From assembly GCA_964291295.2 (NCBI GenBank), contig OZ219754.1, positions 2,903,319 through 2,967,318 on the forward strand: a DNA stretch of 64,000 nt, read 5' to 3'. The DNA comes from an uncultured Candidatus Binatia bacterium (GTDB lineage: Bacteria > Desulfobacterota > Binatia > UBA9968 > JAJDTQ01). The position numbers and the translations under genes were made by a program. This document shows, piece by piece, positions 1 through 64,000 of the stretch. Position 1 is the stretch's first letter, and every line of letters begins with the position of its first letter. The notes beneath the pieces were generated by a model that saw nothing but the letters and a program-made list of their open reading frames with translations, made no database searches and was not told the DNA's origin.

Positions 1-493
1 TGAAGTCCCGCTCCGGGTCGACGCCCGCCGCCCCGAGGAAGTGCCGGGGCATGAGGTGTCCGGAGGTGGAGCTCACGCTGCCGAAGGCAAAGGTCCTGCC
101 CTTGAGATCCTCCAGGGTCCGGATGCCGGAATCGGTACGCGCCACGAACACGCTCCTGAAGCTTGCGTCTTCTTCACGCATGACCAGCCGAGTGGCTCCC
201 TTGGCCCGCTGGGTGGCCTGAACCGAGGTGAAGCCGCCGTACCAGACAATGTCCAGCCGGCCGGCCGCCAGCCCCTCTACCGTGGCCGCATAGTCCACCA
301 CCGGGATGAACGTGACCTTGGTGCCCACCTCCCTGGCGATGTAGTCGGTAAAGGGCCTGTACTTGCGCAACAACTCCTGCGGATCCTCGTCGGGGATGGC
401 GGACAGCCTCAACGTGTCCGCGGCGGCGACACCCCAGGCCACGAACACGGCCGACACCAGCCACCCCAGTCTCCAGGCGAACTTCCTGTGCAT
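1..493 (-). CDS. Phosphonate/phosphite-type ABC transporter substrate-binding protein (PhnD family); 5' part only, runs off the left edge
   Basis: Not in the ORF track because there is no stop inside the window. Reverse-strand reading from ATG 493..491 gives MHRKFAWRLGWLVSAVFVAWGVAAADTLRLSAIPDEDPQELLRKYRPFTDYIAREVGTKVTFIPVVDYAATVEGLAAGRLDIVWYGGFTSVQA...FAFGSVSSTSGHLMPRHFL. That is a signal peptide plus a PhnD-like core. GGGAGG lies 5 nt upstream of the ATG. Confidence 0.8.
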   Translation of the reverse strand, partial: MHRKFAWRLGWLVSAVFVAWGVAAADTLRLSAIPDEDPQELLRKYRPFTDYIAREVGTKVTFIPVVDYAATVEGLAAGRLDIVWYGGFTSVQATQRAKGATRLVMREEDASFRSVFVARTDSGIRTLEDLKGRTFAFGSVSSTSGHLMPRHFLGAAGVDPERDF

Positions 494-539
494 CCATGCC
501 TCCCGAAACGAATTTCCGTTCATTGGATATCAAGGGAAA

Positions 540-1505
540 CTATATGTCAAATAGACTTGAGCTATGCGTCAGCCCCTTCCATGGACCCATCCGCGGCCCC
601 CGGCCCAGGAACTGCACGAAGGCGCGCGGCACCGGCGGCAGCGGCCGGCCCCGGTAGGTCACCTGGTAGAAGGGCCGAATCAGTTCCAGCTCCTTGATGC
701 GGAGTTCATGGATCAGGCCTTGCTGAACCTCGCGCCGAATGGCGGCACGGGAAAGGATGGAGAACCCGAACCCCTCCATCAGCGCCTCCTTCACCGCGGC
801 CGTGCTGCCGAGTTCGAGCCCCACCCGGAGAAGGCGATCCGGATCCCGGCCGCGCCTGGCCAGAACCTGCAGAAACGACCGCAAGGTGCCGGAGCCGGCC
901 TCCCTGGAGATGAACGGGTGCTTGCCGAGATCCTGGAGGGGCACATGCTGCAACCGGGCCCAGGGATGGTTCGCGGGCACCGCCACGACCAGCTCGTCCT
1001 GCCAGATCCTGCGATAGCCCAACCGGTCGTCACGGGTGCGGAAACCGGTGAAGCCCAGTTCCAGCGCGCCCTCGAGGATGGCGTCCACGATGGAGGCCGA
1101 GTCGCCGATGCGCAGCACCGGCCGGACCTCCGGGAAGCGCGCCACGAAGCTTCCCAGCACGCCCGGCAGAATGTACTCCCCCGGAACGTTGCTGCCGCCC
1201 ACCCGGAGCTCCCCTTCCACCTTCCGCTGGATGCGGTCGAGGGCCGCCAGCGCCTGGCCCTTCAGCTTGAGCACCGCGCCCGCCTGCTCGTACAGCAGCC
1301 GCCCCCCGGGCGTCAGGTCGAACCGGGCGCCCACGCGCCGGAACAGCGCGACCCCGAGTTGCCGTTCGAGGGTTCGGACATGGGCGGTCACGGTAGGCTG
1401 CCGGAGGGAGAAATGCTCCGCCGCGAGGGAAAAGCTGCGCAGTTCCGCAACCCAGTAGAAGATCTCGAGCTTGCGGAGATCCAGATCCCTTGACGCCTTG
1501 GTCAT
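540..1505 (-). CDS. LysR-family transcriptional regulator
   Basis: ORF 540..1616. The wHTH LRKLEIFYWVAELRSFSLAAEHFSLRQPTVTAHVRTLERQLG is followed by a LysR substrate-binding domain. Start trimmed to ATG 1505 (MTKASRDLDL...); ATG 1520 is also possible. Divergent from the next gene. Confidence 0.9.
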   Translation of the reverse strand: MTKASRDLDLRKLEIFYWVAELRSFSLAAEHFSLRQPTVTAHVRTLERQLGVALFRRVGARFDLTPGGRLLYEQAGAVLKLKGQALAALDRIQRKVEGELRVGGSNVPGEYILPGVLGSFVARFPEVRPVLRIGDSASIVDAILEGALELGFTGFRTRDDRLGYRRIWQDELVVAVPANHPWARLQHVPLQDLGKHPFISREAGSGTLRSFLQVLARRGRDPDRLLRVGLELGSTAAVKEALMEGFGFSILSRAAIRREVQQGLIHELRIKELELIRPFYQVTYRGRPLPPVPRAFVQFLGRGPRMGPWKGLTHSSSLFDI

Positions 1506-1584
1506 GGTGTCGTTCCCCATTGGCCGCGGCCGCGGGCAAGGCCCATTGCCATGTGGCACCAACCCGGTTACGGTAATCTTCGCC

Positions 1585-2646
1585 ATGAAGATATCGTCCC
1601 TCGACCGGTTCCACAAAGGAAACGGCGCGGTCTTCTTTCAGCGAGAGGGATGGCGCCTGCCCGCTCACTTCGGCGACCCCGGCGCGGAGTACGCTTCGGT
1701 GCGTTCCGGCGCCGGCTGGCTGGACCTGGCGGATCAGGCCCTTCTGTCCGTGGCCGGACCCGACAGCGTCGGGTGGCTCCAGGGAATGCTCTCCAACGAC
1801 GTCGCGGCCCTGGGCACCGGCCAGGGCATGGTGGCGGCGATCCTGAACATTCAGGGAAAGATCCTGGCCGACGTGAGAGTGTTGCGCACCGCCGGCGGCT
1901 TTCTGCTGGAGGTGGACGAACCCCTCGCACCGGGTGTGCTGGAACACCTCCACCGCCACCTGATCGCGGACCAGGTGGAGATTGTCGAGCTTTCGGGCGA
2001 GCTGGCCATGATCTCCATCCAGGGACCGGCTTCGGAAACCCTCCTGTCCGGGCTTCTGGATGCCGCTGCGTTGCCAGCGGAAGAACTGAGCCACCGGGAG
2101 AGGGTCTGCGCCGGAAGCCGGATCCGGGCGGTGCGCGCGACGCACACGGGAGAGCCCGGTTTCGACCTGCTGGTACCCCGGGATCGGCTGCCGGCCATGA
2201 TGGCCCTGCCGCGCGCGCGGGCCATCCCCTGGATCGGCCTGAATGCCAGGGAGACTCTGCGGATCGAGGCCGGGATCCCCCGGTACGGGGTCGACATGGA
2301 CGCCGACACGCTGCTGCTGGAAACCGGTCTCCAGCACGCCGTCAGCTTCACCAAAGGATGCTATCTGGGACAGGAGACGGTGGAGCGCATCCACTCCCGA
2401 GGCCACGTGAACCGCCGGCTGGTGGGGCTCAAGGCCGAGGGCGACATCGTACCACACCCCCGCGACACCGTGCGCGGCGCCGGCCGTGACATTGGCCGCA
2501 TCACCAGCGCGTCAGCCTCGCCACGGCTCGGTTGCCCCATCGCCCTGGGATACCTCCACCGGGACTACGTCGAGCCTGGCAGCCGGGTCACCATCGGACA
2601 CGGAGACTTGGCGATTCCCGCCACGGTCCACGCCCTGCCCTTCTGA
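1585..2646 (+). CDS. ygfZ: YgfZ/GcvT-family folate-binding protein (aminomethyltransferase fold)
   Basis: ORF 1471..2646 trimmed to ATG 1585 (MKISSLDRF...). GcvT-like N-domain and the KGCYxGQE signature (FTKGCYLGQETVERIHSRG) near the C-terminus. Confidence 0.85.
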   Translation: MKISSLDRFHKGNGAVFFQREGWRLPAHFGDPGAEYASVRSGAGWLDLADQALLSVAGPDSVGWLQGMLSNDVAALGTGQGMVAAILNIQGKILADVRVLRTAGGFLLEVDEPLAPGVLEHLHRHLIADQVEIVELSGELAMISIQGPASETLLSGLLDAAALPAEELSHRERVCAGSRIRAVRATHTGEPGFDLLVPRDRLPAMMALPRARAIPWIGLNARETLRIEAGIPRYGVDMDADTLLLETGLQHAVSFTKGCYLGQETVERIHSRGHVNRRLVGLKAEGDIVPHPRDTVRGAGRDIGRITSASASPRLGCPIALGYLHRDYVEPGSRVTIGHGDLAIPATVHALPF

Positions 2647-2854
2647 TTCGCCGCGGCGGAACCTCTCCAGTGCCGGGGAAGAAACCCCATCGAGCAGGAA
2701 ACTCCATCGAACAGAATCGTGGCCGCGCTCGCATTCCAGCTCCGAAGCCGGCTTGGCGAAACCCGGATTCCACCACCAGGATCAGGCTTCTGCTGCTGAT
2801 CGGATGGGGCCGCGGCGAAATCCCCTCCCCTCCAGTCGCGGGCGGGGGTTCTCC

Positions 2855-5800
2855 TCACCAGCGCAGCGCACCGCGCAGCATGAGGCCCTGCTCGCCGTTG
2901 GTCCAGGGCCGGCTTGTGCCCTCGATTCCCAGGGCGACCCCCGACCCCAAGCGGTAGCGCGCACCCAGGCGCAGCGTGCGCTCGCCCGACTCCGCCAGGC
3001 TGAGCCCGGCATAAGGCGTCAGCAGCGCCAGCGGCGCCGGGCCGGCGATGCCGATGCCGTGCCCCATCTCCGCCTCCAGGCGGCTCTCTCCCGCCCCCGC
3101 CCCGCTGTCCATGGCCGAGCCGTAGTCGAACAACCGCCCCAGACCGCTTGCCGTGCGACCGTGGGTCGGGCCGAAGCTCAGGTAGCTCCCCCGCCCGTCG
3201 GCCCCGGGGTCAAGGCGCACCAAGGCGCTCACGCCCCATTCCTCCCGGTCCCGCTCGTGCACCGCCAGCATCCGGGCCCGCAACTCCGCAGTCAGACGGG
3301 CACCCGGGTCGCGCCAGGTCACGCCGGCCCCCACCTCCACCCCGCCGCCCTGCCCAACGTCGCCGTCGTCATGACGCACGCCCACTTCCAGTGCCGGCGT
3401 CAGCGTCGCATCGCCCCCGACCCGGTGCTCCCACGACCCCTCCAGCATCAGCCGCAGTCGGCTCGCCTTCACCGTCAACTCGGTCAGACCGTCGCCGGCC
3501 TCCGTGTCCAGTTGGACCAGGGAGCCCTCCCCCTTCACCGCCACTCGCGTGGTGCCCCCGGCGATGAGCTCCGGATCCTCCAACAGCACCCCGCGCCCGC
3601 CCGCCGCCCCACTCCACTGGGACAGGTCCGCCGTGCGCGCCGCCGCTCCCGCCTCGGTGATCCGCACCTCGCCCCTCCCATAGCCCGCACTCGCCCACAG
3701 CGTCGTGCCGTCCGCACGCAGCCACGCCAGATACGGATTCACCGACACCACCCGGCTCTCGTGCCTGCTTTTCGTCCCATCACCACCCCGGGACACCGCA
3801 TCCACCTTGCCCTTCGCATACGACACCGCCGCCCCCGCCAACAGGTCCGGGCGAACCCGCACGTCCGCCCCCAGATACCCCGACCACAGCCCGCCCTCCC
3901 AGGAAAGATCCCGCTCCGAACCCGACAGCGACCGCCACTCGCCCACTCCCCACAACGCCGGCGCCGCCACCCCTCCCGCCCCCGAAGCACCCAGCGGCAG
4001 CGCGAAGGAGGCCCCGTCCAGCAACTCTCGCAAGCCCGGCCCCCCTTGCCCCCGACCTCCCGGACCAACCCACTCATCATCCACCACCATCCCCGGCGCC
4101 GCTCCAAAACGCACCGTACCACCCGCACCGCCATCCGACACCGCTTCGATCCGCCCCGTCACCGCCTCAAGCGTCTGCGACAGCGCCAGCGCCGCCACAT
4201 GCGGCAGGATCGCACGGTTCACCCGGTTCGCCGACGACGACGAACCCTCTTCCAGCACTCCTTCCGCCACCGCATCCACCCCCACCGCATAGCCCGGCGC
4301 CGCGTTCAGCGTGATGCGGTACGACTCCCTCCCTTCCGCCTCCCCATCCACCCTGGTGGGTATCATCACCAAACCCCTCCGGCTCGCCGTGGCGCCGAAC
4401 ACCGCATCCAACGAACGCGGCCCCAGCCCACCCGGAAGGTCCTCCCCATCGAAGCCGCCGCCGTCGCGCGCCGCCAGCGTCAGACTCACCACCAAACTGC
4501 CCGTCAGCACACGGTCCGAGGTCACCACAAGGCGGATGTCCTCCCCCTCGCTCACCGCCGCCGGGTCCGTCTCCAGACTCAGCACCGGCGTCGTGTCCCT
4601 CACCCGCACCACCACCGAGGCGATGCTCACCGAATCATAGCCCCCGCCCCTCGCTCCGTGCGTCAGCGTCGCCCTGTCGTCCGCCGTGTCCGCGTCACGG
4701 GCCGCGCTCACCGTCACCCCCTGCGGCTCGCTCCAGTTCGAGGCCGTGAAGGTCAGGCGCCGCGGCACTACCGTCACCTCCCCCGATGCCCCGCCCACCG
4801 TCACCGTCACCGGCCCCGTAGGCTCCGCGCCCAGCACCACCGTGTAACTACCGGAGCCGCCCTCCTCCACCGTCAGCGCCGTCGGCGTCACCCGCACGCT
4901 CCCGCCCGCCGCGGGAGGCGCAGATGGCGGCGCCGCGGCCGTCGGCGTCGCGCTCACCGGCGCATCCGGGCCAGCGCCGTTGCCGGCACCGTTCACCGCG
5001 CGCACCTCGAACTGATACGCGGTGCCGTTGGTCAGACCGCTCACCTTGTAGCTGGTGGTGCCCGCTCCGGAGCCCCCGATGTCCGTCCAATCGTCCCAGG
5101 CCCCGCTGCCGGCCTTCCGCCGGTATTGCCACTTCGTGATGGTCGGATTGCCCGCGTCCGTCCAGCTCAGCGTCACCGAACCGTCCCCCGCCGCCGCCGC
5201 CAGGCCCGTCGGCTTCGCCGGCACCACGCCGCTCTCCGTCACGCTCACCACCACCGAGGCGATGCTCACCGAATCGTAGCCGCCCCCCGAGGCGCTGTGG
5301 GTCAGCGTCACGGCGTCGTCCGTCGCCGTGTCCGTGTCCGTCCCCGCGTTCACCGTCACCGTCTGCGCCATGTTCCAGTTGACCGTGGTGAAGGTCAGCG
5401 TCGCATTCGCCACCGTTACGTCGCCCGAAGCGCCGTCCACCATTATCGTCACATCGCTCGACGGCGCCGTGTTCAGCCGCATCGTGTACGTGTTGGAGCC
5501 ACCCTCCGCCACCGTCAGCGCCGCCGTCGACACCGTCACCCCCGGCGCAGCGGCCACCGTCACGCCCACCGTGCCGGCATCGGGAATCGCATCCGCCGCG
5601 GCGCCCGTCAGCCGGAAGGCGTGGTTGATCGTCGCCGTGCCCGCCTCCACGCCGGTCACCGTCACCGTCTGTCCCGTGCTGTAGTTGCTCGCCGAGAAGG
5701 TCAGGGTCGCCGGGTCCACCGTCGCCTTGGCCGTGGCGGAGCTCGTGATCGACAGCGTCCCCGCATACTCCTTCGTCAACGCCACCGTGTAGCTGACGGA

Positions 5801-8641
5801 GGAGCCGGCCACCACCGTCACCGGCGCCCCGGTGAACGTGAGCGCGTCCAGGGCGTCGTTCTTGAAGGTGACCGTGCGTATGTTCGACCAAGGGCCATAC
5901 ACACGGTTGCCGCCCGAGTTGGTGGCCGTCGCCCGAATCCGAACCTCTACCGATGCGCCGTCCGGATAGGTGTTGCCCGGGTTGGCTCTGCTGTTGCGTC
6001 TGCTGGGACTGGAGGCGCCGCTCGGGCTTCCGCCCTCTGCCCAGTTGCTGGACCCCTTTAGCCGGTGACCTATTCGCCACGCATAGAACGTGACCGCGTT
6101 TGCGACTTGGTCGCCGAGACTCGTACTGGTATGGGTCCAGGTCACATCGATCCGCCCACTCGTCGTCGAGGTGGCGGCCGTCAGCACCGGGGCCACCGGC
6201 GCCGCCGGCGTCGCCGTCACCTCGTCCGACGCCGCACCGTTGCCGTTGCCGTTCACCGCGCGGATCCTGAACGTGTAGATCGTGCTGTTCGTCAGGCCCG
6301 TGATCCGGTGCTGCACCGTCGTCGCGCCGGAACCCGCGATCCGTGTCCATGAACCGTAGCTCCCGTTCCCCGCCTTCTGCCGGTACTCCCAACGGGTAAT
6401 GCTGGCGTCGTTCGGGTTGGTCCATGACAGCACAACCTGCGTGTCGCCCTTCGTCGCGCCAAAGCCCGCCGGCTTGGCGGGCGCCGCGCCGGCAGGAGGC
6501 TCCGCCGGCGTCCCGCTCACCACCGCCGACGCGACGCTGTTGCCGGCGTCGCTCTTCGCCCGGATGCGGAAGCGGTATTGGCTGTCGTTATCCAGCCCCG
6601 TCACCGTGTGGTTCGTGGTGTCCGCGTCCGAACCGGAAATGTCGGTCCAGCTGCCCCAGGCGGCGCTGCCCTTCCTCTGCTGCACCTGATACCCCGAGAT
6701 CGAATCGTCGTCCGGATCGGTCCACGACAGCGTCACCTGCGCGTTGCCCGCCGTCGCCGACAGGCCCGTCGGTGCGGCGGGTTGGGCGGCCTCATCGTCG
6801 TCGGTGATGGTCAGCGTGAGCTTGCCGCTGGTCCAGCCGTCCTCGTAGCCGATGAGGTTTACCGTCTCGTCCGGTTCGTCCCGGGTATCGCCGAGGATGC
6901 GAACGGTCATCGTGCCCTGGGTCTGGCCTTCGGCGATGGAAACAATGACGCCGTTCGGGAAGCACATATCCGTGTCTACCGGGAGCAGGGGCGGATCGCA
7001 GGGGTCACGCCCCTTGCCGGAGCCCGCGGCGGTGCCGGGGTCCACGTCGTAACCCGACGTAAGCGAGAAGTTCGCGGGCGCCGGCTCGCTGAGGGTGAAG
7101 GTGATGGTGACGTCCGTCGAACCGGAGTCGCCCTCGGTGATCGTGGCCGACGGGGACGCCGACAGCGTGATCGTCTTCGGGCCGGAGTCCCTGACCGCCA
7201 CGGTGATCGTGGTGGAGGTCGTGGCGGCCACGGCAGTGCCGTCGCGGCCCTTCCAGCTCCAGGTGACGGTGTGCGTGCCCACGCCCAGCGTTGCGCAGGG
7301 AAACAGGCCGACGCCGAGGCCGGTCGCAATGCCGGCAGGAGCCTGCGTGATCTCGACGCGGTTATTCCCCTGGAGGTTCGCAAGCCGGTTAATGTACGAG
7401 TTTCCCCCGGTGCGTTGTTGTAGCCAGACGAGATTATCATTTCCCCTGACCTGCTTGACCGACAGCAGGTTGAAGCACACATCCGTCGTCGCATCGGCCG
7501 ACCCGACCGTGACGGTTTTGTCCGGATCGGAGGTCAGCGTCGGGGTCGCCGCCCTGGGCGTGGCCTCGATCCAGCCCTGGTTGTTGAAGACGCTCGAGGC
7601 GATCTCGGTCCGCCCGCCCGGACCCACCAGCCGAACCCGGAAGACGCCAGTCTCGCCGTTGGTTGCGCTGTAGCCGTATTCTCTGAGGGCGACGCCGCCG
7701 GGTAAATCAAGCCACCGGCCCTCTCCATTTCGGTCCGAGAGCCGGATCCACTCGAGCTGCCAGCTCACCGCGCCGTCAGTCGGGCCGTCGTACACCCACT
7801 CGAAACCGAACCATTCATCGTTTCCGGCCACCGTGAGGGCGACAGTGCTGACGAAGACGGTGACCTGGTTGGATTCCGTCCCCGCCGCGCCATCGCTTCT
7901 GGCCGTTCTTACCTGAAAGGTGTAGCTGCCGGGGCTCAAGCCCGTGATCGTGTGGGTGTTGGTGGCCCCCGTGCTGCCCGGAATCCGGCTGTAATTGCCT
8001 GTGGCCTGCGAACCCGCCGTGTAGCGGACATCCCACTGGTTCACGACGGCGGGCAGATTGGCCCCTGTCCAGGAAAGGGTGACGCCGTTGCCTATCCGCG
8101 CGACGGTGAGGGTGACGGAGGGCACGGGCGTCGGCGTTGCCGACGCCTCGTTGGACGGGTTGGCGTAATTTGTTATGGTACGCCTAACGCCAGTGAGATA
8201 TGCCCCGGTGACCTGAAAGGTGTAGGCGACGCCGGCGGTCAGACCACCAATGGTGTGTCTGCGGATGCCCTCCCCGCCGGGGATATTCTGCCAACCGCCG
8301 TACTCGCCCGCGCCTTCCTTCTGCCGGTATCGCCACTGCGTGGTGAAGCCAAGGGAGCTCATGGTCCAGGATAACGTCACCTGCCCGGGTCCAGGCGCGG
8401 CTGTGAGCGCCGGCGTCTGATCCTGCGCCCGCGCGATCTGCGGTGCGAGGGCGGCGGCACCCAGCACAATGAGAAAGAGGGTAAGAAACCCCGCCCTCAG
8501 GCGGCGGGCAGCTCTTCCGGACGCACTCACTGGATCAGCCCCGCGCCCGGAGAGAGTGTGTGTGTTGGGGGGGGGGGGGGGCGCACGAGACGCGAGCGCC
8601 TCGCGCGGACAGCCGCGGCAGGCCACGCGCCGCAGGATCAT
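2855..8641 (-). CDS. Giant surface protein: type Va autotransporter with FN3 / Calx-beta repeat passenger
   Basis: 1,928-codon ORF with signal peptide RRLRAGFLTLFLIVLGAAALAPQIARA/QD. It has at least six FN3-like modules (GQVTLSWT..., AQVTLSWTDPDD...YRFRIRAKSDAGNS, TQVVLSWTNPND...YTFRIRAVNGNGNG, GSVTLSWTDAGN...YQFEVRAVNGAGNG). Calx-beta-like modules are present (TITEGDSG...TLTITDDDEA; AVSEGEDIRLVV). Two copies of a module end TLTH.A.GGGYDSVSIASVVV. The C-terminal ~450 aa resemble an autotransporter beta-barrel ending GLMLRGALRW. Start is ambiguous: ATG 8641 or GTG 8530. Confidence 0.85.
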   Translation of the reverse strand: MILRRVACRGCPREALASRAPPPPPNTHTLSGRGADPVSASGRAARRLRAGFLTLFLIVLGAAALAPQIARAQDQTPALTAAPGPGQVTLSWTMSSLGFTTQWRYRQKEGAGEYGGWQNIPGGEGIRRHTIGGLTAGVAYTFQVTGAYLTGVRRTITNYANPSNEASATPTPVPSVTLTVARIGNGVTLSWTGANLPAVVNQWDVRYTAGSQATGNYSRIPGSTGATNTHTITGLSPGSYTFQVRTARSDGAAGTESNQVTVFVSTVALTVAGNDEWFGFEWVYDGPTDGAVSWQLEWIRLSDRNGEGRWLDLPGGVALREYGYSATNGETGVFRVRLVGPGGRTEIASSVFNNQGWIEATPRAATPTLTSDPDKTVTVGSADATTDVCFNLLSVKQVRGNDNLVWLQQRTGGNSYINRLANLQGNNRVEITQAPAGIATGLGVGLFPCATLGVGTHTVTWSWKGRDGTAVAATTSTTITVAVRDSGPKTITLSASPSATITEGDSGSTDVTITFTLSEPAPANFSLTSGYDVDPGTAAGSGKGRDPCDPPLLPVDTDMCFPNGVIVSIAEGQTQGTMTVRILGDTRDEPDETVNLIGYEDGWTSGKLTLTITDDDEAAQPAAPTGLSATAGNAQVTLSWTDPDDDSISGYQVQQRKGSAAWGSWTDISGSDADTTNHTVTGLDNDSQYRFRIRAKSDAGNSVASAVVSGTPAEPPAGAAPAKPAGFGATKGDTQVVLSWTNPNDASITRWEYRQKAGNGSYGSWTRIAGSGATTVQHRITGLTNSTIYTFRIRAVNGNGNGAASDEVTATPAAPVAPVLTAATSTTSGRIDVTWTHTSTSLGDQVANAVTFYAWRIGHRLKGSSNWAEGGSPSGASSPSRRNSRANPGNTYPDGASVEVRIRATATNSGGNRVYGPWSNIRTVTFKNDALDALTFTGAPVTVVAGSSVSYTVALTKEYAGTLSITSSATAKATVDPATLTFSASNYSTGQTVTVTGVEAGTATINHAFRLTGAAADAIPDAGTVGVTVAAAPGVTVSTAALTVAEGGSNTYTMRLNTAPSSDVTIMVDGASGDVTVANATLTFTTVNWNMAQTVTVNAGTDTDTATDDAVTLTHSASGGGYDSVSIASVVVSVTESGVVPAKPTGLAAAAGDGSVTLSWTDAGNPTITKWQYRRKAGSGAWDDWTDIGGSGAGTTSYKVSGLTNGTAYQFEVRAVNGAGNGAGPDAPVSATPTAAAPPSAPPAAGGSVRVTPTALTVEEGGSGSYTVVLGAEPTGPVTVTVGGASGEVTVVPRRLTFTASNWSEPQGVTVSAARDADTADDRATLTHGARGGGYDSVSIASVVVRVRDTTPVLSLETDPAAVSEGEDIRLVVTSDRVLTGSLVVSLTLAARDGGGFDGEDLPGGLGPRSLDAVFGATASRRGLVMIPTRVDGEAEGRESYRITLNAAPGYAVGVDAVAEGVLEEGSSSSANRVNRAILPHVAALALSQTLEAVTGRIEAVSDGGAGGTVRFGAAPGMVVDDEWVGPGGRGQGGPGLRELLDGASFALPLGASGAGGVAAPALWGVGEWRSLSGSERDLSWEGGLWSGYLGADVRVRPDLLAGAAVSYAKGKVDAVSRGGDGTKSRHESRVVSVNPYLAWLRADGTTLWASAGYGRGEVRITEAGAAARTADLSQWSGAAGGRGVLLEDPELIAGGTTRVAVKGEGSLVQLDTEAGDGLTELTVKASRLRLMLEGSWEHRVGGDATLTPALEVGVRHDDGDVGQGGGVEVGAGVTWRDPGARLTAELRARMLAVHERDREEWGVSALVRLDPGADGRGSYLSFGPTHGRTASGLGRLFDYGSAMDSGAGAGESRLEAEMGHGIGIAGPAPLALLTPYAGLSLAESGERTLRLGARYRLGSGVALGIEGTSRPWTNGEQGLMLRGALRW
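4607..4636. repeat. Intragenic repeat copy 1 (30 bp identical core of a duplicated ~105-codon module)
   Basis: caccaccaccgaggcgatgctcaccgaatc occurs identically at 4607..4636 and 5246..5275 (period 639 bp = 213 codons). The flanks are diverged copies of the same protein module. Confidence 0.9.
5246..5275. repeat. Intragenic repeat copy 2
   Basis: Identical 30-mer to 4607..4636 inside the autotransporter gene. Confidence 0.9.
8532..8552. repeat. 21-bp direct repeat, copy A (ggatcagccccgcgcccggag)
   Basis: Exact 21-mer also at 8709..8729. On the minus strand both copies are followed by N-GTG. Copy A abuts the GTG 8530 candidate start of the autotransporter. Confidence 0.9.
8551..8581. repeat. 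Hypermutable-type simple sequence: (AG)3 (GT)5 followed by G15 homopolymer (8567..8581)
   Basis: Direct reading of lines 8521-8581: agagag tgtgtgtgtt then 15 consecutive G. On the coding strand this is C15, read as PPPPP if translation starts at ATG 8641. Confidence 0.95.
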
Positions 8642-8708
8642 CCGTCGTCTTCGTGCTTGTCCTTGTCATGGTCTCGCTCTCCCGTCCCGAATCTTCCCCT
8701 GTCGCACC

Positions 8709-8729
8709 GGATCAGCCCCGCGCCCGGAG
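8709..8729. repeat. 21-bp direct repeat, copy B
   Basis: Exact copy of 8532..8552, 177 bp away. The pair brackets the G15 tract and ATG 8641. Confidence 0.9.
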
Positions 8730-8823
8730 TAAGGAAAGCTGAACAACTCCGAGTTCGCCGGAACTGAATCAACAGTATGCGAGCAGCCCCCCCTGTCACG
8801 CCATCGCCTTTTTCGGACCTTCT

Positions 8824-9282
8824 CTAGAGCTTGTCCAATTCGGCCAGCAGCTCCGAGTTGTCCGGGATACCGCCCTCGTAAATCCTGGAGTAGCGCACGC
8901 TCCCCTGCTTGTCGATGATGAAGACGGCCCTCTTGGGAAATCCCTGGGGGCGCAGGCAGTCGTACTGCTCGCAGACCGCCCCATGGGGAAAGAAGTCCGA
9001 CAGCATCGGAAAGGTGATGCCGCCCATCTGCTCCGCGAACACCTTGTGTGCAAACACCGAATCCACACTCACGCTCAGAACCTGAGCGTCTTTGGCTTCG
9101 AAGCTGGCCTTGTCAGCCTCGAAGTTGCTCAATTCCTGCTTTCAGCCGCCGGTGAAGTCCAGCGGATAGAACGCCAACACGACGTTCTTCCTGCCCGCAT
9201 AATCGCTCAGGGACACCTTTTCGTCCCGGGACACCGGCAGGCTGAAGTCCGGGGCCTTTTCTCCCACTTCTGGCATTGCCAT
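8824..9282 (-). CDS. Peroxiredoxin (AhpE-like 1-Cys type) with in-frame TGA at the peroxidatic Cys position; putative selenocysteine protein
   Basis: ATG 9282 has AGGAG 8 nt upstream. The frame reads [49 protein letters not shown](9144..9142)[56 protein letters not shown]...ELDKL. It is a single frame of 152 codons with no other interruption. The ORF track shows only the part after the TGA (8824..9132). Confidence 0.75.
9096..9124 (-). promoter_or_regulatory. SECIS-like mRNA hairpin downstream of the in-frame UGA
   Basis: On the mRNA, 17 nt after the UGA: CUUCGAGGCU-GACAAGGCC-AGCUUCGAAG. This is a 10-bp stem (one G-U) with a 9-nt loop starting with G and containing GG. The loop G is 28 nt after the UGA. 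Confidence 0.55.
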
Positions 9283-9337
9283 CAAACGATCTCCTTTCCA
9301 GGTTTCAGATTTTCCAACGCGTCACGGGGTACAGTGC

Positions 9338-9904
9338 CTAACATACTTTTCCCGCCTCATAAAGGCGTTCGAAGTCCCGCAGCGCTTCCACCGTACTGGG
9401 AAAGGCGAGTTGGTCCCAAGGAATCAGCGCAAGCGGAAAGGCCTCCGCCTCGGTACTCTCGTCCCCGGCCGCGAGGGCTCCGCCCACCACCTCCGCCCGG
9501 TAGACGATGATCACGTTGGGCGACCTCGGATACGAATAGACCCCCAGGAGCGAACGCGCCACCACCTCCAGATTGCTCTCCTCCCGGGTTTCGCGGACCG
9601 CCGCCTCGGTAGTGCTCTCTCCCCGGTCCACGTAGCCGCCGGGAAAGACCCACTTCCCCATGGCCGGCTCGATGCCGCGGCGCACCAGCACCACGCCGCC
9701 CTCCAGCATGCAGATGGTGCCGGCCACCACCTTGGGGTCCTGGTAGAAGATGAAAGAACAGCACTCGCACACCAGCCGCCCGGGCTCATGGCTCTTGACC
9801 ACCCGTTGCACCAGCAACCCGCCGCAACGGGGGCAGAAGCGGTAGCCGCCGCCCCCCGGCGCGTGGTGGTGCTGATGGTGGTGCTGATGGTGGGCTGCCA
9901 TCAA
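9338..9904 (-). CDS. NUDIX hydrolase with N-terminal His-rich tail and zinc ribbon
   Basis: MMAAHHQHHHQHHHAPGGGG, then CPRCGG...CECCSF, then the NUDIX box GGYVDRGESTTEAAVRETREESNLEV. Confidence 0.85.
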   Translation of the reverse strand: MMAAHHQHHHQHHHAPGGGGYRFCPRCGGLLVQRVVKSHEPGRLVCECCSFIFYQDPKVVAGTICMLEGGVVLVRRGIEPAMGKWVFPGGYVDRGESTTEAAVRETREESNLEVVARSLLGVYSYPRSPNVIIVYRAEVVGGALAAGDESTEAEAFPLALIPWDQLAFPSTVEALRDFERLYEAGKVC

Positions 9905-10653
9905 CCGCCCTGCTCCGCTGGGAGGTCCACCGTCCGTCTGAGCCGTGCCACCTCTCCCCGGGTCAAGGGGCGTATCTCACCCCGGCCCAGATGACCCAGG
10001 GCAATGGGGCCGAAGTGGCTTCTGACGAGCCGTTCCACAGTGTGGCCCACCGCTTCCACCATCCTGCGGACCTCCCGGTTCCGGCCTTCCCCCAGTTCGA
10101 CCCGCAGCCACACCTTCTGCTTCAACCGCCGCAGGACCGCCACCTCCGCCGGCCGCGTCACCCCCTCCGGCAGCCTCACCCCCCGGCGCAGTCGATCCAG
10201 TTGCGCATCCGAGGGCATCCCGCTCAACTTGACCTCGTAGGTCTTGCGGACTCCGTAACGGGGATGGGTCAGGCGGTGGGCCACGTCACCGTCGTTGGTC
10301 AGCAGCAACAGACCCGCCGTGGCGAAATCCAGCCGGCCCGCGGGAACGACACCCGGCGGATGATTCCCCGCGCGCAGGTAGTCGGCCACCGAGGGACGAC
10401 CCTCCGTGTCCCGCATGGTGGTGATGACGCCGGTGGGCTTGTGGAACGCGAGATAGACCCGGGATGCCGCAGCCTGCACCAGCCGCCCGTTGACGCGAAT
10501 GCTGTCCCGAGCGGCATCGGCGCGGCTCCCCAGTTCCTGGACGCGACGGCCGTTGACCGTCACGCGGCCCTGGACAATCCAGTGCTCCGCCTGGCGGCGC
10601 GAAGCCAGTCCGGCCTGGGCGATGATCCGTTGAAGGCGTTCGGTGTGCGTCAA
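9901..10653 (-). CDS. rluB: Pseudouridine synthase, RluB/RsuA family (S4 domain + catalytic GRLD motif)
   Basis: RLQRIIAQAGLASRRQAEHWIVQGRVTVNG (S4) and AGRLDFATAGLLLLTNDG. There is a 4-nt overlap with the downstream NUDIX gene. Confidence 0.85.
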   Translation of the reverse strand: MTHTERLQRIIAQAGLASRRQAEHWIVQGRVTVNGRRVQELGSRADAARDSIRVNGRLVQAAASRVYLAFHKPTGVITTMRDTEGRPSVADYLRAGNHPPGVVPAGRLDFATAGLLLLTNDGDVAHRLTHPRYGVRKTYEVKLSGMPSDAQLDRLRRGVRLPEGVTRPAEVAVLRRLKQKVWLRVELGEGRNREVRRMVEAVGHTVERLVRSHFGPIALGHLGRGEIRPLTRGEVARLRRTVDLPAEQGG

Positions 10654-11270
10654 TCCGGCTTCTCCTCGCGGTTGACGGTGTCGCCTCGTTCCGGACCGGC
10701 ATCCGGACGAGCCTCGGCGTCGGACGGATCGGTCTCACTCGGCGCCTGGGTCATCGCTTCCATCTCCCGCAGCGTCGGCAGGCTTTCCAGATCCTTGAGG
10801 TCGAAGGCCTCGAGGAAGTCGCGGGTGGTGCCGTAGAGAAAGGGTTTGCCGGCCACGTCCTTGCGGGCCACGATCCGTATCATGCGCCGCTCCAGCAGCG
10901 TGGAAACCACGCCGTCCACATTGACGCCACGGATTTCCTCGATCTCCGCCCGGGTCACGGGCTGGCGGTACGCGATGATGGCGAGGGTTTCCAGATTCGC
11001 CCGGCTCATGCGCGCGGGGCGCACCGCGGTAAGGCGGCGCACGAATTCCGCATGCTCGCGGGGCGTCCTCAACTGGTAGCCGTTGGCCACCTCCGCAAGG
11101 CGCAGGCCCCGTCCCGTGCGCTCGTACTCCTGCTGCAATGCGCGCAGGGCGTCGGTGACGTCCTTGCGTGGTATCTCGCCCACCGCGCTCCTCAGACGTT
11201 CCGCCGACACCGGGCCGTCCGCCGCCAGCAGGAGACTCTCGAGGATCGGCTCAAGGCGTTCACGCTCCAT
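10650..11270 (-). CDS. scpB: Segregation and condensation protein B
   Basis: LEPILESLLLAADGPVSAERL...LAEVANGYQLRT...SRANLETLAIIAYRQPVTRAEIEEIRGV. Canonical position after scpA. Confidence 0.9.
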   Translation of the reverse strand: MERERLEPILESLLLAADGPVSAERLRSAVGEIPRKDVTDALRALQQEYERTGRGLRLAEVANGYQLRTPREHAEFVRRLTAVRPARMSRANLETLAIIAYRQPVTRAEIEEIRGVNVDGVVSTLLERRMIRIVARKDVAGKPFLYGTTRDFLEAFDLKDLESLPTLREMEAMTQAPSETDPSDAEARPDAGPERGDTVNREEKPD

Positions 11271-12033
11271 GGCGGCCCTCCGGCGAATCCACCATCATGG
11301 CCGCGTTGGCTTCGGACAGCGACAGCGTGGGCTCCATGACGATGGGACCCATGCGCTCCTCCTGAAATGCATGCACCGCGCGAATCCTGATGAGTTCCAG
11401 CAGCGCCAGGAACGTGACCACCACCTCCATTCTCGAGCGCGTCGCATCGAACAGGTCATGAAACCGCACGGACGACTTGCGGTGCAATTCGTCCAGGATG
11501 CGGGTCATGCGCTCCCGCACCGACACCGTCTCCTGCACCACCGTGTGCACGGACGGCCCCGGAACCCTCTCCAGCACCCGCTGCAAGGCCGACATCAGAT
11601 CGAACACCGAAAGCTGCTCGAAACTCACATCCGTGGCCCGCTCGGGACGGTTGCGACGGACGAACACGTCCCGGTTCAGAATCTCCCGCTCCTCCAGATC
11701 CCTGGCCGCGTTCTTGAAACGCTCGTACTCCAGCAGGCGGCGGACCAGCTCCTCCCGGGTGTCGCCGGCCTCCTCGCCATCCTCCTCCTCCTCGTCTTCT
11801 TCGTCGGGAGGCAGCAGCGTCCTTGACTTGATGTGCAGCAGGGTCGCGGCCATGACCAGATACTCGCCGGAAACGTCCAGGTTGAGGCCCTGCATCAACT
11901 CCAGGGTTTCGAGGTACTGTTCGGTGATGGTGGCGATGGGAATGTCGGCGATGCCGAGCTCGTTCTTCCTGATCAGATGGAGCAACAGGTCCAGCGGACC
12001 TTCGTAGATCTTCAGTTGAACGTGGAGTGCCAT
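11260..12033 (-). CDS. scpA: Segregation and condensation protein A
   Basis: ORF 11260..12828 trimmed to ATG 12033 (MALHVQLKIYEGPLDLLLHLIRKNELGIADIPIATITEQYLE). The upstream extension overlaps trpS and is Arg/Gly/Pro junk. Confidence 0.9.
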   Translation of the reverse strand: MALHVQLKIYEGPLDLLLHLIRKNELGIADIPIATITEQYLETLELMQGLNLDVSGEYLVMAATLLHIKSRTLLPPDEEDEEEEDGEEAGDTREELVRRLLEYERFKNAARDLEEREILNRDVFVRRNRPERATDVSFEQLSVFDLMSALQRVLERVPGPSVHTVVQETVSVRERMTRILDELHRKSSVRFHDLFDATRSRMEVVVTFLALLELIRIRAVHAFQEERMGPIVMEPTLSLSEANAAMMVDSPEGRHGA

Positions 12034-12044
12034 GCCGAAGGAGA

Positions 12045-13022
12045 CTACAGCGTCAACGCCGACCGCACCTCGCGCATGGTTGCCGCCGCCTGTTCGCCGG
12101 CCACCCGGTTGCCCTGGGCGAGGATGTCCCGTATCTCGTCCGGCCTGCGGTCGTAGTACGCCTTCCTTTCCCGGAACGGGGCAAGGTCGTCGACGACGTG
12201 CCGAATCATCACCTTCTTGCAGTCCAGGCAGCCGATGCCGGCGCTGCGGCATCCGTCGGACACCTCCCGGATCTCTTCCGGAGTGCAATAGATCTTGTGC
12301 AGGCTGAAGGCCGGACACTTCTCCGGCTCGCCCGGGTCGGTCCTCCGGGCGCGCGCCGGGTCCGTCACCATGCGACTCAGCTTGCGGTCGATGGTCTCCG
12401 GGGAATCCGACAACAGCACGGAGTTGCCGTAGCTCTTGCTCATCTTGCGTCCATCCACGCCCGGCAGCCGCCGGGTCTCCGTGAGCAGCGCCTCGGGTTC
12501 GGGGAACACCGGTCCGTAGAAGCCGTTGAAGCGCCGGACGATCTCCCGGGTCAACTCCACGTGGGGCACCTGGTCCACGCCCACGGGAACCCGGTGGGCC
12601 TTGTACATGATGATGTCCGCCGCCTGCAGCACCGGATAGCCGAGAAAGCCGTAGGTGGAGAGATCGCGCTCCTTCAATTCGCGCAACTGCTCCTTGTAGG
12701 TCGGGTTCCGCTCCAGCCAGGAAACCGGCGTCAGCATGGACAGCAGCAGGTGAAGTTCGGCGTGCTCCTTGATGTCGGATTGCCGGAAGATCGTGCACCG
12801 CGCCGGGTCGAGGCCGACGCTGAGCCACTCCGCCACCATGGCGCCGGTGCCTTCCGAAATGCCGTCCGGAGACGGGTAGTCGGTGGTCAGGGCATGCCAG
12901 TCGGCGACGAAGAAGAAACAGCGGTAGTCCTGCTGCAGTGCGACCCAGTTGCGCAGCGCCCCGTGGAGGTGGCCCAAGTGAAGCAGCCCGGTGGGACGCG
13001 CCCCGCTTACGATGGTTTCCAT
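12045..13022 (-). CDS. trpS: Tryptophan--tRNA ligase
   Basis: ORF 12045..13220 trimmed to ATG 13022 (METIVSGARPTGLLHLGHLHGAL...). HLGH and KMSKS (GRKMSKSYGN) class I motifs. ATG 13109 is an alternative start. Confidence 0.9.
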   Translation of the reverse strand: METIVSGARPTGLLHLGHLHGALRNWVALQQDYRCFFFVADWHALTTDYPSPDGISEGTGAMVAEWLSVGLDPARCTIFRQSDIKEHAELHLLLSMLTPVSWLERNPTYKEQLRELKERDLSTYGFLGYPVLQAADIIMYKAHRVPVGVDQVPHVELTREIVRRFNGFYGPVFPEPEALLTETRRLPGVDGRKMSKSYGNSVLLSDSPETIDRKLSRMVTDPARARRTDPGEPEKCPAFSLHKIYCTPEEIREVSDGCRSAGIGCLDCKKVMIRHVVDDLAPFRERKAYYDRRPDEIRDILAQGNRVAGEQAAATMREVRSALTL

Positions 13023-13317
13023 GGCATCGATCCTGTCGTCATCCGCCGAAACCGGCTTGGCACGGCGCGCCCCGCCGAAGGGCCCGTTGCTGAAAGCGTA
13101 TGGCCGCATGGCCACCGGAAAGGATGGCCCTCGGAACCGGGAATGCCCCGATGGACCGTTGCCGCGGGAACACTTGAGGCACGGAACTTTCTTAAGTGAC
13201 GCACTCCGAAAACACAACACGACGCTCCCTGGTCCGCGCCCGCCCGGATTCCCGCGGGAACGGCGCGCGAACAGCGCTCCGGAGGGCTACGGACAGCGGG
13301 GCCGGGGTGCCGGCGTG

Positions 13318-14235
13318 TCAACGCCTGTCACCGGGCGTCTCCCGTGGATGGAACTGCCGGTGGACCTGCTTGACGCGGCTTCGGCTCACGTGCGTGTAGA
13401 TCTGGGTGGTGGCGATGTCGGCATGCCCCAGCATCGACTGAACCGCGCGCAGGTCCGCCCCTCCCTCCAGCAGGTGGGTGGCGAAGGAATGGCGCAGGGT
13501 GTGCGGCGTGACACGGTGCGGCAATCCGGCCCGGCGGGCGTATCCGCGCAACAGCTTCCAGAATCCCTGGCGCGTGAGCGGCCCGCCGGAACGCGTGAGG
13601 AACACATGATCGCTGTAACCGCGGGTCAGGAAGCGCGGGCGCACCTCCCGCAGATACCGCTGCAGCCGGTCCCGCGCCCAACGGCCGAAGGGAACCAGCC
13701 GGACCTTGGCTCCCTTGCCCCGGACCGTCAGATAGTTGCCCTCCAGATCCACCTGCTGCAGCTTGAGGGACACCAGTTCCGAGACCCGCAGTCCGCTGCC
13801 GTACAGCAACTCCAGCATCGCGCGGTCCCGGGCCCCCAGCGGTTTCGCCTCGTCGGGTTGATCCAGCAGTACGCGCATCTCCTCGCTGCCGAGGGTCTCG
13901 GGCAGGCGGCCCGTGGTGCCCCGGACCGAAAACTCGGGCACCGGATCGCTCGCGATCATCTCCTCCTTGAGCAGGAAGCGATAGAACCGGCGCATGCTGC
14001 CCAACAGGCGCACGACGGACCGTTCGCTCAGCCGTTGCGCCCGGAGATGGGAGATGTAGGCGCGCAGGTCCGACGCGGCGGCCTCGCCCCAGGCGCGGAC
14101 CTCCCGGGCGGAAAGGAACTCGGCCAGCCGGTTCAGGTCACGGCTGTAGGCCTCCAGGGTGTTGGCCCGCAAACCGCGTTCGACAACCAGCGTCTCAAGG
14201 AAGAGGTCAACCGGCCGCGTCATCTCGTCCGTCAT
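13318..14235 (-). CDS. xerD: Tyrosine recombinase XerD/XerC (chromosome dimer resolution type)
   Basis: C-terminal RHSFATHLLEGGADLRAVQSMLGHADIATTQIYTHVSRSRVKQVHRQFHPRE. Start set at ATG 14235 (GGAG 9 nt upstream); ATG 14265 and 14223 are alternatives. Confidence 0.85.
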   Translation of the reverse strand: MTDEMTRPVDLFLETLVVERGLRANTLEAYSRDLNRLAEFLSAREVRAWGEAAASDLRAYISHLRAQRLSERSVVRLLGSMRRFYRFLLKEEMIASDPVPEFSVRGTTGRLPETLGSEEMRVLLDQPDEAKPLGARDRAMLELLYGSGLRVSELVSLKLQQVDLEGNYLTVRGKGAKVRLVPFGRWARDRLQRYLREVRPRFLTRGYSDHVFLTRSGGPLTRQGFWKLLRGYARRAGLPHRVTPHTLRHSFATHLLEGGADLRAVQSMLGHADIATTQIYTHVSRSRVKQVHRQFHPRETPGDRR

Positions 14236-16888
14236 CTTTCGGCTCCAATTCGCGATGGAGGCCATCGCTCAAGGCCTTGAGGCGCCCGCTGTCGAATACC
14301 TTCCCGCCCTCCTCGTCGGCGACATAGAAGACGTCCGCCACCCGGTCGACGTCGGTGGATATCTTGGCCAGATGAATGGCGAAGCCCAGTCTCGAGAGCA
14401 GGTAGGTGATGGTGAAGAGAACCCCCGGCCGATCCTGGGCGTAGACCTCGACCACGGTGAAGTCATCCGACGCGGCATTGTCCCAGCGAACATGGACGGA
14501 CGCCTTCGGTGCGGGCCTGCGCCACCACGAAGGCCGTGACCGACCCACCCGCTCGGCCACATCCACCTTGCCCTTCAGAACCTGTTCCAGCAAGAGCTCC
14601 ATGCGCGACCACTTCCCCGCATTCATGACCACCTCGGCCCTGCCCTGATGCGAGATCCGGAAGACGTCGAGAATGAGTCCGTCCCCGCGGGTATTGATGC
14701 GCGCGCTCAGCACGTTGAGTTCCATGGCGGCGAAGACGCCGGCGATGGCGGCGAACAGGCCGGGTTGGTCGCGCGCGCAGATGGCGACCTCGCTGTGACC
14801 ATGCTCGGGACGATGGCGCACCGCCGCCAGAAACGGCTCGTCACGGAGACGCCGCAACAGGCAGTAATGAAGCGGCATGTCTTCCTCCGGGGTGGTGAGG
14901 AAGTAGCGTTTGGGCATGGCTTCGACAAAATCCCGCCGCACCTCGCCGGCGGGATGCGCCGCACCGAGCTGCGCCAGCAGCCTCTCCTGTATGCGGCGCA
15001 CTTTCAGATCCTGGTCCGGCCTCGTGTACTCACCCTTTTCGCGCTCTTCCAGAACCTCCAGCGTATGGTTGAAGAGTTCTTCCAGCAACGACCCCTTCCA
15101 ATTATTCCACACGTCGGGCCCTACCGCCTTCATGTCCGCGTAGGTCAGGACGTAGAGGGACTTGAGGTTTTCCGCCGTACCCATGGTGCCGGCCAGGTCC
15201 AGCACGGTCTTTTCGTCCCGGATGTCGCGGCGAAAGGCCGTGCCGGTAAGCGACAGATGGTGGAGCACGAGAAAAGCCAGCCGTTCCCGCTCGTCGACGT
15301 TGAGGCCCATGCGCCCGGCCACCTGCAGCGCCAGGACACGTCCCAACTCCGAGTGGCCGCCGCCCTGACCCTTGCCGATGTCGTGGAAGAGGATGCCCAG
15401 GATCACGATCTCCGGCCGTTCCACCTCCCGGGCCAGCTGTGACAGACGCGGCAGCGAGTCCTCGAACTCTCCCGACCGCAGGCGCTCGAACTCCCTGACC
15501 GCCCGCATCAGATGCTGGTCCACCGTGTAGATGTGGTACAGATCGTGCAGCGCCATGCAGTGGACCCGGCCGAACTCCGGTATCAGGGCGTCCAGCACCC
15601 CGGCGCGATGCATCTCCTGCAGGGTCTCGTATATCCATTGGTTGCCGCGCAGGATGTCGAGGAACCCGCGGTTGGCCGCGGCCGATTCCGCCAGGCTACC
15701 CGCCAGGGTCTCGACCCAGGATCGGACCACCTCCCGGGAGTCCTCCCCCAGGTGCAGCCGGTGCTCCTGCAGGTCGGCAAAGAGAGCCAGGAGTTCCTCG
15801 GGACGACCGCGCATGCCGGGGGCCACCGCCAGGGCCCGGCCGGTGATGCGCACGCCGGGGCGCCCGGGCCGGGGCCGGGAGGGATCATGCTCCACCGCGC
15901 GGTGGATGACCAGCGACGACAGCCGGCTGACCTCCTGCGCGTGCCGGTAATAGGCGCGCATGAAGGTCTCCACCTGGCTCAACGGCCCCTCCGCGTCGAA
16001 ACCCAGCCCCCGCGCCGCCTGCTCCTGGGACTCGAAGGTCAGCCGGTCCTGATGCCGGCCCGCCAGGAAATGGAGCTCGTTGCGCGTGCGCCAGAGAAAG
16101 TCCCGCCCCCGTTCCAGGGCCGCCGTGTCCCGGGGCTCCAGCAGCCCCGTCCGCGGCAGGTCCGGGAGTCGGACGGCGCCGCACTTGGCCCGGGCGACCC
16201 ACATGGCCGCATGGATGTCGCGGAGACCCCCCTGCCCCTCCTTGACATCGGGTTCCAGCAGGAAGACGGACTCGCCGTGGCGCCGGTGCCGCTGACCGCG
16301 TTCGCTGACCTTGGCCGCCACGAACCGGTCGCGGCCGCTTCCGCCCAGCTGCCGCCGCACCACCTGCTCCAGTTCCGCAAACAACTCCCTGTCGCCGCAG
16401 AGGTAACGCGCGTCCATCAGGGCGGTGCGGACAACCGGGTCGCGCCGGGCGTGGCGCGCGCACTCCGGCACCGTGCGGGTGGCGTGGCCCACGGTCAGAC
16501 CCGCGTCCCACAGCGGATAGAGCAGGCGCCGGGCGACGAGCTCCACATGAGAGGCGGCCCGCCTGCCGTAAAGGAACAGAAGGTCGATGTCCGACCAGGG
16601 ATTGAGCTCCCCGCGTCCGTAGCCTCCCTGGGCCACCACCGCGCAGCGTCCCGGCGTTGGCCCGGCTTCTCGCTCCGCCGCCTCGAACAGGCACCGCAAG
16701 ACGCTATCGATCATCCCGCCGTGCGCCCGCACCACCGCCGCTCCCGACGCTCCGGAGCGATGGGACTCCAGCAGCAGCCGGCGCCCTTGGTGGAGAAAGG
16801 CGCGGACACCCTCTGCCGGAGGCGCACCCCGGACCTGCGCGTCCGCGAACTCGCACCAGAGCGCGTCCCCTAGCGCGGTTCCTTGCAT
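14207..16888 (-). CDS. glnD: [Protein-PII] uridylyltransferase / uridylyl-removing enzyme
   Basis: ORF 14207..17167 trimmed to ATG 16888 (MQGTALG..., GGAGG SD). NTase GGYGRGELNPWSDIDLLFLY, HD domain LGILFHDIGKG, two C-terminal ACT domains. Confidence 0.9.
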   Translation of the reverse strand: MQGTALGDALWCEFADAQVRGAPPAEGVRAFLHQGRRLLLESHRSGASGAAVVRAHGGMIDSVLRCLFEAAEREAGPTPGRCAVVAQGGYGRGELNPWSDIDLLFLYGRRAASHVELVARRLLYPLWDAGLTVGHATRTVPECARHARRDPVVRTALMDARYLCGDRELFAELEQVVRRQLGGSGRDRFVAAKVSERGQRHRRHGESVFLLEPDVKEGQGGLRDIHAAMWVARAKCGAVRLPDLPRTGLLEPRDTAALERGRDFLWRTRNELHFLAGRHQDRLTFESQEQAARGLGFDAEGPLSQVETFMRAYYRHAQEVSRLSSLVIHRAVEHDPSRPRPGRPGVRITGRALAVAPGMRGRPEELLALFADLQEHRLHLGEDSREVVRSWVETLAGSLAESAAANRGFLDILRGNQWIYETLQEMHRAGVLDALIPEFGRVHCMALHDLYHIYTVDQHLMRAVREFERLRSGEFEDSLPRLSQLAREVERPEIVILGILFHDIGKGQGGGHSELGRVLALQVAGRMGLNVDERERLAFLVLHHLSLTGTAFRRDIRDEKTVLDLAGTMGTAENLKSLYVLTYADMKAVGPDVWNNWKGSLLEELFNHTLEVLEEREKGEYTRPDQDLKVRRIQERLLAQLGAAHPAGEVRRDFVEAMPKRYFLTTPEEDMPLHYCLLRRLRDEPFLAAVRHRPEHGHSEVAICARDQPGLFAAIAGVFAAMELNVLSARINTRGDGLILDVFRISHQGRAEVVMNAGKWSRMELLLEQVLKGKVDVAERVGRSRPSWWRRPAPKASVHVRWDNAASDDFTVVEVYAQDRPGVLFTITYLLSRLGFAIHLAKISTDVDRVADVFYVADEEGGKVFDSGRLKALSDGLHRELEPKDDGRDDAAG

Positions 16889-18042
16889 TTCCCCTCCAGC
16901 GGCCGCAGCGGGCGGTCTCCCATCGTCCACGCCGCATCGGCGTAGTGCGTGATGCCGCGGAGCAGCCCCTCGGCGATGGCCCCCTGGAAGTCCGCGCGTT
17001 GCAGTGCCCGCGCCTCGCGGCGGTTGCTGACGAAGAACAACTCCGCCAGCGCCGCCGGCATTCGCGCCCCCATCAGCACATGGAACAGACCCTGCTTCGC
17101 TCCCAGGCTCCTGGCGCGCGGATACTGCGTCCGGGTCTTCCGCACCAGCGAGGACTGCAGGTCGCAAGCCAGTTTCCTGGAATGGTCAAGGTACGCTTTC
17201 AGCTTGAGGTCGCTCAGCGTGATCTGCAGATCCATATCCTGGTCCGTCAGATGCCGGCGCGCGGTTCCGTTCTCCCGCGCGGCCAGCTTCTCGGCGGTTT
17301 CGTTCGTGGGTTTGCCCAGGTAGTATGTCTCCAGCCCGCCGGTGCGCCGATTGTGGCTGGCATTGGCGTGGATGGAAAGGAACAGGTCGGCCTTCTCGGC
17401 GTTGGCCATGGCCGTGCGTGCCCTGAGCGGAATGAAGACATCCGCGTTTCGGGTAAGCAGCACATCCACCCCCATCCGGCGGCGGAGCTTCGGCGCCAGC
17501 TTCCTGGCCACCTCCAGCACCACATCCTTTTCCTTGAGGCCGCCCGCACCGACGGCGCCGGGATCCTTGCCGCCGTGTCCCGGGTCCAGCACGACCCTGC
17601 GAACCGCCAGTTCGCCGTTGATCTTCACCCCGCTCCGGGGCACCACGTCCACCATCACCCGGTGGGGATTCGACAACCGCACCGCTTCGTGGCTGCCGGG
17701 GCGCTTGAGGTCGAGGGTGGCGCGCGCGACATCGGCCTTGAACTGGCCCAGCCGGACCCGGCGCACCAGAGGCCCCCCGACGTTGACGCTGCGCCGCCGG
17801 GTGCCCAGGCGGACCCCCTTGAAATCCAGATAGATGCGCGGCGGCAGCCCCTTCGCCGGAACCGCATCCAGGACATGACTCGTGAGTTTCACCCGGCCGG
17901 TCAGATCGAGAATCACCCGCGTATAGTTGGATGCGGGAAGAGACCGCACCCCGGTGAGGCGCACCGCGGGCGCCGCGGCCTGGACCTCCAACGCCGCGCC
18001 CGCGGCCCACGATGCAAGCAGCGCTGCCAGCAGAGGCGCCAA
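16870..18042 (-). CDS. N-acetylmuramoyl-L-alanine amidase with N-terminal AMIN domain (AmiC-like)
   Basis: Signal peptide MAPLLAALLASWAAGAALEVQA, AMIN-like VRLTGVRSLPASNYTRVILDL, amidase_3 core VVLDPGHGGKDPGA...LFLSIHANAS. Confidence 0.85.
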   Translation of the reverse strand: MAPLLAALLASWAAGAALEVQAAAPAVRLTGVRSLPASNYTRVILDLTGRVKLTSHVLDAVPAKGLPPRIYLDFKGVRLGTRRRSVNVGGPLVRRVRLGQFKADVARATLDLKRPGSHEAVRLSNPHRVMVDVVPRSGVKINGELAVRRVVLDPGHGGKDPGAVGAGGLKEKDVVLEVARKLAPKLRRRMGVDVLLTRNADVFIPLRARTAMANAEKADLFLSIHANASHNRRTGGLETYYLGKPTNETAEKLAARENGTARRHLTDQDMDLQITLSDLKLKAYLDHSRKLACDLQSSLVRKTRTQYPRARSLGAKQGLFHVLMGARMPAALAELFFVSNRREARALQRADFQGAIAEGLLRGITHYADAAWTMGDRPLRPLEGKCKEPR

Positions 18043-20640
<2,598 letters not shown>

Positions 20641-20705
20641 GTCATGCCTTGAGCGAGCATGGGATGCGGCGCCGGACGTCCGAGGCGGTTCGCCTGCGGT
20701 GTACG

Positions 20706-22298
20706 CTACACCTTGCGCCGCTGGCCCAGCAGATAGTCCACAAGCAGGTACTGTCCCAGACGGTCGGGTCGGGTATAGAAGGCACGCCCCTTGTTGAGGC
20801 GGGTCATCTCGTCCACGAAACCCTTCAGCACCGGACTGTCGTCCAGCATGAAGGTGTTGATGGTGATGCCCCGCCGGGTGACCCGTTTCGCCTCCTTGAG
20901 GGTCTCCTCGGCCGCGCGCTGACTGATGCCGCCGAAGCTCAGCGGCCATTCGCAATAGAGCCGCCCCTGACGGCAGTAGGCCGTGGGCTGGCCGTCGGTG
21001 ATGACGATGATCTGCTGATTGCGGGTCGAGTTCCGTTTCTTCAACAGGTCGATGGCGAGGTGGAGTCCATCCTGGAGGTTCGTGAAGGGGTCTCCCATGT
21101 TCCACGTCGCTTCCGGCAGATCCTTCGCCTTCAGTTCCACCGCCCGGGTGAAGAAACCGACGATGCCGAAATAGTCCTGGGGATACCTGGAGCGGCACAG
21201 GGACTCCATGGCCAGAGCCACCTTCTTGGCCGCGGCGAACCGGCCGTCCCAGCTCATGGACCAGCTCATGTCCAGCAGCAGAACCGTGGCGGCGCGGGTC
21301 GAGTACTGAGAGTCGAAGACCCTGAAGTCGCCCGGGTCGAGGCTCAACGGCAGCTTCGCCTCGCGCCGCAAGGCGGCTCGCATCGTCTCGTTGAGATTCA
21401 GATTGAGGGAATCGCCGGACATGTAGGGCCTGCTCGACTCGGGCACGACCTCCCGGGAGCCGGGCCGGTCCATCTGATGCCGGCCGGCGGCGTCGCGGCC
21501 GAGCTGCCGGTAGATGTCCCGCAGTGCGATCTGACCGATCCGCCGGACGCCCCGCGGCGTCAACTCGAAGTGGTCGCCCTTGTCGGCGACATAACCGCCG
21601 TCCTCAAGGGACGACTCCAGCCGCAGGATCCCCTCGTAGTCCTCCCGCGCCTGCGCCCCCAGCAGGCTGTTCAGGAGGTCCATGTTCACATCCCTGAGCT
21701 GACCGCCGGAAAGCTGACCCTCCAGACTCTGCAGCCTCTCCATCCGCTCCTGGAGTTCCGAGGCCTCCTCGAAGTTCAACGATTCCTGACCCCTGAACAG
21801 GTTTCCCTCACGTCGAACATAGTTTTCGAGCCGGCGAATCCTGTCCAGCTGGGAGAGTATCTCCTCGAAATCCCTCTTTGCCTCCGGGTTCTCGAAATCG
21901 TAACCCGCCAACCGCTCGATGGCCTCGCTCAGACGGGGTGGAAGGTGCTGGAGGAACTCGTCCTTCTTCTCCGCCTGCACCCGGTCCGGGTGTTGCTGCA
22001 AGGTCTTGCGCTCGCTGGCGACCAGCTCCTGAAGCTTCTGCTGGACCTCGTCGAGTGCCGAGCGGATCTGGTACTGCTCGTAAATCCGCCGCTTTTCCCG
22101 GGCCACCTGCGACAGCAGGTCTTCGAGCCCGGCGATGCGCTCTTCGTCCTCTCCCATGCCGCGCTGCATCAGGCGGCGCATGGATTGTTGCAGATCCCCC
22201 GTCTCGTCAAGGTGTTCGTTCAATTGGTCGAACACCTCGTCCGGGCGCATGGACCTGTCCTGGATTCCGTTCCAGCGGCTGTAGCGAGCTTGGGTCAT
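20706..22298 (-). CDS. von Willebrand factor type A domain protein (COG4867-like), partner of the upstream AAA+ ATPase
   Basis: C-terminal VWA with MIDAS-like LLLDMSWSMS...ITDGQPT. The long helical N-terminal region is rich in E/R/L. Confidence 0.8.
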   Translation of the reverse strand: MTQARYSRWNGIQDRSMRPDEVFDQLNEHLDETGDLQQSMRRLMQRGMGEDEERIAGLEDLLSQVAREKRRIYEQYQIRSALDEVQQKLQELVASERKTLQQHPDRVQAEKKDEFLQHLPPRLSEAIERLAGYDFENPEAKRDFEEILSQLDRIRRLENYVRREGNLFRGQESLNFEEASELQERMERLQSLEGQLSGGQLRDVNMDLLNSLLGAQAREDYEGILRLESSLEDGGYVADKGDHFELTPRGVRRIGQIALRDIYRQLGRDAAGRHQMDRPGSREVVPESSRPYMSGDSLNLNLNETMRAALRREAKLPLSLDPGDFRVFDSQYSTRAATVLLLDMSWSMSWDGRFAAAKKVALAMESLCRSRYPQDYFGIVGFFTRAVELKAKDLPEATWNMGDPFTNLQDGLHLAIDLLKKRNSTRNQQIIVITDGQPTAYCRQGRLYCEWPLSFGGISQRAAEETLKEAKRVTRRGITINTFMLDDSPVLKGFVDEMTRLNKGRAFYTRPDRLGQYLLVDYLLGQRRKV

Positions 22299-22382
22299 GA
22301 CCCGTGAAACGCGGTCGCCCGCTCCGGTGCGTACTTGGGCCCGAGCCGGCCCGAGAGCCCCCTCAAATGGCTTTCGGGGGGA

Positions 22383-23840
22383 TCACTTTCCGTAAGTGAT
22401 TCGGCCACCTGTGGCTTCCTTGTTGAGCTTCTGGTGGAGATGCAGGCCTTCCAGCACCAACTCGGTGGCGGAGGCCAGGAAGCCGGGTGAATCCACGTCG
22501 CCCAGGGAACGGACGGCTTCCTGCAGACCCGGTATCTCCTTGATTCCCTCAAGGTAGTCCTCCGAGCGCATCTCATCGGAAACCTCCACGCCCCAGCCCG
22601 CATTGAAATACTCCACGACGCTCTGGAGCGCGTTGACGTCGATGCGGGTGTCGAAGGTCTTGAGTATCGCGCGGTTCAACAGCCGCTCGATCAGTTCTTC
22701 CTCGTTCTTGTCCTCACCCACGTATTCCACCTCGATCTTTCCGCAGGTGGAGGGAAGCACCGCGTGGAGATCGCTCACCCGCGGCACGATGTCGGTCTCG
22801 CCCAACCGCAACGCCCGCTTCTCGGCGTTGCTGATCATGCTCTCGTAGTTGTTGATGCTGACCCGCACGCTGACGCCGGACGACTGGTTTATCTCGCTCG
22901 AGTTGCGTGCCTCGAAAGTCAGTTGGCCAAGGACCTCCTTCATGAACTCCGGAATCGTCACCGCGTGGCTGCGGTGGTCCAGCGACGCCGACTCCTGCTC
23001 CATGATATCGATCTCGTGCTCCACCTCGCGGGGATAGTGGGTCCTGATCTGCACGTCGAAGCGGTCCTTCAAGGGAGTGATGATACGGCCGCGGCTGGTG
23101 TAGTCCTCGGGGTTCGCGCTGGCCACGATGACCACATCAAGGGGAAGACGGACCTTGTACCCCTTGATCTGGACATCCTTCTCCTCCATCAGATTGAAAA
23201 GCCCGACCTGCACCTTTTCCGTCAGGTCCGGCAGCTCGTTGACGGCGAACACACCCCGGTTGGTGCGGGGAATCAGACCGTAGTGGATGGTCTCCTCGTC
23301 GGCCAGATAACGCCCCTCCGCCACCTTGATGGGATCGATCTCGCCAATGAGATCCGCTATGGAGACGTCCGGGGTCGCCAGCTTTTCGCCGTATCGTTGC
23401 TCCCGGCCGATCCACTCCACCTCCAGGTCGTCGCCTTTCTCGACCAGACGACGCCGGCACGGAGCGCAGATCACGCGGAACGGATCGCAGTTGACCTCGC
23501 AATCCTTCACCCTGGGAATCTTCTCGTCCAACAACATCGTGAGCCCGCGGATGATGCGCGACTTGGCCTGGCCCCGCTCCCCCAGAAAGACCATGTGGTG
23601 ACCCGACAGGATCGCGTTCTCGATCTCCGGAATCACCGTCTCGTCGTAACCCACGATGCCCGGCAGGATCCGTTCCCCGGACTTCAGAAGAGCCGTGAGA
23701 TTGTTGCGCATCTCGTCGCGCACGGAGCGCACGACGATTCCGCTGCTTCGCAGTTCGCCCAGGGTGTTGATGGACTCCACGCCTATACCTCCCGCCAAGC
23801 CCTTTGATCCCATGGCTGTCCTGCCCGGAGCCTCACCCAT
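22383..23840 (-). CDS. AAA+ ATPase, Mg-chelatase subunit I (ChlI/BchI)-like
   Basis: IVGYDETVIPEIENAILSGHHMVFLGERGQAKSRI (Walker A variant), GVFAVNELPDL (Walker B), VIVASANPEDYTSRGRIITPLKDRF. ATG 23813 is an alternative start. Confidence 0.8.
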   Translation of the reverse strand: MGEAPGRTAMGSKGLAGGIGVESINTLGELRSSGIVVRSVRDEMRNNLTALLKSGERILPGIVGYDETVIPEIENAILSGHHMVFLGERGQAKSRIIRGLTMLLDEKIPRVKDCEVNCDPFRVICAPCRRRLVEKGDDLEVEWIGREQRYGEKLATPDVSIADLIGEIDPIKVAEGRYLADEETIHYGLIPRTNRGVFAVNELPDLTEKVQVGLFNLMEEKDVQIKGYKVRLPLDVVIVASANPEDYTSRGRIITPLKDRFDVQIRTHYPREVEHEIDIMEQESASLDHRSHAVTIPEFMKEVLGQLTFEARNSSEINQSSGVSVRVSINNYESMISNAEKRALRLGETDIVPRVSDLHAVLPSTCGKIEVEYVGEDKNEEELIERLLNRAILKTFDTRIDVNALQSVVEYFNAGWGVEVSDEMRSEDYLEGIKEIPGLQEAVRSLGDVDSPGFLASATELVLEGLHLHQKLNKEATGGRITYGK

Positions 23841-24132
23841 CCTCGGCGGCCAGGCCCTGGTTGACCCGCAGGCGAAGCTCCTTGCCGACCTTGAAAAAAG
23901 GAACTCTCTTGGAGGACACGGACACGGTCTCGCCGGTCTTGGGGTTGCGGCCGTCCCGCGCCCGCCGGTGCTTGACCACGAAACTGCCGAAACCCCGGAT
24001 CTCGATACGCTCCTCCCGCTGCAGGGCGGCGACCAGGGAATCGAAGACGGTGTGGATGATCACCTCCGCATCAAGACGCGACAGGTGGGGAAACCGGTCG
24101 TTGATTTCTTCGATCAGGTCTCGCTTTGTCAT
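23833..24132 (-). CDS. ihfB: Integration host factor beta subunit (HU/IHF family)
   Basis: MTKRDLIEEI...RIEIRGFGSFVVKHRRARDGRNPKTGETVSVSSKRVPFFKVGKELR. Position after rpsA matches many Proteobacteria. Confidence 0.85.
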   Translation of the reverse strand: MTKRDLIEEINDRFPHLSRLDAEVIIHTVFDSLVAALQREERIEIRGFGSFVVKHRRARDGRNPKTGETVSVSSKRVPFFKVGKELRLRVNQGLAAEDG

Positions 24133-24164
24133 GCAGTTCCCCGACACGCCGGGTCCGCGGCAAC

Positions 24165-26048
24165 CTAGGCCTTGTCCTTCTCGCGGTCCTGCGTGTCGGT
24201 CTCCGGGCGCGCTTCCCGGTCCAGCTTCAGTTCCTCATTCAGGATGGTCTCGAAAGAGAACCGGCCGGCCTCCTTTTCCCGCTCCAGATAGGTCTCCAGC
24301 TCCTCCCGTTCCTCCGACTTCTTGAGTGCCCGTATGCTGAGCCCGATCTTGTGTTCCTGAAGGTCGATGTTGACCACTTCGGCCTCCACCATGTCGCCCA
24401 CCTGGTAGAGGCTCGATGGCTTGTCCACGTGCTCGGTGCTGAGTTGCGAGACATGGATCAGCCCTTCCACACCCTCGGCCACGCGTACGAACAATCCGAA
24501 GTCGAGAACCCGGACGACCGGGCCGGTGACCCGGGAACCGGGCGGGTGTTCCTTGACCACGCGCTCCCAGGGGTCCAGGGTCAGCTGCTTCACTCCCAGC
24601 GAGAACCGCTCCACCTGCGGGTCGACGCCCAGCACCTTGGCCTCGACGACATCCCCCTTCTTGTAGAGTTCGGAGGGGTGCTTGATCTTCCTGGTCCAGT
24701 CCAGATCGGAAATGTGCACCAGCCCGTCGATGCCCTCTTCGATTCCGACGAAGACCCCGAAGTCCGTGATGTTCCGCACCGGACCCTTGACGACGCTGCC
24801 CTCGGGATACTTCTCCTTCGCCAGGAACCATGGGTTCGGCAGCACCTGCCTCAGGCCCAGCGAGATGCGCCGGCGCCCCGGGTCCACGTTCAGGACCATG
24901 GCCTCCACGGTCTCTCCCACCTGGACCACCTTGGAGGGATGCGAGAGCTTCTTTGCCCAGGACATCTCCGACACGTGGATCAATCCCTCCACCCCCTTCT
25001 CCAGCTCCACGAACGCGCCATAGTCGGTCAGCCCCACCACCTTGCCCGTGATCTTCGAATCGACCGGATACCGTTCCGACACCGACTCCCAGGGATCCGG
25101 CGTGATCTGCTTCATTCCCAGGGAGATGCGCTCCCTGTCCTTGTCGAACTTGAGTACCACCACACGGAGAGTCTCACCCAGACTCAACATGTCGCTCGGA
25201 TGGTTGACGCGGCCCCACGACATGTCGGTGATGTGCAGGATGCCGTCGATGCCGCCGACGTCCACGAACGCCCCGTAATCGGTGATGTTCTTGACCACCC
25301 CCTCGAGAATGACCCCCTCTTCGAGAACCGCGAGGGTTTCCTTCTTGAGCACCTCCCGCTCCTTCTCGAGCAGCACCTTGCGCGACACCACCACGTTGTC
25401 GCGCATCCGGTTGTACTTGAGAATCGTGAAGCGGTCCCGCTTGCCCACGAACTGGTCGAGATTTCGGGTGGGCCGAATGTCCACATGGGAGCCGGGAAGA
25501 AAACCGTCGACTCCGACGTCCACCTTGAAGCCGCCCTTGACCCGGGCGACGATGGTCCCCTCAATGGGCGTCATCTGCTCGTGCGCCTTCTCGATCCCGT
25601 CCCACACCTTGATGCTCTCGGCCTTCTGGCGCGACAGCACGATCTCGCCCCGATCCCCTTCGGGCGATTCGAAGAAGACGTCCACATCGTCGCCGAGCCC
25701 CACCCGGAGCTTTCCTTCGCGATCCTGGAACTCCTGAACCGGAATGCGGCCCTCGGTCTTGTAGCCCACGTCCACGACCACGTGGGTCGGGTTGATGTCA
25801 ACGACCTTGCCGTTGACCACCCCCCCCGGCTTCACCGTCTGCAGACTCTTCTCGAACAGGGACTCGAAATCGTCCTCGGCAACCGGATCCTGCTGGTCCC
25901 GCGGAGGCTCCCGGACCTCGGCGGTTTCCCGGACCTCAGCGGTTTCGTGGACCTCAGCGGTTTCGTGGACCTCGGCGGTCTCCCGAGCCTCCTGAGTCGC
26001 CTGGACCTGCGCCGTCTCCCCGCTCTTGTTTCCCTCGCCTTCCGTCAT
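24165..26048 (-). CDS. rpsA: 30S ribosomal protein S1 (six S1 domains) with acidic repeat-containing N-terminal extension
   Basis: 627 aa. Repeated S1 motifs (G.V.....GAFV..G..GL.H.S). N-terminus MTEGEGNKSGETAQVQATQEARETAEVHETAEVHETAEVRETAEVREPP. Confidence 0.95.
   Translation of the reverse strand: MTEGEGNKSGETAQVQATQEARETAEVHETAEVHETAEVRETAEVREPPRDQQDPVAEDDFESLFEKSLQTVKPGGVVNGKVVDINPTHVVVDVGYKTEGRIPVQEFQDREGKLRVGLGDDVDVFFESPEGDRGEIVLSRQKAESIKVWDGIEKAHEQMTPIEGTIVARVKGGFKVDVGVDGFLPGSHVDIRPTRNLDQFVGKRDRFTILKYNRMRDNVVVSRKVLLEKEREVLKKETLAVLEEGVILEGVVKNITDYGAFVDVGGIDGILHITDMSWGRVNHPSDMLSLGETLRVVVLKFDKDRERISLGMKQITPDPWESVSERYPVDSKITGKVVGLTDYGAFVELEKGVEGLIHVSEMSWAKKLSHPSKVVQVGETVEAMVLNVDPGRRRISLGLRQVLPNPWFLAKEKYPEGSVVKGPVRNITDFGVFVGIEEGIDGLVHISDLDWTRKIKHPSELYKKGDVVEAKVLGVDPQVERFSLGVKQLTLDPWERVVKEHPPGSRVTGPVVRVLDFGLFVRVAEGVEGLIHVSQLSTEHVDKPSSLYQVGDMVEAEVVNIDLQEHKIGLSIRALKKSEEREELETYLEREKEAGRFSFETILNEELKLDREARPETDTQDREKDKA
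25913..25984. repeat. 4 x 18-bp in-frame tandem repeat inside the rpsA 5' end
   Basis: ggacctcggcggtttccc / ggacctcagcggtttcgt / ggacctcagcggtttcgt / ggacctcggcggtctccc. Encodes (ETAEV[HR])x4. Confidence 0.95.
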
Positions 26049-26066
26049 GAAACAGTTCTCCCATTC

Positions 26067-26732
26067 TCATTGGATTTCCTCATTGGATTTCGCGTTCACT
26101 TGATCCAGTATCTTCTCGACCACGGTCGCCGCCGACAGCCGGGTGGAGTCGATGAGCACCGCATCCTCCGCCTTGCGCAAGGGCGCCAAGGAGCGCTCCC
26201 GATCCCGCCGGTCCCTGCGCATGACGTCGGCCAGCGTCTGCTCCAGCGTCAGCCCCGGATCCTTTCCGGCCATCTCCCTGAAACGCCTGCGGGCGCGCGT
26301 TTCCGGTGAGGCGTCCAGGTAGACTTTCACCTCGGCGTCGGGGAATATCACGGTACCCATGTCGCGACCCTCGGCGACCACGCAGCCGCTGCGGCCCATG
26401 GAACGCTGCAAGTCGGCCATCCGCCGCCTGACGATGCCCATGCCCGAGACCCGGGACGCCATCTGCCCGACCTCGGGCGTACGGATCGCGCCGCTCACGT
26501 CCGTACCGTCCAGCAGCACCGCTTCGCCGGCGCCAAGGTCCACGTCGGTACTTTCCAGAATCCCTTCCAGATCGTTCTCGTCGTCCGGGTCCGCTCCGCG
26601 GCACAGGACTTTCCATGCCAGTGCGCGGTACATGGCCCCGGTATCGATATAACGATATCCGAGACGCTCCGCCACGGCCCTGGCTACCGTACTCTTGCCG
26701 GCGCCGGCCGGACCGTCGATGGCCACGATCAA
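26067..26732 (-). CDS. cmk: Cytidylate kinase
   Basis: MIVAIDGPAGAGKSTVARAVAERLGYRYIDTGAMYRA. Confidence 0.95.
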   Translation of the reverse strand: MIVAIDGPAGAGKSTVARAVAERLGYRYIDTGAMYRALAWKVLCRGADPDDENDLEGILESTDVDLGAGEAVLLDGTDVSGAIRTPEVGQMASRVSGMGIVRRRMADLQRSMGRSGCVVAEGRDMGTVIFPDAEVKVYLDASPETRARRRFREMAGKDPGLTLEQTLADVMRRDRRDRERSLAPLRKAEDAVLIDSTRLSAATVVEKILDQVNAKSNEEIQ

Positions 26733-26743
26733 CTATCCTATCC

Positions 26744-28069
26744 TCACTTGGCATGAGGCACAACCGATGCCCCCTGCCCGGCGGTCCGCCAATTCCTTGT
26801 CTTCTCGAGACTTTCAAAAAAACCGGGGAACGATACCCGGACGCACGCTTCGTTCGACAGCGAGACCCCGCCCCGGGCCGACAGGCCGGCGACCGCCAGC
26901 GCCATGGCCACGCGGTGGTCGCCGTGGCTCTCCACCGACGCGCCGCGGAGCTCTCCGGCACCCTCCACCCGCACATCATCGCCCCGGACGTCCATTCTCA
27001 CGCCCATCTTCGAAAGCTCGCGGCTCATGGCGGCGATGCGGTCCGACTCCTTGAAGCGGAGCTCTCCGACGCCGCGAAACAGCGTGGTCCCCCGGGCCAG
27101 CGCCGCGGCCACGAACAGCACCGGATACTCGTCTATGGTGCGGGGCACGAAATCGGACCGGACCTCGATCCCCTCCAGTACGCCGCCTCTCACGCGCAAG
27201 TCGGCCACCGTCTCGCCGGCCTCTTCCCGGGTGCGGGTCACCTCGACGGCCGCGCCCATGGCTCGAAGCACATCGATGACGCCGCTGCGTGTCGGATTGC
27301 AGCCGACTCCCAGGATGGAGACGTCCGACCCCGGTACGGTGGCCGCGGCCACGGCGAGAAACGCCGCCGACGACAGGTCTCCCGGGACCCTGAGCCGTGT
27401 CCCCGAAAGCTCCTGCCCGCCCTTGACCCGCACCGCCCGGCCATCGCTCTCCACCCGGGCGCCGAAACCCCGAGCCATGATCTCGGTGTGGTCCCGGGAC
27501 CGGCCAGGCTCCTCGAAGCGCGTCTCGCCCCGGGCCTGCAAACCCGCCAGCAGCACCGCCGACTTGACCTGGGCGCTGGCCACCGAAGCGGCATAGTCGA
27601 TGCCGTGGAGCCGCTGGCCATGAATCTTCAGCGGCGCGCGACCGTCCTGCCCGGTCACCCGGCCGCCCATGCGCGCCAGCGGCTCGATCACGCGCTCCAT
27701 GGGACGGGTGCGAAGCGAGCCGTCGCCATCCAGCGTGACCTCGAAGGGGCGCCCCGCCAGGAGTCCCGCCAGCAAACGCATGGTGGTTCCGGAATTGCCG
27801 CAGTCGAGGATGCCCGGCGGCGGCCGCAATCCGTCCCAGCCGTTGCCGGTGATGCACAAGGTGTCGCCCTCGCGCCGAAACTCGACACCCATGCGCCGGA
27901 AGGCCGCCACCGTGCGGGAGTTGTCGGCCCCGCCGGACAGGTTGGCGATGCGCGTCTCGCCCCGGGCCACGGCCCCCATGATGACGGCGCGATGGCCGAT
28001 GGACTTGTCCCCCGGCACCTCAAGCTCCCCCTTGAGGGGATGCGAAGTCTGTTCCACCCGCACCGTCAT
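26744..28069 (-). CDS. aroA: 3-phosphoshikimate 1-carboxyvinyltransferase (EPSP synthase)
   Basis: VPGDKSIGHRAVIMGA..., 441 aa, between tyrA and cmk. Confidence 0.95.
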   Translation of the reverse strand: MTVRVEQTSHPLKGELEVPGDKSIGHRAVIMGAVARGETRIANLSGGADNSRTVAAFRRMGVEFRREGDTLCITGNGWDGLRPPPGILDCGNSGTTMRLLAGLLAGRPFEVTLDGDGSLRTRPMERVIEPLARMGGRVTGQDGRAPLKIHGQRLHGIDYAASVASAQVKSAVLLAGLQARGETRFEEPGRSRDHTEIMARGFGARVESDGRAVRVKGGQELSGTRLRVPGDLSSAAFLAVAAATVPGSDVSILGVGCNPTRSGVIDVLRAMGAAVEVTRTREEAGETVADLRVRGGVLEGIEVRSDFVPRTIDEYPVLFVAAALARGTTLFRGVGELRFKESDRIAAMSRELSKMGVRMDVRGDDVRVEGAGELRGASVESHGDHRVAMALAVAGLSARGGVSLSNEACVRVSFPGFFESLEKTRNWRTAGQGASVVPHAK

Positions 28070-28072
28070 GCG

Positions 28073-28927
28073 CTAGGCGATCCTTTTCCGGGTGGCCAGG
28101 GCGCGCTCGAACTCCCGTTCAAGCCGCGGCCCGTCGTTCCGGCGTATGCAGTCCATGAAGCGCTCGATTCCCCGGGCATGCTCCCGGAGCCCCTTGAGCA
28201 CCGCCTCGCGGTTGAGAAGACAGATGTCGCGCCACAGCTCCGGACGGCCGCCCGCGATGCGGGTGGTGTCCCGGAACCCCGCACCGCAGTACGCGGCCAG
28301 GTCCAGGGAATCCACCTTGCTGCGCTCCAGGGCGTTCACCAGCGCGGAGGCGGCCACGTGGGGCAGATGGCTCACCACGCCCAGAACCCGGTCGTGGAGC
28401 GCCGCGTCCATCAACTCGACCTTCGCTCCCACGCGCCGCCAGAAAGTCCGCAGCCTCTTGACGGCGGCGGGGTCGCTCCTGGCGGTCGGGGTGATGATGC
28501 AACGGCGGCGGGCGAACAGGTCCGCCCGGGCCGCATCCGGCCCCCATTGATCGCTGCCCGCAATGGGGTGGGCTCCGACGAAGGCCGGGCCCCCCTTCAG
28601 CAGTCGCTCCATGTCCGCCACGACTCGGCGTTTCACGCTGCCCACGTCGCTGACCAGGCACCTCCGATCAAGGCGCGGCCGAAACGACCGGGTCAGCGGC
28701 GCGATGGCGTTCACCGGCGTCGCCAGCACGAGAAGGTCCGTCTCCTCGGGAAAAGCCTGCGGGTCCAGGAAATAACGATCCAGGATGCCGATCTTCCTTG
28801 CCCGCCGCAGCGTCTTCCCGTTGCGCCCGTATCCCACCACCTGCTCCACCAACCCTCGTTCCCTGGCGGCCAATGCCAGGGAGCCGCCGATGAGCCCCAC
28901 CCCCGCGATCACCATGGTGCGAAACAT
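28073..28927 (-). CDS. tyrA: Prephenate/arogenate dehydrogenase
   Basis: Rossmann VIAGVGLIGGSLALAARERG. AHPIAGS motif (GAHPIAGSDQWG). Confidence 0.85.
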   Translation of the reverse strand: MFRTMVIAGVGLIGGSLALAARERGLVEQVVGYGRNGKTLRRARKIGILDRYFLDPQAFPEETDLLVLATPVNAIAPLTRSFRPRLDRRCLVSDVGSVKRRVVADMERLLKGGPAFVGAHPIAGSDQWGPDAARADLFARRRCIITPTARSDPAAVKRLRTFWRRVGAKVELMDAALHDRVLGVVSHLPHVAASALVNALERSKVDSLDLAAYCGAGFRDTTRIAGGRPELWRDICLLNREAVLKGLREHARGIERFMDCIRRNDGPRLEREFERALATRKRIA

Positions 28928-30030
28928 CAGCCGTCCCGGCCTCCTTCACGGACCTGCGCGAGGCAGTCCAGGAACTTCCGGTTTTCGTCCGGGGTCCCCA
29001 CGGTCACCCGCACATGTTCGGGAAACTCCGGACCCACGGGCCGGACAATGACGCCCCGGCGCAACAGCGCCTCGAATACCCGGCCCGCCTCGCCGACCCG
29101 CACCAGGAGGAAGTTGGCATGACTCGGCACCCATTGGACCCCCAGGGCCGTCAGGCCCTCGGCCAGAAGGGCCAGACCCCGGCCGTTCCCCTCCACGCTC
29201 CGGCGCAGATGTTCCGTGTCTTCCACCGCCGCCGCGGCCGCCCACTGGGCGGCCGCATTGACGTTGAAGGGTTCCCGCACCTGGTTCATCATGGCCACGA
29301 TGTCGGGGCGGGCGACGCCGTAGCCGATACGCAGGCCCGCGAGGCCGTGGACCTTGGAAAAGGTCCGGATGGTCAGGATCGCCCGGTCGTCCCGGTGGTC
29401 GTCGAGGGAATCGGGGTAGTCCGGGTCGGTGGCGTACTCGAAGTAGGCCTCGTCCGCCACCACCAGCACCTCCGGCCCCACCCGATCGAGAAAGGCCTCC
29501 CACTCTCGCCGCCGATAGATGGTGCCCGTGGGGTTGTTGGGGTTGGCCAGGAAGACGCAACGCGTCTCGGGCGTCAAGGCCCGGGCCATGGCGTCGAGAT
29601 CGTAGCCGTAGTCCTTGAGCGGCACGGTGCGCGTCACCGCGCCGATGGCATCAAGGGCGAGGCCGTAGGCCACGAAGGTGCCCCGGGACAACAGCGCCTC
29701 GTCCCCGGGCCGCATGAACGTCCGTACCGCCATCTCGATGAGTTCGTTGGAGCCATTGCCGAAGATCAGCCGTCGGGGCTCCACCCCGAGCCTGGCGGCC
29801 AGCGCATTGCGGAGATGGAAGCAGCCGCCGTCAGGGTAGCGGTGAAGCGCCTCCAGCCGTTCCCGCAACGCGGCCACGGCCATGGGAGACGGACCCAGAG
29901 GGTTCTCGTTGGAGGCCAGCTTGGCCGACCCCTCAATGCCGTATTCCCGCTCCACCTCGTCAATGGGCTTGCCTGGCACGTATGGCACGATGCGCCGGAT
30001 GTGGTCCGGAACCTGATCGACGATACTCAT
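28927..30030 (-). CDS. hisC: Histidinol-phosphate / aromatic aminotransferase
   Basis: LASNENPLGPSP, ANPNNPTGT, PLP-lysine context RTFSKVHGLAGLRIGY. Confidence 0.9.
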   Translation of the reverse strand: MSIVDQVPDHIRRIVPYVPGKPIDEVEREYGIEGSAKLASNENPLGPSPMAVAALRERLEALHRYPDGGCFHLRNALAARLGVEPRRLIFGNGSNELIEMAVRTFMRPGDEALLSRGTFVAYGLALDAIGAVTRTVPLKDYGYDLDAMARALTPETRCVFLANPNNPTGTIYRRREWEAFLDRVGPEVLVVADEAYFEYATDPDYPDSLDDHRDDRAILTIRTFSKVHGLAGLRIGYGVARPDIVAMMNQVREPFNVNAAAQWAAAAAVEDTEHLRRSVEGNGRGLALLAEGLTALGVQWVPSHANFLLVRVGEAGRVFEALLRRGVIVRPVGPEFPEHVRVTVGTPDENRKFLDCLAQVREGGRDG

Positions 30031-30034
30031 GGAC

Positions 30035-31111
30035 TCATAGACTGCGGGGATAGGATCCGAGGACCTTCAGGGAGACGCAGCTCCTGGCCAGCTGGTTCAG
30101 CGCGCGCTTCACTAGGGGCTGTTCCTGATGACCTCTGAAATCGATGAAGAAGACATACTCCCATGCCTTCCGGCGCGAGGGACGCGACTCGATCTTGGTG
30201 AGGTTGATACCATGCTTCGCGAAGGGCGCCAGCAGGTCGTGGAGCACGCCGACACGGTCCTTGGCGGCGAAGACGATGCTGGTCTTGTCCTCGCCGGTGG
30301 GCGACGGCGGGTCATCGCCGATGACGAAAAAACGCGTGATGTTGTCGTGATTGTCGGCGATGTTGGCTTCAAGGATCCTGAGCCCGTAGATATCGCCCGC
30401 CATGCGGCTGGCCACCGCCGCCGCGGTACGGTCCGAACCAGCCTCCCGGGCTGCCTGCGCCGTGCTCGAGACCTCTTCCACGGAGGCATCGGCGAAGTGG
30501 GCGGCGAGCCAGCGGCGGCATTGGCCCAGGGCGTGCGGATGGGAGAGAACACGCCGAACATCCCTGGCCCGACCCGACCGGGAAAGCAGGCAGAGCTCGA
30601 TGTCGACGCTGACTTCGCCGCAGACCTGGACGTCGGAGTCCTGCAACAGATCCAGGGTGTGGGTCACCACCCCTTCGGTGGAGTTCTCCACCGGCACCAC
30701 CCCGTAGTCGACATTGCCCGCGCTCACTTCCCGGAACACGTCGTCGATGGTGCGCTCGGGAGCGTAGCGCACGGTACTGCCGAAATGCCGCTGCGCAGCC
30801 ATGTGGGTGAAGGTGGCCTCGGGGCCGAAGAACGCCACCCTCATGCGGGCCTCGATACCCCGGCAGGCCGACAACACCTCCCGGTACACGGCGCGAACCG
30901 ACGCGTCGGGCAACGGCCCCGCGTTGGCGGCGGTGGCCTGCCGGTACACGGCGCGCTCCCGGCTCGCCACGTAGACAGCTTTTCCGGTGAGACTTTTCTG
31001 ATGACCGATCTTCAGGGCAAGGGATGCCCTCTCGTTGAGAAGCGCTACAATCCTGGAATCAACCTGATCGATCCTTTTGCGGAGGGCATCTAGCGAGTCT
31101 CTGCGGCTCAA
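30035..31111 (-). CDS. pheA: Bifunctional chorismate mutase / prephenate dehydratase (P-protein)
   Basis: CM helix LDALRKRIDQVDSRIVALLNERASLALKIG, PDT RVAFFGPEATFTHMAA, ACT TSIVFAAKDRVGVLHDLLAPFAKHGINLTKIESRP. Confidence 0.9.
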   Translation of the reverse strand: MSRRDSLDALRKRIDQVDSRIVALLNERASLALKIGHQKSLTGKAVYVASRERAVYRQATAANAGPLPDASVRAVYREVLSACRGIEARMRVAFFGPEATFTHMAAQRHFGSTVRYAPERTIDDVFREVSAGNVDYGVVPVENSTEGVVTHTLDLLQDSDVQVCGEVSVDIELCLLSRSGRARDVRRVLSHPHALGQCRRWLAAHFADASVEEVSSTAQAAREAGSDRTAAAVASRMAGDIYGLRILEANIADNHDNITRFFVIGDDPPSPTGEDKTSIVFAAKDRVGVLHDLLAPFAKHGINLTKIESRPSRRKAWEYVFFIDFRGHQEQPLVKRALNQLARSCVSLKVLGSYPRSL

Positions 31112-31278
31112 TGAAAACCTCGAGGGGGATGGATTGGGACCGAAGGGCTACGTTAGCCGAACGCCCGCGCAATTGCAACTCCGCGCCGCTGCGGCCGTTT
31201 ATCCGCCCCCCGGCGGTCCGGAGGGCCGTCGAAGCCGGACCGGAATCATGGTAGTCTCCCCGGAACGACGGACCTCCG

Positions 31279-32166
31279 ATGCAGCAACAGACCCGGGCCT
31301 ACCTGTACGCCGGCGCCACCGTGCTCTGCTGGTCCACCGCGGCGGCGGCGTTCAAGCTCTCCCTCCGCCACCTGGAACCCCACCTTCTGGTGTTCTGTGC
31401 ATCGGTGGTTTCCACCGCCGTGCTGTTCGGCATCACTGCGGCCACCGGCCGTCTCGGCCAGCTCCGGGAATGGCGCGCCGGCGACCTTGGCGTTTCCCTT
31501 GGCCTGGGTTTCCTGAACCCCTTCCTCTACTACCTCGTCCTCTTCACGGCCTACGAACTCCTGCCCGCTCAGACGGCACTGACGCTCAATTTCACTTGGC
31601 CCATGGTGCTGGCGCTGTTCTCCATCCTCATGCTCCGGCAGCCCATCCGCGCCGGCGCCATCGGCGCCATGGCCATCAGCTTCTCCGGGATGGTCCTCAT
31701 CGCCGCCCGGGGCGACCCGCCGGGACTCGACCTCGTCAACCCGCAGGGGGTGGCTCTGGCGCTCGGGAGCACCCTGGTATGGACGCTGTACTGGATCTGC
31801 GGGGTCCGAGACGACCGCGACCCGGTGACCCGACTGCTGCTCAATTTCGCGTTCGGCTGCGTTTTCTCGGGCGGTTACCTGTGGCTTGCGGGCGGTCTGG
31901 AGACCGGTCTGGAGACACCGGGTGCGCCGGGCCTGGCGGGGGCGGCCCATATCGGCCTCTTCGAAATGGGCCTTGCGTACGTCACCTGGCTTCAGGCCCT
32001 GAAGCTCTCCCGCACCACCGCGCACGTGGCCCAGCTGATCTACCTGACACCCTTCCTCTCGCTGCTGGTGATCCGGCTGGTGGTGGGAGAGCCCATCCAG
32101 CCCGGCACCGTGGCGGGACTGGTGCTCATCGTCGGCGGTATCGCGCTGCAGCGGCGGACGGGCTGA
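31279..32166 (+). CDS. EamA/DMT-family transporter (10 TM)
   Basis: 295 aa. Two EamA halves with strongly hydrophobic periodicity (YAGATVLCWSTAAAAFKLSL...). Confidence 0.85.
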   Translation: MQQQTRAYLYAGATVLCWSTAAAAFKLSLRHLEPHLLVFCASVVSTAVLFGITAATGRLGQLREWRAGDLGVSLGLGFLNPFLYYLVLFTAYELLPAQTALTLNFTWPMVLALFSILMLRQPIRAGAIGAMAISFSGMVLIAARGDPPGLDLVNPQGVALALGSTLVWTLYWICGVRDDRDPVTRLLLNFAFGCVFSGGYLWLAGGLETGLETPGAPGLAGAAHIGLFEMGLAYVTWLQALKLSRTTAHVAQLIYLTPFLSLLVIRLVVGEPIQPGTVAGLVLIVGGIALQRRTG

Positions 32167-32243
32167 CCCGCAGGCAAGGGTCCGCTTCGTCAACGGGAAC
32201 GACAGCGGGCTGGCCGCGCCGACCCGCGGGCGGCGTCCATCCG

Positions 32244-33611
32244 TCAGCCCGTCAGACGGCTCATGAGCCGACGCGCCCTTTCCACCGCGCCCGGCTCGAT
32301 GGAAAGGGTCGCGGCGAAATCGCCCAGGGGCCGGGTGGCGTCGATGCCCATCTTCGCCGTAACGGCATCGGTGGCCGAGGGGTCCAGCAGCGTGCCCATG
32401 GCCTCGTCAACGATGAAAACGTCGCGGTCGGCCTGCATCCGGGTGGCCATGGCCCACAGCACCTGCTCTTCGTCGAATACATCGATGTCCGCGTCCACCA
32501 CCACCACCAGCTTGACGTAGTGGTCCGCCCCCAGCACGCTGAAGATGGCCTGCTTGGCCTGTCCTTCCGCGGTCTTTCTCAGGGAGACATAACAGTGGAA
32601 GCTGCCGATGCCCGACCGCACCGGCACGTGCACCGCCTTGAGATTGGGAATGGTCTTCCCCAGCACGTGGGTGAACTCCACTTCCCGGGGCATGGACAGG
32701 CAACGGCAGTGCTCCAGGCTGTCGCCGCCGTTGATATCCTGGTAGACGGCCCCGTTGCGGTAGTGCAACGCCGTGGCCTCGAACACGTTCTCGGTGCTCC
32801 GGCTCGAGGCGTAGCCGGTGAACTCGCCGAACGGCCCCTCCTTCTCCCGCACGTCCTTGAGGATCCGCCCCTCGATGACGACCTCCGACCACCGCGGCAC
32901 GTCGACGTCCACGGTGGCACAGCGCGTCAACTCCAACGGTTCTCCCAGAAGCCCGCCCTGAAGCGCGAACTTCTCCGTTCCCGCCGGCGGCAGCGTCAAT
33001 GCCCCCAGTGAGACCAGCGGGTGCACACCGATGCAGACCGCGGCCTCCAGGGACTCCCCCTTCTCCTCGGCGCGCCGGAAGTACTCGAACATGCGCCGCC
33101 GGGAATGGAGGCTGACCCCCAGCTTGCGCGGCCCCTTGAGCTGCATTCGATGGAACCCCACCGTACGCATGCCGGACTGTGGATCCCGCGCCACCACCAG
33201 CCCGGCGGTCACATAGGGGCCGCCGTCCTGCTCGAAATGGGTCAGCACCGGGAGTCGTCCCAAGTCCACCGATTCACCCAGCAGGGTGTTTTCCTGGAAC
33301 GGGGCGTCTTTCAACACCGCGGGCCGCATGGGCTGCTGGATCCGCTCCCTGAACTCGTTCACCAGCCCTTCCTCCGGCGTGCCGAAGATCCAGGCCAGTC
33401 GCGGGCGGTGCGCCAGCACGTTGGCCGCCACGGTGAAGTCACTCCCGGTGATGTTCCGGAATATCACCACCGGACAGGACGGCAGCCGTTCAGCCTCCAT
33501 CACCAGAGCAGTGGCCTCGAACTCCCGGGACACCGGCTCCCCGACTTCGAGCCACTGCTCCGGACACGCTTCCTTCAATCGCTTCAGGAAACCCTGCAGA
33601 TCCTGTGGCAC
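32244..33611 (-). CDS. UbiD-family (prFMN-dependent) decarboxylase/carboxylase, paralogue 1
   Basis: 455 aa. UbiD N-terminus (FLKRLKEACPEQWLEVGEPVS) and core motif EGPFGEFTGYASS. Confidence 0.85.
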   Translation of the reverse strand: MPQDLQGFLKRLKEACPEQWLEVGEPVSREFEATALVMEAERLPSCPVVIFRNITGSDFTVAANVLAHRPRLAWIFGTPEEGLVNEFRERIQQPMRPAVLKDAPFQENTLLGESVDLGRLPVLTHFEQDGGPYVTAGLVVARDPQSGMRTVGFHRMQLKGPRKLGVSLHSRRRMFEYFRRAEEKGESLEAAVCIGVHPLVSLGALTLPPAGTEKFALQGGLLGEPLELTRCATVDVDVPRWSEVVIEGRILKDVREKEGPFGEFTGYASSRSTENVFEATALHYRNGAVYQDINGGDSLEHCRCLSMPREVEFTHVLGKTIPNLKAVHVPVRSGIGSFHCYVSLRKTAEGQAKQAIFSVLGADHYVKLVVVVDADIDVFDEEQVLWAMATRMQADRDVFIVDEAMGTLLDPSATDAVTAKMGIDATRPLGDFAATLSIEPGAVERARRLMSRLTG

Positions 33612-33629
33612 TCGATTCTCCTCGACGAG

Positions 33630-34859
33630 TCAGGTGAACCTCTCGGCCACCGCCTCGATGTTGCAGTCGAGAGGCTCGGGCGGATCGACGGCCCGCAGCG
33701 CGGCATCGACGTCCTTGAGGCCGTGGCCCGTGGACAGGACGACGACGCGCTCCGCCGGCGAGATGTCGCCCCGTTCCACGAGTCTCACCAGCGCGGCAAC
33801 CGCGGCCGCTGCCGCGGGCTCGGCGAACAGGCCGGTGGTGCCGCCCAGAAGCCGCATGGCTTCCAGGATCTCGCCGTCCGATACGCTCACCGCGACCCCG
33901 CCGGAGGCCCGTAGATCCTGCACCGCCATGACCCCGTTGCGCGGCAACGCCACGCGGATGCTGTCGGCCAGGGTCTCCTCGGCGCCCGGCCGTATGGTCC
34001 CGTCGCCGTCGAAGGCCTGCTTGATGGCCTGCGAACCCTCGGCCTGGGCCGCCACCAGCCGCGGCAGCCGCGAGGTCCACCCCAGTCGTCGAAGGTCCGT
34101 GAAACCCTTCCAGACGCCGCTCAGGATACAGCCGTCGCCGGTGGCGACAATGACCGTGTCCGGCGGCTCCCAGCCCAACTGCTCGGCAATCTCCAGCGCC
34201 GCGGTCTTCTTGCCCTCCACGGTGTAGGGGTTGTAGCCGGTGTTGCGGTTGTACCACCGGAAGCGTTCGCCGGCCTCGACGCACAGGCTGAAGGCGCGGG
34301 AATAGCTGCCGCGGATGGAAAGAACGTCCGCGCCGAAGATCAGGAGTTGCGCCACCTTGGCCCGGGGCGCGGTTTCGGGCACGAAGATGTGACAGCGCAG
34401 CCCCAGGGCGGCCGAGAGGCAGGCCAGCGACGCGCCGGCGTTGCCGGTGGAGGCAGTGGCAAACTCCCGGCGGCCCAGTTCCATCCCCTTGAGCAGCACC
34501 ACGGAACTGGCCCGGTCCTTCAGGGAGGCGGAGGGGTTGGCGGTATCGTCCTTGATCCAGAGCCGTTCCAGACCCAGCGCCCGTCTCAGGCCTGGCACCG
34601 GGCACAGCGGCGTGGCTCCCACCGCCAGCGGGAACTCCACCGCGTCCGCCGCCAGCGGCAGCAACGGCAGGTAGCGCCAATGGTCCCGGAATGGCGCCGC
34701 GGCCAGCGCGCCGCGGCTCGCCGAAGCGCGCATCCGCTCGTAGTCGTAGGAAACCCTAAGAGTCCCCAACTCGCCGCAGGCCGGGCAACCGTACCGGTCC
34801 GGACCCTCCCGCCAGGCGGCGCCGCACAGGACGCAGGTCAGGTTTTCCGGCAGGGGCAT
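33630..34859 (-). CDS. Threonine-synthase-like PLP enzyme (beta family) with N-terminal zinc ribbon
   Basis: CVLCG...CPACG ribbon. PLP lysine in NPSASLKDRASS. 409 aa. Could be ThrC, cysteate synthase or another beta-replacement enzyme. Confidence 0.8.
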   Translation of the reverse strand: MPLPENLTCVLCGAAWREGPDRYGCPACGELGTLRVSYDYERMRASASRGALAAAPFRDHWRYLPLLPLAADAVEFPLAVGATPLCPVPGLRRALGLERLWIKDDTANPSASLKDRASSVVLLKGMELGRREFATASTGNAGASLACLSAALGLRCHIFVPETAPRAKVAQLLIFGADVLSIRGSYSRAFSLCVEAGERFRWYNRNTGYNPYTVEGKKTAALEIAEQLGWEPPDTVIVATGDGCILSGVWKGFTDLRRLGWTSRLPRLVAAQAEGSQAIKQAFDGDGTIRPGAEETLADSIRVALPRNGVMAVQDLRASGGVAVSVSDGEILEAMRLLGGTTGLFAEPAAAAAVAALVRLVERGDISPAERVVVLSTGHGLKDVDAALRAVDPPEPLDCNIEAVAERFT

Positions 34860-34883
34860 CGCGGGGAGTGGCGGCGGGCCCGG

Positions 34884-35918
34884 CTACCGCACCACATGGA
34901 GGTTGCGGCGCGCCAGCCTGGCGCGGTCCTCCTCGCTCACGGGATGTGCGCGGTCGGGGATCTCCACGGCCGGCTCCCTGCCGAACAGCGGCGTGGAAAA
35001 GTAACGCATGCCGGTGTCGTTGATCAGGGTCACGATCATCTTCGTGGACGGCAACGCCGCCGACAGCCGGTTGGCTGCGGCAACGTTGCAGCCCGACGAG
35101 ATGCCGCACAGCACGCCTTCTTCGCGCGCCAGGCGCCGGGCCATGGCGATGGAGTCCTCCGACGAGACCGTCACCACCCCGTCGACCCAGTCCAGGTCCA
35201 GATTCTCCGGGATGAAACCGTCGCCGATGCCCTCGATGGCGTGCGGCCCCCAGGTTCCGCCCGACAGGATCGGACACTCGGCGGGCTCCACGGCGTAGAC
35301 CTTCGCATTCGAGTTCCGCTCCTTGAGATACCGGCCGACGCCGGACACGGTACCGCCGCTGCCCTGGGAAGCCACGAACACGTCCACCTGGCCGCCGGTC
35401 TGCTGCCATATCTCCGGACCCGTGGTCTCGTAGTGCGCCGCGATGTTGTCCCGGTTGGAGAACTGGCCGGGCTCCCAGTAACGATCCGGCTCGGCGCGCT
35501 TGAGTTCCTCCACCTTCTCCAGACACAAATCCACGTCGCTCTCCGCTCCCGGGGTCAGCACCAGTTCCGCGCCATAGGCGCGCATGGTGGCCTTGCGCTC
35601 CTCGCTCATGCCCTCGGGCATGACGATCACCACCGGATAGCCGCAAACCGCGCCGATCATGGCGGTGGCGATGCCGGTGCTGCCGGTGGAGGCCTCCAGG
35701 AGGGTCATGCCGGGCTTGAGATCGCCGCGCTCCTCCGCGCTTCGGACCATGCGGCGCAGGATCCGGTCCTTGAGACTCGACGAGGGGTTCATGAACTCGA
35801 GCTTGCCGCACAACGTCTGGGGTCCGGCCGCCACCTTGCGAAGCCGCAGCAGCGGCGTCAACCCCGCCGTCTCGGTGATGTCCTCCGCGATCCGTCCACG
35901 CGCGGCCCAATCCGTCAT
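34884..35918 (-). CDS. Cysteine-synthase/CBS-like PLP enzyme (CysK/CysM family)
   Basis: ORF 34884..36167 trimmed to ATG 35918 (GGAGAGG SD). FMNPSSSLKDR, STGSTGIA, SQGSGGTVSG motifs. Confidence 0.85.
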   Translation of the reverse strand: MTDWAARGRIAEDITETAGLTPLLRLRKVAAGPQTLCGKLEFMNPSSSLKDRILRRMVRSAEERGDLKPGMTLLEASTGSTGIATAMIGAVCGYPVVIVMPEGMSEERKATMRAYGAELVLTPGAESDVDLCLEKVEELKRAEPDRYWEPGQFSNRDNIAAHYETTGPEIWQQTGGQVDVFVASQGSGGTVSGVGRYLKERNSNAKVYAVEPAECPILSGGTWGPHAIEGIGDGFIPENLDLDWVDGVVTVSSEDSIAMARRLAREEGVLCGISSGCNVAAANRLSAALPSTKMIVTLINDTGMRYFSTPLFGREPAVEIPDRAHPVSEEDRARLARRNLHVVR

Positions 35919-35953
35919 GGCTGTCCTCTCCGATCCGACACGAGGCCGCCCGG

Positions 35954-36826
35954 TCAAAGACCCAGCATGGCCCTGGGATTGTCGATGATGAGCTTCTCCA
36001 CGTTCCTGGGCGAGACGCCCTTCTCGTAGAGGCCCTGGGCGTAGAGCCACAGCGCCTCCGGCGGCAAGGGGTTGTGAGACTGGCCGGTATCGCTCATGAC
36101 CACGCAGTTGTCGAAGCCCATGGAGTCCATGATGCCCTTGGTGAACTCCAGGTTCACATAGGCCCACATGGGCGAGATGGTGCAGTAGCCGAACTCGCCG
36201 ATGGCGCCGTAGCGCATCATCTGCTTCAGGAAATCGAGGTTCATGCCCGCGGGCACGCGAAAGTAGGGATGGGTGATCAGGATCTTCCGGACCCCCCGCT
36301 CGTGGGCCGCCTTCACCAGCAGCTCGATCTCTCCCAGGGAGAGATGCGCGGTCCCCAGGATGGCGTCGTACTTGGCGATGAGTTCCAGCACCACCAGGGC
36401 CTCGTCCACCACCTTTCCGTCCTTGACCGCCGAGATGGGCTCCCCCCAGACGAAATCCGAACCGCTGGTCTGGGTGTCGTAGCTGCCCCGGGCGCCGTGG
36501 ACCTCCACGTGGTGCGCCGCGTCGATGGTGGGCATCCAGATCTCCTTGGCTCCCAGCCGTAGCCCCACCTCGGCCGCCGCCGGATTGATGCCGCCCACGA
36601 ACTGGTTCATCACCACGCCGCCGAAGACCTTGATGTCGGGAAACTCCTTCTGAATGAGCCAGGCGCGGCTGACCGTGCTCTCATGGTGGCACTTCAGCAC
36701 GATGGCCGCCATGCCCGCCTCCGCGGCCGCCTGCACGGCCTGACGGTCGTCCACCCGCCGCTGGAAAACGCAGGGATAGGAGTGGACGTGCAGGTCCACG
36801 GCACCGTCGAGTTTCATGAACTCCAT
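35954..36826 (-). CDS. Uncharacterised metal-dependent hydrolase, amidohydrolase/TIM-barrel-like
   Basis: ORF 35954..37276 trimmed to ATG 36826 (GGAGGA SD). N-terminal HxH (AVDLHVHSYP) and later His/Asp-bearing strands (LGTAHLS, ILITHP, VVMSDTG). Confidence 0.55.
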   Translation of the reverse strand: MEFMKLDGAVDLHVHSYPCVFQRRVDDRQAVQAAAEAGMAAIVLKCHHESTVSRAWLIQKEFPDIKVFGGVVMNQFVGGINPAAAEVGLRLGAKEIWMPTIDAAHHVEVHGARGSYDTQTSGSDFVWGEPISAVKDGKVVDEALVVLELIAKYDAILGTAHLSLGEIELLVKAAHERGVRKILITHPYFRVPAGMNLDFLKQMMRYGAIGEFGYCTISPMWAYVNLEFTKGIMDSMGFDNCVVMSDTGQSHNPLPPEALWLYAQGLYEKGVSPRNVEKLIIDNPRAMLGL

Positions 36827-36846
36827 GGGTCTCCTCCAGCCTGCCT

Positions 36847-37536
36847 TCAGTCCATGCCCACCAGCCCCACGCCCAGCGCCCGCCCCACCGCTTCGAGGGC
36901 GGCCTCGTTGCTGGTCACGATGGGCAGGTCGTAGGCATCCTTCAGGCGCGGCAGCGCCGCCACCGCCTGATAGTTGGTGCAAGAGATGAACAGTGCATCC
37001 ACCGGCGGTCTGGCGCCCAGCTTCTCGCGGGCGAAGGCCAGTATCTCCGGCGGTTCCACCAGCGCCAACTCGAAGTTGACGCGGATGCCCATGCCGTGGA
37101 TCGCCACCACTTCGATGCCGCCCTCCTCCACGCTGGCCTTGATACGGCTGTTCAACTCCTCGACATAGGGCGTCACCACGGCCACACGCCGGACCTTCAG
37201 CGACGCCAGCCGGCGCCGCACCGACTCGATGACACTGAGGGTGGGTTTGCCGGCAACTTCCGAGATCCGGCGGCACAACTCGGCATCGCCGGCGTTGCCC
37301 CGGAGCGCGCCGGCGCTGGTGCAGCCGAACACCATCAAGTCCGGGCGGGCCGTGGCCACGTCGGCGGCCGCGGACAGGCAGTGATCGTCGAGCATGGCCT
37401 CCTCGCCCCGGACCGTGGTGGCCTCCATGTACATGCGGCCCGTATGGACCGTGACCGACGCCGGCAGGTGACGGTAGAAGTCCACTTCCATGACGGTGTT
37501 CGACGAAGGGATGAGCAATCCGATCCGATGACCCAA
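36847..37536 (-). CDS. Asp/Glu-racemase superfamily enzyme, maleate cis-trans isomerase-like
   Basis: IGLLIPSSNTVME. Two catalytic-type cysteines in MVFGCTSAG and LFISCTNYQ, the pattern of isomerases/racemases rather than arylmalonate decarboxylase. Confidence 0.75.
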   Translation of the reverse strand: MGHRIGLLIPSSNTVMEVDFYRHLPASVTVHTGRMYMEATTVRGEEAMLDDHCLSAAADVATARPDLMVFGCTSAGALRGNAGDAELCRRISEVAGKPTLSVIESVRRRLASLKVRRVAVVTPYVEELNSRIKASVEEGGIEVVAIHGMGIRVNFELALVEPPEILAFAREKLGARPPVDALFISCTNYQAVAALPRLKDAYDLPIVTSNEAALEAVGRALGVGLVGMD

Positions 37537-37569
37537 TCCGTTACCTCCCTCTACGTCCCTCGCAGGGCG

Positions 37570-38640
37570 TCAGTCGTCATCGAACTCGCCCCGGGCCCTG
37601 GCCTCCTGGATGGCGAAGAAGACCCGCTCCGGGGTGATGGGCGTCTCGGTGATGCGGATGCCGATGGCGTCGTCGATGGCGTTCAGAATGGCCGGGGTGG
37701 TGGGGATCGTGGCGGGCTCGGCGACCCCCTTGGCGCCGAACGGCCCCCGGGGGTCCGGCACCTCCACGATCTCGCACTCGATGTCCGGCACGTCCATGGC
37801 GGTGGGTACCAGATAGAACGCCAGCGACGACGTGCGCGGCACGCCGTTCTCCAGGATATGCTGCTCGTAGAGACCGTAGCCCAGGCCCATGGCGGCGCCG
37901 CCCTCGATCTGTCCTTCCACCGCCGCCGGGTTGATGGCCTTGCCCGCGTCCGTGGCCGAAACCAGCCTGACCAGACGCACGCGCCCGGTCTCGGTATCCA
38001 CCTCCACCTCCGCCAACTGGGTTGCCCAGCCGTAGGTGGCGTAAGCGTCGCCCTGGGAAGTCTCCGGATCCACGTCGGCGGTGGTGTTGTCGTGCCAGCC
38101 CCAGGCCGCCGACCGCCGGCCGTGGAAATGGAGCTGCTGGGCCACCTTGCCCACCGACACCATGGGGCGGTCGCTGCCGACCTCGCACACCTCGCCGCGG
38201 CTCACGTGAAGGTTCTCCCTGGGACACTCCAGCATGCGCGAGGCCATGTCCAGGAGCTGCGCGCGCAGTTCCCCGGCCGCCCGCTGTACCGCCACCCCCT
38301 GCACGAAGGTGGCGCGGCTGCCCGAGGTGGGCCCGGCGTCCGGCGTGCTGCCGGTATCCGCCGCCACCACGCGAATCTGCTCCGGCTCGATGCCAAGCTC
38401 CTCCGCCGCCACCTGGGTCACCACGGTCATGACCCCCTGGCCCATGTCACAGGCCCCGGAGTAGATGGTGGTGGTGCCGTCCTCGGCCATCTCGATCTCG
38501 GCCGAGCCGATGTCGGCCCGGCTGAAGCCGTAGCCGATACCGTAATACATGGAGCCGATGCCCAGGCCTCTTCTTGTCGCCATGATCGCCCGGCCGCGCC
38601 CTTCAGGAGGCGGCCCGAGCCCGCCTGAACCGCAGGTCAT
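37570..38640 (-). CDS. Xanthine-dehydrogenase-family Mo-hydroxylase, C-terminal molybdopterin-binding piece (NdhM-like)
   Basis: RRGLGIGSMYYGIGYG...CDMGQGVMTVVTQVAAEELG...DTGSTPDAGPTSGSRATF...PFGAKGVAEPATIP (catalytic Glu context). ATG 38640 overlaps the upstream piece by 38 nt in another frame. ATG 38583 (MATRRGLG) is an alternative start. Confidence 0.75.
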   Translation of the reverse strand: MTCGSGGLGPPPEGRGRAIMATRRGLGIGSMYYGIGYGFSRADIGSAEIEMAEDGTTTIYSGACDMGQGVMTVVTQVAAEELGIEPEQIRVVAADTGSTPDAGPTSGSRATFVQGVAVQRAAGELRAQLLDMASRMLECPRENLHVSRGEVCEVGSDRPMVSVGKVAQQLHFHGRRSAAWGWHDNTTADVDPETSQGDAYATYGWATQLAEVEVDTETGRVRLVRLVSATDAGKAINPAAVEGQIEGGAAMGLGYGLYEQHILENGVPRTSSLAFYLVPTAMDVPDIECEIVEVPDPRGPFGAKGVAEPATIPTTPAILNAIDDAIGIRITETPITPERVFFAIQEARARGEFDDD

Positions 38641-39916
38641 GTGCGTCCATGTAGTCCTCGATGCGCCGCAGCGTCGCTTCGATGCCGCAGCCTTCGTTCA
38701 TCAACTGTCCGGTGGAGGAAGCCAGCCCCGGCCTGAGGCAGTTCTTCAAGCGGAACTCCAGCGGCGACATGCCCAGCCGGTGGGCCAGCTGGTCCATCTG
38801 GGACTCGTGGGCCACGGCCGCCTGCATCACCCCGAAGCCGCGCATGGCCCCGGAGACCAGATTGTTGGTGTAGAGCGTATAGGTGTCCACCCGGATGTTC
38901 GGCACTTCGTAGGGACCGGTGGCGTGGATGCCCGCCTTCTTGACCACGTAGGCGCCCAGCGAAACCCCCGCGCCCGTGTCGCCGTAGATGTCGCCGTCCA
39001 GGAAGGCCAGCCGGCCGTCGGCGCGGGCGCCGGTGCGGAAGTTCATGGCCATGGGGTGGCGCTTGGTGTTGGCGACGAGGGACTCCTCGCGGCTGTAGAC
39101 CAGGCGCACCGGCCGGTGCGTCCTGAGCGCCAGCAGGCCGGCGTGGATCTCCACGGTGATGTCGTCCTTGCGGCCGAAGCCGCCGCCGATGGGTGCCTGG
39201 ATCACCCGGACCCTGTTCATGGCAAGGCCCAGGGCCGGCGCGATCTGGCGGCGGTCCCGGTACGGGTACTGGGTGCCCGCCAGGATGTGCAGCACGCCGG
39301 AGGGATCCACATGGGCCAGTCCCGCCTCCGGCTCCATGGGAACGTGATCCATGCGATGGGTGTGGTAGGTGTTCTCCACGACCACGTCCGCCTCCCGCAT
39401 GCCCCGCTCCAGATCACCCTTGCGCACGGTGGTGTGCTGGAACACGTTGCCGCCCTCGTGGATCGAAGGCGCCGTCCGGTCCAGGGCATCCGCGTAGGTG
39501 AGAATCGGCCGCAGCGGCTCCAGGTCCACCTTGATCTTCGCCAGCGCCTCCTCGGCCGCTTCTTCGTCCTCCGCCGCCACCAGGGCCAGGGCATCGCCCG
39601 CCGACCGCACCTTGTCGTCCGCCAGCACCTGCTGGTCGAGCACGGCCAGTCCGTAGCGGTTGGTGCCGGGCACGTCCGCGGCCGTGAGCACGGCGGCCAC
39701 ACCGGGCGTCCGGGCGGCCTCCCTGGTGTCGATGTGGCGGATCACCGCGTGGGGCGTACCCGCCCACAGGATCCGGGCGTGGAGCATGCCCGGCACCACC
39801 ATGTCGCCCACGTACTCGGTGGCGCCCAACGCCTTCTCCAGCGCGTCGGGCCTGGTGACGTTCCTGCCGATCCAGTGATGCGGGCGGTCCGCCGCCCCGG
39901 AAGTCCCCTGGCTCAT
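38603..39916 (-). CDS. Xanthine-dehydrogenase-family Mo-hydroxylase, N-terminal molybdopterin-binding piece (NdhL-like)
   Basis: ORF 38603..40504 trimmed to ATG 39916 (ATGA overlap with the 2Fe-2S gene). GATEYVGDM, VENTYHTHRMDHVPMEPEA, APIGGGFGRKDD. 437 aa, ending where unsplit homologues continue. Confidence 0.8.
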   Translation of the reverse strand: MSQGTSGAADRPHHWIGRNVTRPDALEKALGATEYVGDMVVPGMLHARILWAGTPHAVIRHIDTREAARTPGVAAVLTAADVPGTNRYGLAVLDQQVLADDKVRSAGDALALVAAEDEEAAEEALAKIKVDLEPLRPILTYADALDRTAPSIHEGGNVFQHTTVRKGDLERGMREADVVVENTYHTHRMDHVPMEPEAGLAHVDPSGVLHILAGTQYPYRDRRQIAPALGLAMNRVRVIQAPIGGGFGRKDDITVEIHAGLLALRTHRPVRLVYSREESLVANTKRHPMAMNFRTGARADGRLAFLDGDIYGDTGAGVSLGAYVVKKAGIHATGPYEVPNIRVDTYTLYTNNLVSGAMRGFGVMQAAVAHESQMDQLAHRLGMSPLEFRLKNCLRPGLASSTGQLMNEGCGIEATLRRIEDYMDAHDLRFRRARAAS

Positions 39917-40392
39917 CTCCCCTCGCTCGTGATCTCTTCGGCGGCCGCGCGCACGGCCTTGACGATCTTGCCGTATCCCGTGCAACGGCATAGGTTCCCG
40001 GAGATGGCGAAACGGATCTCGTCGTCCGTGGGGTCGGGGTTGTCGCGCAGCAGCGCCCAGGCGCTCATGATCATCCCCGGCGTGCAGTAACCGCACTGTA
40101 TGCCGCCCTGCGCCACCATCTGCCGCTGCAAGGGATGGGGCCGGCCCTCTTCGGCCAAGGCTTCGATGGTCACCACCTCCCGGTCCACCGCGTCGGGAAA
40201 CAGCACCAGGCAGGACACCACCGGCCGGCCGTCGAGGAGAACCGTGCACGACCCGCACTCGGCCTCGTTGCAGCCCTTCTTGCTGCCGGTCAGACGAAGG
40301 TTGTCGCGCAGTACGTCCAGCAGGGACTGATGGGGTTCGGCTTCGGTTTCCCGGACGCCGCCGTTCACCCGCAGACGGTAGCGCCGCTTCAT
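39913..40392 (-). CDS. Mo-hydroxylase small subunit, 2x[2Fe-2S]
   Basis: GCNEAECGSCTVLLDG and QCGYCTPGMIMS...GNLCRCTGY cysteine motifs. 159 aa. Confidence 0.9.
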   Translation of the reverse strand: MKRRYRLRVNGGVRETEAEPHQSLLDVLRDNLRLTGSKKGCNEAECGSCTVLLDGRPVVSCLVLFPDAVDREVVTIEALAEEGRPHPLQRQMVAQGGIQCGYCTPGMIMSAWALLRDNPDPTDDEIRFAISGNLCRCTGYGKIVKAVRAAAEEITSEGR

Positions 40393-41282
40393 GCCGTCGC
40401 CGCCCGCCCGTCCGCCCGGGCCCTTTCCACCGCCTGTCGCAGCACGCGCCGCACCAGTATCCGCGCCAGCTCCCTGCGGTAGGCCGCCGACCCGCGAATG
40501 TCATCGATGGGGCAACACGCTTCCATCGCCGCGGTCCCGGCCCACTCCAGGCGTTCCGGGCTCGGCTCCCTGTCCAGCACCAGCTCCTCCGCCTTCAGAG
40601 CCCGAATGGGCGTGGGCGCCACCGCGCCCAGGGCGATGCGCACCGCCCTCACCCTTTCCCGGGCCGAATCCAGCGTCACGGAGGCGGCGGCGCTGGCTAT
40701 GGCGATGTCCATGGCCGACCGCGGCGTGAACCGCTCGAAGGCATCGCCGGTGAACGGTTCCGGTTCCGGCACCTCCACCGCCAGGAGCAACCCGCCGGCA
40801 CCCAGCACCGACGCCCCCGGACCTTGAAAAAAGTTCTCCACCGATACGGTCTCCCGTCGGGATTCATGGCCCCACAGGGTTATCGTGGCCCCCAGCGCCA
40901 TGAGCGGCGGCGCCGTATCCGCCGACGGCGAAGCATTGCACAGGTTGCCGCCGACGCTGGCCATGTTCCTCAACTGCGGCGAACCCACCACCCGGAGCGC
41001 CTCGCGGATCGAGGGAAAGCGCCGGCCCACGGCCGCGGACGTTTCCAGATCCCGCATGGGCGTGCAGGCCCTCACCTGGAGCCCCTTGCCGGGCGCGCAT
41101 TCCCAGCCCGAAAGCCCCGGTATCCGTTTCAGATTCACCAGCCCCTCGGCGCGGACCACCCGACGGCGCAACTGTATGACGATATCCGTACCGCCGGCAA
41201 GCGCCCGGCGCGCGCCTTTTCCCTCCCGCAACAACTCGCTCGCTTCCCGCAGGGAGGTGGGCTCGAAATAGTCAAAGCGCAT
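40389..41282 (-). CDS. Mo-hydroxylase medium subunit, FAD-binding (CoxM/XdhB-like)
   Basis: MRFDYFEPTSLREASELL...LAGGTDIVIQLR...NMASVGGNLCNASPSADT...DDIRGSAAYRRELARILVRR. No Cys-rich [4Fe-4S] insertion. Confidence 0.9.
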   Translation of the reverse strand: MRFDYFEPTSLREASELLREGKGARRALAGGTDIVIQLRRRVVRAEGLVNLKRIPGLSGWECAPGKGLQVRACTPMRDLETSAAVGRRFPSIREALRVVGSPQLRNMASVGGNLCNASPSADTAPPLMALGATITLWGHESRRETVSVENFFQGPGASVLGAGGLLLAVEVPEPEPFTGDAFERFTPRSAMDIAIASAAASVTLDSARERVRAVRIALGAVAPTPIRALKAEELVLDREPSPERLEWAGTAAMEACCPIDDIRGSAAYRRELARILVRRVLRQAVERARADGRAATA

Positions 41283-41313
41283 GCGTGGTGCTTCCGTTCG
41301 ACCCGGCTCCGGT

Positions 41314-42255
41314 TCAGGTCAGCCTGGGAATTACCTCCGAGGCGATCATCTCCAACTGCTCGAACTGGTAGCGGTAGGGGATCAGGATGATCCGGTGCAC
41401 ACCCGCGTCGACATGGGCCTGGAGCTGCTCCACGCACTGGTCCGCGGTGCCCCGAATCGCGTGCTCGATGGTCGAGTCGCTCCACTTGGCGATGTCCCAT
41501 TCGGTGGAGAGCCAGTGCCGCATGGGTCCGTCCGCCGCTTCCCTGGAGGGACCCACGTAAATGGCCAACTGGTTGGTGGCGGTGAGCTTCGACGGGTCGC
41601 GTCCGGCCTCGTCCGCCGCCGCCAGGACCTTGGCCCAGCTCCTGGCGAAACCCTCGGGCGTATAGAAGTAGGTCAGCCAGCCGTCTCCCTTCCGCCCCGC
41701 CCGGCGCAGCACCCGATCGATGTAGCCGCCGATGAGGATGGGCGGATGGGGCTTCTGAATCGGCTTGGGCAGCAGCACCGCCGAGCGCAGGTCCAATTCG
41801 TCCACCTGCGTGGTCACCCGATCCTCGGTCCACAGCCGCACCAGCAGATCCAGATTGCGCTCGAAGATGCGGCCCCGGTCCTTGAAGGAGATGCCGACGG
41901 CATCGAACTCCCGGGCGTACCAGCCGGAGGCGACCCCCAGCAGCAGGCGTCCGTTGGAGATCCGGTCCAGACTGCCCAGCACCTTCGCCGCCACCACCGG
42001 GTTGCGCAACGGCAGCACCATCACGCCGGTCCCCAGCCGGATGCTCCGGGTGCGCGCCGCAATGGCGGTGAGAACGGTCAAGGAGTCCAGCACCGGGAAG
42101 CTCGGGTCGACCCCCAGAAGGATATGGTCCCAGGCCCAGAGGGACTCGAAACCCAGCTCCTCGGCGCGCCGGGAATAACCTATCAAACCGTCCACGTCCG
42201 GTGTCTCCCCCGGACCGACGAAATTGCGAATGGCGACTCCAAAACGTACCGACAT
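41314..42255 (-). CDS. LLM-class (luciferase-like) flavin/F420-dependent oxidoreductase
   Basis: FGVAIRNF...AEELGFESLWAWDHIL...LGTGVMVLPLRNPVVAAKVLGSLDRISNGRLLLGVASGW. Confidence 0.85.
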   Translation of the reverse strand: MSVRFGVAIRNFVGPGETPDVDGLIGYSRRAEELGFESLWAWDHILLGVDPSFPVLDSLTVLTAIAARTRSIRLGTGVMVLPLRNPVVAAKVLGSLDRISNGRLLLGVASGWYAREFDAVGISFKDRGRIFERNLDLLVRLWTEDRVTTQVDELDLRSAVLLPKPIQKPHPPILIGGYIDRVLRRAGRKGDGWLTYFYTPEGFARSWAKVLAAADEAGRDPSKLTATNQLAIYVGPSREAADGPMRHWLSTEWDIAKWSDSTIEHAIRGTADQCVEQLQAHVDAGVHRIILIPYRYQFEQLEMIASEVIPRLT

Positions 42256-42275
42256 TTATCCAGGCCCCTCAGGTT

Positions 42276-43049
42276 TCACGCACGGCCCTGACCCAGAAAA
42301 CTCCTCTCCGGGTCGATGCTCCGCAAAGTTTCCAACTCTTCCTCGCTGGGCGGCTCGGTGACCGTCGGGCGATCGGGCACGGACAATTCGAACCCGGTGT
42401 TGTCCAGCACCTGCTGCACGGTGACGCCCGGGTTGAGGCTCTCCAGCCGCAGCCGGCGCGTCTCGTCGTCGAACACCAGCGTGCCCAGGTGGGTCACGAT
42501 ACGGCTGACGGTGCCGAACAGGAGCCCCGCCTCGCGGCGGGCATCTCCGCCCGACAGGAATCCCGGACTGGTGACGAAGTCCACCCGCGGCACGAATCGG
42601 CGCCGTTCGTGCATGGTCACCACCATGACCCTGCGGCACAGCGAGATGATGTCGTTGGCCCCGCCGCTGCCCGGCAGACGGACCTTGGGCCGCTGATAGC
42701 TGCCGATGACACTGGAGTTGAGGTTGCCATGACAGTCGATCTGCGCGCCGCCGACGAAACCCACATCAAGGAAACCCCGCTGGGCGAACAGGAACGTGTC
42801 GGTGATGCCCGGCAGCATCTGCGCCCGGGGCGCGGTACGCATCTCGTTGGTGGAGTATGGCAACCGGCCCGGAACCATCCTGGGACCCAGGCTGCCCCCC
42901 TCCACCACGATGACGAGCTGAGGGGCGCGGGTCTTCTGCGCCAGCACGGCGGACACCAGCGGCACGCCCACGCCGGCGAACACCGAGGTCACGCCCGCAA
43001 GCTGGCGGGAAGCGATCACCGCCAGAAGCTCGGTGGCCGAGCAGTTCAT
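42276..43049 (-). CDS. Family I CoA-transferase subunit B (glutaconate CoA-transferase-like)
   Basis: ORF 42276..43871 trimmed to ATG 43049 (ATGA overlap with subunit A). VFAGVGVPLVSAVLAQ...VEGGSLG...GGAQIDCHGNLNSS...LPGSGGANDI. Confidence 0.85.
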   Translation of the reverse strand: MNCSATELLAVIASRQLAGVTSVFAGVGVPLVSAVLAQKTRAPQLVIVVEGGSLGPRMVPGRLPYSTNEMRTAPRAQMLPGITDTFLFAQRGFLDVGFVGGAQIDCHGNLNSSVIGSYQRPKVRLPGSGGANDIISLCRRVMVVTMHERRRFVPRVDFVTSPGFLSGGDARREAGLLFGTVSRIVTHLGTLVFDDETRRLRLESLNPGVTVQQVLDNTGFELSVPDRPTVTEPPSEEELETLRSIDPERSFLGQGRA

Positions 43050-44002
43050 CCCGGCCCCAGCAATTCCTCGGCACAGCGTCGCTGCCGCGCCAGCGCCTCT
43101 TCGCCGAACAGCGCCAGGTAGGCCTCGTGACCCGGAACACCGTAGACGTAGCGGTCGAGATAGTCGTGGATGGCGCCGGTACCGCGCGCCCTGACGGCGT
43201 CGGTGTAGGCCTCGAAATGGGCGAAGTCGGCTTCGTACAAGCCGTAGCACTCGTGCGGGAAGGAGCCGTAGGGCGTCTCCACCACCGCATCCACCACCAG
43301 TCCCGGAATCACCGTGCGGTCCGGCCGGCGGCGAACCTCCTCCTCGGCAATGATCTCCTCGGCGGTGACGATGACCGTGGCGGCGGCCTTGGCGATATCC
43401 GCGTCCATGTGCGGATAGCCGTCGATCTGGCAGTTGCCGAAACGGTCGGCCCGATGCACGTGGATCAGCGCCACCTCGGGGAACAGGGCCGGCACGAGAC
43501 AAAGGGTCTCTCCCGTGAACGGGCATTTCATGGTCCGGGTGTCGGTGACCTCCATGAGGTCCGAACCCAGCATGGTCAGGGTGGGCAGGAACGGGATGCC
43601 CATGGCACCGGCCCGGTAACGGAGTCCGAGCCCCAGATGGCTCCACTCCTCGAACCGGATGCGCCCTCCTTCCACCTCTTCGCGAAGCTTGAGGGAAAGC
43701 CCCCAAGGGAGCGCGATGTCGAACCAGCTCGTCATCAGCGCGTCCACGGCCTTGGCGGCCATGAACAACTCGCCCTCGTAGCACATGAGGTTCCGGGAAA
43801 GGGTCAGGCCGCGTCTTTGCTGGCGCAACACCTCCATCAGCGCAGCCAGCGGGCTGCGCGAGAAGAGACATCCGCCGATGGCGATGTGGTCGCCGTCCCG
43901 AACCCGCCCAACGGCTTGCTCCAGGGTCGTGAGCTTCTCACCGGTGTACTGGGGCTTGGCCTCAAGCCGGCGGCGCGCCTCGACGAAATCGGCGGATTTC
44001 AT
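43046..44002 (-). CDS. Family I CoA-transferase subunit A (glutaconate CoA-transferase-like)
   Basis: LTTLEQAVGRVRDGDHIAIGGCLFSRSPLAALMEVLRQ...HVHRADRFGNCQIDG. 318 aa. AAGAGGA SD. Confidence 0.85.
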   Translation of the reverse strand: MKSADFVEARRRLEAKPQYTGEKLTTLEQAVGRVRDGDHIAIGGCLFSRSPLAALMEVLRQQRRGLTLSRNLMCYEGELFMAAKAVDALMTSWFDIALPWGLSLKLREEVEGGRIRFEEWSHLGLGLRYRAGAMGIPFLPTLTMLGSDLMEVTDTRTMKCPFTGETLCLVPALFPEVALIHVHRADRFGNCQIDGYPHMDADIAKAAATVIVTAEEIIAEEEVRRRPDRTVIPGLVVDAVVETPYGSFPHECYGLYEADFAHFEAYTDAVRARGTGAIHDYLDRYVYGVPGHEAYLALFGEEALARQRRCAEELLGPG

Positions 44003-44116
44003 CAGGACACGAGTCCTCTTTCCGGGCCTTGTTCCGGGCGGCCCCGATGGTGGTCAGGGCCGCATGTGGCGGGTGCCGTCATGCTCCAAGGCTGCTAACA
44101 TCAAAGCCCGGTGCGG

Positions 44117-45175
44117 TCAACTCCCGCTCCGGCCAAGGAAGCGGCGGCACATTTCGTGGATGGCATCGACCCGGACCGGATGCAACCAGTGGAGGTCCGG
44201 CTGGGCGCGAAACCAGGTGAGTTGGCGCTTGGCCAGTCGGCGGGTGGCCTGCTGCATCGAAGACAACGCTTCCGCCTGGCTCAAACGCCCCATGAGGCAC
44301 TGAACCGCCTGGCGATAGCCGACGCTGCGCATGCTGCGCAGAGCCGGCCCATAGCCCCCATCGAGAAGCCCCCGGACCTCGTCCAGCAACCCCTCCGCCA
44401 TCATGCGTTGGCAACGGGCATCAATGCCGGCGTACAACTCCGGGCGCGGCCGCTCGAGTCCCAGTCCCAGCACGTCGAAGGGCCGGTCGCCGAACCCGTG
44501 CTCGCGCTGCCACTGGCTCAATCGCCTGCCGGTGCCGTGGAACACCTCCAGCGCGCGCACGATGCGGACCCGGTCCCGGCGGTGAATCCGCGCCGCCGCC
44601 TCCGGGTCCACCTGTCTCAGGCGCTCGAAAAGAGCCTCCGGACCCTGTTCCGCCGCGGAGCGCCGGAGCTCGGCCCGCAATACCGGATTCGGCGCCGGCC
44701 CGGCGAACAGACCCCGGGTCAGCGCCTTCACGTAGAGTCCGGTGCCCCCCGCCACCAGCACGCCGCGCCCCCGGGCCCAGACCCCCTGGATGGCCTCCAG
44801 CGCCAGTTCCCTGAACCGCGCGACGTGGAACTCCTCGTCCGGGTCGACGACGTCGAGCAGGTGATGCGGCCGCCGCCGTCGTTGCGCCGGCGTCGGCTTG
44901 GCCGTCCCGATGTCCATGGTACGGTACACCTGCATCGAGTCGGCGCTCACGATCTCGAGGTCGAGGCGCTCCGCGAGGACCAGCGCCGCCTCGGTCTTGC
45001 CGACCCCGGTGGGGCCCACGAGCAACAGGATCCTCGGTCTGGTGTTCACGGAGTTGGCATCCACGGAGCCGGCGGCCGGTGCGGCCGTTTCACACGATGA
45101 TCCGGGGGTCTTCCCGAGGGCGGCCAGGCGCGCCGCCCGCACCCGCCCGTCTCCGGCGGCAGAAAGCCTGCGCAT
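44117..45175 (-). CDS. miaA: tRNA dimethylallyltransferase
   Basis: ILLLVGPTGVGKTEAALVLAERLDLEIVSADSMQVYRTMDIGTAKP. Start uncertain: ATG 45175 gives a ~45-aa leader; GTG 45064 or 45049 are alternatives. Follows mutL as in many bacteria. Confidence 0.9.
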   Translation of the reverse strand: MRRLSAAGDGRVRAARLAALGKTPGSSCETAAPAAGSVDANSVNTRPRILLLVGPTGVGKTEAALVLAERLDLEIVSADSMQVYRTMDIGTAKPTPAQRRRRPHHLLDVVDPDEEFHVARFRELALEAIQGVWARGRGVLVAGGTGLYVKALTRGLFAGPAPNPVLRAELRRSAAEQGPEALFERLRQVDPEAAARIHRRDRVRIVRALEVFHGTGRRLSQWQREHGFGDRPFDVLGLGLERPRPELYAGIDARCQRMMAEGLLDEVRGLLDGGYGPALRSMRSVGYRQAVQCLMGRLSQAEALSSMQQATRRLAKRQLTWFRAQPDLHWLHPVRVDAIHEMCRRFLGRSGS

Positions 45176-45204
45176 CGCGTCATGCGAAGCAGCCGGACAA
45201 GACC

Positions 45205-46965
45205 TCAGGCGCGCCGGAACAGATGCTCGAGTTGGCTGCGGCTGAACCGGACCATCACGGGCCGGCCGTGAGGACACTGAGTGGCGAACTCGGTCTCGTC
45301 GAGCTGCCGGAGAAGCGCCTCCATTTCCTCCCGTCTGAGTATCCGGCTGGCGCGGATCACGCTGTGGCAGGCAATGCTCATGAGACGCTGCTGATAGCCG
45401 TCGTGCAGCTCCGCGGACCGACCCGTTTCGGCAAACTCGCTGATCATGGCCCGCACCGCGTCGCGGTAGTCGCCTTCGGCCAGCAGGGCCGGCACCGTCC
45501 TCAGCGAGAAGGTGTTGCGACCGAAGGGCTCCAGGGTGAAGCCGGCCTTCTCGAGGACGCCGAGCCGCTCCTCCAGGACCAGGGCCTCGGTGACGGGAAG
45601 TTCGAGGAGCTGGGGCATCAGCAGTTCCTGCCGCTCGATGCGTCCCGCGTCGATGTCCGCGCGCATTCGCTGGAAGGCGACCCGCTCGTGCGCCGCGTGC
45701 TGGTCCACAAGGACCATGCCGGGTTCGCCATGACAAAGGATGTAACAGCCCAACACCTGCCCCACGACGGTGAGCGACGAGAAATTTCCCGGCGCGCCTT
45801 CGGCGCCCGATCGGAGGCCGCCGGGTCTGTTCGCATCCGGAAGCGCGGCGCGCGGCGTCAGGGAGAGGTTCGGGAGCATGGACGCGCCCCGGTACGCCGC
45901 CTCCGGCTCGCGCACCCCGGCCGGCGGCGGCGTTGCCGGGTGCCCGGGCCGGCTGTCCGGCGCTGCCGGTTCCCCCCCCTGGGCGGCCGCCTTCAGGGCA
46001 CCGCGCACCGCGGCCAGTACCGTCTCGTAGAGCTCATGCTGGCGCCGGAACCGCACCTCCGTCTTGGCCGGATGCACATTCACGTCCACAAGTCGGTGCG
46101 GCAGATCCAGATAGAGAACGGCGGCGGGAAAACGTCCCTTCATGAGCAGCGTGTCGTAGGCCTTCAGCATCGCGTGCATCAGGAGCTTGTCCCGCACGAA
46201 GCGCCGGTTGACGAAGGTAACCATATAGCGGGAGTTGCCGAAGGACGTGGGCGCCTGACTCGCGAAGCCCTCGCACCGCAGGTGCTCCCGGGTCAGGGAG
46301 AAGGGCGCGAGGTCGCGGCCGGCGTCGCCGAAGACCTGCCGCACCCGGTCCTGGAGCCTTGTGGTCGCGGCATAGTCCGCAAGCCTCCTGGCGCCGTGAT
46401 GGAGCCGGAAATGCACCGATGGATGCGCCAGTGCCGTGCGGTTCAGGACATCGCTGACGTACTTGATCTCCGTCCGCGGAGCCTTCATGAACTTGAGCCT
46501 GGCCGGGACATGATGGAACAGGTCGCGCACCTCGACGGTGGTCCCCGCAGGGCAACCGGCGGCGGCCGGACTCCCCTTGCGACCGTTCTCGACCCGGAAC
46601 CGGCAGCCGATTTCCTGGGTAGCCGGACGCGACACCATCTCCACGGCCGCCACCGAGGCGATGCTTGGCAGCGCCTCGCCCCGGAAGCCCATGGTGGCGA
46701 TCTCCGCCAGATCCGCCTCGCTCCGGATCTTGCTGGTGGAATGGCGCTCGAAGGCCCGGGGCAACTCCTCCCGGGCCACGCCCTCACCATCGTCGCTGAC
46801 CCTGATGAGAGACGTGCCGTTGCCCTCCACCAGCACGGATATCTCGCCGGCCCCGGCGTCGAGGGCGTTGTCCATCAACTCCTGCACCACCGACGCCGGC
46901 CGTTCCACCACCTCGCCGGCGGCGATGCGATCGATCAGATTGTCCGGCAGTATCGCGATCGTCAT
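45205..46965 (-). CDS. mutL: DNA mismatch repair protein MutL
   Basis: ORF 45205..47124 trimmed to ATG 46965 (MTIAILPDNLIDRIAAGEVVERPASVVQELMDNALDAGA). GFRGEALPSIASV. Confidence 0.9.
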   Translation of the reverse strand: MTIAILPDNLIDRIAAGEVVERPASVVQELMDNALDAGAGEISVLVEGNGTSLIRVSDDGEGVAREELPRAFERHSTSKIRSEADLAEIATMGFRGEALPSIASVAAVEMVSRPATQEIGCRFRVENGRKGSPAAAGCPAGTTVEVRDLFHHVPARLKFMKAPRTEIKYVSDVLNRTALAHPSVHFRLHHGARRLADYAATTRLQDRVRQVFGDAGRDLAPFSLTREHLRCEGFASQAPTSFGNSRYMVTFVNRRFVRDKLLMHAMLKAYDTLLMKGRFPAAVLYLDLPHRLVDVNVHPAKTEVRFRRQHELYETVLAAVRGALKAAAQGGEPAAPDSRPGHPATPPPAGVREPEAAYRGASMLPNLSLTPRAALPDANRPGGLRSGAEGAPGNFSSLTVVGQVLGCYILCHGEPGMVLVDQHAAHERVAFQRMRADIDAGRIERQELLMPQLLELPVTEALVLEERLGVLEKAGFTLEPFGRNTFSLRTVPALLAEGDYRDAVRAMISEFAETGRSAELHDGYQQRLMSIACHSVIRASRILRREEMEALLRQLDETEFATQCPHGRPVMVRFSRSQLEHLFRRA

Positions 46966-47066
46966 GAAACCCTCGTCCCTGAAGACTAATCCACGAGGTT
47001 CGCACCCGTCAACGCGCCGGCGGGGCCTGTTGACACCCCGAACCCGCGCTGGATAAGGTCGGCTCC

Positions 47067-47903
47067 ATGGACGCTCCCTTCCCGGCAGTCCCGGCGCGGC
47101 GGCGACGCGCGCTCGGGGCCGCATTCCGGTGGCTGTGGTTCGGAGCCTGCCTTTGGCTCCCCCTGCAGGCCGCCGCCGCCCCGGACGTCCTCATGGAGGT
47201 GCGGCGGATCGTCATCGATCCCACCAGCCGGACACCGGTGGTGATCCTCAAGGGGGGCGGCCGGCTGCTGCCCATCTGGATCGGCAAGGCCGAGGCCTCG
47301 TCCATCGCCCGCGCCATCGAGGGACAACAGATGCCCCGGCCCGATACCCACGACCTGGTGCGAAATCTCCTGGAAGGACTGGAGGCGGTGCTGGAACGGG
47401 TGACGATCACTGAACTGCGGGAAGGGACCTATTTCGCGGTCATCGGTCTCAAGGCCGGCCGGCAGCGGATTCCCATCGATTCGCGTCCCAGCGACGCCAT
47501 CGCCGTGGCGCTGCGCACGGGCGCGCCGATCTACGCGACGCCCCAGGTGCTGGAACAGGGCGTGCGCCTCGACGCCCCCGCGCTCCGGCACGGCAGCGGC
47601 GTCACGCGCACAATGGGCCTGCATCTGCAGGACCTCACCGCCGAACTGGGCAAGCTGTTCGCCACACGACTGCGGGAAGGCGTGCTGATTGCCCACGTGG
47701 ACAGCGACGGTGCCGCCTCCGGACAGGGCTTCCGGCGTGGGGACGTCATCGTCCGGATGAACGGAAAGCCGGTCCGCAATACGCGCGAACTGGAGGCCCT
47801 CCTGGCCTCGCGCCCGGGAGCCGGCCGGCACACCTTCCACATACAAAGAGACGGCGGGCCCGTCACCATCGTCGTGGACCCGCCGTCTCAAGGACCGCGT
47901 TGA
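47067..47903 (+). CDS. Bifunctional-nuclease (DUF151/BFN) domain fused to a C-terminal PDZ domain, with N-terminal signal-like segment
   Basis: RRRRALGAAFRWLWFGACLWLPLQAAAAPD. BFN core PVVILKGGGRLLPIWIGKAEASSIARAIEGQQMPRPDTHDL...IDSRPSDAIAVALRTGAPIY. PDZ GVLIAHVDSDGAASGQGFRRGDVIVRMNGKPV. Confidence 0.75.
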   Translation: MDAPFPAVPARRRRALGAAFRWLWFGACLWLPLQAAAAPDVLMEVRRIVIDPTSRTPVVILKGGGRLLPIWIGKAEASSIARAIEGQQMPRPDTHDLVRNLLEGLEAVLERVTITELREGTYFAVIGLKAGRQRIPIDSRPSDAIAVALRTGAPIYATPQVLEQGVRLDAPALRHGSGVTRTMGLHLQDLTAELGKLFATRLREGVLIAHVDSDGAASGQGFRRGDVIVRMNGKPVRNTRELEALLASRPGAGRHTFHIQRDGGPVTIVVDPPSQGPR

Positions 47904-47921
47904 TGTTTCAGGCCGAGAGGC

Positions 47922-49361
47922 TCAACCCGCGCCGTTGCCGTTGAACAGTACCTTGCCCCACTTCCTGGCCGTGGCGTCGAGCACCTCCGGACTGGACTCC
48001 GCCACCGGCGGGAACTCGCTCATCCACTCGTAGGGACGGCACGCGTCGATGATGGCGCGGGAGTTGAAGCCCTTCTTCGTGGGGTGCACGATGGGGTCGA
48101 GGGGGCCGCTCCAGGCGCGCCGGATGATGTCGATGTCGCCATCCGGATCAGAGCGCGTCGCCAGGGCCCAGATCACGTCATCGGTGTTGGAGGGGTCAAT
48201 GTCGTCGTCCACGACAATGACGTAGCGGCCGAGGTAGGCGCCCGCGTGGCACTGGGAAGCCACCACCGCGGCCTGGCGCGCGTGTCCCGGGTAGCGCTGC
48301 TTGATGGAGACCACCATGACCAGACGGCTGCCGCCAGCCACCATCAGCCAGACACCCCTGACATCGGGAACGCCGGCTTTCTCCATCTCGTCCCAGATGA
48401 GCGCCGAACGCAGGTACGACCGGTACCAGCCGAGCTCGGCCGGCGGCCTTCCCGGAGGCGAGCCGAGGATGATGGGGTCGTTCCGATGGTACAGGCGCTT
48501 GATCTTCACGATGGGCTCGTTCCGCTCCGCGCTGGCATAGTAGCCGGTCCACTCGCCGAACGGGCCCTCGACACGATCCTCGCCGAAGATCACGTCGCCC
48601 TCCACCACGATCTCGGCATTGGCCGGAACCATCAACCCGGAGTACGGCGCCTTGACCACCTCCAGGGGCTCTCCGCGAATACCCCCCAGGAAGTCGTACT
48701 CGGGCACGCCGTAGGGCACCTCGATGCTTCCGCCCAGGAAGACCAGCGGGTCATGCCCGAAGGACATGGCCATCTTGAAGGACTCGCCGGTCTGCTGGTA
48801 CTTGTCCCGGTGGATCCGGCCGTGCTTGCCCGGAGAGATGTAGAAGCCCACGGTGTCGGAATCGTGGACCATGACCCGATACGTGCCCCAGTTGGTCCAG
48901 CCTTCGTCCCGGTCCGCGGTGATGTCGATGCTGCCGGTGCCGATGTAGCGGCCGCCGTCCCGCTCGTGCCAGCGGGGCGTGGGGAACTTGAGCAGATCAA
49001 TGTCGCCCTCTTCGAAAACGTTCTCGAACAGCGGGCCGTCCTTCAGCACCTTGGCGGGGACAGGCTTGATCTTCCTGTAATGCTCGCGCCACGTGTTGAC
49101 GAACTCCATCTTGCTGTCGCCCGGGGGCAGGTTCAGAGTCAAGCCGATACGCTTCCGCGAACTCAGCGAGTTGGACAGGACGCGGTAGCCCTTGGGGTGG
49201 TCCTTGATCTCGTCGAACAGCACCGCGGGGCCGTCTTCCCTGCGCATCACCATCTCGGTAATGGCGCCGATCTCAAGATCCCAGTCGCAGCCCCTCAGGG
49301 TCTTGAGCTCCCCCATCGCATTCGCCTTGTCGATCCACTCGCGGCAATCATTGAATTCCAT
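47922..49361 (-). CDS. UbiD-family decarboxylase/carboxylase, paralogue 2
   Basis: ORF 47922..49457 trimmed to ATG 49361 (GGAGG SD). MEFNDCREWIDKANAMGELKTLRG..., core VEGPFGEWTGYYASAE. Confidence 0.85.
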   Translation of the reverse strand: MEFNDCREWIDKANAMGELKTLRGCDWDLEIGAITEMVMRREDGPAVLFDEIKDHPKGYRVLSNSLSSRKRIGLTLNLPPGDSKMEFVNTWREHYRKIKPVPAKVLKDGPLFENVFEEGDIDLLKFPTPRWHERDGGRYIGTGSIDITADRDEGWTNWGTYRVMVHDSDTVGFYISPGKHGRIHRDKYQQTGESFKMAMSFGHDPLVFLGGSIEVPYGVPEYDFLGGIRGEPLEVVKAPYSGLMVPANAEIVVEGDVIFGEDRVEGPFGEWTGYYASAERNEPIVKIKRLYHRNDPIILGSPPGRPPAELGWYRSYLRSALIWDEMEKAGVPDVRGVWLMVAGGSRLVMVVSIKQRYPGHARQAAVVASQCHAGAYLGRYVIVVDDDIDPSNTDDVIWALATRSDPDGDIDIIRRAWSGPLDPIVHPTKKGFNSRAIIDACRPYEWMSEFPPVAESSPEVLDATARKWGKVLFNGNGAG

Positions 49362-49410
49362 CGTTACCTCCGCTCGGTATGCATTCCATCTGCCGTGCTT
49401 TCGGGACGTG

Positions 49411-49800
49411 TCAGGTCTTCTGGTACATGCCTCGCCCCATGCGCCTGATCCGGCCATCCTTGGACCACCGTACCACTACCTGCCGGAGATAGGCCCTGGG
49501 CTTCTCGCTCGCCGTCTTGTTGGCGCCCACGGTGTCGAGAGTGAACTCCTTCGGCAAGGTGTCGAAAATCGCGTTCCAGTCGATCATGGCGCCGCGAGGC
49601 CCCCGTCTCTGCACCTGTCCGGAGCGGGCGGGCCGGCCGCGCCGGCGGCGCGGTTCTCGACCTCCATCCAGCATGTCGTAGATGATCTCATGCCGCTTGA
49701 TATCGTCCCGGAGCGTGGCCACCCGCGCGGTGGCCGCCGCCAGTTCCTTCTTCAACAGATCGATCTGCTGCCTGACACTTACCTTCAGAGCCAAGGCCAT
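49411..49800 (-). CDS. Hypothetical small DNA-binding-type protein (coiled coil + Arg-rich/AT-hook-like + wHTH-like C-terminus)
   Basis: AAGGAGGAAAG SD directly before ATG 49800. VRQQIDLLKKELAAATARVATLRDDIKRHE, RRRRGRPARS, C-terminal YLRQVVVRWSKDGRIRRMGRGMYQK. No family recognised. Confidence 0.6.
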   Translation of the reverse strand: MALALKVSVRQQIDLLKKELAAATARVATLRDDIKRHEIIYDMLDGGREPRRRRGRPARSGQVQRRGPRGAMIDWNAIFDTLPKEFTLDTVGANKTASEKPRAYLRQVVVRWSKDGRIRRMGRGMYQKT

Positions 49801-50077
49801 CTTTCCTCCTTGCTTCCCCCTTGCTTGAGCAATGCCATCCTAGTTAGCACGCCATTTCACAAATCACAATTGGCAAATCATCGCGACTCCATCGATTGCA
49901 TCCACCCATGGACCCGTGATGGACTCCTTCGTGATCCACTCCATGCCAACGGCTTCGCAAATGCCGATCCCTGTGATATCATCCCCGAATTGAAGTCGAA
50001 CGTGCAGTCACGTGCAGTCGAACGCGGCCTCGCCAGCGGTGAGGCCGAACCCATCGAAAGGACTCGGGACGGCAGCC

Positions 50078-50269
50078 ATGGCCAGAAAATGCTCCATCTG
50101 CGGCAAGGGACCCGCCGTCGGGAACAACGTCAGCCACGCCAACAACAAGACCCGCCGCCGCTGGCTGCCGAACCTCCAGCAGGTTCGAGCACGGCTGAAC
50201 GGCGCCGTCCGGCGCATACGCGTCTGTACCCGGTGTCTGCGCTCCGGCAAGGTCGAAAAGGTCGCGTGA
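50078..50269 (+). CDS. rpmB: 50S ribosomal protein L28
   Basis: ORF 50012..50269 trimmed to ATG 50078. [34 protein letters not shown]. Confidence 0.9.
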
Positions 50270-50301
50270 GTTCGCATCCGGCCGGCACCGGAAACGACCC
50301 C

Positions 50302-52506
50302 TTACACCTGCACCCGATTCGCCTGGTACACTCCCTTCACGCTGGAGATGCCCGCCAGCACCCGCCGCAGTTGATCGGAGCTTCCGATCATGATCTCGAA
50401 CGTGTTGACTGCCTTGTCGTCGAACGTGCGTATGTGCGCGCGAGCGATGTTGACGCCCGCATCCGATATGACCGAACTGATGGCCGCCAGCAGGCCGGGC
50501 TTGTCCGCGCAGTTCACCTCGATCTTCACCGCCCGGGGCATCTTCACGTCCTCCGACCAGTTCACCTCCACCCTTCTCCCGGGATCGGCCTCGAGTCCCG
50601 TGGGACAGTGCGCCACGTGCACGGTCACGCCCCGCCGGCGGGTGATGATCCCGGCGATCTTCTCGCCGGGCAGTGGATGGCAGCAGCGTGCGAAGCGCAC
50701 CAGCACGTCCTTGATGCCCTTGACCCGCACTCCCCGGTCCCGTGAGCCGACCAGCCGGAAGAGCCGTTCGAGACCGCCTTCGAACTGCTTCTTGTCGTCC
50801 TTGAGCTCCTCCGCCGGCAGCAGCCTGGCCAGGATCTGGCGCGGCATCAGCTTGCCGTAGCCGACGCTGGCCAGGAGCCCCTCCTCGTTCCGGACCCCGA
50901 GTTCCTTCCCCAGCGTGTCGATGCGCCCCTCATCCTGGAGATGCGGGTAGTTCAATCCGTGGCGGCCAAAGTCGCCTTCGAGAATCTCCCGCCCCAGCGC
51001 CACGCTCCGCTCCCGCTGCTGCGACGCCATCCACGCCCGGATCCGGGACTTGGCCCGGGGGGTCTTGGCCACCTTCAGCCAGTCCCGGCTCGGCGTCTGC
51101 TCCTGCGTGGTGATGATCTCCACCGTATCGCCACTCCTGAGGATGTACTTGAAGGGCACCAGCCGGCCGTTCACGCGCGCACCCGAGCAGTGCTGCCCGA
51201 TGTCGGAGTGGATCCGGTAAGCGAAATCGACGACCGTCGCGGCCTTGGGAAAGACCTGCAGGTCGCCTTTGGGCGTGAAGACGTAGAGTTCGTCCGGGAA
51301 CAGGTCCTCCTTGATGCTGTGGAGGAACTCCTGCGGGTCGGACAGGTTCTGCTGCCATTCGAGGAGCTGCCGCAGCCATGCGAACCGCTGCATGTCCGTC
51401 ACCTGCAGATCCTTGCCCTTCTTGTAGCGCCAATGGGAGGCGATCCCCTCCTCGGCCACCCGGTGCATCTCCTGGGTGCGAATCTGTATCTCGATGCGCT
51501 GGGCGTTGGGGCCGATGACGGTGGTGTGCAGCGACTGGTACATGTTGGGCTTGGCCAGCGCGATGTAGTCCTTGAACCGCCCCGGCACCGGCCGCCACTT
51601 GGAATGGACCACGCCCAGGGACTCGTAACACTCCCGAACCGTGTCCACCACGATGCGGAAGGCCACGAGGTCGTAGACCTGCCCGAAGTCCAGGCTCTGG
51701 ATCTCCATCTTCTTGAAGATGCTGTAGAAGTGCTTGGGCCGGCCGCTCACTTCGGCGTCGATGCCCTCTTCCGCCAGCGCCTTGCCGAGCCGCGTGATGA
51801 CGTCCTTGGTGTACTTCTCCCGGTGCTTCTTCTTCTGAGCCACATCGCCCTTGAGCTGTGCGTAGACCTCCGGGCTCAGGTGCTTGAGGGCCAGATCCTC
51901 GAGTTCGCTCTTGATCCAGTAGATCCCCAGCCGGTGAGCGATGGGAGCGTAGATGTCCAGGGTCTCCTGGGCGATGCGCCGCTGCTTCTCCGCCGACAGA
52001 TACTGCAGCGTGCGCATGTTGTGGGTACGGTCGGCCAGCTTGATCAGGACCACGCGGATGTCCTTGGCCATGGCCAGGATCATCTTCCGGAAATTCTCGG
52101 CCTGCTTCTCCTCGTGGCTGGTGAAATCGACGCGGCTCAACTTGGTGACGCCGTCCACCAGGGCCGCGACTTCCTCGCCGAAGGTCTTCTCGATCTCCGG
52201 CAGCGTGGTCAGGGTGTCCTCGACGGTGTCGTGCAGCAGCCCGCCGATAATGCTGGGAAGGTCCAGCTTCAGGTCCGCCAGCACCTCGGCCACGGCCACC
52301 GGATGGACCAGATAGGGCTCGCCGGACAACCGCCTCTGGCCATCGTGCACCGCCGACGAAAACCGGTACGCCTCGCGCAACTGGCCGACGTCGGCCCCCG
52401 GCTGGTACCGCAGCACCTTTTCCGCCAGATCGTTGAGGGCGCTGTCGGGTCCGGCGCCCCTGGCCCGGCGCCGGGGTCTTACCGCGGTCTCGGGATGTAC
52501 CTGCAA
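50302..52506 (-). CDS. spoT: Bifunctional (p)ppGpp synthetase/hydrolase (Rel/SpoT)
   Basis: HD domain HPVAVAEVL...LLHDTVEDT, synthetase YQSLHTTV, TGS and C-terminal ACT. 734 aa. Confidence 0.9.
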   Translation of the reverse strand: MQVHPETAVRPRRRARGAGPDSALNDLAEKVLRYQPGADVGQLREAYRFSSAVHDGQRRLSGEPYLVHPVAVAEVLADLKLDLPSIIGGLLHDTVEDTLTTLPEIEKTFGEEVAALVDGVTKLSRVDFTSHEEKQAENFRKMILAMAKDIRVVLIKLADRTHNMRTLQYLSAEKQRRIAQETLDIYAPIAHRLGIYWIKSELEDLALKHLSPEVYAQLKGDVAQKKKHREKYTKDVITRLGKALAEEGIDAEVSGRPKHFYSIFKKMEIQSLDFGQVYDLVAFRIVVDTVRECYESLGVVHSKWRPVPGRFKDYIALAKPNMYQSLHTTVIGPNAQRIEIQIRTQEMHRVAEEGIASHWRYKKGKDLQVTDMQRFAWLRQLLEWQQNLSDPQEFLHSIKEDLFPDELYVFTPKGDLQVFPKAATVVDFAYRIHSDIGQHCSGARVNGRLVPFKYILRSGDTVEIITTQEQTPSRDWLKVAKTPRAKSRIRAWMASQQRERSVALGREILEGDFGRHGLNYPHLQDEGRIDTLGKELGVRNEEGLLASVGYGKLMPRQILARLLPAEELKDDKKQFEGGLERLFRLVGSRDRGVRVKGIKDVLVRFARCCHPLPGEKIAGIITRRRGVTVHVAHCPTGLEADPGRRVEVNWSEDVKMPRAVKIEVNCADKPGLLAAISSVISDAGVNIARAHIRTFDDKAVNTFEIMIGSSDQLRRVLAGISSVKGVYQANRVQV

Positions 52507-53102
52507 ATCTTGAGCCTTTCAGCGGCAATGATGGCGGCCAGCCGCGTCACCGCGTCCTTCACGTCACGGTTGACGATGACGTAATCATACCCCTGAATCT
52601 CCTGAATTTCATGCCGTGCGTTGTGCCAGCGCTGCGCGATGGTCGCGCGCGCGTCCGTGCCCCGGCGGGCCAGGCGGCGACGCAGTTCGTCGAGCGACGG
52701 CGGCAACACGAACGTCGCCACGGCGCTGGCGAAGTGCTGCTTGATCTGACGCGCCCCCTGGACATCGATGTCCAGCAACACGTCCCGGCCGCGCCGCAAC
52801 TGGCTTTCGAGCAACCGGCGGGGGGTGCCGTACAGTTGCCCGTGCACCTCGGCCCATTCGGCGAAGGCTCCGGTCGCAAGCCGCCGCCGAAAGACCGCCT
52901 CCGTCACGAAGTGATAGTCCTTGCCCGGCGCCTCCCCGACCCGGGGCGGCCGCGTCGTGCAGGACACGGACAGGCTCATCTCCGGATAGATGCTCAGGAC
53001 CTTTCGGGTCAATGTCGTCTTGCCCGCCCCCGAAGGCGCCGAGACGATGAAAACGATGCCGGAACGGCGTCTGCTGGCAAAGCTGCGGATGGAGACTGTC
53101 AT
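52479..53102 (-). CDS. gmk: Guanylate kinase
   Basis: IVFIVSAPSGAGKTTL...TTRPPRVGEAPGKDYHFV. Confidence 0.9.
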   Translation of the reverse strand: MTVSIRSFASRRRSGIVFIVSAPSGAGKTTLTRKVLSIYPEMSLSVSCTTRPPRVGEAPGKDYHFVTEAVFRRRLATGAFAEWAEVHGQLYGTPRRLLESQLRRGRDVLLDIDVQGARQIKQHFASAVATFVLPPSLDELRRRLARRGTDARATIAQRWHNARHEIQEIQGYDYVIVNRDVKDAVTRLAAIIAAERLKICRYIPRPR

Positions 53103-53929
53103 TCGACGTTCTGGACTTGTTCGCGAATCTTCTCCACGCTTTCCTTGCCCTCCAGCACCACCCGGATCACGTCGAGCTGCGGCGCCTTGGCGCCCACGGT
53201 GGTGAGTTCGCGCTGCACCTCCTGGAGCAGGAAGTCGATCTTTTTCCCCACCGGCTCCCGTTCGCGCATCAAGCCGGCGAGGGCTTCCACGTGGCTGCCC
53301 AGCCGGACCACTTCCTCGTTGATGCTGCCCTTGAAGGAACCGCCGCCGGCATCGCCGCCGCTGTTGGCGCCCTGTTCCTGAAGCCGCTGGTCGATGACTG
53401 CGGCGCGACGCCCCAGACGCCGGGCCACGCGAGTCAGCAGACGTGCCTCCGCCACCATGTTGCGCTTGAGGTTGCGGCCCTCCCGGTCCCGTGACCGGGT
53501 GAGATGGGTCAGAGCCGCCTGCAGCGCCCGCAGCACCAGCTCCTTCTCGCTTCCCTCGATCTGCTCCGGTTCCTTGAACTGAAACAGGTCCGGCAGGCGC
53601 GGCAGCAGTTGAAGATCCACGTCTCCCTGCAGGCCGAAGCGTTTCTTGATGCCTTGCAGGGCCTCGCAGTACTGCGCCACGAGGGTGTCGTCCACCTCCA
53701 GCCGGCAGCCGCGCCCCTTGAGCGGCGTACGCTCGACAAAGACGTCCGTACGGCCCCGATGGACCTTCGTCCGCGTCTGTTCGCGCAACTCGCCCTCGAG
53801 GCTCATGTAGAGCCTGGGGACCCGCAGATGCACGTCCGCATGCCGGTGGTTGACGCTGCGGATCTGTACGGAAACCTTGACCTGCCTGTCCTGGCGTATG
53901 GCCTGGCCATAACCGGTCATGCTTCTCAT
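53099..53929 (-). CDS. yicC: YicC-family stress-induced protein
   Basis: MRSMTGYGQA...SVNHR...; C-terminal DUF1732-like KKIDFLLQEVQRELTTVGAKA. Confidence 0.85.
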   Translation of the reverse strand: MRSMTGYGQAIRQDRQVKVSVQIRSVNHRHADVHLRVPRLYMSLEGELREQTRTKVHRGRTDVFVERTPLKGRGCRLEVDDTLVAQYCEALQGIKKRFGLQGDVDLQLLPRLPDLFQFKEPEQIEGSEKELVLRALQAALTHLTRSRDREGRNLKRNMVAEARLLTRVARRLGRRAAVIDQRLQEQGANSGGDAGGGSFKGSINEEVVRLGSHVEALAGLMREREPVGKKIDFLLQEVQRELTTVGAKAPQLDVIRVVLEGKESVEKIREQVQNVE

Positions 53930-53970
53930 GCGCCCTTCGCTTCCTTCAAGAAATCTTCACACCACTCGCG

Positions 53971-56658
53971 CTATGGCGCCTGCAAGGCCTGGAGCGACTG
54001 CTCGAGCTGACGCAGGGCGTCGCCGAAGCCGGCCCAGTCGCCGGCCTTGAGACGTTCCATGGAACGCCGGTAATGCTGGAGGGCCTGAGTCCGAAGATCG
54101 CCCCCGGCTTCCGGCACCGCCACGGTCCGCACCGCCGGGGCGGCCGCCGCCGGATCCTCGGCGGCGTCGCCGAAGAGCTCGTTCAGAGCGTCCTCGAGAT
54201 TGTCCCGCATGGCGATGCGGTTGCCGAACACGGTGACCACCCGCTTGAGCTCGGGCAACGACCCCTGCTCCGCGGCCAGATAGAGGGACTGGACGTACAG
54301 CAGCGAGTCCTGGATGGGAATGGCCAGCAGGCTGCCGCGGATCACCTGCGAACCGCGCTGGCCCCACAGGCTCAACTGCTGCGAGATGTAGGCGTCCTGA
54401 TCGATGCGGGCATCGATCTGATTGGGGCCGTAGATGAGCTTGGCCTTGGGGAAGTTGAGCGCCAGCAGCTTGCCGTAGTGCGTGCCGTCGCTGCGGGCGG
54501 CGAGCCATGCCCGCATGTTGTCGCGGTTGTTGGGAGTGAACGGCAGGAGCAGCACGAACTCCTCCCTGGCCTCCCCGGGCAGACGCATGATGGTGTAGTA
54601 GGGCTCCATCTCCCGGTCTTCCTCGCCCACCTTTCTGAAGGGGATGCTCAGGAGGTCTTCCTTGTTGTAGAAGACCTGCGGATCCCGCATGTGATAGGTC
54701 GCGTACATCCGCGCCTGCACCTTGAAGAGGTCCTGTGGATAGCGGACATGGGAACGCAGCGCCTCCGGCATCGCCGCCATCGGCTTGAACAGCCCCGGAA
54801 ATCCGTTGGCGTAGGCCTTCACCACCGGATCCACGGCATCGGCGATGTAGAAGTCCACGGTGCCGTTGTAGGCGTCCACCACCGTCTTCACCGAATTGCG
54901 GATATAGTTGCCGACCCCCTCGGTGGGCTCGGAATACGGATAGCGTTCCGACGTGGTGTAACCGTCGACAATCCAGAAGAGCCGCCCGTCGGGGGTCACG
55001 ACGAGATAGGGGTCCTCGTCGAAATCGAGAAACGGCGCCAGCTTCCGGATCCGGTCCTGGATCCTGCGGTGGTAGAGAATGCGGCTCTCCGGCGTGATGT
55101 CGTTGGAAAGGGAGATCCGCAACGTGGCAAAGCGGGCCGAATAGAGAAGCTTGCGCCAGAACGACTGCAGCGGCACCCCTCCCGTACCGTCGTAGGTGGT
55201 GTAGATGTTTCGATCCCCGGCCGGATAGTCCAGCTCCTGGGCCAGCGTCTTCACGAACACGTAGTCGTTGGCCACCTCGCCGTAGTAGATTCCCGGACGG
55301 GTCACCTTGATGAAACCGTCGGACACCGGCGGGATGTCCTTGACGAAGAACTCGGGCAGCCCCTCCTTGCTGATCTGGTTCACCGGGCTGTACACCACCC
55401 CGTAGCCGTGGGTGTACACCAGATGTTCGTTGATCCAGATGCGGCTGGGAAGCTGTTCGTGGGAGAGTTCGCGGGCCGAGAGCATCACCTGCCGGTAGCT
55501 CCCGTCGATCTTGTAGCGGTCCGTGTCCACATCGAGGAACTCGTAGTAGGTGCGGATCTGCTGAAGCTGCGCGTAGGTCGACAGCAGCGGCTCGTAGTTC
55601 CACAGCCGGATGTTCTTGACCGTGGCATCGTTCTGCCTGAGGTCGTCCGCGGTCAGCATCTCGTCGACCGGAAACTCCTGGGCGTCCACCCGGTCGAGGC
55701 CGTAGGCGTGCCGCGTGGAGCGGATATTGCGCTGGATATAAGGCGTCTCCGCCACCAGCTCGTTGGGCACGACGTGAAACTGCTGCAGGAACGAGGGGTA
55801 GGCATACAGTCCCACCAGATGGACCGCGGCCAGGGAGCCCAGCCCGATCACGAGATACCTGAGCCCGACCCACCGCATCTGCAACAGGCAGAGGAGGGAC
55901 ACGGCGGCCGCCACCACCGCCAGCACCCGCAGCGCCGGAAGCCTGGCGTGTATGTCCGTGTAGCCGGCGCCGAACACGACGCCGGCCTGCGAGTAGAGCA
56001 GCTTGTAGGCATCGAGCAGATAGCCGCCGCACTGGACCAGCAGCAACAGGGCCAGCAGCACCGACAGGTGGACCTTGGCGGAGCGGTGCACGAACAGGCC
56101 GTTCTCCGAGTACTGGATGCCGCCGTAAAGGAAATAGATGAACGAACTCGCCACCAGCATCAGTCCCAGCGACACCAGAAACCACCGGTAGAGCGCCTCC
56201 AGCGCGGGCAGACGGAAGATGTAGAAACCGATGTCCTTGCCCAGCAGCGGTTCCTGGATGCCGAACGGAAGGCCGTTGAAGTACAGCAGCGCGGACTCCC
56301 AGTGCATGGCCGCCTGGGGCGCGGCCAGGAAGCCCAGCACCAGCGCCACGGGCAGCAGCAGGCGCCGGATCAAAGGATCCAGATCTTCCGGACCCGGAAC
56401 CTCCGGATTCCGGCTCTGGAGCGGCACCACGCCGTCCCGAAGCCGGGCCGCGAGCTTGATGTTGACGTAGAAGAGCGCGAAGAAGAGCAGCCCCGAGATC
56501 ACCCCCAGCAGCACCTTGATCCACAGGGTCTTGGTGAACACGCCGGCATAGCCGATCTCCCGGAACCAGAGATAGTCGGTAAAGAGATAGATGGCCTCGC
56601 CCACGAGCGAGAACAGCAGAAACGCGCCAAGCGCGATCAAGCCGATGGATTTTCTCAT
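53971..56658 (-). CDS. UPF0182-family large integral membrane protein
   Basis: 895 aa. N-terminal multi-TM region (YLFTDYLWFREIGYAGVF) followed by a large soluble domain (RLWNYEPLLSTYAQLQQIRTYYEF). Confidence 0.85.
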   Translation of the reverse strand: MRKSIGLIALGAFLLFSLVGEAIYLFTDYLWFREIGYAGVFTKTLWIKVLLGVISGLLFFALFYVNIKLAARLRDGVVPLQSRNPEVPGPEDLDPLIRRLLLPVALVLGFLAAPQAAMHWESALLYFNGLPFGIQEPLLGKDIGFYIFRLPALEALYRWFLVSLGLMLVASSFIYFLYGGIQYSENGLFVHRSAKVHLSVLLALLLLVQCGGYLLDAYKLLYSQAGVVFGAGYTDIHARLPALRVLAVVAAAVSLLCLLQMRWVGLRYLVIGLGSLAAVHLVGLYAYPSFLQQFHVVPNELVAETPYIQRNIRSTRHAYGLDRVDAQEFPVDEMLTADDLRQNDATVKNIRLWNYEPLLSTYAQLQQIRTYYEFLDVDTDRYKIDGSYRQVMLSARELSHEQLPSRIWINEHLVYTHGYGVVYSPVNQISKEGLPEFFVKDIPPVSDGFIKVTRPGIYYGEVANDYVFVKTLAQELDYPAGDRNIYTTYDGTGGVPLQSFWRKLLYSARFATLRISLSNDITPESRILYHRRIQDRIRKLAPFLDFDEDPYLVVTPDGRLFWIVDGYTTSERYPYSEPTEGVGNYIRNSVKTVVDAYNGTVDFYIADAVDPVVKAYANGFPGLFKPMAAMPEALRSHVRYPQDLFKVQARMYATYHMRDPQVFYNKEDLLSIPFRKVGEEDREMEPYYTIMRLPGEAREEFVLLLPFTPNNRDNMRAWLAARSDGTHYGKLLALNFPKAKLIYGPNQIDARIDQDAYISQQLSLWGQRGSQVIRGSLLAIPIQDSLLYVQSLYLAAEQGSLPELKRVVTVFGNRIAMRDNLEDALNELFGDAAEDPAAAAPAVRTVAVPEAGGDLRTQALQHYRRSMERLKAGDWAGFGDALRQLEQSLQALQAP

Positions 56659-56683
56659 GGAATCCGGATCCTTTTCGGGTGCC

Positions 56684-58333
56684 TCAGGAGAGCGCGCCCT
56701 TGTGGGAATACTCGATCTCCGCGCTGGTGATGATCTCCAGCAACGCCGCCCGCCCCTCCTCGGTGGCCCGCCGGGCCCGCACGATGGCCGGACCCACCTG
56801 GCCGGGTTCTTCCACCCGCTCGGCCCAACCCCCCATGGCCCGGGCCATGTCGGCGTAGTGGCCGCCCAGATCCCGGGTGCCGTAAAGCTCGTGCGACAAC
56901 GCCATGTGACGCGTCTCCACCGCCATGGTGGCGTTGTTGAGCACCACGGTCAGGATCGGGATATTGCAGCGCACCGCCGTCTCGAAGTCCAGCCCGGTCA
57001 TGCCGAAGGCGGCATCGCCCATGAAGTTCACCACGAACTTCTCCGGTGCCGCCAGCTTGGCCCCCAGATTCAGCCCCAGGCCGGTGCCCAGCCCGTGGGA
57101 CTTGCCCCATCCCAGGTAGGAGCGCGGACCCGCGGACCGGTAGAACGGCATGAGCTGGTCCCGGGGGCTGCCGGAATCGTGGGTCACGATGGCTTCCGCC
57201 GGATCCACGGCGTTGACGAACTCCGAGACGACCCGATAGGGATTGATGGGCACCGCGTCGGAGGTGAGCTTCGCGTTCCAGTCCCGCAACCACGCCGCGC
57301 GCATCGCGGCGATCTCCGCCGCGGGGGAGCGGTCGCTCCTGCACTTGCCGTTCAGGAGCTCCCTGACGGCGGCGATGAACTGCCGCAGGACGAGCCTGGC
57401 GTCGCCGATGACCGGAAAGTCGACGTCGTAGTTCTTGCCGATGTCGATGGGATCGTCTGTTGCCTGGATGAGCGTCTTGCCCGCCGGGATGGGCGCGGTC
57501 ATGGAGTGTCGGGTCAGGCTTGTGCCCACCGCGAAGACCAGGTCGGCCTTTTTCAGAAAGTGGTAGACCGGCCGGTTCATGACCCCGGACGCGCTCCCCA
57601 GCGACAGCGGGTGCGTCTCGGGAAACGCGCTCTTGCCGCCCATGGTGGTGACCACGGGAATGCAGGCAAGCTCCGCCAGCTCCAGCAACTCGGGTGCCGC
57701 CTCGGCATAAAGCACCCCTTGGCCGGCATGGATCACCGGACCCCGGGCTTCGAGCAACGCCCGGGCCGCCGCCATGACGTCCGCCGGGTCCGCTTCCCCC
57801 ACCGCCGCCTTCACCGGCCGGTACGCTTCGATGACGCCGGCACCCACCTGCTCTTCCGCCACATCCGCCGGTATCTCCACCATCACCGGACCCGGACGCC
57901 CCATCCTGAGCCTCGCGAAGGCCCGCCGCATGGTATCGACGACCCGGTCCGCCGTGGTGACCTGCTCCACGAACTTGGTCACGGGAGCGTAGTTCCGGAG
58001 CGCGCTGAACTGGGGAAACACGCCGTCCCGTTCGCGGCTGTGGCCCAGCGGCAGCAGCAGCACCGGCACGGCGTCGGAAAAGGCCGTGGCCACTCCCGCA
58101 TAGGCATTCTCGGCACCGGGGCCGAACTGCATGGCGAACACGCCTGGCGGCCTGCCGTTGGTCACCCTGCTGTAGCCGTCGGCGATCCCCACCCCCACCC
58201 GTTCCTGGCGGCAGATGATCGGCCGAATGCCGGCTTCGGCGGCCGCCTCGATGAGGTTCGTGGTCGGGAAGGCGCTCAGGTACGGGATTCCCTCACGCTT
58301 CAGGATGCGGGCGATGACGTCCACCGTTCTCAT
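56684..58333 (-). CDS. Thiamine-diphosphate-dependent enzyme (acetolactate synthase / benzoylformate decarboxylase family)
   Basis: ORF 56684..58897 trimmed to ATG 58333 (ATGA overlap with the upstream NUDIX gene). ThDP motif GDAAFGMTGLDFETAVRCNIPILTVVLNN. Confidence 0.85.
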   Translation of the reverse strand: MRTVDVIARILKREGIPYLSAFPTTNLIEAAAEAGIRPIICRQERVGVGIADGYSRVTNGRPPGVFAMQFGPGAENAYAGVATAFSDAVPVLLLPLGHSRERDGVFPQFSALRNYAPVTKFVEQVTTADRVVDTMRRAFARLRMGRPGPVMVEIPADVAEEQVGAGVIEAYRPVKAAVGEADPADVMAAARALLEARGPVIHAGQGVLYAEAAPELLELAELACIPVVTTMGGKSAFPETHPLSLGSASGVMNRPVYHFLKKADLVFAVGTSLTRHSMTAPIPAGKTLIQATDDPIDIGKNYDVDFPVIGDARLVLRQFIAAVRELLNGKCRSDRSPAAEIAAMRAAWLRDWNAKLTSDAVPINPYRVVSEFVNAVDPAEAIVTHDSGSPRDQLMPFYRSAGPRSYLGWGKSHGLGTGLGLNLGAKLAAPEKFVVNFMGDAAFGMTGLDFETAVRCNIPILTVVLNNATMAVETRHMALSHELYGTRDLGGHYADMARAMGGWAERVEEPGQVGPAIVRARRATEEGRAALLEIITSAEIEYSHKGALS

Positions 58334-59079
58334 GGCACCGGCGGCTCCCCTCTGCCCGCACCGCGCACCGGCAAGGCGAAATCGCGGCAAAGGGCGTCCC
58401 AGGTGCCGAGTTCGGCCAAGGTGCGCAAGGTGTTCAGGGTCGGCGGGATGATGGCCATGCGTCCCCGTTCGGACCGCCGCACGCCCTCCTCGGGAGTGAC
58501 CCAGAGGCTCTCCGTCACCTCTTCCGACACGTCCAGGGGCACCTGCCCCTCCGGCAGCGGGGCCAGGAAGAACCGGGTATCGAACCGCATCGCATAGTGC
58601 TCGGGAGTGACCCGGTGATGGAAGTAGACGGGGCTCCCGACGTCGCAGTAGAGCCCTTCCGACGCCAGCAGCTCGGGAAAGCTCACCGCGCCGTTCCACA
58701 CGGACTCGCGCCGGGCCACCACCCGTTCCCGGGCGTCCTCCGCCATCACGGCGCTCCCTTTCTCGTCCACGCACAGCAGCACGCCCACCTCCTCGTACAA
58801 TTCCCGGACCGCGGCCACCCAGTGGCCGAAGGCGTCCTCGGCGCTCAACTCGTCTCCCAGCCGTGCGCGCGCATCCGCGGGCGACAGGCCGCGGCACAGT
58901 TCCCGCATGGCGGGGGCGGCGTCGGCACGCTTGACGCTGCCCCCGGGAAAGACGAAGAAGCCGCCCAGAAAACGCATTTCCCGCGGCCGCCGCGTCATGC
59001 AGATCTCGAAGGCGCCGTCTCCCGACGGGCGTACCAGTACGAGGGTGGAGGCTCTCCTGGGAATGGCTTTTTCCCGCAT
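58330..59079 (-). CDS. NUDIX-family hydrolase
   Basis: FPGGSV...GHWVAAVRELYEEVGVLL NUDIX box. 249 aa. Confidence 0.75.
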   Translation of the reverse strand: MREKAIPRRASTLVLVRPSGDGAFEICMTRRPREMRFLGGFFVFPGGSVKRADAAPAMRELCRGLSPADARARLGDELSAEDAFGHWVAAVRELYEEVGVLLCVDEKGSAVMAEDARERVVARRESVWNGAVSFPELLASEGLYCDVGSPVYFHHRVTPEHYAMRFDTRFFLAPLPEGQVPLDVSEEVTESLWVTPEEGVRRSERGRMAIIPPTLNTLRTLAELGTWDALCRDFALPVRGAGRGEPPVP

Positions 59080-59085
59080 GGAATC

Positions 59086-59748
59086 TCAGCGCCCGGCAGG
59101 CTGACCCCGAAGCTTCGCCACCAGGGACTCGTAGGAGGTCCGGTTGATCACGCGACTGAACTGCGCACGATAGTTGTTGACCACGCTGACATTCTCGACG
59201 ACCACGTCATAGATGCGCCATTCGGCCGTGTCACCGACGCGGTGGAGGCGGTAGGCGACGTCGAACCGGCGTCCTTCATCGTCCACGATCCGGGTATCGA
59301 CCCGGGCGAAGCGCCCGTCGATCTCTTCACCGACGACATGCACGCGCTGGCCCTTGTACGCGGAGATGCGGCTCGCGTACGTCCGTTCCAGGAAGCGGGT
59401 AAAGATCCGGACGAACTCCTGGCGCTGTTCCGGAGTGCGGCGGCGCCAGTGGGCGCCCAGCGACCGCCGGGCCATCTCGGGAAAGTCGAAGAGCGGCAGG
59501 ATGCTTGCCCGGAGGCGTTCGGACTTCGTGCGATCTTCAAGCTTCGAGTCACCGAGTATGGAGACGCCGAGCCGCAGCGCCTTCTCGATTTCACGCGCCG
59601 GACCGTCCGCCGCCGCCGCCATGGAGCCGGAACCACCCGCCACCAGCAGGAATGCGCAGAGCCACAACCGCCCGGAGCCCCAGCCTGCAGTGATTTTCTG
59701 CGCGAATCTCCGTCTCATGACATTCCGCCTCACAACATTCCGCCTCAT
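59086..59748 (-). CDS. mlaC: MlaC/Ttg2D-family phospholipid-binding periplasmic protein
   Basis: LPLFDFPEMARRSLGAHWRRRTPEQRQEFVRIFTRFLERTYASRI...WRIYDVVVENVSVVNNYRAQF. ATG 59718 is an alternative start. Confidence 0.8.
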   Translation of the reverse strand: MRRNVVRRNVMRRRFAQKITAGWGSGRLWLCAFLLVAGGSGSMAAAADGPAREIEKALRLGVSILGDSKLEDRTKSERLRASILPLFDFPEMARRSLGAHWRRRTPEQRQEFVRIFTRFLERTYASRISAYKGQRVHVVGEEIDGRFARVDTRIVDDEGRRFDVAYRLHRVGDTAEWRIYDVVVENVSVVNNYRAQFSRVINRTSYESLVAKLRGQPAGR

Positions 59749-59756
59749 GACATTCC
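59715..59756. repeat. 2.8 x 15-bp tandem repeat at the mlaC 5' end
   Basis: tcatgacattccgcc / tcacaacattccgcc / tcatgacattcc. Encodes MRRNV-VRRNV-MRR and supplies two in-frame ATGs. Confidence 0.9.
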
Positions 59757-59817
59757 AAGCGAACCAATCTACGCAATAATCACGGGGAATCCAAACAAGG
59801 CGCGCCCCCGGACCGCC

Positions 59818-60615
59818 TCAGGCAAGCCGCACGGCCTTGGAGAAGTCGTAGTCGGACGGCAGGTCGGCCTCGAAATCCCAAGCCACTCGGGGGCCGCTCT
59901 CCCCGCCGCCCAGGTGTTGCTGGAGAAACCGGAACAACAGCATCCAGGCCGCCTCGGCGGCTTCCGGACGGTAGCGCCCGGGCATGGTGTCGTTGAGCCA
60001 GCCGTGGGGAGCACCCCGGAAAATGCGGATGGAGTAGCTCTTCCAGGCCTCCTCCAGCGCGTTCCGGAAACGCCGCACGTCCGGCACCGAAATGATGTGG
60101 TCGCTGTCGCCGAAGACCCCCAGTACGGGGCAGGACAACCGCCTGATGAACTCTCCCACCGGCGTCGGGCGCTCTTCGTGGGGCTCCCAGTCCCGCTGGT
60201 AGATCCCGCCGTAGAACACCACGGCACACCGAAGGTCGTCCCGGTGGGCGGCCGCCAGCAGCGGTTGCCGTCCCGTCTGGCATACGCCCATCACCGCCAT
60301 GCGGCCGGCGTCCACGAAGTCCTGCCCGCGCAGGCAGGTCATGCACGCGTCGAGGTCGGCCAGCGCCTCGTCGTCACGGATGCCGACACCCACCTCACCG
60401 CGAGCCAGGGCTTCCCGGTCCCCGGTGAATCGCGAGAACATGTCGGGAGCCAGCGCCACATAGCCGTTCCCGGCCAGCCGCTCGGCAATGTCGGTGGTGT
60501 GCGGCACGATGCCATAGCGCTCGTGGAGCTGGATCACCGCCGGCCACCGGCCGCTTCCCGACGGTCTTGCCAGGTAACCCTTCCTGCCCGCCGCGAACTC
60601 GATCTCCGCAATCAT
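59818..60615 (-). CDS. Dienelactone hydrolase family protein
   Basis: ORF 59818..60759 trimmed to ATG 60615 (GAAGGAGGG SD). GYLARP...PAVIQLHERYG, nucleophile context VMGVCQTG, GAPHGW. Confidence 0.85.
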   Translation of the reverse strand: MIAEIEFAAGRKGYLARPSGSGRWPAVIQLHERYGIVPHTTDIAERLAGNGYVALAPDMFSRFTGDREALARGEVGVGIRDDEALADLDACMTCLRGQDFVDAGRMAVMGVCQTGRQPLLAAAHRDDLRCAVVFYGGIYQRDWEPHEERPTPVGEFIRRLSCPVLGVFGDSDHIISVPDVRRFRNALEEAWKSYSIRIFRGAPHGWLNDTMPGRYRPEAAEAAWMLLFRFLQQHLGGGESGPRVAWDFEADLPSDYDFSKAVRLA

Positions 60616-60761
60616 GCCCGACCCTCCTTCATGGACCTCATGGTGTGCGCACGCAAAGCGTCCGGTCTGAACCGTATCAAATCGGACCCGGCGAAGCGAC
60701 GAAAGGCGCGACCCCCAGGCTGGCCTGTCCGGTGCTTTCACGCTAGTCTGGAACACCACCC

Positions 60762-61835
60762 GTGCCGAAGATCACCCACATCGAAGCGCGCGCCCTGAAC
60801 GCGCCCCTCAAGGCTCCCTTCACCATTGCCGGAGCGCGGCTGGACGCGGTGCGCAACGTCGCCGTGCGGCTTGACCTGGCCGGTGGCGCCAGCGGCTGGG
60901 GGGAGATCCCGATCCTGCCGGCGGTGACGCCGGAAGACCAGCCCGCCGCCTTGGCCGCGTCCCGGCGGGCGGCGCAGGCATGGACCGGCCGGGACGCCCT
61001 GCGCTGGCGGCCGCTGCTGAAGGAGCTCTGCCGCCTGCTTCCGGACACGCCGACGGTCAGGGCCGGCATGGAGATGGCGCTGTTCGACGCCCTGGCGCGC
61101 CAATGGAACATTCCCCTCTTCGCATTCTTTGGCGGCGCCGCCGATCACGTCGTCACCGACATCACCATCCCCATGTGCGGGCCGGAAGAAGCCCGCAGGC
61201 TTGCGGCCGCGTACCGCGGGCTCGGATTCACCACCCTGAAAACCAAGGTCGGAGCCGATCCGGACGCCGACATCGAACGCGTCGCGGCCATCCGCGCAGG
61301 TCACCCGACCAGCGACCTCATCCTCGACGCCAACGGCGGCTACAACGTGACCCGGACCCTGGCGGTGCTGCGGACCCTTCGCCGCAAGGGACTGGAACCG
61401 GCCCTGCTGGAGCAGCCGGTGCCGCGGGAGGACCGGGACGGCCAGGCCCGCCTGGTGCGCGAAGCCGGCGTTCCGGTGGCCGCGGACGAATCCTGCCGCT
61501 CGTCCGAGGACGCCGCCGGCATCGCCCGGGATCGCCTGGCTCACGTGATCAACATCAAGCTGGCCAAGTGCGGCGTGGCCCAGGCCCTGGAGATCATCGC
61601 CATCGCCCGGGCGGCGGGCCTCGGACTCATGATCGGCGGCATGGTGGAGACGCGGCTGGCCATGGGCTTCAGCGCGCACCTGGCGGCGGGCACCGGCGCC
61701 TTCCGGTGGATCGACCTCGACACCCCCATGCTGCTGGCCGAGGATCCGGTGCGCCACGGCTACACGGTCGACGGACCGCGCTACCAGCTCGGCCACATCA
61801 CCGCCGGCCACGGCAGCGAGCCGACAGGATGGTAG
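60762..61835 (+). CDS. Dipeptide epimerase (enolase superfamily, L-Ala-D/L-Glu epimerase-like)
   Basis: TLKTKVG, ILDANGGY, LEQPV, ADESC, INIKLAKCG, MIGGMVE. Confidence 0.85.
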   Translation: MPKITHIEARALNAPLKAPFTIAGARLDAVRNVAVRLDLAGGASGWGEIPILPAVTPEDQPAALAASRRAAQAWTGRDALRWRPLLKELCRLLPDTPTVRAGMEMALFDALARQWNIPLFAFFGGAADHVVTDITIPMCGPEEARRLAAAYRGLGFTTLKTKVGADPDADIERVAAIRAGHPTSDLILDANGGYNVTRTLAVLRTLRRKGLEPALLEQPVPREDRDGQARLVREAGVPVAADESCRSSEDAAGIARDRLAHVINIKLAKCGVAQALEIIAIARAAGLGLMIGGMVETRLAMGFSAHLAAGTGAFRWIDLDTPMLLAEDPVRHGYTVDGPRYQLGHITAGHGSEPTGW

Positions 61836-61927
61836 AACCGCCCCGGTGATGGCGACGCCCTGGAGACGGCGGCGGTGTGCCGGCACGTTCTGACCGGCCC
61901 GCAACCGCAGAGTGACAGGGAGCGCGC

Positions 61928-62878
61928 TCAAGTGCCGGAACGGGTCACGCCGAGGCTTCGGAGCCGGGCCATGAGAAGCTCCGGCGCCATGGGCCGGCGC
62001 AGGAGTTCCCGCACGCCCTCGCCGGCCTCGCCAGGCTCGGCTGCCCGGGCCAGGAGGGTCGCCAGCGGCACCTCCGTCCGCGCCCATTGCCGCACGGGAT
62101 AGAGCGCATCAATGGCCGCGACCCGCAGATCATACGGTTCTCTGAATGCGGCGGTGGCGGCGATGAACGCCCGGACCGTTTCGGCAAGCGCGTCTTCCCC
62201 GGGCGATCCCTCTCCGACGCCATGCCGGATCGCGGTCGAGGAGTGGTCCCTGAGCCCGGCGGCGAGCGCCAGCGGTTGAACCCGGTCCCGGTAAGGGGCG
62301 TTCCCGGGGCGCTCCAGCAACGCATACAATTCGCCGGCGCCCCACTCCCCCCGGTTGGCGGCCACCAGCCTTGCCTGGGCGAACAGCCCATCCAGTGCCC
62401 GGTCGCGGTCGTCGTAGTATTTCCCATCGAAAATCTGGAGCACCTTGTCCATGCCCACGATGACCCAGAGTTCCGCCGCCCGGCCGAAGCTCGCCCGGAA
62501 CGCCGGCGCCTGCTCGGAGTAGAGGCCGCGGTTCACCACCGCCACCGCGGCCCATGGGTGGGCGCACGCGAGCAGCGACAGCAGCAGCAGGCGGTCCTCG
62601 CGGCACAGGCCTTCCACCCGCTCCTTGTCGACGATGACGCTGCTCAGGGAGTAGACGACATGATCCAGATCGAAACGGCGCCGGGCGGCGCCGGCGAGAT
62701 CGGTATGGGCAAGGGTGGGCGGATTGAAGGAGCCCGGAAGGATGCCGACCCGGCCACCTTCGATACGGTGCGGGCCGGCCACCAGGACGGCGGCCGGCAC
62801 CGGAGCAGCCTCAACGGCCGCCAGCGCCTCGCGGAAGCCGAAGAGGCGCCCGAGGTCGTGAAAGTCCTGCTGCGACAA
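61928..62878 (-). CDS. Nucleotidyltransferase-fold protein (NadD/cytidylyltransferase-like) with degenerate HxGH motif and a ~100-aa C-terminal extension
   Basis: VGILPGSFNPPTLAHTDL aligns with the G.FNP.H.GH motif of NMN/NaMN adenylyltransferases. Later VIVGMD and SSTAIR (ISSTxxR-like). Function not assignable. Confidence 0.55.
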   Translation of the reverse strand: MSQQDFHDLGRLFGFREALAAVEAAPVPAAVLVAGPHRIEGGRVGILPGSFNPPTLAHTDLAGAARRRFDLDHVVYSLSSVIVDKERVEGLCREDRLLLLSLLACAHPWAAVAVVNRGLYSEQAPAFRASFGRAAELWVIVGMDKVLQIFDGKYYDDRDRALDGLFAQARLVAANRGEWGAGELYALLERPGNAPYRDRVQPLALAAGLRDHSSTAIRHGVGEGSPGEDALAETVRAFIAATAAFREPYDLRVAAIDALYPVRQWARTEVPLATLLARAAEPGEAGEGVRELLRRPMAPELLMARLRSLGVTRSGT

Positions 62879-62884
62879 GCTCTC

Positions 62885-63031
62885 CTATTTCCAGATTGCG
62901 GGACTGTCTTCCTCGGGGAAACAGGCATCGCAGAAGGGGCAGTGAAACTCCATGCCCGAGCCCAGCATGTGTGGGTTCACCACGAACTTTCCATTGCATT
63001 TCGGACACGTCACCTCGACAGCCTGACCCAT
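62885..63031 (-). CDS. 48-aa zinc-ribbon protein, possible UbiD-associated small subunit
   Basis: AAAGGAGA SD 6 nt before ATG 63031. MGQAVEVTCPKCNGKFVVNPHMLGSGMEFHCPFCDACFPEEDSPAIWK (CxxC...CxxC). Starts 34 nt after the UbiD stop and ends 6 nt before the next gene. Confidence 0.6.
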   Translation of the reverse strand: MGQAVEVTCPKCNGKFVVNPHMLGSGMEFHCPFCDACFPEEDSPAIWK

Positions 63032-63065
63032 GAAGGTCTCCTTTCCGCCGGTTCTGCTCGAACGC

Positions 63066-64000
63066 CTACGACCAGTAGGTCGTCCGATCAATGGGGATGT
63101 GCGAAAGGATCTCGCCGGGAATGAAATCCTCGACCTTGATCCGGCTCATGGCCTCGTCCGGAACCTTGGACACCGGCGAGAACGGCCGGTCCAGCGGACG
63201 CGTGGCGTCGACGATCATCCCTGAGGTCTTGATCTCGTCCACCAGGGACGGATCCAGGAAGTTGCCGCGGAAGAGCGGTTTCAGGATCGACACCTGGCGG
63301 TGGGGCTGCACGCGCGTGGCCAGGGCCCACAGGATGTCCGTGGGATCGTACACGTTGATGTCCTCGTCGAAGACGAAGACGTTCTTGGTGTGGTCGAAGG
63401 TCAGGGCCGCGGCCGCCGCCCGTCCCGGATCGCCTTCCGACAGCTTGTTCATGGAGATGAAGACGTTGTAGTGGGCATGCCGGCCCATCTTGCAGACCGC
63501 TCGCACCCCGGGCACGGCCTCGCGGCAGCGGCGCAGATAGGCGCCCTCGCGCGGCAGATCCATCCACGGCTTGTCGCCCTCGGGCGTGATGATGGACTGG
63601 AACATGGCACCCCGGCGCCAGCTCATGGCGGTAACCTTGTACTCCACGCAGGTGGTGTAGCGCTGCGGCCCGAGATAGCCCGGGGCCTCGCCGAAGGGAC
63701 CTTCCACCACCCGCTTGTTGGGTTGAAGCAGTCCCTCGATGACCACCTCCGCGTCCGCCGGGATCAGGAAGTTGTCGCCCCAGGTGGAGGACGGCGTGAG
63801 CCGCAGCGGCTCCTGCATGTAACCGCCGATGATGTCGAACTCGCTCACCTCGAACGGGCCGCTGTAGCACGCGCCCATGTGGTAGGTCGGGTGGTGCCCC
63901 AGCACCGTGGCCACGGGACACTCCATGTTGTTGTCCTCGTAGTCCTTGAATATCTTCCACAGGTGGCGCGGCGAGGCGTACAGCGCCGTGCTCCGGGGCG
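63066..64000 (-). CDS. UbiD-family decarboxylase/carboxylase, paralogue 3 (3' part; 5' end beyond the right edge)
   Basis: The frame stays open upstream of the track's ATG 63926 (...ALYASPRHLWKIFKDYEDNNMECPVATVLGHHP). Core VEGPFGEAPGYLG. C-terminal DATRPLDRPF. Confidence 0.85.
   Translation of the reverse strand, partial: PRSTALYASPRHLWKIFKDYEDNNMECPVATVLGHHPTYHMGACYSGPFEVSEFDIIGGYMQEPLRLTPSSTWGDNFLIPADAEVVIEGLLQPNKRVVEGPFGEAPGYLGPQRYTTCVEYKVTAMSWRRGAMFQSIITPEGDKPWMDLPREGAYLRRCREAVPGVRAVCKMGRHAHYNVFISMNKLSEGDPGRAAAAALTFDHTKNVFVFDEDINVYDPTDILWALATRVQPHRQVSILKPLFRGNFLDPSLVDEIKTSGMIVDATRPLDRPFSPVSKVPDEAMSRIKVEDFIPGEILSHIPIDRTTYWS

Follow-up and report, generated by a model that had tools for sequence, protein, structure and literature searches.

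The window (the whole 64-kb stretch of DNA analysed here) contains one AhpC/TSA peroxiredoxin (Prx) gene on its minus strand, at 9282..8824. The coding sequence comprises 152 codons plus a TAG stop (8826..8824), starts with ATG (9282..9280) at an 8-nt spacer from a Shine-Dalgarno-like AAGGAG (9296..9291), and possesses a single in-frame TGA at codon 47 (9144..9142), its sole internal stop and the position of a putative selenocysteine (Sec). The ORF listing of the window splits this gene into a 102-aa fragment started at TTG (8824..9132) and a 47-aa N-terminal fragment (9142..9285). A preliminary description of the locus had joined the TTG fragment, through one TGA and an otherwise open frame, to an upstream half with an ATG and a Shine-Dalgarno motif; fragment coordinates, start and frame are all as given there. 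Its further claim, that ORF callers miss the gene, applies to the public databases as well: NCBI and ENA hold fragments of 83-105 aa, the starts picked by the annotators differing from record to record, and the JGI pipeline put Trp at the TGA codon in four relatives. The gene order of the neighbourhood, TrpS-ScpA-ScpB-pseudouridine synthase-NUDIX-Prx, is conserved.

With Cys written at the stop, the translation matches the Pfam profile AhpC-TSA (PF00578) with 129.7 bits (cut-off 26, E 7e-38), and the domain is present end to end, residues 6-131 corresponding to positions 1-123 of the 124 in the profile. The best match among solved structures is AhpE of Mycobacterium tuberculosis (E 1e-29, 42% identity over 139 residues); the seven top PDB matches are all AhpE (E 1e-28 to 9e-30), followed by a 2-Cys Prx (4e-23), so that by sequence the protein is nearer to AhpE than to the AhpC/Prx1, BCP/PrxQ or Tpx types. 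AhpE is an actinobacterial 1-Cys enzyme, reduced by mycoredoxin-1/mycothiol. The TGA aligns to AhpE Cys45 (FTGIC) as well as to the Cys of P0017, the nearest homologue of the Cys type, and the alignment hence places it in the peroxidatic-Cys column, where it had been expected; the AhpE motif quoted by the earlier reader, FFPLAFTGICQGEL, is correct, and it is the Cys of this motif that aligns with the TGA.

The motif PxxxTxxU of Sec-containing peroxiredoxins is given in PMC13188914. Codons 40-44 (P-L-D-F-T, 9151..9165, minus strand) provide its catalytic Pro40 and Thr44 upstream of the TGA, and codon 118 (8929..8931, minus strand, in PKRAVF) provides a conserved catalytic Arg, which aligns with the Arg of 'ANRGTF' in AhpE. 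Pro40, Thr44, U47 (TGA) and Arg118 are invariant in 71 distinct orthologues and match the P-T-C and Arg of AhpE. Pro40 and Thr44 sit in the upstream fragment that annotation drops, Arg118 in the downstream one. Codons 104-109 (C-E-Q-Y-D-C, 8956..8973, minus strand) contain two extra cysteines, C104 and C109, each of which is Cys in 92% of the 71 orthologues, at positions where AhpE has S and V; they may possibly act as resolving residues.

The enzyme itself is very probably an added member of a known selenoprotein family. In this respect the preliminary description was right. The protein is not of the PrxU type of Eubacterium acidaminophilum, a species named there as an example of known Sec-peroxiredoxins: it scores 83.9 bits against the NCBIfam model PrxU (NF040737, cut-off 270) and 38.5 bits against Prx-SUH (NF045827, cut-off 298). 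Judged by these scores it belongs outside both equivalogs and is to be regarded as AhpE-like. Since both scores lie under the cut-offs of the curated Sec-Prx models, PGAP leaves fragments named 'redoxin domain-containing protein'.

The TGA is present in all 75 close relatives (67-89% identity, 63 distinct DNA sequences), about 70 of which are species-level genomes, mostly of Candidatus Binatia, and it is never replaced by TAA, TAG, TGC or TGT. The relatives include closed long-read chromosomes, complete Binatia chromosomes with the orthologue being e.g. OY762897.2, OX638375.1, OY761465.1, OY282432.1 and OZ243984.1. Actinobacterial homologues have TGC at this column, and among 80 more distant metagenome loci, classified via local alignment, 41 possess TGA and the others TGC or TGT. 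Across 72 orthologues, pN/pS amounts to 0.22 upstream of the TGA (codons 1-46) and 0.20 downstream of it (codons 48-152), and none of the 72 sequences contains additional stops. The presence of the TGA in every close relative speaks against chance and, together with the purifying selection on either half, supports the earlier reading of the gene as a likely selenoprotein gene.

Bacterial SECIS elements (bSECIS) follow a consensus model by Zhang and Gladyshev, summarised in PMC13188914 (Fig. 2) and PMC10778597, with a loop of 3-9 nt, a stem of 4-16 bp, an MFE <= -7.5 kcal/mol and a G within the first two loop positions, usually as G[G|U] (PMC13188914 Fig. 2). Published loop spacing is 16-37 nt from the UGA (PMC13188914, PMC10778597). 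In E. coli the SECIS lies directly 3' of the UGA.

Downstream of the UGA the mRNA of the window gene can form two hairpins. Hairpin 1 (9096..9124, minus strand) consists of the stems 9124..9114 and 9106..9096 and the loop ACAAGGC (9113..9107). It has 11 bp and -16.0 kcal/mol, starts 18 nt past the UGA with its loop at 28 nt, and fits the bSECIS model in loop size, stem, MFE and the 16-37 nt spacing. The loop ACAAGGC fails the G rule; if the hairpin is paired in a different register, with the 9-nt loop GACAAGGCC 27 nt from the UGA, only the loose form of the rule is passed. Conservation across Binatia extends to the 7-bp base only (9124..9118 with 9102..9096). RNAalifold recovers this 7-bp core, pair 28/54 covaries (CG 25, UA 20, UG 18, broken 1), and synonymous sites are frozen in the stem codons 52-54 and 60-61; in Cys homologues 3 of the 7 pairs can form. 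The apex varies by clade, with ACAAGGC, GAUCGAAAG, GCAA on a 2-bp ministem, or loops of 13-15 nt (FYIFAF group). Among 78 distinct sequences with the distal layout described below, 27 including the window pass the loose rule with hairpin 1, 51 have nothing at 16-37 nt that passes even this rule, and not one satisfies the G[G|U] form. The strong hairpin at SECIS distance that the preliminary description had noticed is real and conserved, 18 nt after the UGA, but its apex is variable and in most clades fails the loose bSECIS rule.

Hairpin 2 (9071..9089, minus strand) begins 6 nt beyond hairpin 1 and consists of the stems 9089..9082 and 9078..9071, which form 8 bp, and the triloop GUU (9081..9079), with -10.8 to -12 kcal/mol. 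Its apex CAG-GUN-CUG, a GUN triloop closed by a G-C pair (equivalent to G-G-U-N-C), fits N1-G-[G|U]-N-N2. Loop, stem, apex and MFE agree with the bSECIS model (constraints (i), (ii) and (iv) of PMC13188914), whereas the spacing does not, with the loop 59-60 nt from the UGA in all 87 distal-type sequences. Across clades 98.6% of its cells are paired, and an invariant apex is combined with a stem that covaries over four clades. Two-sided changes occur in 4 of the 8 pairs (41 cells, against 14.5 in shuffles, 0/500), a significance that the shuffle controls overstate because the sequences are phylogenetically related. Ala66 is encoded by GCT and Ser70 by AGC in 71 of 71 cases, but the codon of Val68, in the loop, varies freely. 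In three Cys homologues that share the peptide, 4-6 of the 8 pairs can form, at -3.7 to -5.7 kcal/mol. If the intervening helices are discounted, the effective spacing from the UGA to hairpin 2 is 31 nt in the window and 19.5 nt in the median of 78 sequences, a crude calculation in which 14 of the 78 land at 10-15 nt.

Both hairpins are found independently by RNAalifold, and 90% of cells are paired, versus 23-41% with the partners slid. Synonymous variation collapses only in the hairpin stem codons, and both structures are missing from the Cys homologues that share the peptide. The locus combines an intact gene under selection, a conserved TGA in the catalytic column, and two selected RNA helices specific to TGA genes. 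An Rfam scan of the whole window at gathering thresholds gave no match, and a permissive scan of 8950..9300 gave one chance miRNA match (E 0.6) and no bacterial SECIS family.

Within the wider family, the 116 TGA-bearing members fall into two layouts: a canonical proximal SECIS, whose loop is at 23 nt, or the spacer-plus-distal arrangement. In a scan for contiguous stems of <= -7.5 kcal/mol and a second one without energy cut, which is noisier for Cys genes, 25 TGA genes have the canonical hairpin (loop at 23 nt) without a stable distal one, and about 88 have the distal hairpin without a canonical G[GU]-loop hairpin. Double hits number only five, and in each the second hairpin is weak (-5.5 kcal/mol or worse); a comparable hairpin occurs in just 2 of 42 Cys genes. 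At least four divergent clades of this one Prx family show the distal layout, namely Binatia, a Clostridia MAG and two metagenome groups, and sister clades have the canonical proximal SECIS instead. In every distal-type clade the spacer region is strongly folded (median -16.4 kcal/mol, z -3.0), in contrast to the Cys forms (-7.4 kcal/mol, z 0.04). The proximal SECIS of the FYVLAF group is AU-rich and bulged, with -6.7 kcal/mol.

The gene is very probably a genuine selenoprotein gene, with Sec at the UGA of codon 47. Provided that this is correct, hairpin 2 is probably the site of SelB binding, and we consider the complete reading, a Sec-peroxiredoxin gene with hairpin 2 as SelB-binding element and hairpin 1 as spacer, to be somewhat favoured. 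Sec decoding, the choice of the SelB-binding hairpin and the spacer role of hairpin 1 are what we infer from the comparison of sequences. The ribosome would arrive at the UGA, where the structured coding region of the mRNA would recruit SelB with Sec-tRNA(Sec), and insertion of Sec would replace termination. The selenolate of the resulting enzyme is expected to attack peroxides, aided by Pro40, Thr44 and Arg118, all of them conserved. The signal for recoding would be bipartite, a self-closed hairpin 1 followed by hairpin 2, whose invariant apex, G-GUN-C, is typical for SECIS loops in bacteria. Hairpin 2 appears as the most likely SelB-binding element, and hairpin 1 as a folded spacer that could bring it to a nearly normal distance from the ribosome (31 nt instead of the 60 nt along the chain).

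The chief alternative also accepts a genuine Sec-Prx, with hairpin 1 as SECIS at the canonical distance and hairpin 2 serving another purpose, for example pausing, mRNA stability or local folding. The position of hairpin 1 within the 16-37 nt rule (start at 18 nt, loop at 27-28 nt) and the covariation of its 7-bp base agree with this, as do the 27 of 78 distal-type sequences, the window among them, in which a 9-nt loop with G first satisfies the loose bSECIS rule; in the Arg-Lys clades, moreover, the alignment can be read such that the tip forms a C-G-closed GNRA-like tetraloop, likewise with G first. However, an apex that varies between clades in both sequence and size is hard to square with recognition by one SelB, and the loose rule fails in the remaining 51 sequences, the G[G|U] rule in all. 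With hairpin 1 as SECIS, the invariant consensus-type apex of hairpin 2 is left unexplained, and so is the absence of hairpin 2 both from Cys genes encoding the same peptide and from TGA genes with a canonical proximal SECIS. We regard this alternative as rather unlikely.

Far less credible is a UGA read as a standard amino acid without any Sec machinery, i.e. as Trp or Gly by an alternative code, or as Cys or Trp through hairpin-stimulated near-cognate suppression. The JGI translation with Trp points in this direction, yet it originates from contigs of ~1 kb, on which a genetic code cannot be chosen reliably. Ordinary ORFs of the window end in TGA more often than in any other stop (36 of 59), and neighbouring genes that end at TGA encode complete Pfam domains. 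An enzyme with Trp or Gly in place of the peroxidatic residue would be inactive, and yet strong purifying selection acts on the whole catalytic set. The downstream apex, moreover, matches the SelB-type consensus. The window does contribute one point in favour, as no Sec machinery was found in its 64 kb: ARAGORN detected no tRNA of any kind, tRNA-Sec included, and SelA, SelB and SelD are not among the about 46 window genes annotated with Pfam. With selA, selB, selD and tRNA-Sec absent from this stretch, Sec decoding is deduced here solely from the Prx gene family. A window-wide scan for SelB-type hairpins behind an open in-frame TGA returned the Prx locus and no second selenoprotein.

The two fragments in the ORF listing and in public annotations might also suggest that the gene is a pseudogene, that TGC/TGT was misread as TGA in sequencing, or that two small genes are present, one for a 46-aa peptide and one for a 102-aa truncated redoxin started at TTG. 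Such readings are effectively refuted and hardly conceivable given the same TGA in 75 of 75 independent assemblies including closed long-read chromosomes, the frame free of further stops and frameshifts with pN/pS about 0.2 in both halves, the split of the catalytic set (Pro40 and Thr44 upstream, Arg118 downstream of the TGA) and annotated starts that vary over 83-105 aa.

Known Sec-Prx ('Prx, PF00578, TxxU') are listed for Geobacter metallireducens, Syntrophobacter, Syntrophus and Anaeromyxobacter (PMC13188914 table; PMC1794560 tables 1 and 3). The window gene shares with them the AhpC/TSA fold, PxxxTxxU, the predicted Sec in place of the peroxidatic Cys, the existence of homologues with Cys at this column, and an mRNA structure for recoding within the ORF, 3' of the UGA. 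Compared by description, it differs from them in its origin (Candidatus Binatia and relatives), in being AhpE-like with 152 aa, and in a SECIS-type apex that follows a spacer hairpin and lies 60 nt past the UGA. PrxU of Eubacterium acidaminophilum and Prx-SUH likewise possess Sec at a peroxiredoxin active site, with the window protein below both cut-offs. With M. tuberculosis AhpE (Rv2238c; PDB 1XXU, 1XVW, 4X0X, 5ID2) it has in common the length class, the F-T-G-x-C/U context, the Arg and the PHGAV motif; in contrast to this Cys enzyme, it has a putative Sec and the two additional conserved cysteines C104 and C109. Hairpin 2 (CAG-GUN-CUG) resembles the E. coli fdhF SECIS (GCA-GGUC-UGC) in its small loop, 8-bp stem, G-G-U apex and adequate stability, unlike which its loop is at 60 nt, rather than 18 nt, past the UGA, with a separate closed hairpin in between. 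A search of the literature returned no report of Sec use in Binatia; for Binatota with selenium and for AhpE with selenocysteine, titles and abstracts contained nothing relevant.

The spacer-plus-distal layout is a candidate for a new SECIS variant. More broadly, and only tentatively, it may represent a conserved class of bacterial SECIS in which a SelB-binding hairpin ~60 nt past the UGA is returned to working distance by a closed spacer hairpin; we would put this at somewhat less than an even chance. If true, the 16-37 nt rule in bacterial selenoprotein finders would not be a physical limit, genes of the distal type would be missed or assigned a wrong SECIS, and the SelB-ribosome geometry would tolerate branched mRNA. 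This is relevant to selenoprotein-prediction software in which the 16-37 nt spacing is hard-coded. The presence of two layouts in one family may also serve as a natural experiment on the distance from the UGA at which SelB can be tethered.

The gene would further imply that Binatia decode selenocysteine, as the preliminary description had proposed for the organism of the window, with a bearing on their redox physiology and trace-element needs. For annotation, a conserved and abundant antioxidant enzyme of widespread uncultured soil and sediment Binatia is probably wrong in essentially every public record, either as a fragment from which half of the active site is missing or with the catalytic residue given as Trp, and neither curated Sec-peroxiredoxin model of NCBI captures the Binatia enzyme. 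NF040737 and NF045827 are the two curated models by which NCBI's pipeline is able to annotate Sec-peroxiredoxins.

The coding frame of the AhpE-like peroxiredoxin gene (Prx) runs on the minus strand from an ATG at 9282, preceded by a Shine-Dalgarno-like AAGGAG (9296..9291, minus strand), to a TAG at 8826..8824, and comprises 152 codons with TGA at 9144..9142 as the only internal in-frame stop. Substituting Cys for this stop gives an end-to-end match to Pfam AhpC-TSA (E 7e-38). The mechanical ORF list holds nothing longer at this locus than a 47-aa fragment (9142..9285) and a TTG-started 102-aa fragment (8824..9132); ORF calling misses the full gene, as the preliminary description had claimed, and its coordinates for frame, start, TGA and fragment all proved accurate when the sequence was re-read and translated. 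The top solved-structure matches are seven Mycobacterium tuberculosis AhpE entries (E about 1e-29), and identity to AhpE is 42%. The TGA column aligns with the Cys of AhpE FTGIC, i.e. peroxidatic Cys45, and Pro40, Thr44 and Arg118 of Prx with the remaining catalytic set; P0017, the nearest Cys-type relative (54% identity), also carries Cys in this column. Both alignments bear out the earlier placement of the TGA at the catalytic Cys position. The motif P-x-x-x-T-x-x-U, given for selenocysteine (Sec) peroxiredoxins in a 2026 review (PMC13188914), is likewise found in Prx.

In a search that took a single genome for each species, a Prx orthologue turns up in about 70 genomes, several of them closed chromosomes, with hosts nearly all labelled Candidatus Binatia or, in older MAGs, 'Deltaproteobacteria' or 'Syntrophobacterales'. 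All 75 close relatives (63 distinct sequences) have TGA as the catalytic codon, never TAA or TAG; actinobacterial homologues of about 50% identity have TGC. Codons 1-46 have a pairwise pN/pS of 0.22 and codons 48-152 one of 0.20, and more ordinary ORFs of the window end at TGA than at any other stop (36 of 59). Given the invariant TGA, these pN/pS values and the ordinary TGA stops, sequencing error, a pseudogene, two genes and code reassignment are all very unlikely. Prx is one intact gene under selection, with TGA fixed in the peroxidatic column. A few Binatia-type orthologues (L036, L047, L052, L070, L072) reside in MAGs labelled Eisenbacteria, Acidiferrales, Udaeobacter, Verrucomicrobiia or Proteobacteria, which could reflect mis-binning, mislabelling or horizontal transfer.

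Among the 120 best protein matches, about 70 are 83-105 aa long and cover the C-terminal part only (72-88% identity), and NCBI and ENA entries for Prx relatives are fragments of this size. Three ENA contigs, in which a 46-aa AhpC fragment abuts a fragment of 102/103 aa, share with the window the gene order TrpS-ScpA-ScpB-pseudouridine synthase-NUDIX-Prx. In JGI, close relatives are annotated as a 'mycoredoxin-dependent peroxiredoxin' of 155 aa that carries Trp at the catalytic site, and four such 'full-length' proteins (P0001-P0004, 70-74% identity) appear in the protein search. The Trp stems from the use of an alternative code to translate the TGA on ~1-kb contigs; one JGI contig (L163, 301..768), re-translated, has a stop at the position called Trp.

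Two RNA hairpins follow the UGA inside the coding sequence. Hairpin 1 (9124..9096, minus strand; -16.0 kcal/mol in the window) begins 18 nt past the UGA and has a conserved 7-bp base, its stem reaching 11 bp in the window's clade. Hairpin 2 (9089..9071, minus strand) comprises a helix of 8 bp capped by a GUN triloop. When 64 distinct sequences downstream of the UGA are aligned without gaps (A2), RNAalifold recovers both helices independently; 90% of cells pair over both helices vs 23-41% with the 3' partners slid, and two-sided changes number 51 vs 12.3 in shuffles. Codon usage was taken as a control because the hairpin RNA is coding: across the gene, synonymous sites are free to change, yet in stem codons they are frozen. 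For hairpin 1, Phe54 uses one of two codons, and Ser52 and Ser60 each two of six; for hairpin 2, Ala66 is GCT and Ser70 AGC in 71/71, Leu69 uses two of six codons, and loop Val68 is free. Neither helix forms in three Cys-encoding homologues whose peptide is near-identical (VQVL.VSVDS): they reach 4-6 of 8 and 3 of 7 pairs, with energies of -3.7 to -5.7 kcal/mol vs -12. Both helices are under selection and occur only with TGA. The fixed TGA, selection on both sides of it and TGA-specific helices support the initial reading as a likely Sec-peroxiredoxin; Prx is very probably a genuine selenoprotein gene.

The bacterial SECIS (bSECIS) model comprises a 3-9 nt loop, a 4-16 bp stem, MFE <= -7.5 kcal/mol, a G at loop position 1 or 2, typically as N1-G-[G|U]-N-N2, and a UGA-to-loop spacing of 16-37 nt (PMC13188914 Fig. 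2; also PMC10778597). The apex of hairpin 2, G-G-U-N-C, fits the apex rule exactly and resembles that of the E. coli fdhF SECIS (GCA-GGUC-UGC, confirmed in 5,419 of 5,426 E. coli genomes), but its loop lies 60 nt from the UGA, outside the 16-37 nt range. The remaining rival assigns the SECIS to hairpin 1 and some other role to hairpin 2; it draws on the canonical spacing of hairpin 1, but the apex of hairpin 1 differs among clades and in the window (ACAAGGC) lacks the required G unless a 9-nt register is assumed. The strong hairpin at SECIS distance described at first thus holds for the spacing of hairpin 1, while the consensus apex belongs to hairpin 2 instead. If Prx is a genuine selenoprotein gene, hairpin 2 is probably the SelB site: SelB carrying Sec-tRNA(Sec) would bind there and decode the UGA, and hairpin 1 would be a folded spacer shortening the effective distance between UGA and hairpin 2.

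A metagenome scan seeded with L078, a Clostridia MAG homologue (47% identity) with TGA and the same two-hairpin layout, its hairpin 2 differing in stem and identical in apex, yields 80 relatives, of which 41 have TGA and the other 39 Cys codons. Among 116 TGA genes, 25 (FYVLAFTGG* and FFPAAFTGG* groups) have a proximal layout with a canonical GGC, GUC or GGA triloop exactly 23 nt past the UGA. The large sister group L113-L139, L131-L153 (FYVLAFTGG*TKELKAYQ, FFPAAFTGG*), with TGA as catalytic codon, has a textbook proximal SECIS, GCGUAUCA-GGC-UGAUAUCGC, its loop 23 nt past the UGA, and no distal hairpin. About 88 of the 116 (Binatia-type, L078, WTPV*/FTPV* and FYIFAF groups) have the distal layout: the loop lies at 59-60 nt, and the median energy is -10.8 kcal/mol. 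The layouts do not robustly co-occur: in five double hits of a scan without energy cut the second hairpin is always weak (-5.5 kcal/mol or worse), and hairpin 2 is absent from TGA genes that combine a proximal SECIS with an identical TQVLGISVDS peptide. Among Cys genes, just 2 of 42 carry a G[GU]-loop hairpin anywhere at 16-70 nt (cut -7.5 kcal/mol). Across the clades carrying hairpin 2, 98.6% of cells pair and the apex never changes; four of eight pairs show compensatory changes (41 cells vs 14.5 +/- 4.9; 0/500 shuffles). The stretch between UGA and hairpin 2 forms a closed helix of clade-specific sequence in every distal-type clade (median -16.4 kcal/mol, z -3.0), whereas the matching stretch of Cys genes forms no such helix (-7.4 kcal/mol, z 0.04). 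Nothing in the canonical window passes even a loose bSECIS rule in 51 of 78 distinct distal-type sequences. Leaving the spacer helices out of the count gives a distance of 31 nt for the window's gene and a median of 19.5 nt over the 78 sequences, 64 of which fall within 16-37 nt. The metagenome locus L151, with a TGC catalytic codon, retains a distal SECIS-like hairpin (AUACCGA-GGUCA-UCGGUAU, -7.7 kcal/mol) about 59 nt after the TGC, in register with the distal hairpin of the TGA genes; this may be the relic of a Sec-to-Cys conversion such as PMC1794560 describes.

Sec-peroxiredoxins are an established family (PMC1794560, PMC13188914), and Prx is an AhpE-like new member of it, far below the NCBI curated models PrxU (84 vs 270 bits) and Prx-SUH (38.5 vs 298 bits). 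In the literature searched, no paper links Binatia/Binatota or AhpE-type enzymes with selenocysteine, and this silence is not evidence against such a link. Not all bSECIS elements satisfy the consensus model, and those that deviate may constitute separate classes (PMC13188914); the spacer-plus-distal layout is a well-supported candidate for one such class, and a new variant of SECIS architecture in Prx is plausible. The enzyme would be expected to react as other peroxiredoxins do, its nucleophile being a selenolate. Unlike M. tuberculosis AhpE, which has peroxidatic Cys45, Prx combines the TGA with two further cysteines absent from AhpE, C104 and C109 (8956..8973, minus strand), each kept in 92% of orthologues; they may be resolving cysteines for a selenenic acid or selenenylsulfide intermediate. 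C109 is lost in one subclade (L066, L068-L072), part of which also lacks C104. The 64-kb window contains no tRNA, no SelA, SelB or SelD, and no second selenoprotein candidate; we infer Sec decoding in this organism solely from comparative evidence on the Prx family.

Between Prx and a GCV_T/LysR pair lies a 1,928-aa ORF (2855..8641, minus strand) with four fibronectin type III matches and no Pfam match in its remainder; since GCV_T directly follows Prx in the related contigs L002 and L003, this gene seems to have been inserted in the lineage of the window. A CoxL/xanthine-dehydrogenase-type molybdopterin large subunit is divided between two minus-strand ORFs, 37570..38640 (MoCoBD_1 and hammerhead) and 38603..40504 (MoCoBD_2), which overlap by 38 nt in different frames and adjoin an FAD-binding subunit (40389..41282); the split could be a frameshift (assembly error or programmed) or a naturally split subunit. 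Three UbiD-family decarboxylase paralogues (32244..33611, 47922..49457 and 63066..63926, all minus strand) lie within 32 kb, near an arylmalonate-decarboxylase-like gene, a luciferase-like monooxygenase and a CoA-transferase, and may mark an aromatic-acid catabolic neighbourhood.

Follow-up and report, generated by a model that had tools for sequence, protein, structure and literature searches.

The locus analysed here lies in a 64,000-nucleotide stretch of DNA (the window) from the genome of an uncultured Candidatus Binatia bacterium and consists of twelve genes, g1 to g12, all on the minus strand (44002-32244), with mutL and miaA upstream and pheA, hisC, tyrA and aroA downstream (Table 1). 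All three gene overlaps read ATGA, and the non-overlapping junctions have, in the order g2 to g12, gaps of 20, 31, 19, 33, 20, 35, 24 and 18 nt. These coordinates agree with a preliminary description of the locus, which had noted three ATGA overlaps among twelve same-strand genes and put the other gaps at 18-35 nt; all of its family assignments were matched by Pfam and NCBIfam profiles. For g7 we preferred the start at 38583 over the alternative at 38640, given orthologue lengths of 335-337 aa. Promoter-like or terminator-like signals inside the operon did not exceed shuffle expectation, and it is from the gene spacing that we would predict a single transcription unit across the twelve genes.

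Table 1. Genes of the operon, in order of transcription
Gene	Predicted product	Length (aa)	Position	Strand	Profile matches and remarks
g1	Glutaconate-type CoA-transferase subunit A	318	43046..44002	-	PF01144, 100 bits
g2	CoA-transferase subunit B	257	42276..43049	-	PF01144, 84 bits; ATGA overlap with g1
g3	Luciferase-like (LLM) oxidoreductase, F420-type subfamily	313	41314..42255	-	PF00296, 197 bits
g4	Mo-hydroxylase FAD subunit	297	40389..41282	-	PF00941 + PF03450
g5	Mo-hydroxylase 2x[2Fe-2S] subunit	159	39913..40392	-	PF01799 + PF00111; ATGA overlap with g4
g6	Mo subunit, N-terminal half	437	38603..39916	-	PF01315 + PF02738; ATGA overlap with g5
g7	Mo subunit, C-terminal half	337	37570..38583	-	PF20256, 261 bits
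g8	Two-Cys racemase/isomerase	229	36847..37536	-	PF17645, 81 bits; TTG start
g9	DUF6282 amidohydrolase-superfamily metal hydrolase	290	35954..36826	-	PF19799, 222 bits
g10	CysK-like PLP enzyme	344	34884..35918	-	PF00291
g11	ThrC-like PLP enzyme, N-terminal four-Cys ribbon	409	33630..34859	-	PF00291
g12	HmfF-like UbiD-family (de)carboxylase	455	32244..33611	-	PF20695, PF01977, PF20696; GTG start

Conservation and neighbourhood of the cluster

Identical genes in identical order, between mutL-miaA and pheA, are found in about 27 Binatia MAGs. Nine of the genes, those for the four Mo-hydroxylase subunits, the two-Cys isomerase/racemase, DUF6282 and the CysK-like, ThrC-like and UbiD enzymes, form a core that recurs in Methylomirabilales, Anaerolineae and Dehalococcoidia, with at least four lineages beyond Binatia overall. 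A smaller core in Firmicutes and Actinobacteria comprises the Mo hydroxylase, the two-Cys enzyme and DUF6282 together with an LLM or PreA-like reductase. The CoA-transferase and LLM genes are a lineage-restricted add-on to the wider core; g1, g2 and g3 occur together only in loci from Binatia, Dehalococcoidia and Solirubrobacteraceae. The order DUF6282, CysK-like, ThrC-like, UbiD is held across phyla despite differing flanks. Because dozens of genomes repeat the gene order, the arrangement is not due to chance, and the operon is a genuine conserved unit. The preliminary description had treated all twelve genes as one block; the block does co-occur in the same order elsewhere and stands as a unit in Binatia, but only the nine genes or the smaller core are widespread.

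A reductase nearly always adjoins the cluster, either the LLM protein or a DHO_dh+Fer4 protein (300 bits to PreA), the latter taking the place of g3 in the versions found in anaerobes. These versions are also accompanied by a PucR regulator and by transporters for uptake (TRAP, MFS, ABC), which is consistent with catabolism. Sister Binatia loci contain extra genes for a guanine-deaminase/TRZ-ATZ-type chlorohydrolase, a second UbiD and a PF04909 protein; some have an OCD-family gene (110 bits to SbnB, under the cut-off). SBP_bac_5 transporters lie near some loci.

In siderophore pathways, diaminopropionate is made by a CysK-like enzyme paired with an ornithine-cyclodeaminase-like one, and UbiD enzymes are reversible. 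Together with the sub-cut-off OCD-family gene and the SBP_bac_5 transporters, this would suit a biosynthetic role, the product being a heteroaromatic cofactor, a metallophore or an unusual amino acid whose skeleton the PLP enzymes build, with the UbiD enzyme acting as a carboxylase. We consider this highly improbable: ATP-grasp, NRPS, radical-SAM, methyltransferase and export functions are absent from the cluster, the genes around it are for uptake systems and catabolic regulators, and the nearest characterised relatives are all catabolic.

Relatives and active sites of the encoded enzymes

Both PLP enzymes pass the profiles of their namesakes: g10 scores 358.9 against the TIGR01139 cysK cut-off of 350.95 and 306 bits with M. 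tuberculosis CysK1, and g11 exceeds the TIGR thrC cut-off and gives 203 bits with Aquifex ThrC. These scores, and the housekeeping genes on both sides of the operon, are what one would expect had housekeeping copies of cysK and thrC come to lie beside an unrelated Mo-hydroxylase operon by position or chance, perhaps along with a UbiD of the ubiquinone type. The preliminary description had raised this case against itself for the thrC/cysK pair. The cross-phylum gene order with differing flanks contradicts this, as do the sequences. The substrate loop of g10 is STGSTG instead of TSGNTG, lacking the Asn, and the same holds for all 38 DUF6282-linked copies whose loop motif could be located. Compared to T. 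thermophilus ThrC, g11 has the changes T88A, S155G, R160T and N188D and so lacks four residues that bind phosphate in threonine synthase; positions 88, 160 (T/M/L) and 188 are altered in 15/15 aligned cluster-linked ThrC-like copies, whereas a second, canonical ThrC elsewhere in a Binatia genome retains T88, S155, R160 and N188. Finally, g12 scores 169 bits with the E. coli-type UbiD model, for which the cut-off is 788. With the pair accompanying the cluster across phyla and the g11 phosphate residues lost, the sequences indicate that the PLP genes are not housekeeping genes, and accidental juxtaposition is so improbable that we set it aside.

The same ThrC-like subfamily also marks purine clusters with YgeW, YgeY and carbamate kinase, including some on human-gut contigs. 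Among 44 metagenome loci chosen solely by the ThrC-like motif, 39 carry purine-catabolism markers, and the purine-type neighbours of the ThrC-like/CysK-like subfamily comprise YgeW, YgeY, carbamate kinase, SsnA, Se-dependent XDH, YgfK and adenine deaminase equivalogs. This refines the earlier statement that the two PLP enzymes fit none of the pathways considered there: the pair is no orphan, since its subfamily recurs in purine-type catabolic clusters.

The best solved relative of g6 is the E. barkeri nicotinate dehydrogenase (NDH) subunit NdhL (3hrd_A, 374 bits, 43% identity). The two align end to end, which places the split of the Mo subunit at an identical point. The score with 4-hydroxybenzoyl-CoA reductase is 192 bits, and the best NCBIfam scores are those of pucD and Se-dependent XDH. 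Of the xanthine oxidase (XO) residues, F914 is kept and E802 and R880 are replaced by D and K; with L and R at these two positions in NDH and E and R in XDH, g6 matches neither. Eight Cys are present in g5 (41, 46, 49, 61, 100, 103, 135 and 137), and the GVAEP motif of g7 holds the catalytic Glu. The best solved relative of g12 is PtHmfF (6h6v, 299 bits, 41% identity); the catalytic motifs HR and EGPFGE are retained, as are the HmfF pocket residues H296 and R304, but R331 is replaced by S. No UbiX homologue was found within the 64 kb window.

The best solved relative of g1 is GctA (1poi_A, 143 bits), and the Glu of the (I/V)xxEGG motif of g2, which we take to lie at the place of the GctB catalytic Glu54, is retained in 27/27 orthologues. 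The LLM protein g3 scores 205.7 bits with TIGR03619 (cut-off 166.9). The two-Cys enzyme g8 belongs to the family of Asp/Glu racemase, maleate isomerase and AMDase; among solved structures it is related to AMDase and maleate isomerase (46-56 bits), the EutA model gives 89 bits, under its cut-off, and the Cys motifs GCTSA and SCTN are both present in 50/50 orthologues. For g9 a sequence search of the PDB returned no match. Its AF2 model (pLDDT 89.8) is a TIM barrel that resembles PTE-like lactonases and dihydroorotase, with a TM of about 0.6 and 11-16% identity, and the invariant H13, H15, H161, H186 and D246, as well as E95 (at least 90% conserved), all lie at strand ends in it; by this model, DUF6282 has the fold of an amidohydrolase and a complete set of ligands. 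A limited literature search returned no paper mentioning DUF6282, and a recent description of the route may exist.

Several of these relationships would also be compatible with a Trudgill/hmf-type route for furan or thiophene carboxylates, with FDCA decarboxylated, the product converted to a CoA ester and hydroxylated by the Mo enzyme, a lactone or thiolactone opened by DUF6282 and the released sulfide captured by CysK. The HmfF-like UbiD with H296 and R304, the CoA-transferase, the PTE-like lactonases nearest to the DUF6282 fold and the cysK-level score of g10 point that way. We nevertheless find such a route very unlikely, since it leaves the ThrC-like enzyme without a role and relies on a CoA-transferase from outside the widely conserved core; the Mo subunit is nearest to NDH and not to the CoA-ester enzyme 4-hydroxybenzoyl-CoA reductase, and the PucR, PreA-like and deaminase neighbours indicate nitrogen heterocycles.

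A candidate route and its possible substrates

We propose, with a probability of roughly 60%, that the operon serves the oxygen-independent catabolism of a carboxylated N-heteroaromatic compound. A link to N-heteroaromatic catabolism had been drawn at the outset, and it is strengthened by nicotinate dehydrogenase and HmfF being the nearest solved relatives. In this catabolism the HmfF-like UbiD would remove a ring carboxylate, after which the four-subunit Mo hydroxylase would place a water-derived oxygen beside the ring N, giving a lactam. The F420-type LLM reductase, or the PreA-like Fe-S flavoenzyme in the anaerobe versions, would then saturate a ring double bond, and the two-Cys enzyme would racemise or isomerise the new centre beside the carboxylate. 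Acting as a binuclear-metal amidohydrolase, DUF6282 would open the cyclic amide hydrolytically. From the resulting amino acid the CysK-like and ThrC-like enzymes would strip a beta or gamma nitrogen substituent, as a counterpart of the diaminopropionate ammonia-lyase YgeX in YgeW-type purine clusters, and the GctAB-like CoA-transferase would activate the remaining short dicarboxylate. We infer the order of these steps, the direction in which the UbiD enzyme works and the cofactors (F420, prFMN, and Se or S on Mo). In nicotinate catabolism, E. barkeri and Azorhizobium likewise hydroxylate, reduce and hydrolyse, the Azorhizobium route leading to glutarate and CoA transfer.

Two substrate classes lead. 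One is a pyridine (di)carboxylate, for example nicotinate, picolinate or dipicolinate; the other is an imidazole or pyrimidine carboxylate derived from a purine. No one substrate fits all twelve enzymes, because a pyridine route leaves the PLP pair without a role, and an imidazole, pyrimidine or purine route does the same for the GctAB-like transferase.

A specifically pyridine-carboxylate route of the Azorhizobium/E. barkeri nicotinate kind would comprise C6 hydroxylation, reduction, ring opening and GctAB-like activation of a C5/C6 dicarboxylate, with the UbiD removing an extra carboxylate, for example from dipicolinate to give picolinate. We regard this as possible, in a tentative way. It agrees with NdhL as the nearest solved Mo subunit with an identical split, with the conserved Glu of the transferase, with the maleate-isomerase-like enzyme, as in aerobic nic and pic clusters, and with an HmfF-like UbiD, which would suit a ring whose heteroatom is flanked by carboxylates. 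The PF04909 protein of sister loci adds to this, PicC being a member of that family, and the pathway logic of Kitts et al. 1992 reportedly agrees as well. Against it, the PLP pair that it leaves idle is part of the nine-gene core, the later E. barkeri enzymes are all absent, and g6 has only 43% identity to NdhL, with D/K in place of the L/R of NDH.

The PLP pair would find a use in a reductive purine/pyrimidine-type variant with an imidazole or pyrimidine carboxylate as its substrate, in which ring opening yields a diamino or ureido amino acid that the pair deaminates. The purine-type neighbours of the PLP subfamily, the PucR regulator and PreA-like reductase of anaerobe versions, the top g6 scores with pucD and Se-dependent XDH, the D and K at the XO E802 and R880 positions, and the guanine-deaminase-type hydrolase of sister Binatia loci are all in keeping with such a variant. 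It is nonetheless rather doubtful: no carbamoyl-handling enzyme is present in the operon, carbamoyltransferase (YgeW) or carbamate kinase occurs in 0/47 DUF6282 loci and M20 in only 2/47, DUF6282, the two-Cys enzyme, UbiD, GctAB and LLM occur in 0/44 purine-type loci, and the GctAB-like transferase has no obvious role.

Comparison with known systems

The ectoine/hydroxyectoine utilisation genes eutABC-doeAB overlap with the operon in family content, through the EutA-like two-Cys enzyme and the PLP enzymes of fold type II. Sister or distant loci add to the overlap with an OCD/EutC-like gene, a DoeA-like M24 and a DoeB2-like M20. All of these scores are far under the family cut-offs, and the ectoine route is without Mo hydroxylase, UbiD and DUF6282. 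The hmf cluster for 2,5-furandicarboxylate and 2-furoate (HmfF/G, HmfD, HmfABC, HmfE) shares the HmfF-branch UbiD, CoA activation and a three-cofactor Mo hydroxylase, but uses a ligase where the operon has a CoA-transferase; no UbiX/HmfG lies near the operon, R331 of HmfF is replaced in g12, and the hmf cluster has nothing that corresponds to the PLP enzymes, DUF6282, the two-Cys enzyme or LLM.

Selenium-dependent Mo hydroxylases are associated with the YgeW/YgeX/YgeY/HyuA/YqeA neighbourhood, known from the ygeV-ygfT region of E. coli and from clusters for purine/urate degradation in gut bacteria. Similar to the operon, YgeW-type clusters bring together a Mo hydroxylase, a ring reductase, PLP enzymes of fold type II and amidohydrolases that open the ring; the ThrC-like subfamily is common to both, and their CysK-like partners are 60-64% identical to g10. 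They differ in having YgeW and carbamate kinase, absent from the window as from the DUF6282 loci, and in being without DUF6282, the two-Cys enzyme, UbiD, GctAB and LLM.

With NdhFSLM of Eubacterium barkeri the operon shares a four-subunit Mo hydroxylase and, beyond the NdhL identity, the same split, although the pockets differ (L, R versus D, K). The nicotinate routes of E. barkeri and Azorhizobium caulinodans proceed by the same overall logic of hydroxylation beside N, ring reduction and opening by an amidohydrolase-superfamily enzyme, with, in A. caulinodans, a final CoA transfer to a C5 dicarboxylate. Unlike the nicotinate route, the operon is without homologues of enamidase, 6-hydroxynicotinate reductase, the 2-methyleneglutarate mutase branch and dimethylmalate lyase; it has DUF6282 and the LLM/PreA-like reductase in the corresponding places and, in addition, the PLP pair and UbiD.

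Organisation and surroundings of the operon

Our analysis supports, with refinements, the catabolic interpretation put forward in the preliminary description of this DNA: we place at roughly 0.6 the probability that the operon serves the oxygen-independent catabolism of a carboxylated N-heteroaromatic compound. Its twelve genes, here numbered g1 to g12, are joined by three 4-nt overlaps, each reading ATGA with the start codons as selected, and the other intergenic gaps measure 20, 31, 19, 33, 20, 35, 24 and 18 nt. This agrees exactly with the three ATGA overlaps and gaps of 18–35 nt described earlier, and Pfam and NCBIfam searches confirmed every family assignment made then from the sequence (Table). 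A promoter and terminator scan of the operon gave no signal above shuffle expectation and is therefore uninformative as to its boundaries; it is the gene spacing that suggests a single transcript. On the upstream side miaA and mutL follow on the same strand, and downstream lies a convergent EamA transporter gene and then pheA, hisC, tyrA and aroA, a compact aromatic amino-acid biosynthesis block that constitutes an ordinary housekeeping context.

Table. Features of the window and of loci compared with it
Feature	Location	Strand	Assignment or content	Basis
Twelve-gene operon	window 32244-44002	-	g1 to g12	
g1, g2		-	CoA_trans subunits A and B	Pfam/NCBIfam
g3		-	luciferase-like (LLM) oxidoreductase, above the cut-off of the F420-type subfamily TIGR03619	Pfam/NCBIfam
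g4-g7		-	FAD, 2x[2Fe-2S] and split Mo subunits of a molybdenum hydroxylase	Pfam/NCBIfam
g8		-	Amdase/EutA-like protein (two-Cys enzyme)	Pfam/NCBIfam
g9		-	DUF6282	Pfam/NCBIfam
g10, g11		-	two fold-type II PLP enzymes (CysK-like, ThrC-like)	Pfam/NCBIfam
g12		-	UbiD with three domains	Pfam/NCBIfam
Aromatic amino-acid block	window 26744-31111	-	aroA, tyrA-type prephenate dehydrogenase, hisC, pheA; directly downstream of the operon	
Second UbiD-family gene	window 47922-49457	-	511 aa; just upstream of mutL	
Third UbiD-like stretch	window ~63192-63974	-	near the window end; 35% identity to g12 over 268 aa	
ORF at the third stretch	window 63088-63960		no NCBIfam match; frame or extent uncertain	
UbiD/hydantoinase neighbourhood	L145 10001-15214		Desulfosporosinus orientis DSM 765; HmfF-like UbiD adjoining hydantoinase/oxoprolinase A and B genes	
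UbiD/hydantoinase neighbourhood	L146 5633-11368		Oxobacter pfennigii; HmfF-like UbiD, hydantoinase/oxoprolinase A/B, M24 creatinase-like gene, Opp-type ABC system	
Flanks of nine-gene core	L001/L002 2862-4509 and 15590-17074		one ENA genome; Transposase_mut gene, IS66-family transposase, truncated UbiD_C fragment	
Extra genes between UbiD and EamA	L020 14679-19921		sister Binatia genome	
Extra genes between UbiD and EamA	L016 14903-17393		OCD-family and chlorohydrolase-family genes only	
DUF6282 beside corrinoid-type gene	L048 8803-11701; L055 5627-7027		L048, Syntrophaceticus schinkii; corrinoid-binding protein or MtmB-like methyltransferase gene	

Active-site features of the encoded enzymes

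The molybdenum hydroxylase is complete in its family domains (PF00941 and PF03450; PF00111 and PF01799; PF01315, PF02738 and PF20256), its FeS subunit has all eight cluster cysteines, and g7 carries near its C-terminus the catalytic Glu motif GVAEP, which we take, by motif, to correspond to VGEPP of the bovine enzyme (E1261 region). The closest structure to g6 is NdhL of the Eubacterium barkeri nicotinate dehydrogenase (NDH), with 374 bits and 43% identity end-to-end (residues 13-420 on 5-412 of 425) against 205 bits for the next structure, and the break in the Mo subunit coincides with that between NdhL and NdhM (about 425 and 330 aa in NDH; 337 aa for g7). At the two pocket positions compared, those of xanthine oxidase (XO) E802 and R880, the residues of g6 (D and K) are not those of NDH (L and R), so the pocket of g6 is polar and an exact match to neither enzyme. 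F914 (bovine XO numbering) is kept.

The CoA-transferase subunits, at 318 and 257 aa, have the lengths expected of the GctAB type (about 320 and 260 aa), and the nearest solved relative of g1 is GctA (1poi_A, 143 bits, versus 106 for AibA and 67 for IpdA). The Glu of the g2 motif VEGG is conserved in 27/27 orthologues and may correspond to the catalytic Glu54 of GctB. We rejected an IpdAB-like ring hydrolase and an AibAB-like decarboxylase as functions of this pair on two grounds, the closer relationship to GctA and the conservation of the Glu. In g8, both cysteine motifs (GCTSA and SCTN) are present in 50/50 orthologues; by sequence, the two invariant cysteines give the racemase/isomerase configuration rather than the single-Cys configuration of arylmalonate decarboxylase. 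An NDH-like hydroxylase, a GctAB-like transferase and an isomerase are all accounted for if the substrates are pyridine carboxylates, a class that also matches the Azorhizobium route. The PLP enzymes would then be idle, however, and we regard this substrate class as possible but on the whole unlikely.

DUF6282 is a wholly uncharacterised family: a literature search found no paper on it, and a sequence search of the PDB returned only noise and no sequence relative. The AlphaFold model of the 290-aa protein (pLDDT 89.8) is an amidohydrolase-type (beta/alpha)8 barrel, for which the nearest folds in Foldseek were PTE-like lactonases, E. coli Php and dihydroorotase (TM ~0.6, 11-16% identity, with probability 1.0 for the PTE-like lactonases and dihydroorotase). 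Members of the amidohydrolase superfamily carry an HxH after strand 1, an acid on strand 4, a His after each of strands 5 and 6, and an Asp after strand 8. In the model, the conserved H13, H15, E95, H161, H186 and D246 of DUF6282 are placed at the strand ends so expected.

The UbiD protein g12 comprises the N, middle and C domains of its family (PF20695, PF01977, PF20696) and scores 299 bits (41% identity) against HmfF of Pelotomaculum thermopropionicum versus 165 bits against E. coli UbiD; its HR and EGPFGE motifs (catalytic Arg and E-x4-E) align with those of PtHmfF. Three pocket residues, H296, R304 and R331, are reportedly specific to HmfF. The first two are retained in g12 and the third is replaced by S, with a numbering that agrees with the 6h6v alignment. 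HmfF-like UbiDs of ~50% identity stand beside ATP-dependent hydantoinase/oxoprolinase A/B genes in D. orientis and O. pfennigii; here the decarboxylase is again paired with a cyclic-amide-opening enzyme, and this UbiD branch may in vivo act on a cyclic amide acid instead of FDCA. Furan or thiophene acids as substrates of the operon are in our estimate very improbable.

A tblastn search of the 64-kb window with an E. coli UbiX sequence found no gene for the prFMN synthase UbiX/HmfG, and the same query gave a 60% match in L140, one of the loci compared with the window. The window holds two further UbiD-like sequences (Table). The 511-aa protein exceeds the generic TIGR00148 cut-off, scores 295 bits against phenylphosphate carboxylase subunit beta, below the cut-off of that model, is 29% identical to g12 and is distinct from UbiD2, a second UbiD found in sister genomes. 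A second UbiD subunit acting in the window as partner of g12 was rejected, since UbiD2 has no orthologue there.

The preliminary description had also considered that the two PLP enzymes might be a housekeeping thrC/cysK pair merely abutting a catabolic operon. This is excluded by the loss of the ThrC phosphate residues and the altered CysK loop, from which we conclude that the pair is not a housekeeping one. The protein g11 has a fold-type II core with the PLP lysine, K114, in an SLKDR motif, and scores 184 bits against the threonine synthase model TIGR00260 (cut-off 167). Relative to the Thermus thermophilus threonine synthase it carries T88A, S155G, R160T and N188D; crystallographic work is said to have shown T88, S155, R160 and N188 binding the phosphate of O-phosphohomoserine. 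The changes at 88, 160 and 188 are present in 15/15 cluster-linked ThrC-like copies aligned, down to 47% identity, and a second ThrC paralogue in a Binatia locus retains T, R and N at these positions. Annotation pipelines name the subfamily 'threonine synthase', and it is predicted to be incapable of binding phosphohomoserine in the usual way. The CysK-like g10 is barely above the cysK equivalog cut-off (TIGR01139, 358.9 versus 350.95) and also has the SLKDR motif of the PLP lysine. The substrate-carboxylate loop of canonical cysteine synthase is TSGNTG; it reads STGSTG (TTGSTG in three copies) in 38/38 DUF6282-linked copies in which the motif was found.

Distribution of the block and its link to purine-type clusters

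A DUF6282 alignment searched against one genome per species returned 56 loci, of which about 30 belong to MAGs of Candidatus Binatia, some of them under the labels Thermodesulfobacteriota, Syntrophobacterales or Deltaproteobacteria. The DUF6282 of these MAGs is 95-98% identical to that of the window, and they share its flanking mutL, miaA, EamA and pheA, which places the window itself in a Binatia genome. All 12 genes keep their order in about 27 of these loci (tblastn synteny), so that the block, first described from this window, recurs as such in other genomes. At ~80% DUF6282 identity, a clade comprising Methylomirabilales, Anaerolineae, groundwater 'Deltaproteobacteria', some Binatia and an ENA contig with transposase flanks has nine genes in order: FAD, FeS, Mo-N, Mo-C, two-Cys, DUF6282, CysK-like, ThrC-like and UbiD. 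Dehalococcoidia loci keep the CoA-transferase, LLM, two-Cys, DUF6282, CysK-like and ThrC-like genes, with divergent Mo genes, and in Chloroflexia loci the four Mo genes are retained along with the two-Cys, DUF6282 and ThrC-like genes. At ~50% identity (Moorella, Moorellaceae, Peptococcaceae, Clostridia, Solirubrobacteraceae) the Mo hydroxylase, the two-Cys enzyme and DUF6282 remain together. The anaerobes of this group encode, immediately before DUF6282, a 384-aa DHO_dh+Fer4 protein (300 bits to the dihydropyrimidine dehydrogenase PreA, slightly below cut-off), with a PucR-type regulator and TRAP, MFS or ABC uptake systems close by; Solirubrobacteraceae have an LLM and CoA-transferase trio in place of the PreA-like protein.

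Of the DUF6282 loci, 47 are at least 12 kb long; a two-Cys enzyme is found in 41 of these, a Mo hydroxylase in 40, a ThrC-like gene in 35, a CysK-like gene in 32, an LLM in 28, a GctAB-like transferase in 27 and a UbiD in 24. These counts, together with the levels of conservation, establish the block as a real, modular and horizontally mobile unit, the 12-gene form being its Binatia version. Chance juxtaposition of the genes is highly improbable, and we would say the same of a biosynthetic role.

Several local variations were observed. In one ENA genome the flanks of the nine-gene core (Table) suggest recent mobility of the cassette. The CysK-like and ThrC-like genes are neighbours except in three Binatia-type loci (L011, L015, L034), where an insert of 2.7 to ~9 kb separates them. 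In two anaerobes (L048 and L055), DUF6282 neighbours of corrinoid or MtmB-like type hint that some versions act on an N-methylated substrate. In most sister Binatia genomes (L020; also L006, L007, L009, L011 and others) the interval between UbiD and EamA holds up to four additional genes, which encode UbiD2 (~32% identity), a PF04909 amidohydrolase, an ornithine-cyclodeaminase (OCD)/mu-crystallin-family protein and a chlorohydrolase-family protein of the guanine-deaminase/TRZ-ATZ type (568 bits to PRK06151). None of the four is in the window, so the window locus is a trimmed form. Along with the pairing of HmfF-like UbiD and hydantoinase, these extra genes are consistent with an N-heteroaromatic substrate that carries a carboxylate and perhaps an amino group.

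ThrC-like homologues of 53-59% identity were found in three further contexts: on a Ktedonobacteraceae contig between CysK-like and SsnA genes, with adenine deaminase, xanthine dehydrogenase (XDH), M20 hydrolase, carbamate kinase and OTCase-like genes; on an Oligoflexia contig near M20, OTCase-like and kinase genes; and on a third contig adjoining a Bmp-type ABC transporter and XDH subunits. Scanning metagenomes for the motifs of the ThrC-like subfamily alone gave 80 loci, 44 of them of at least 8 kb. At least one purine-cluster-type marker is present in 39 of these 44, and DUF6282, the two-Cys enzyme, UbiD, GctAB and LLM are each found in none of them. Two of the loci gave NCBIfam equivalog-level matches to YgeW (776 bits), YgeY (593), Se-dependent XDH (1296), YgfK (1300), carbamate kinase and D-hydantoinase, and several of the contigs come from human gut. 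The partner of the ThrC-like protein in purine-type loci is either a CysK-like protein 60-64% identical to g10 or a distant 490-aa PALP protein. In a recurring layout (L084, L085, L093, L098, L115, L138 and others; L085, L093 and L098 labelled human gut), Bmp, carbamate kinase, YgeW and YgeY share a strand, and the opposite strand encodes a YheO-like PAS-HTH regulator, the 490-aa PALP protein and the ThrC-like protein. For the last of these the annotation is threonine synthase (328 bits to NF006050, above cut-off), a label that is probably wrong. The PLP enzyme of the E. coli counterpart neighbourhood is the diaminopropionate ammonia-lyase YgeX. By analogy, the ThrC-like enzyme, either alone or together with its partner, would most simply be read as carrying out a deaminating elimination on a ring-derived amino acid, comparable to that of YgeX. 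The PLP pair was also considered as a S or Se donor for Mo-cofactor maturation and rejected, since in the metagenome loci its association with YgeW, YgeY and carbamate kinase is stronger than that with a Mo hydroxylase; a Mo hydroxylase is near the ThrC-like gene in 13 of the 44, and the pair is frequently seen with none in its vicinity.

Purine-derived imidazole or pyrimidine carboxylates as substrates would account for the PLP pair, PucR, the PreA-like reductase and the deaminase. They would leave the transferase idle and would need carbamoyl-handling enzymes, which are absent, and we consider this class doubtful, slightly more so than pyridine carboxylates.

Proposed route and comparison with known systems

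If the operon does degrade a carboxylated N-heteroaromatic compound, its enzymes may act in the following order. The UbiD-type enzyme, working in the direction of decarboxylation, would remove a carboxyl group, and the Mo-dependent enzyme would hydroxylate the ring beside its nitrogen. The ring would be reduced by the LLM oxidoreductase, presumably with F420 (PreA-like enzymes would do this in anaerobes), the two-Cys enzyme would racemise or isomerise the product, and DUF6282 would open the cyclic amide hydrolytically. PLP-dependent chemistry would then remove nitrogen from the product, and the residual dicarboxylate would be activated with CoA. Ectoine was rejected as a substrate, because no ectoine model scored anywhere near its cut-off and the compound offers no sp2 C-H to a Mo hydroxylase. 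Mimosine, willardiine and nicotianine-type conjugates were rejected as too rare for such wide conservation and without evidence.

A broader reading, which we hold tentatively and at less than even odds, joins two uncharacterised families in one undescribed oxygen-independent pathway. In it DUF6282 would be a new cyclic-amide (lactam/imide) hydrolase, and the ThrC-like protein without a phosphate site would be a new PLP lyase that, with its CysK-like partner, strips a beta/gamma amino or ureido group from a ring-opened amino acid; the same lyase pair would replace diaminopropionate ammonia-lyase in gut purine/urate clusters. This would link a pathway of environmental Binatia to a medically relevant one of the gut.

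Binatia, Methylomirabilales, Dehalococcoidia and Anaerolineae are uncultured and abundant in soils, groundwater, sediments and sponges, and a conserved catabolic unit of 9-12 genes is a concrete clue to what they consume. The genomic context now available for DUF6282 yields testable substrates for this family, and since the ThrC-like subfamily also occurs in YgeW/YgeY/carbamate-kinase clusters, its reaction would fill a step in anaerobic purine/urate breakdown. Should dipicolinate or some other pyridine carboxylate turn out to be the substrate, genes would become available from the cluster for a degradation route whose genetics are, to our knowledge, not described. The cluster is well defined, widespread and experimentally tractable, and touches gut purine metabolism too.

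In its overall logic the cluster resembles the anaerobic routes for nicotinate and purines but belongs to neither. Unlike the E. barkeri nicotinate cluster, its 12 genes include, by Pfam and NCBIfam, no enamidase, 6-hydroxynicotinate reductase, 2-(hydroxymethyl)glutarate dehydrogenase/dehydratase or B12 mutase. YgeW, carbamate kinase and the M20 hydrolase YgeY, which characterise the YgeW-type purine/urate cluster, are all absent from the window, and across the 47 DUF6282 loci YgeW and carbamate kinase occur in none and M20 in two. The ligase, hydratase and UbiX of the hmf cluster are likewise absent from the operon. The system is best filed not as a new kind but as a variant of Mo-hydroxylase-based N-heterocycle catabolism, one that contains an uncharacterised family, DUF6282, and a mis-annotated PLP subfamily, the ThrC-like enzymes.
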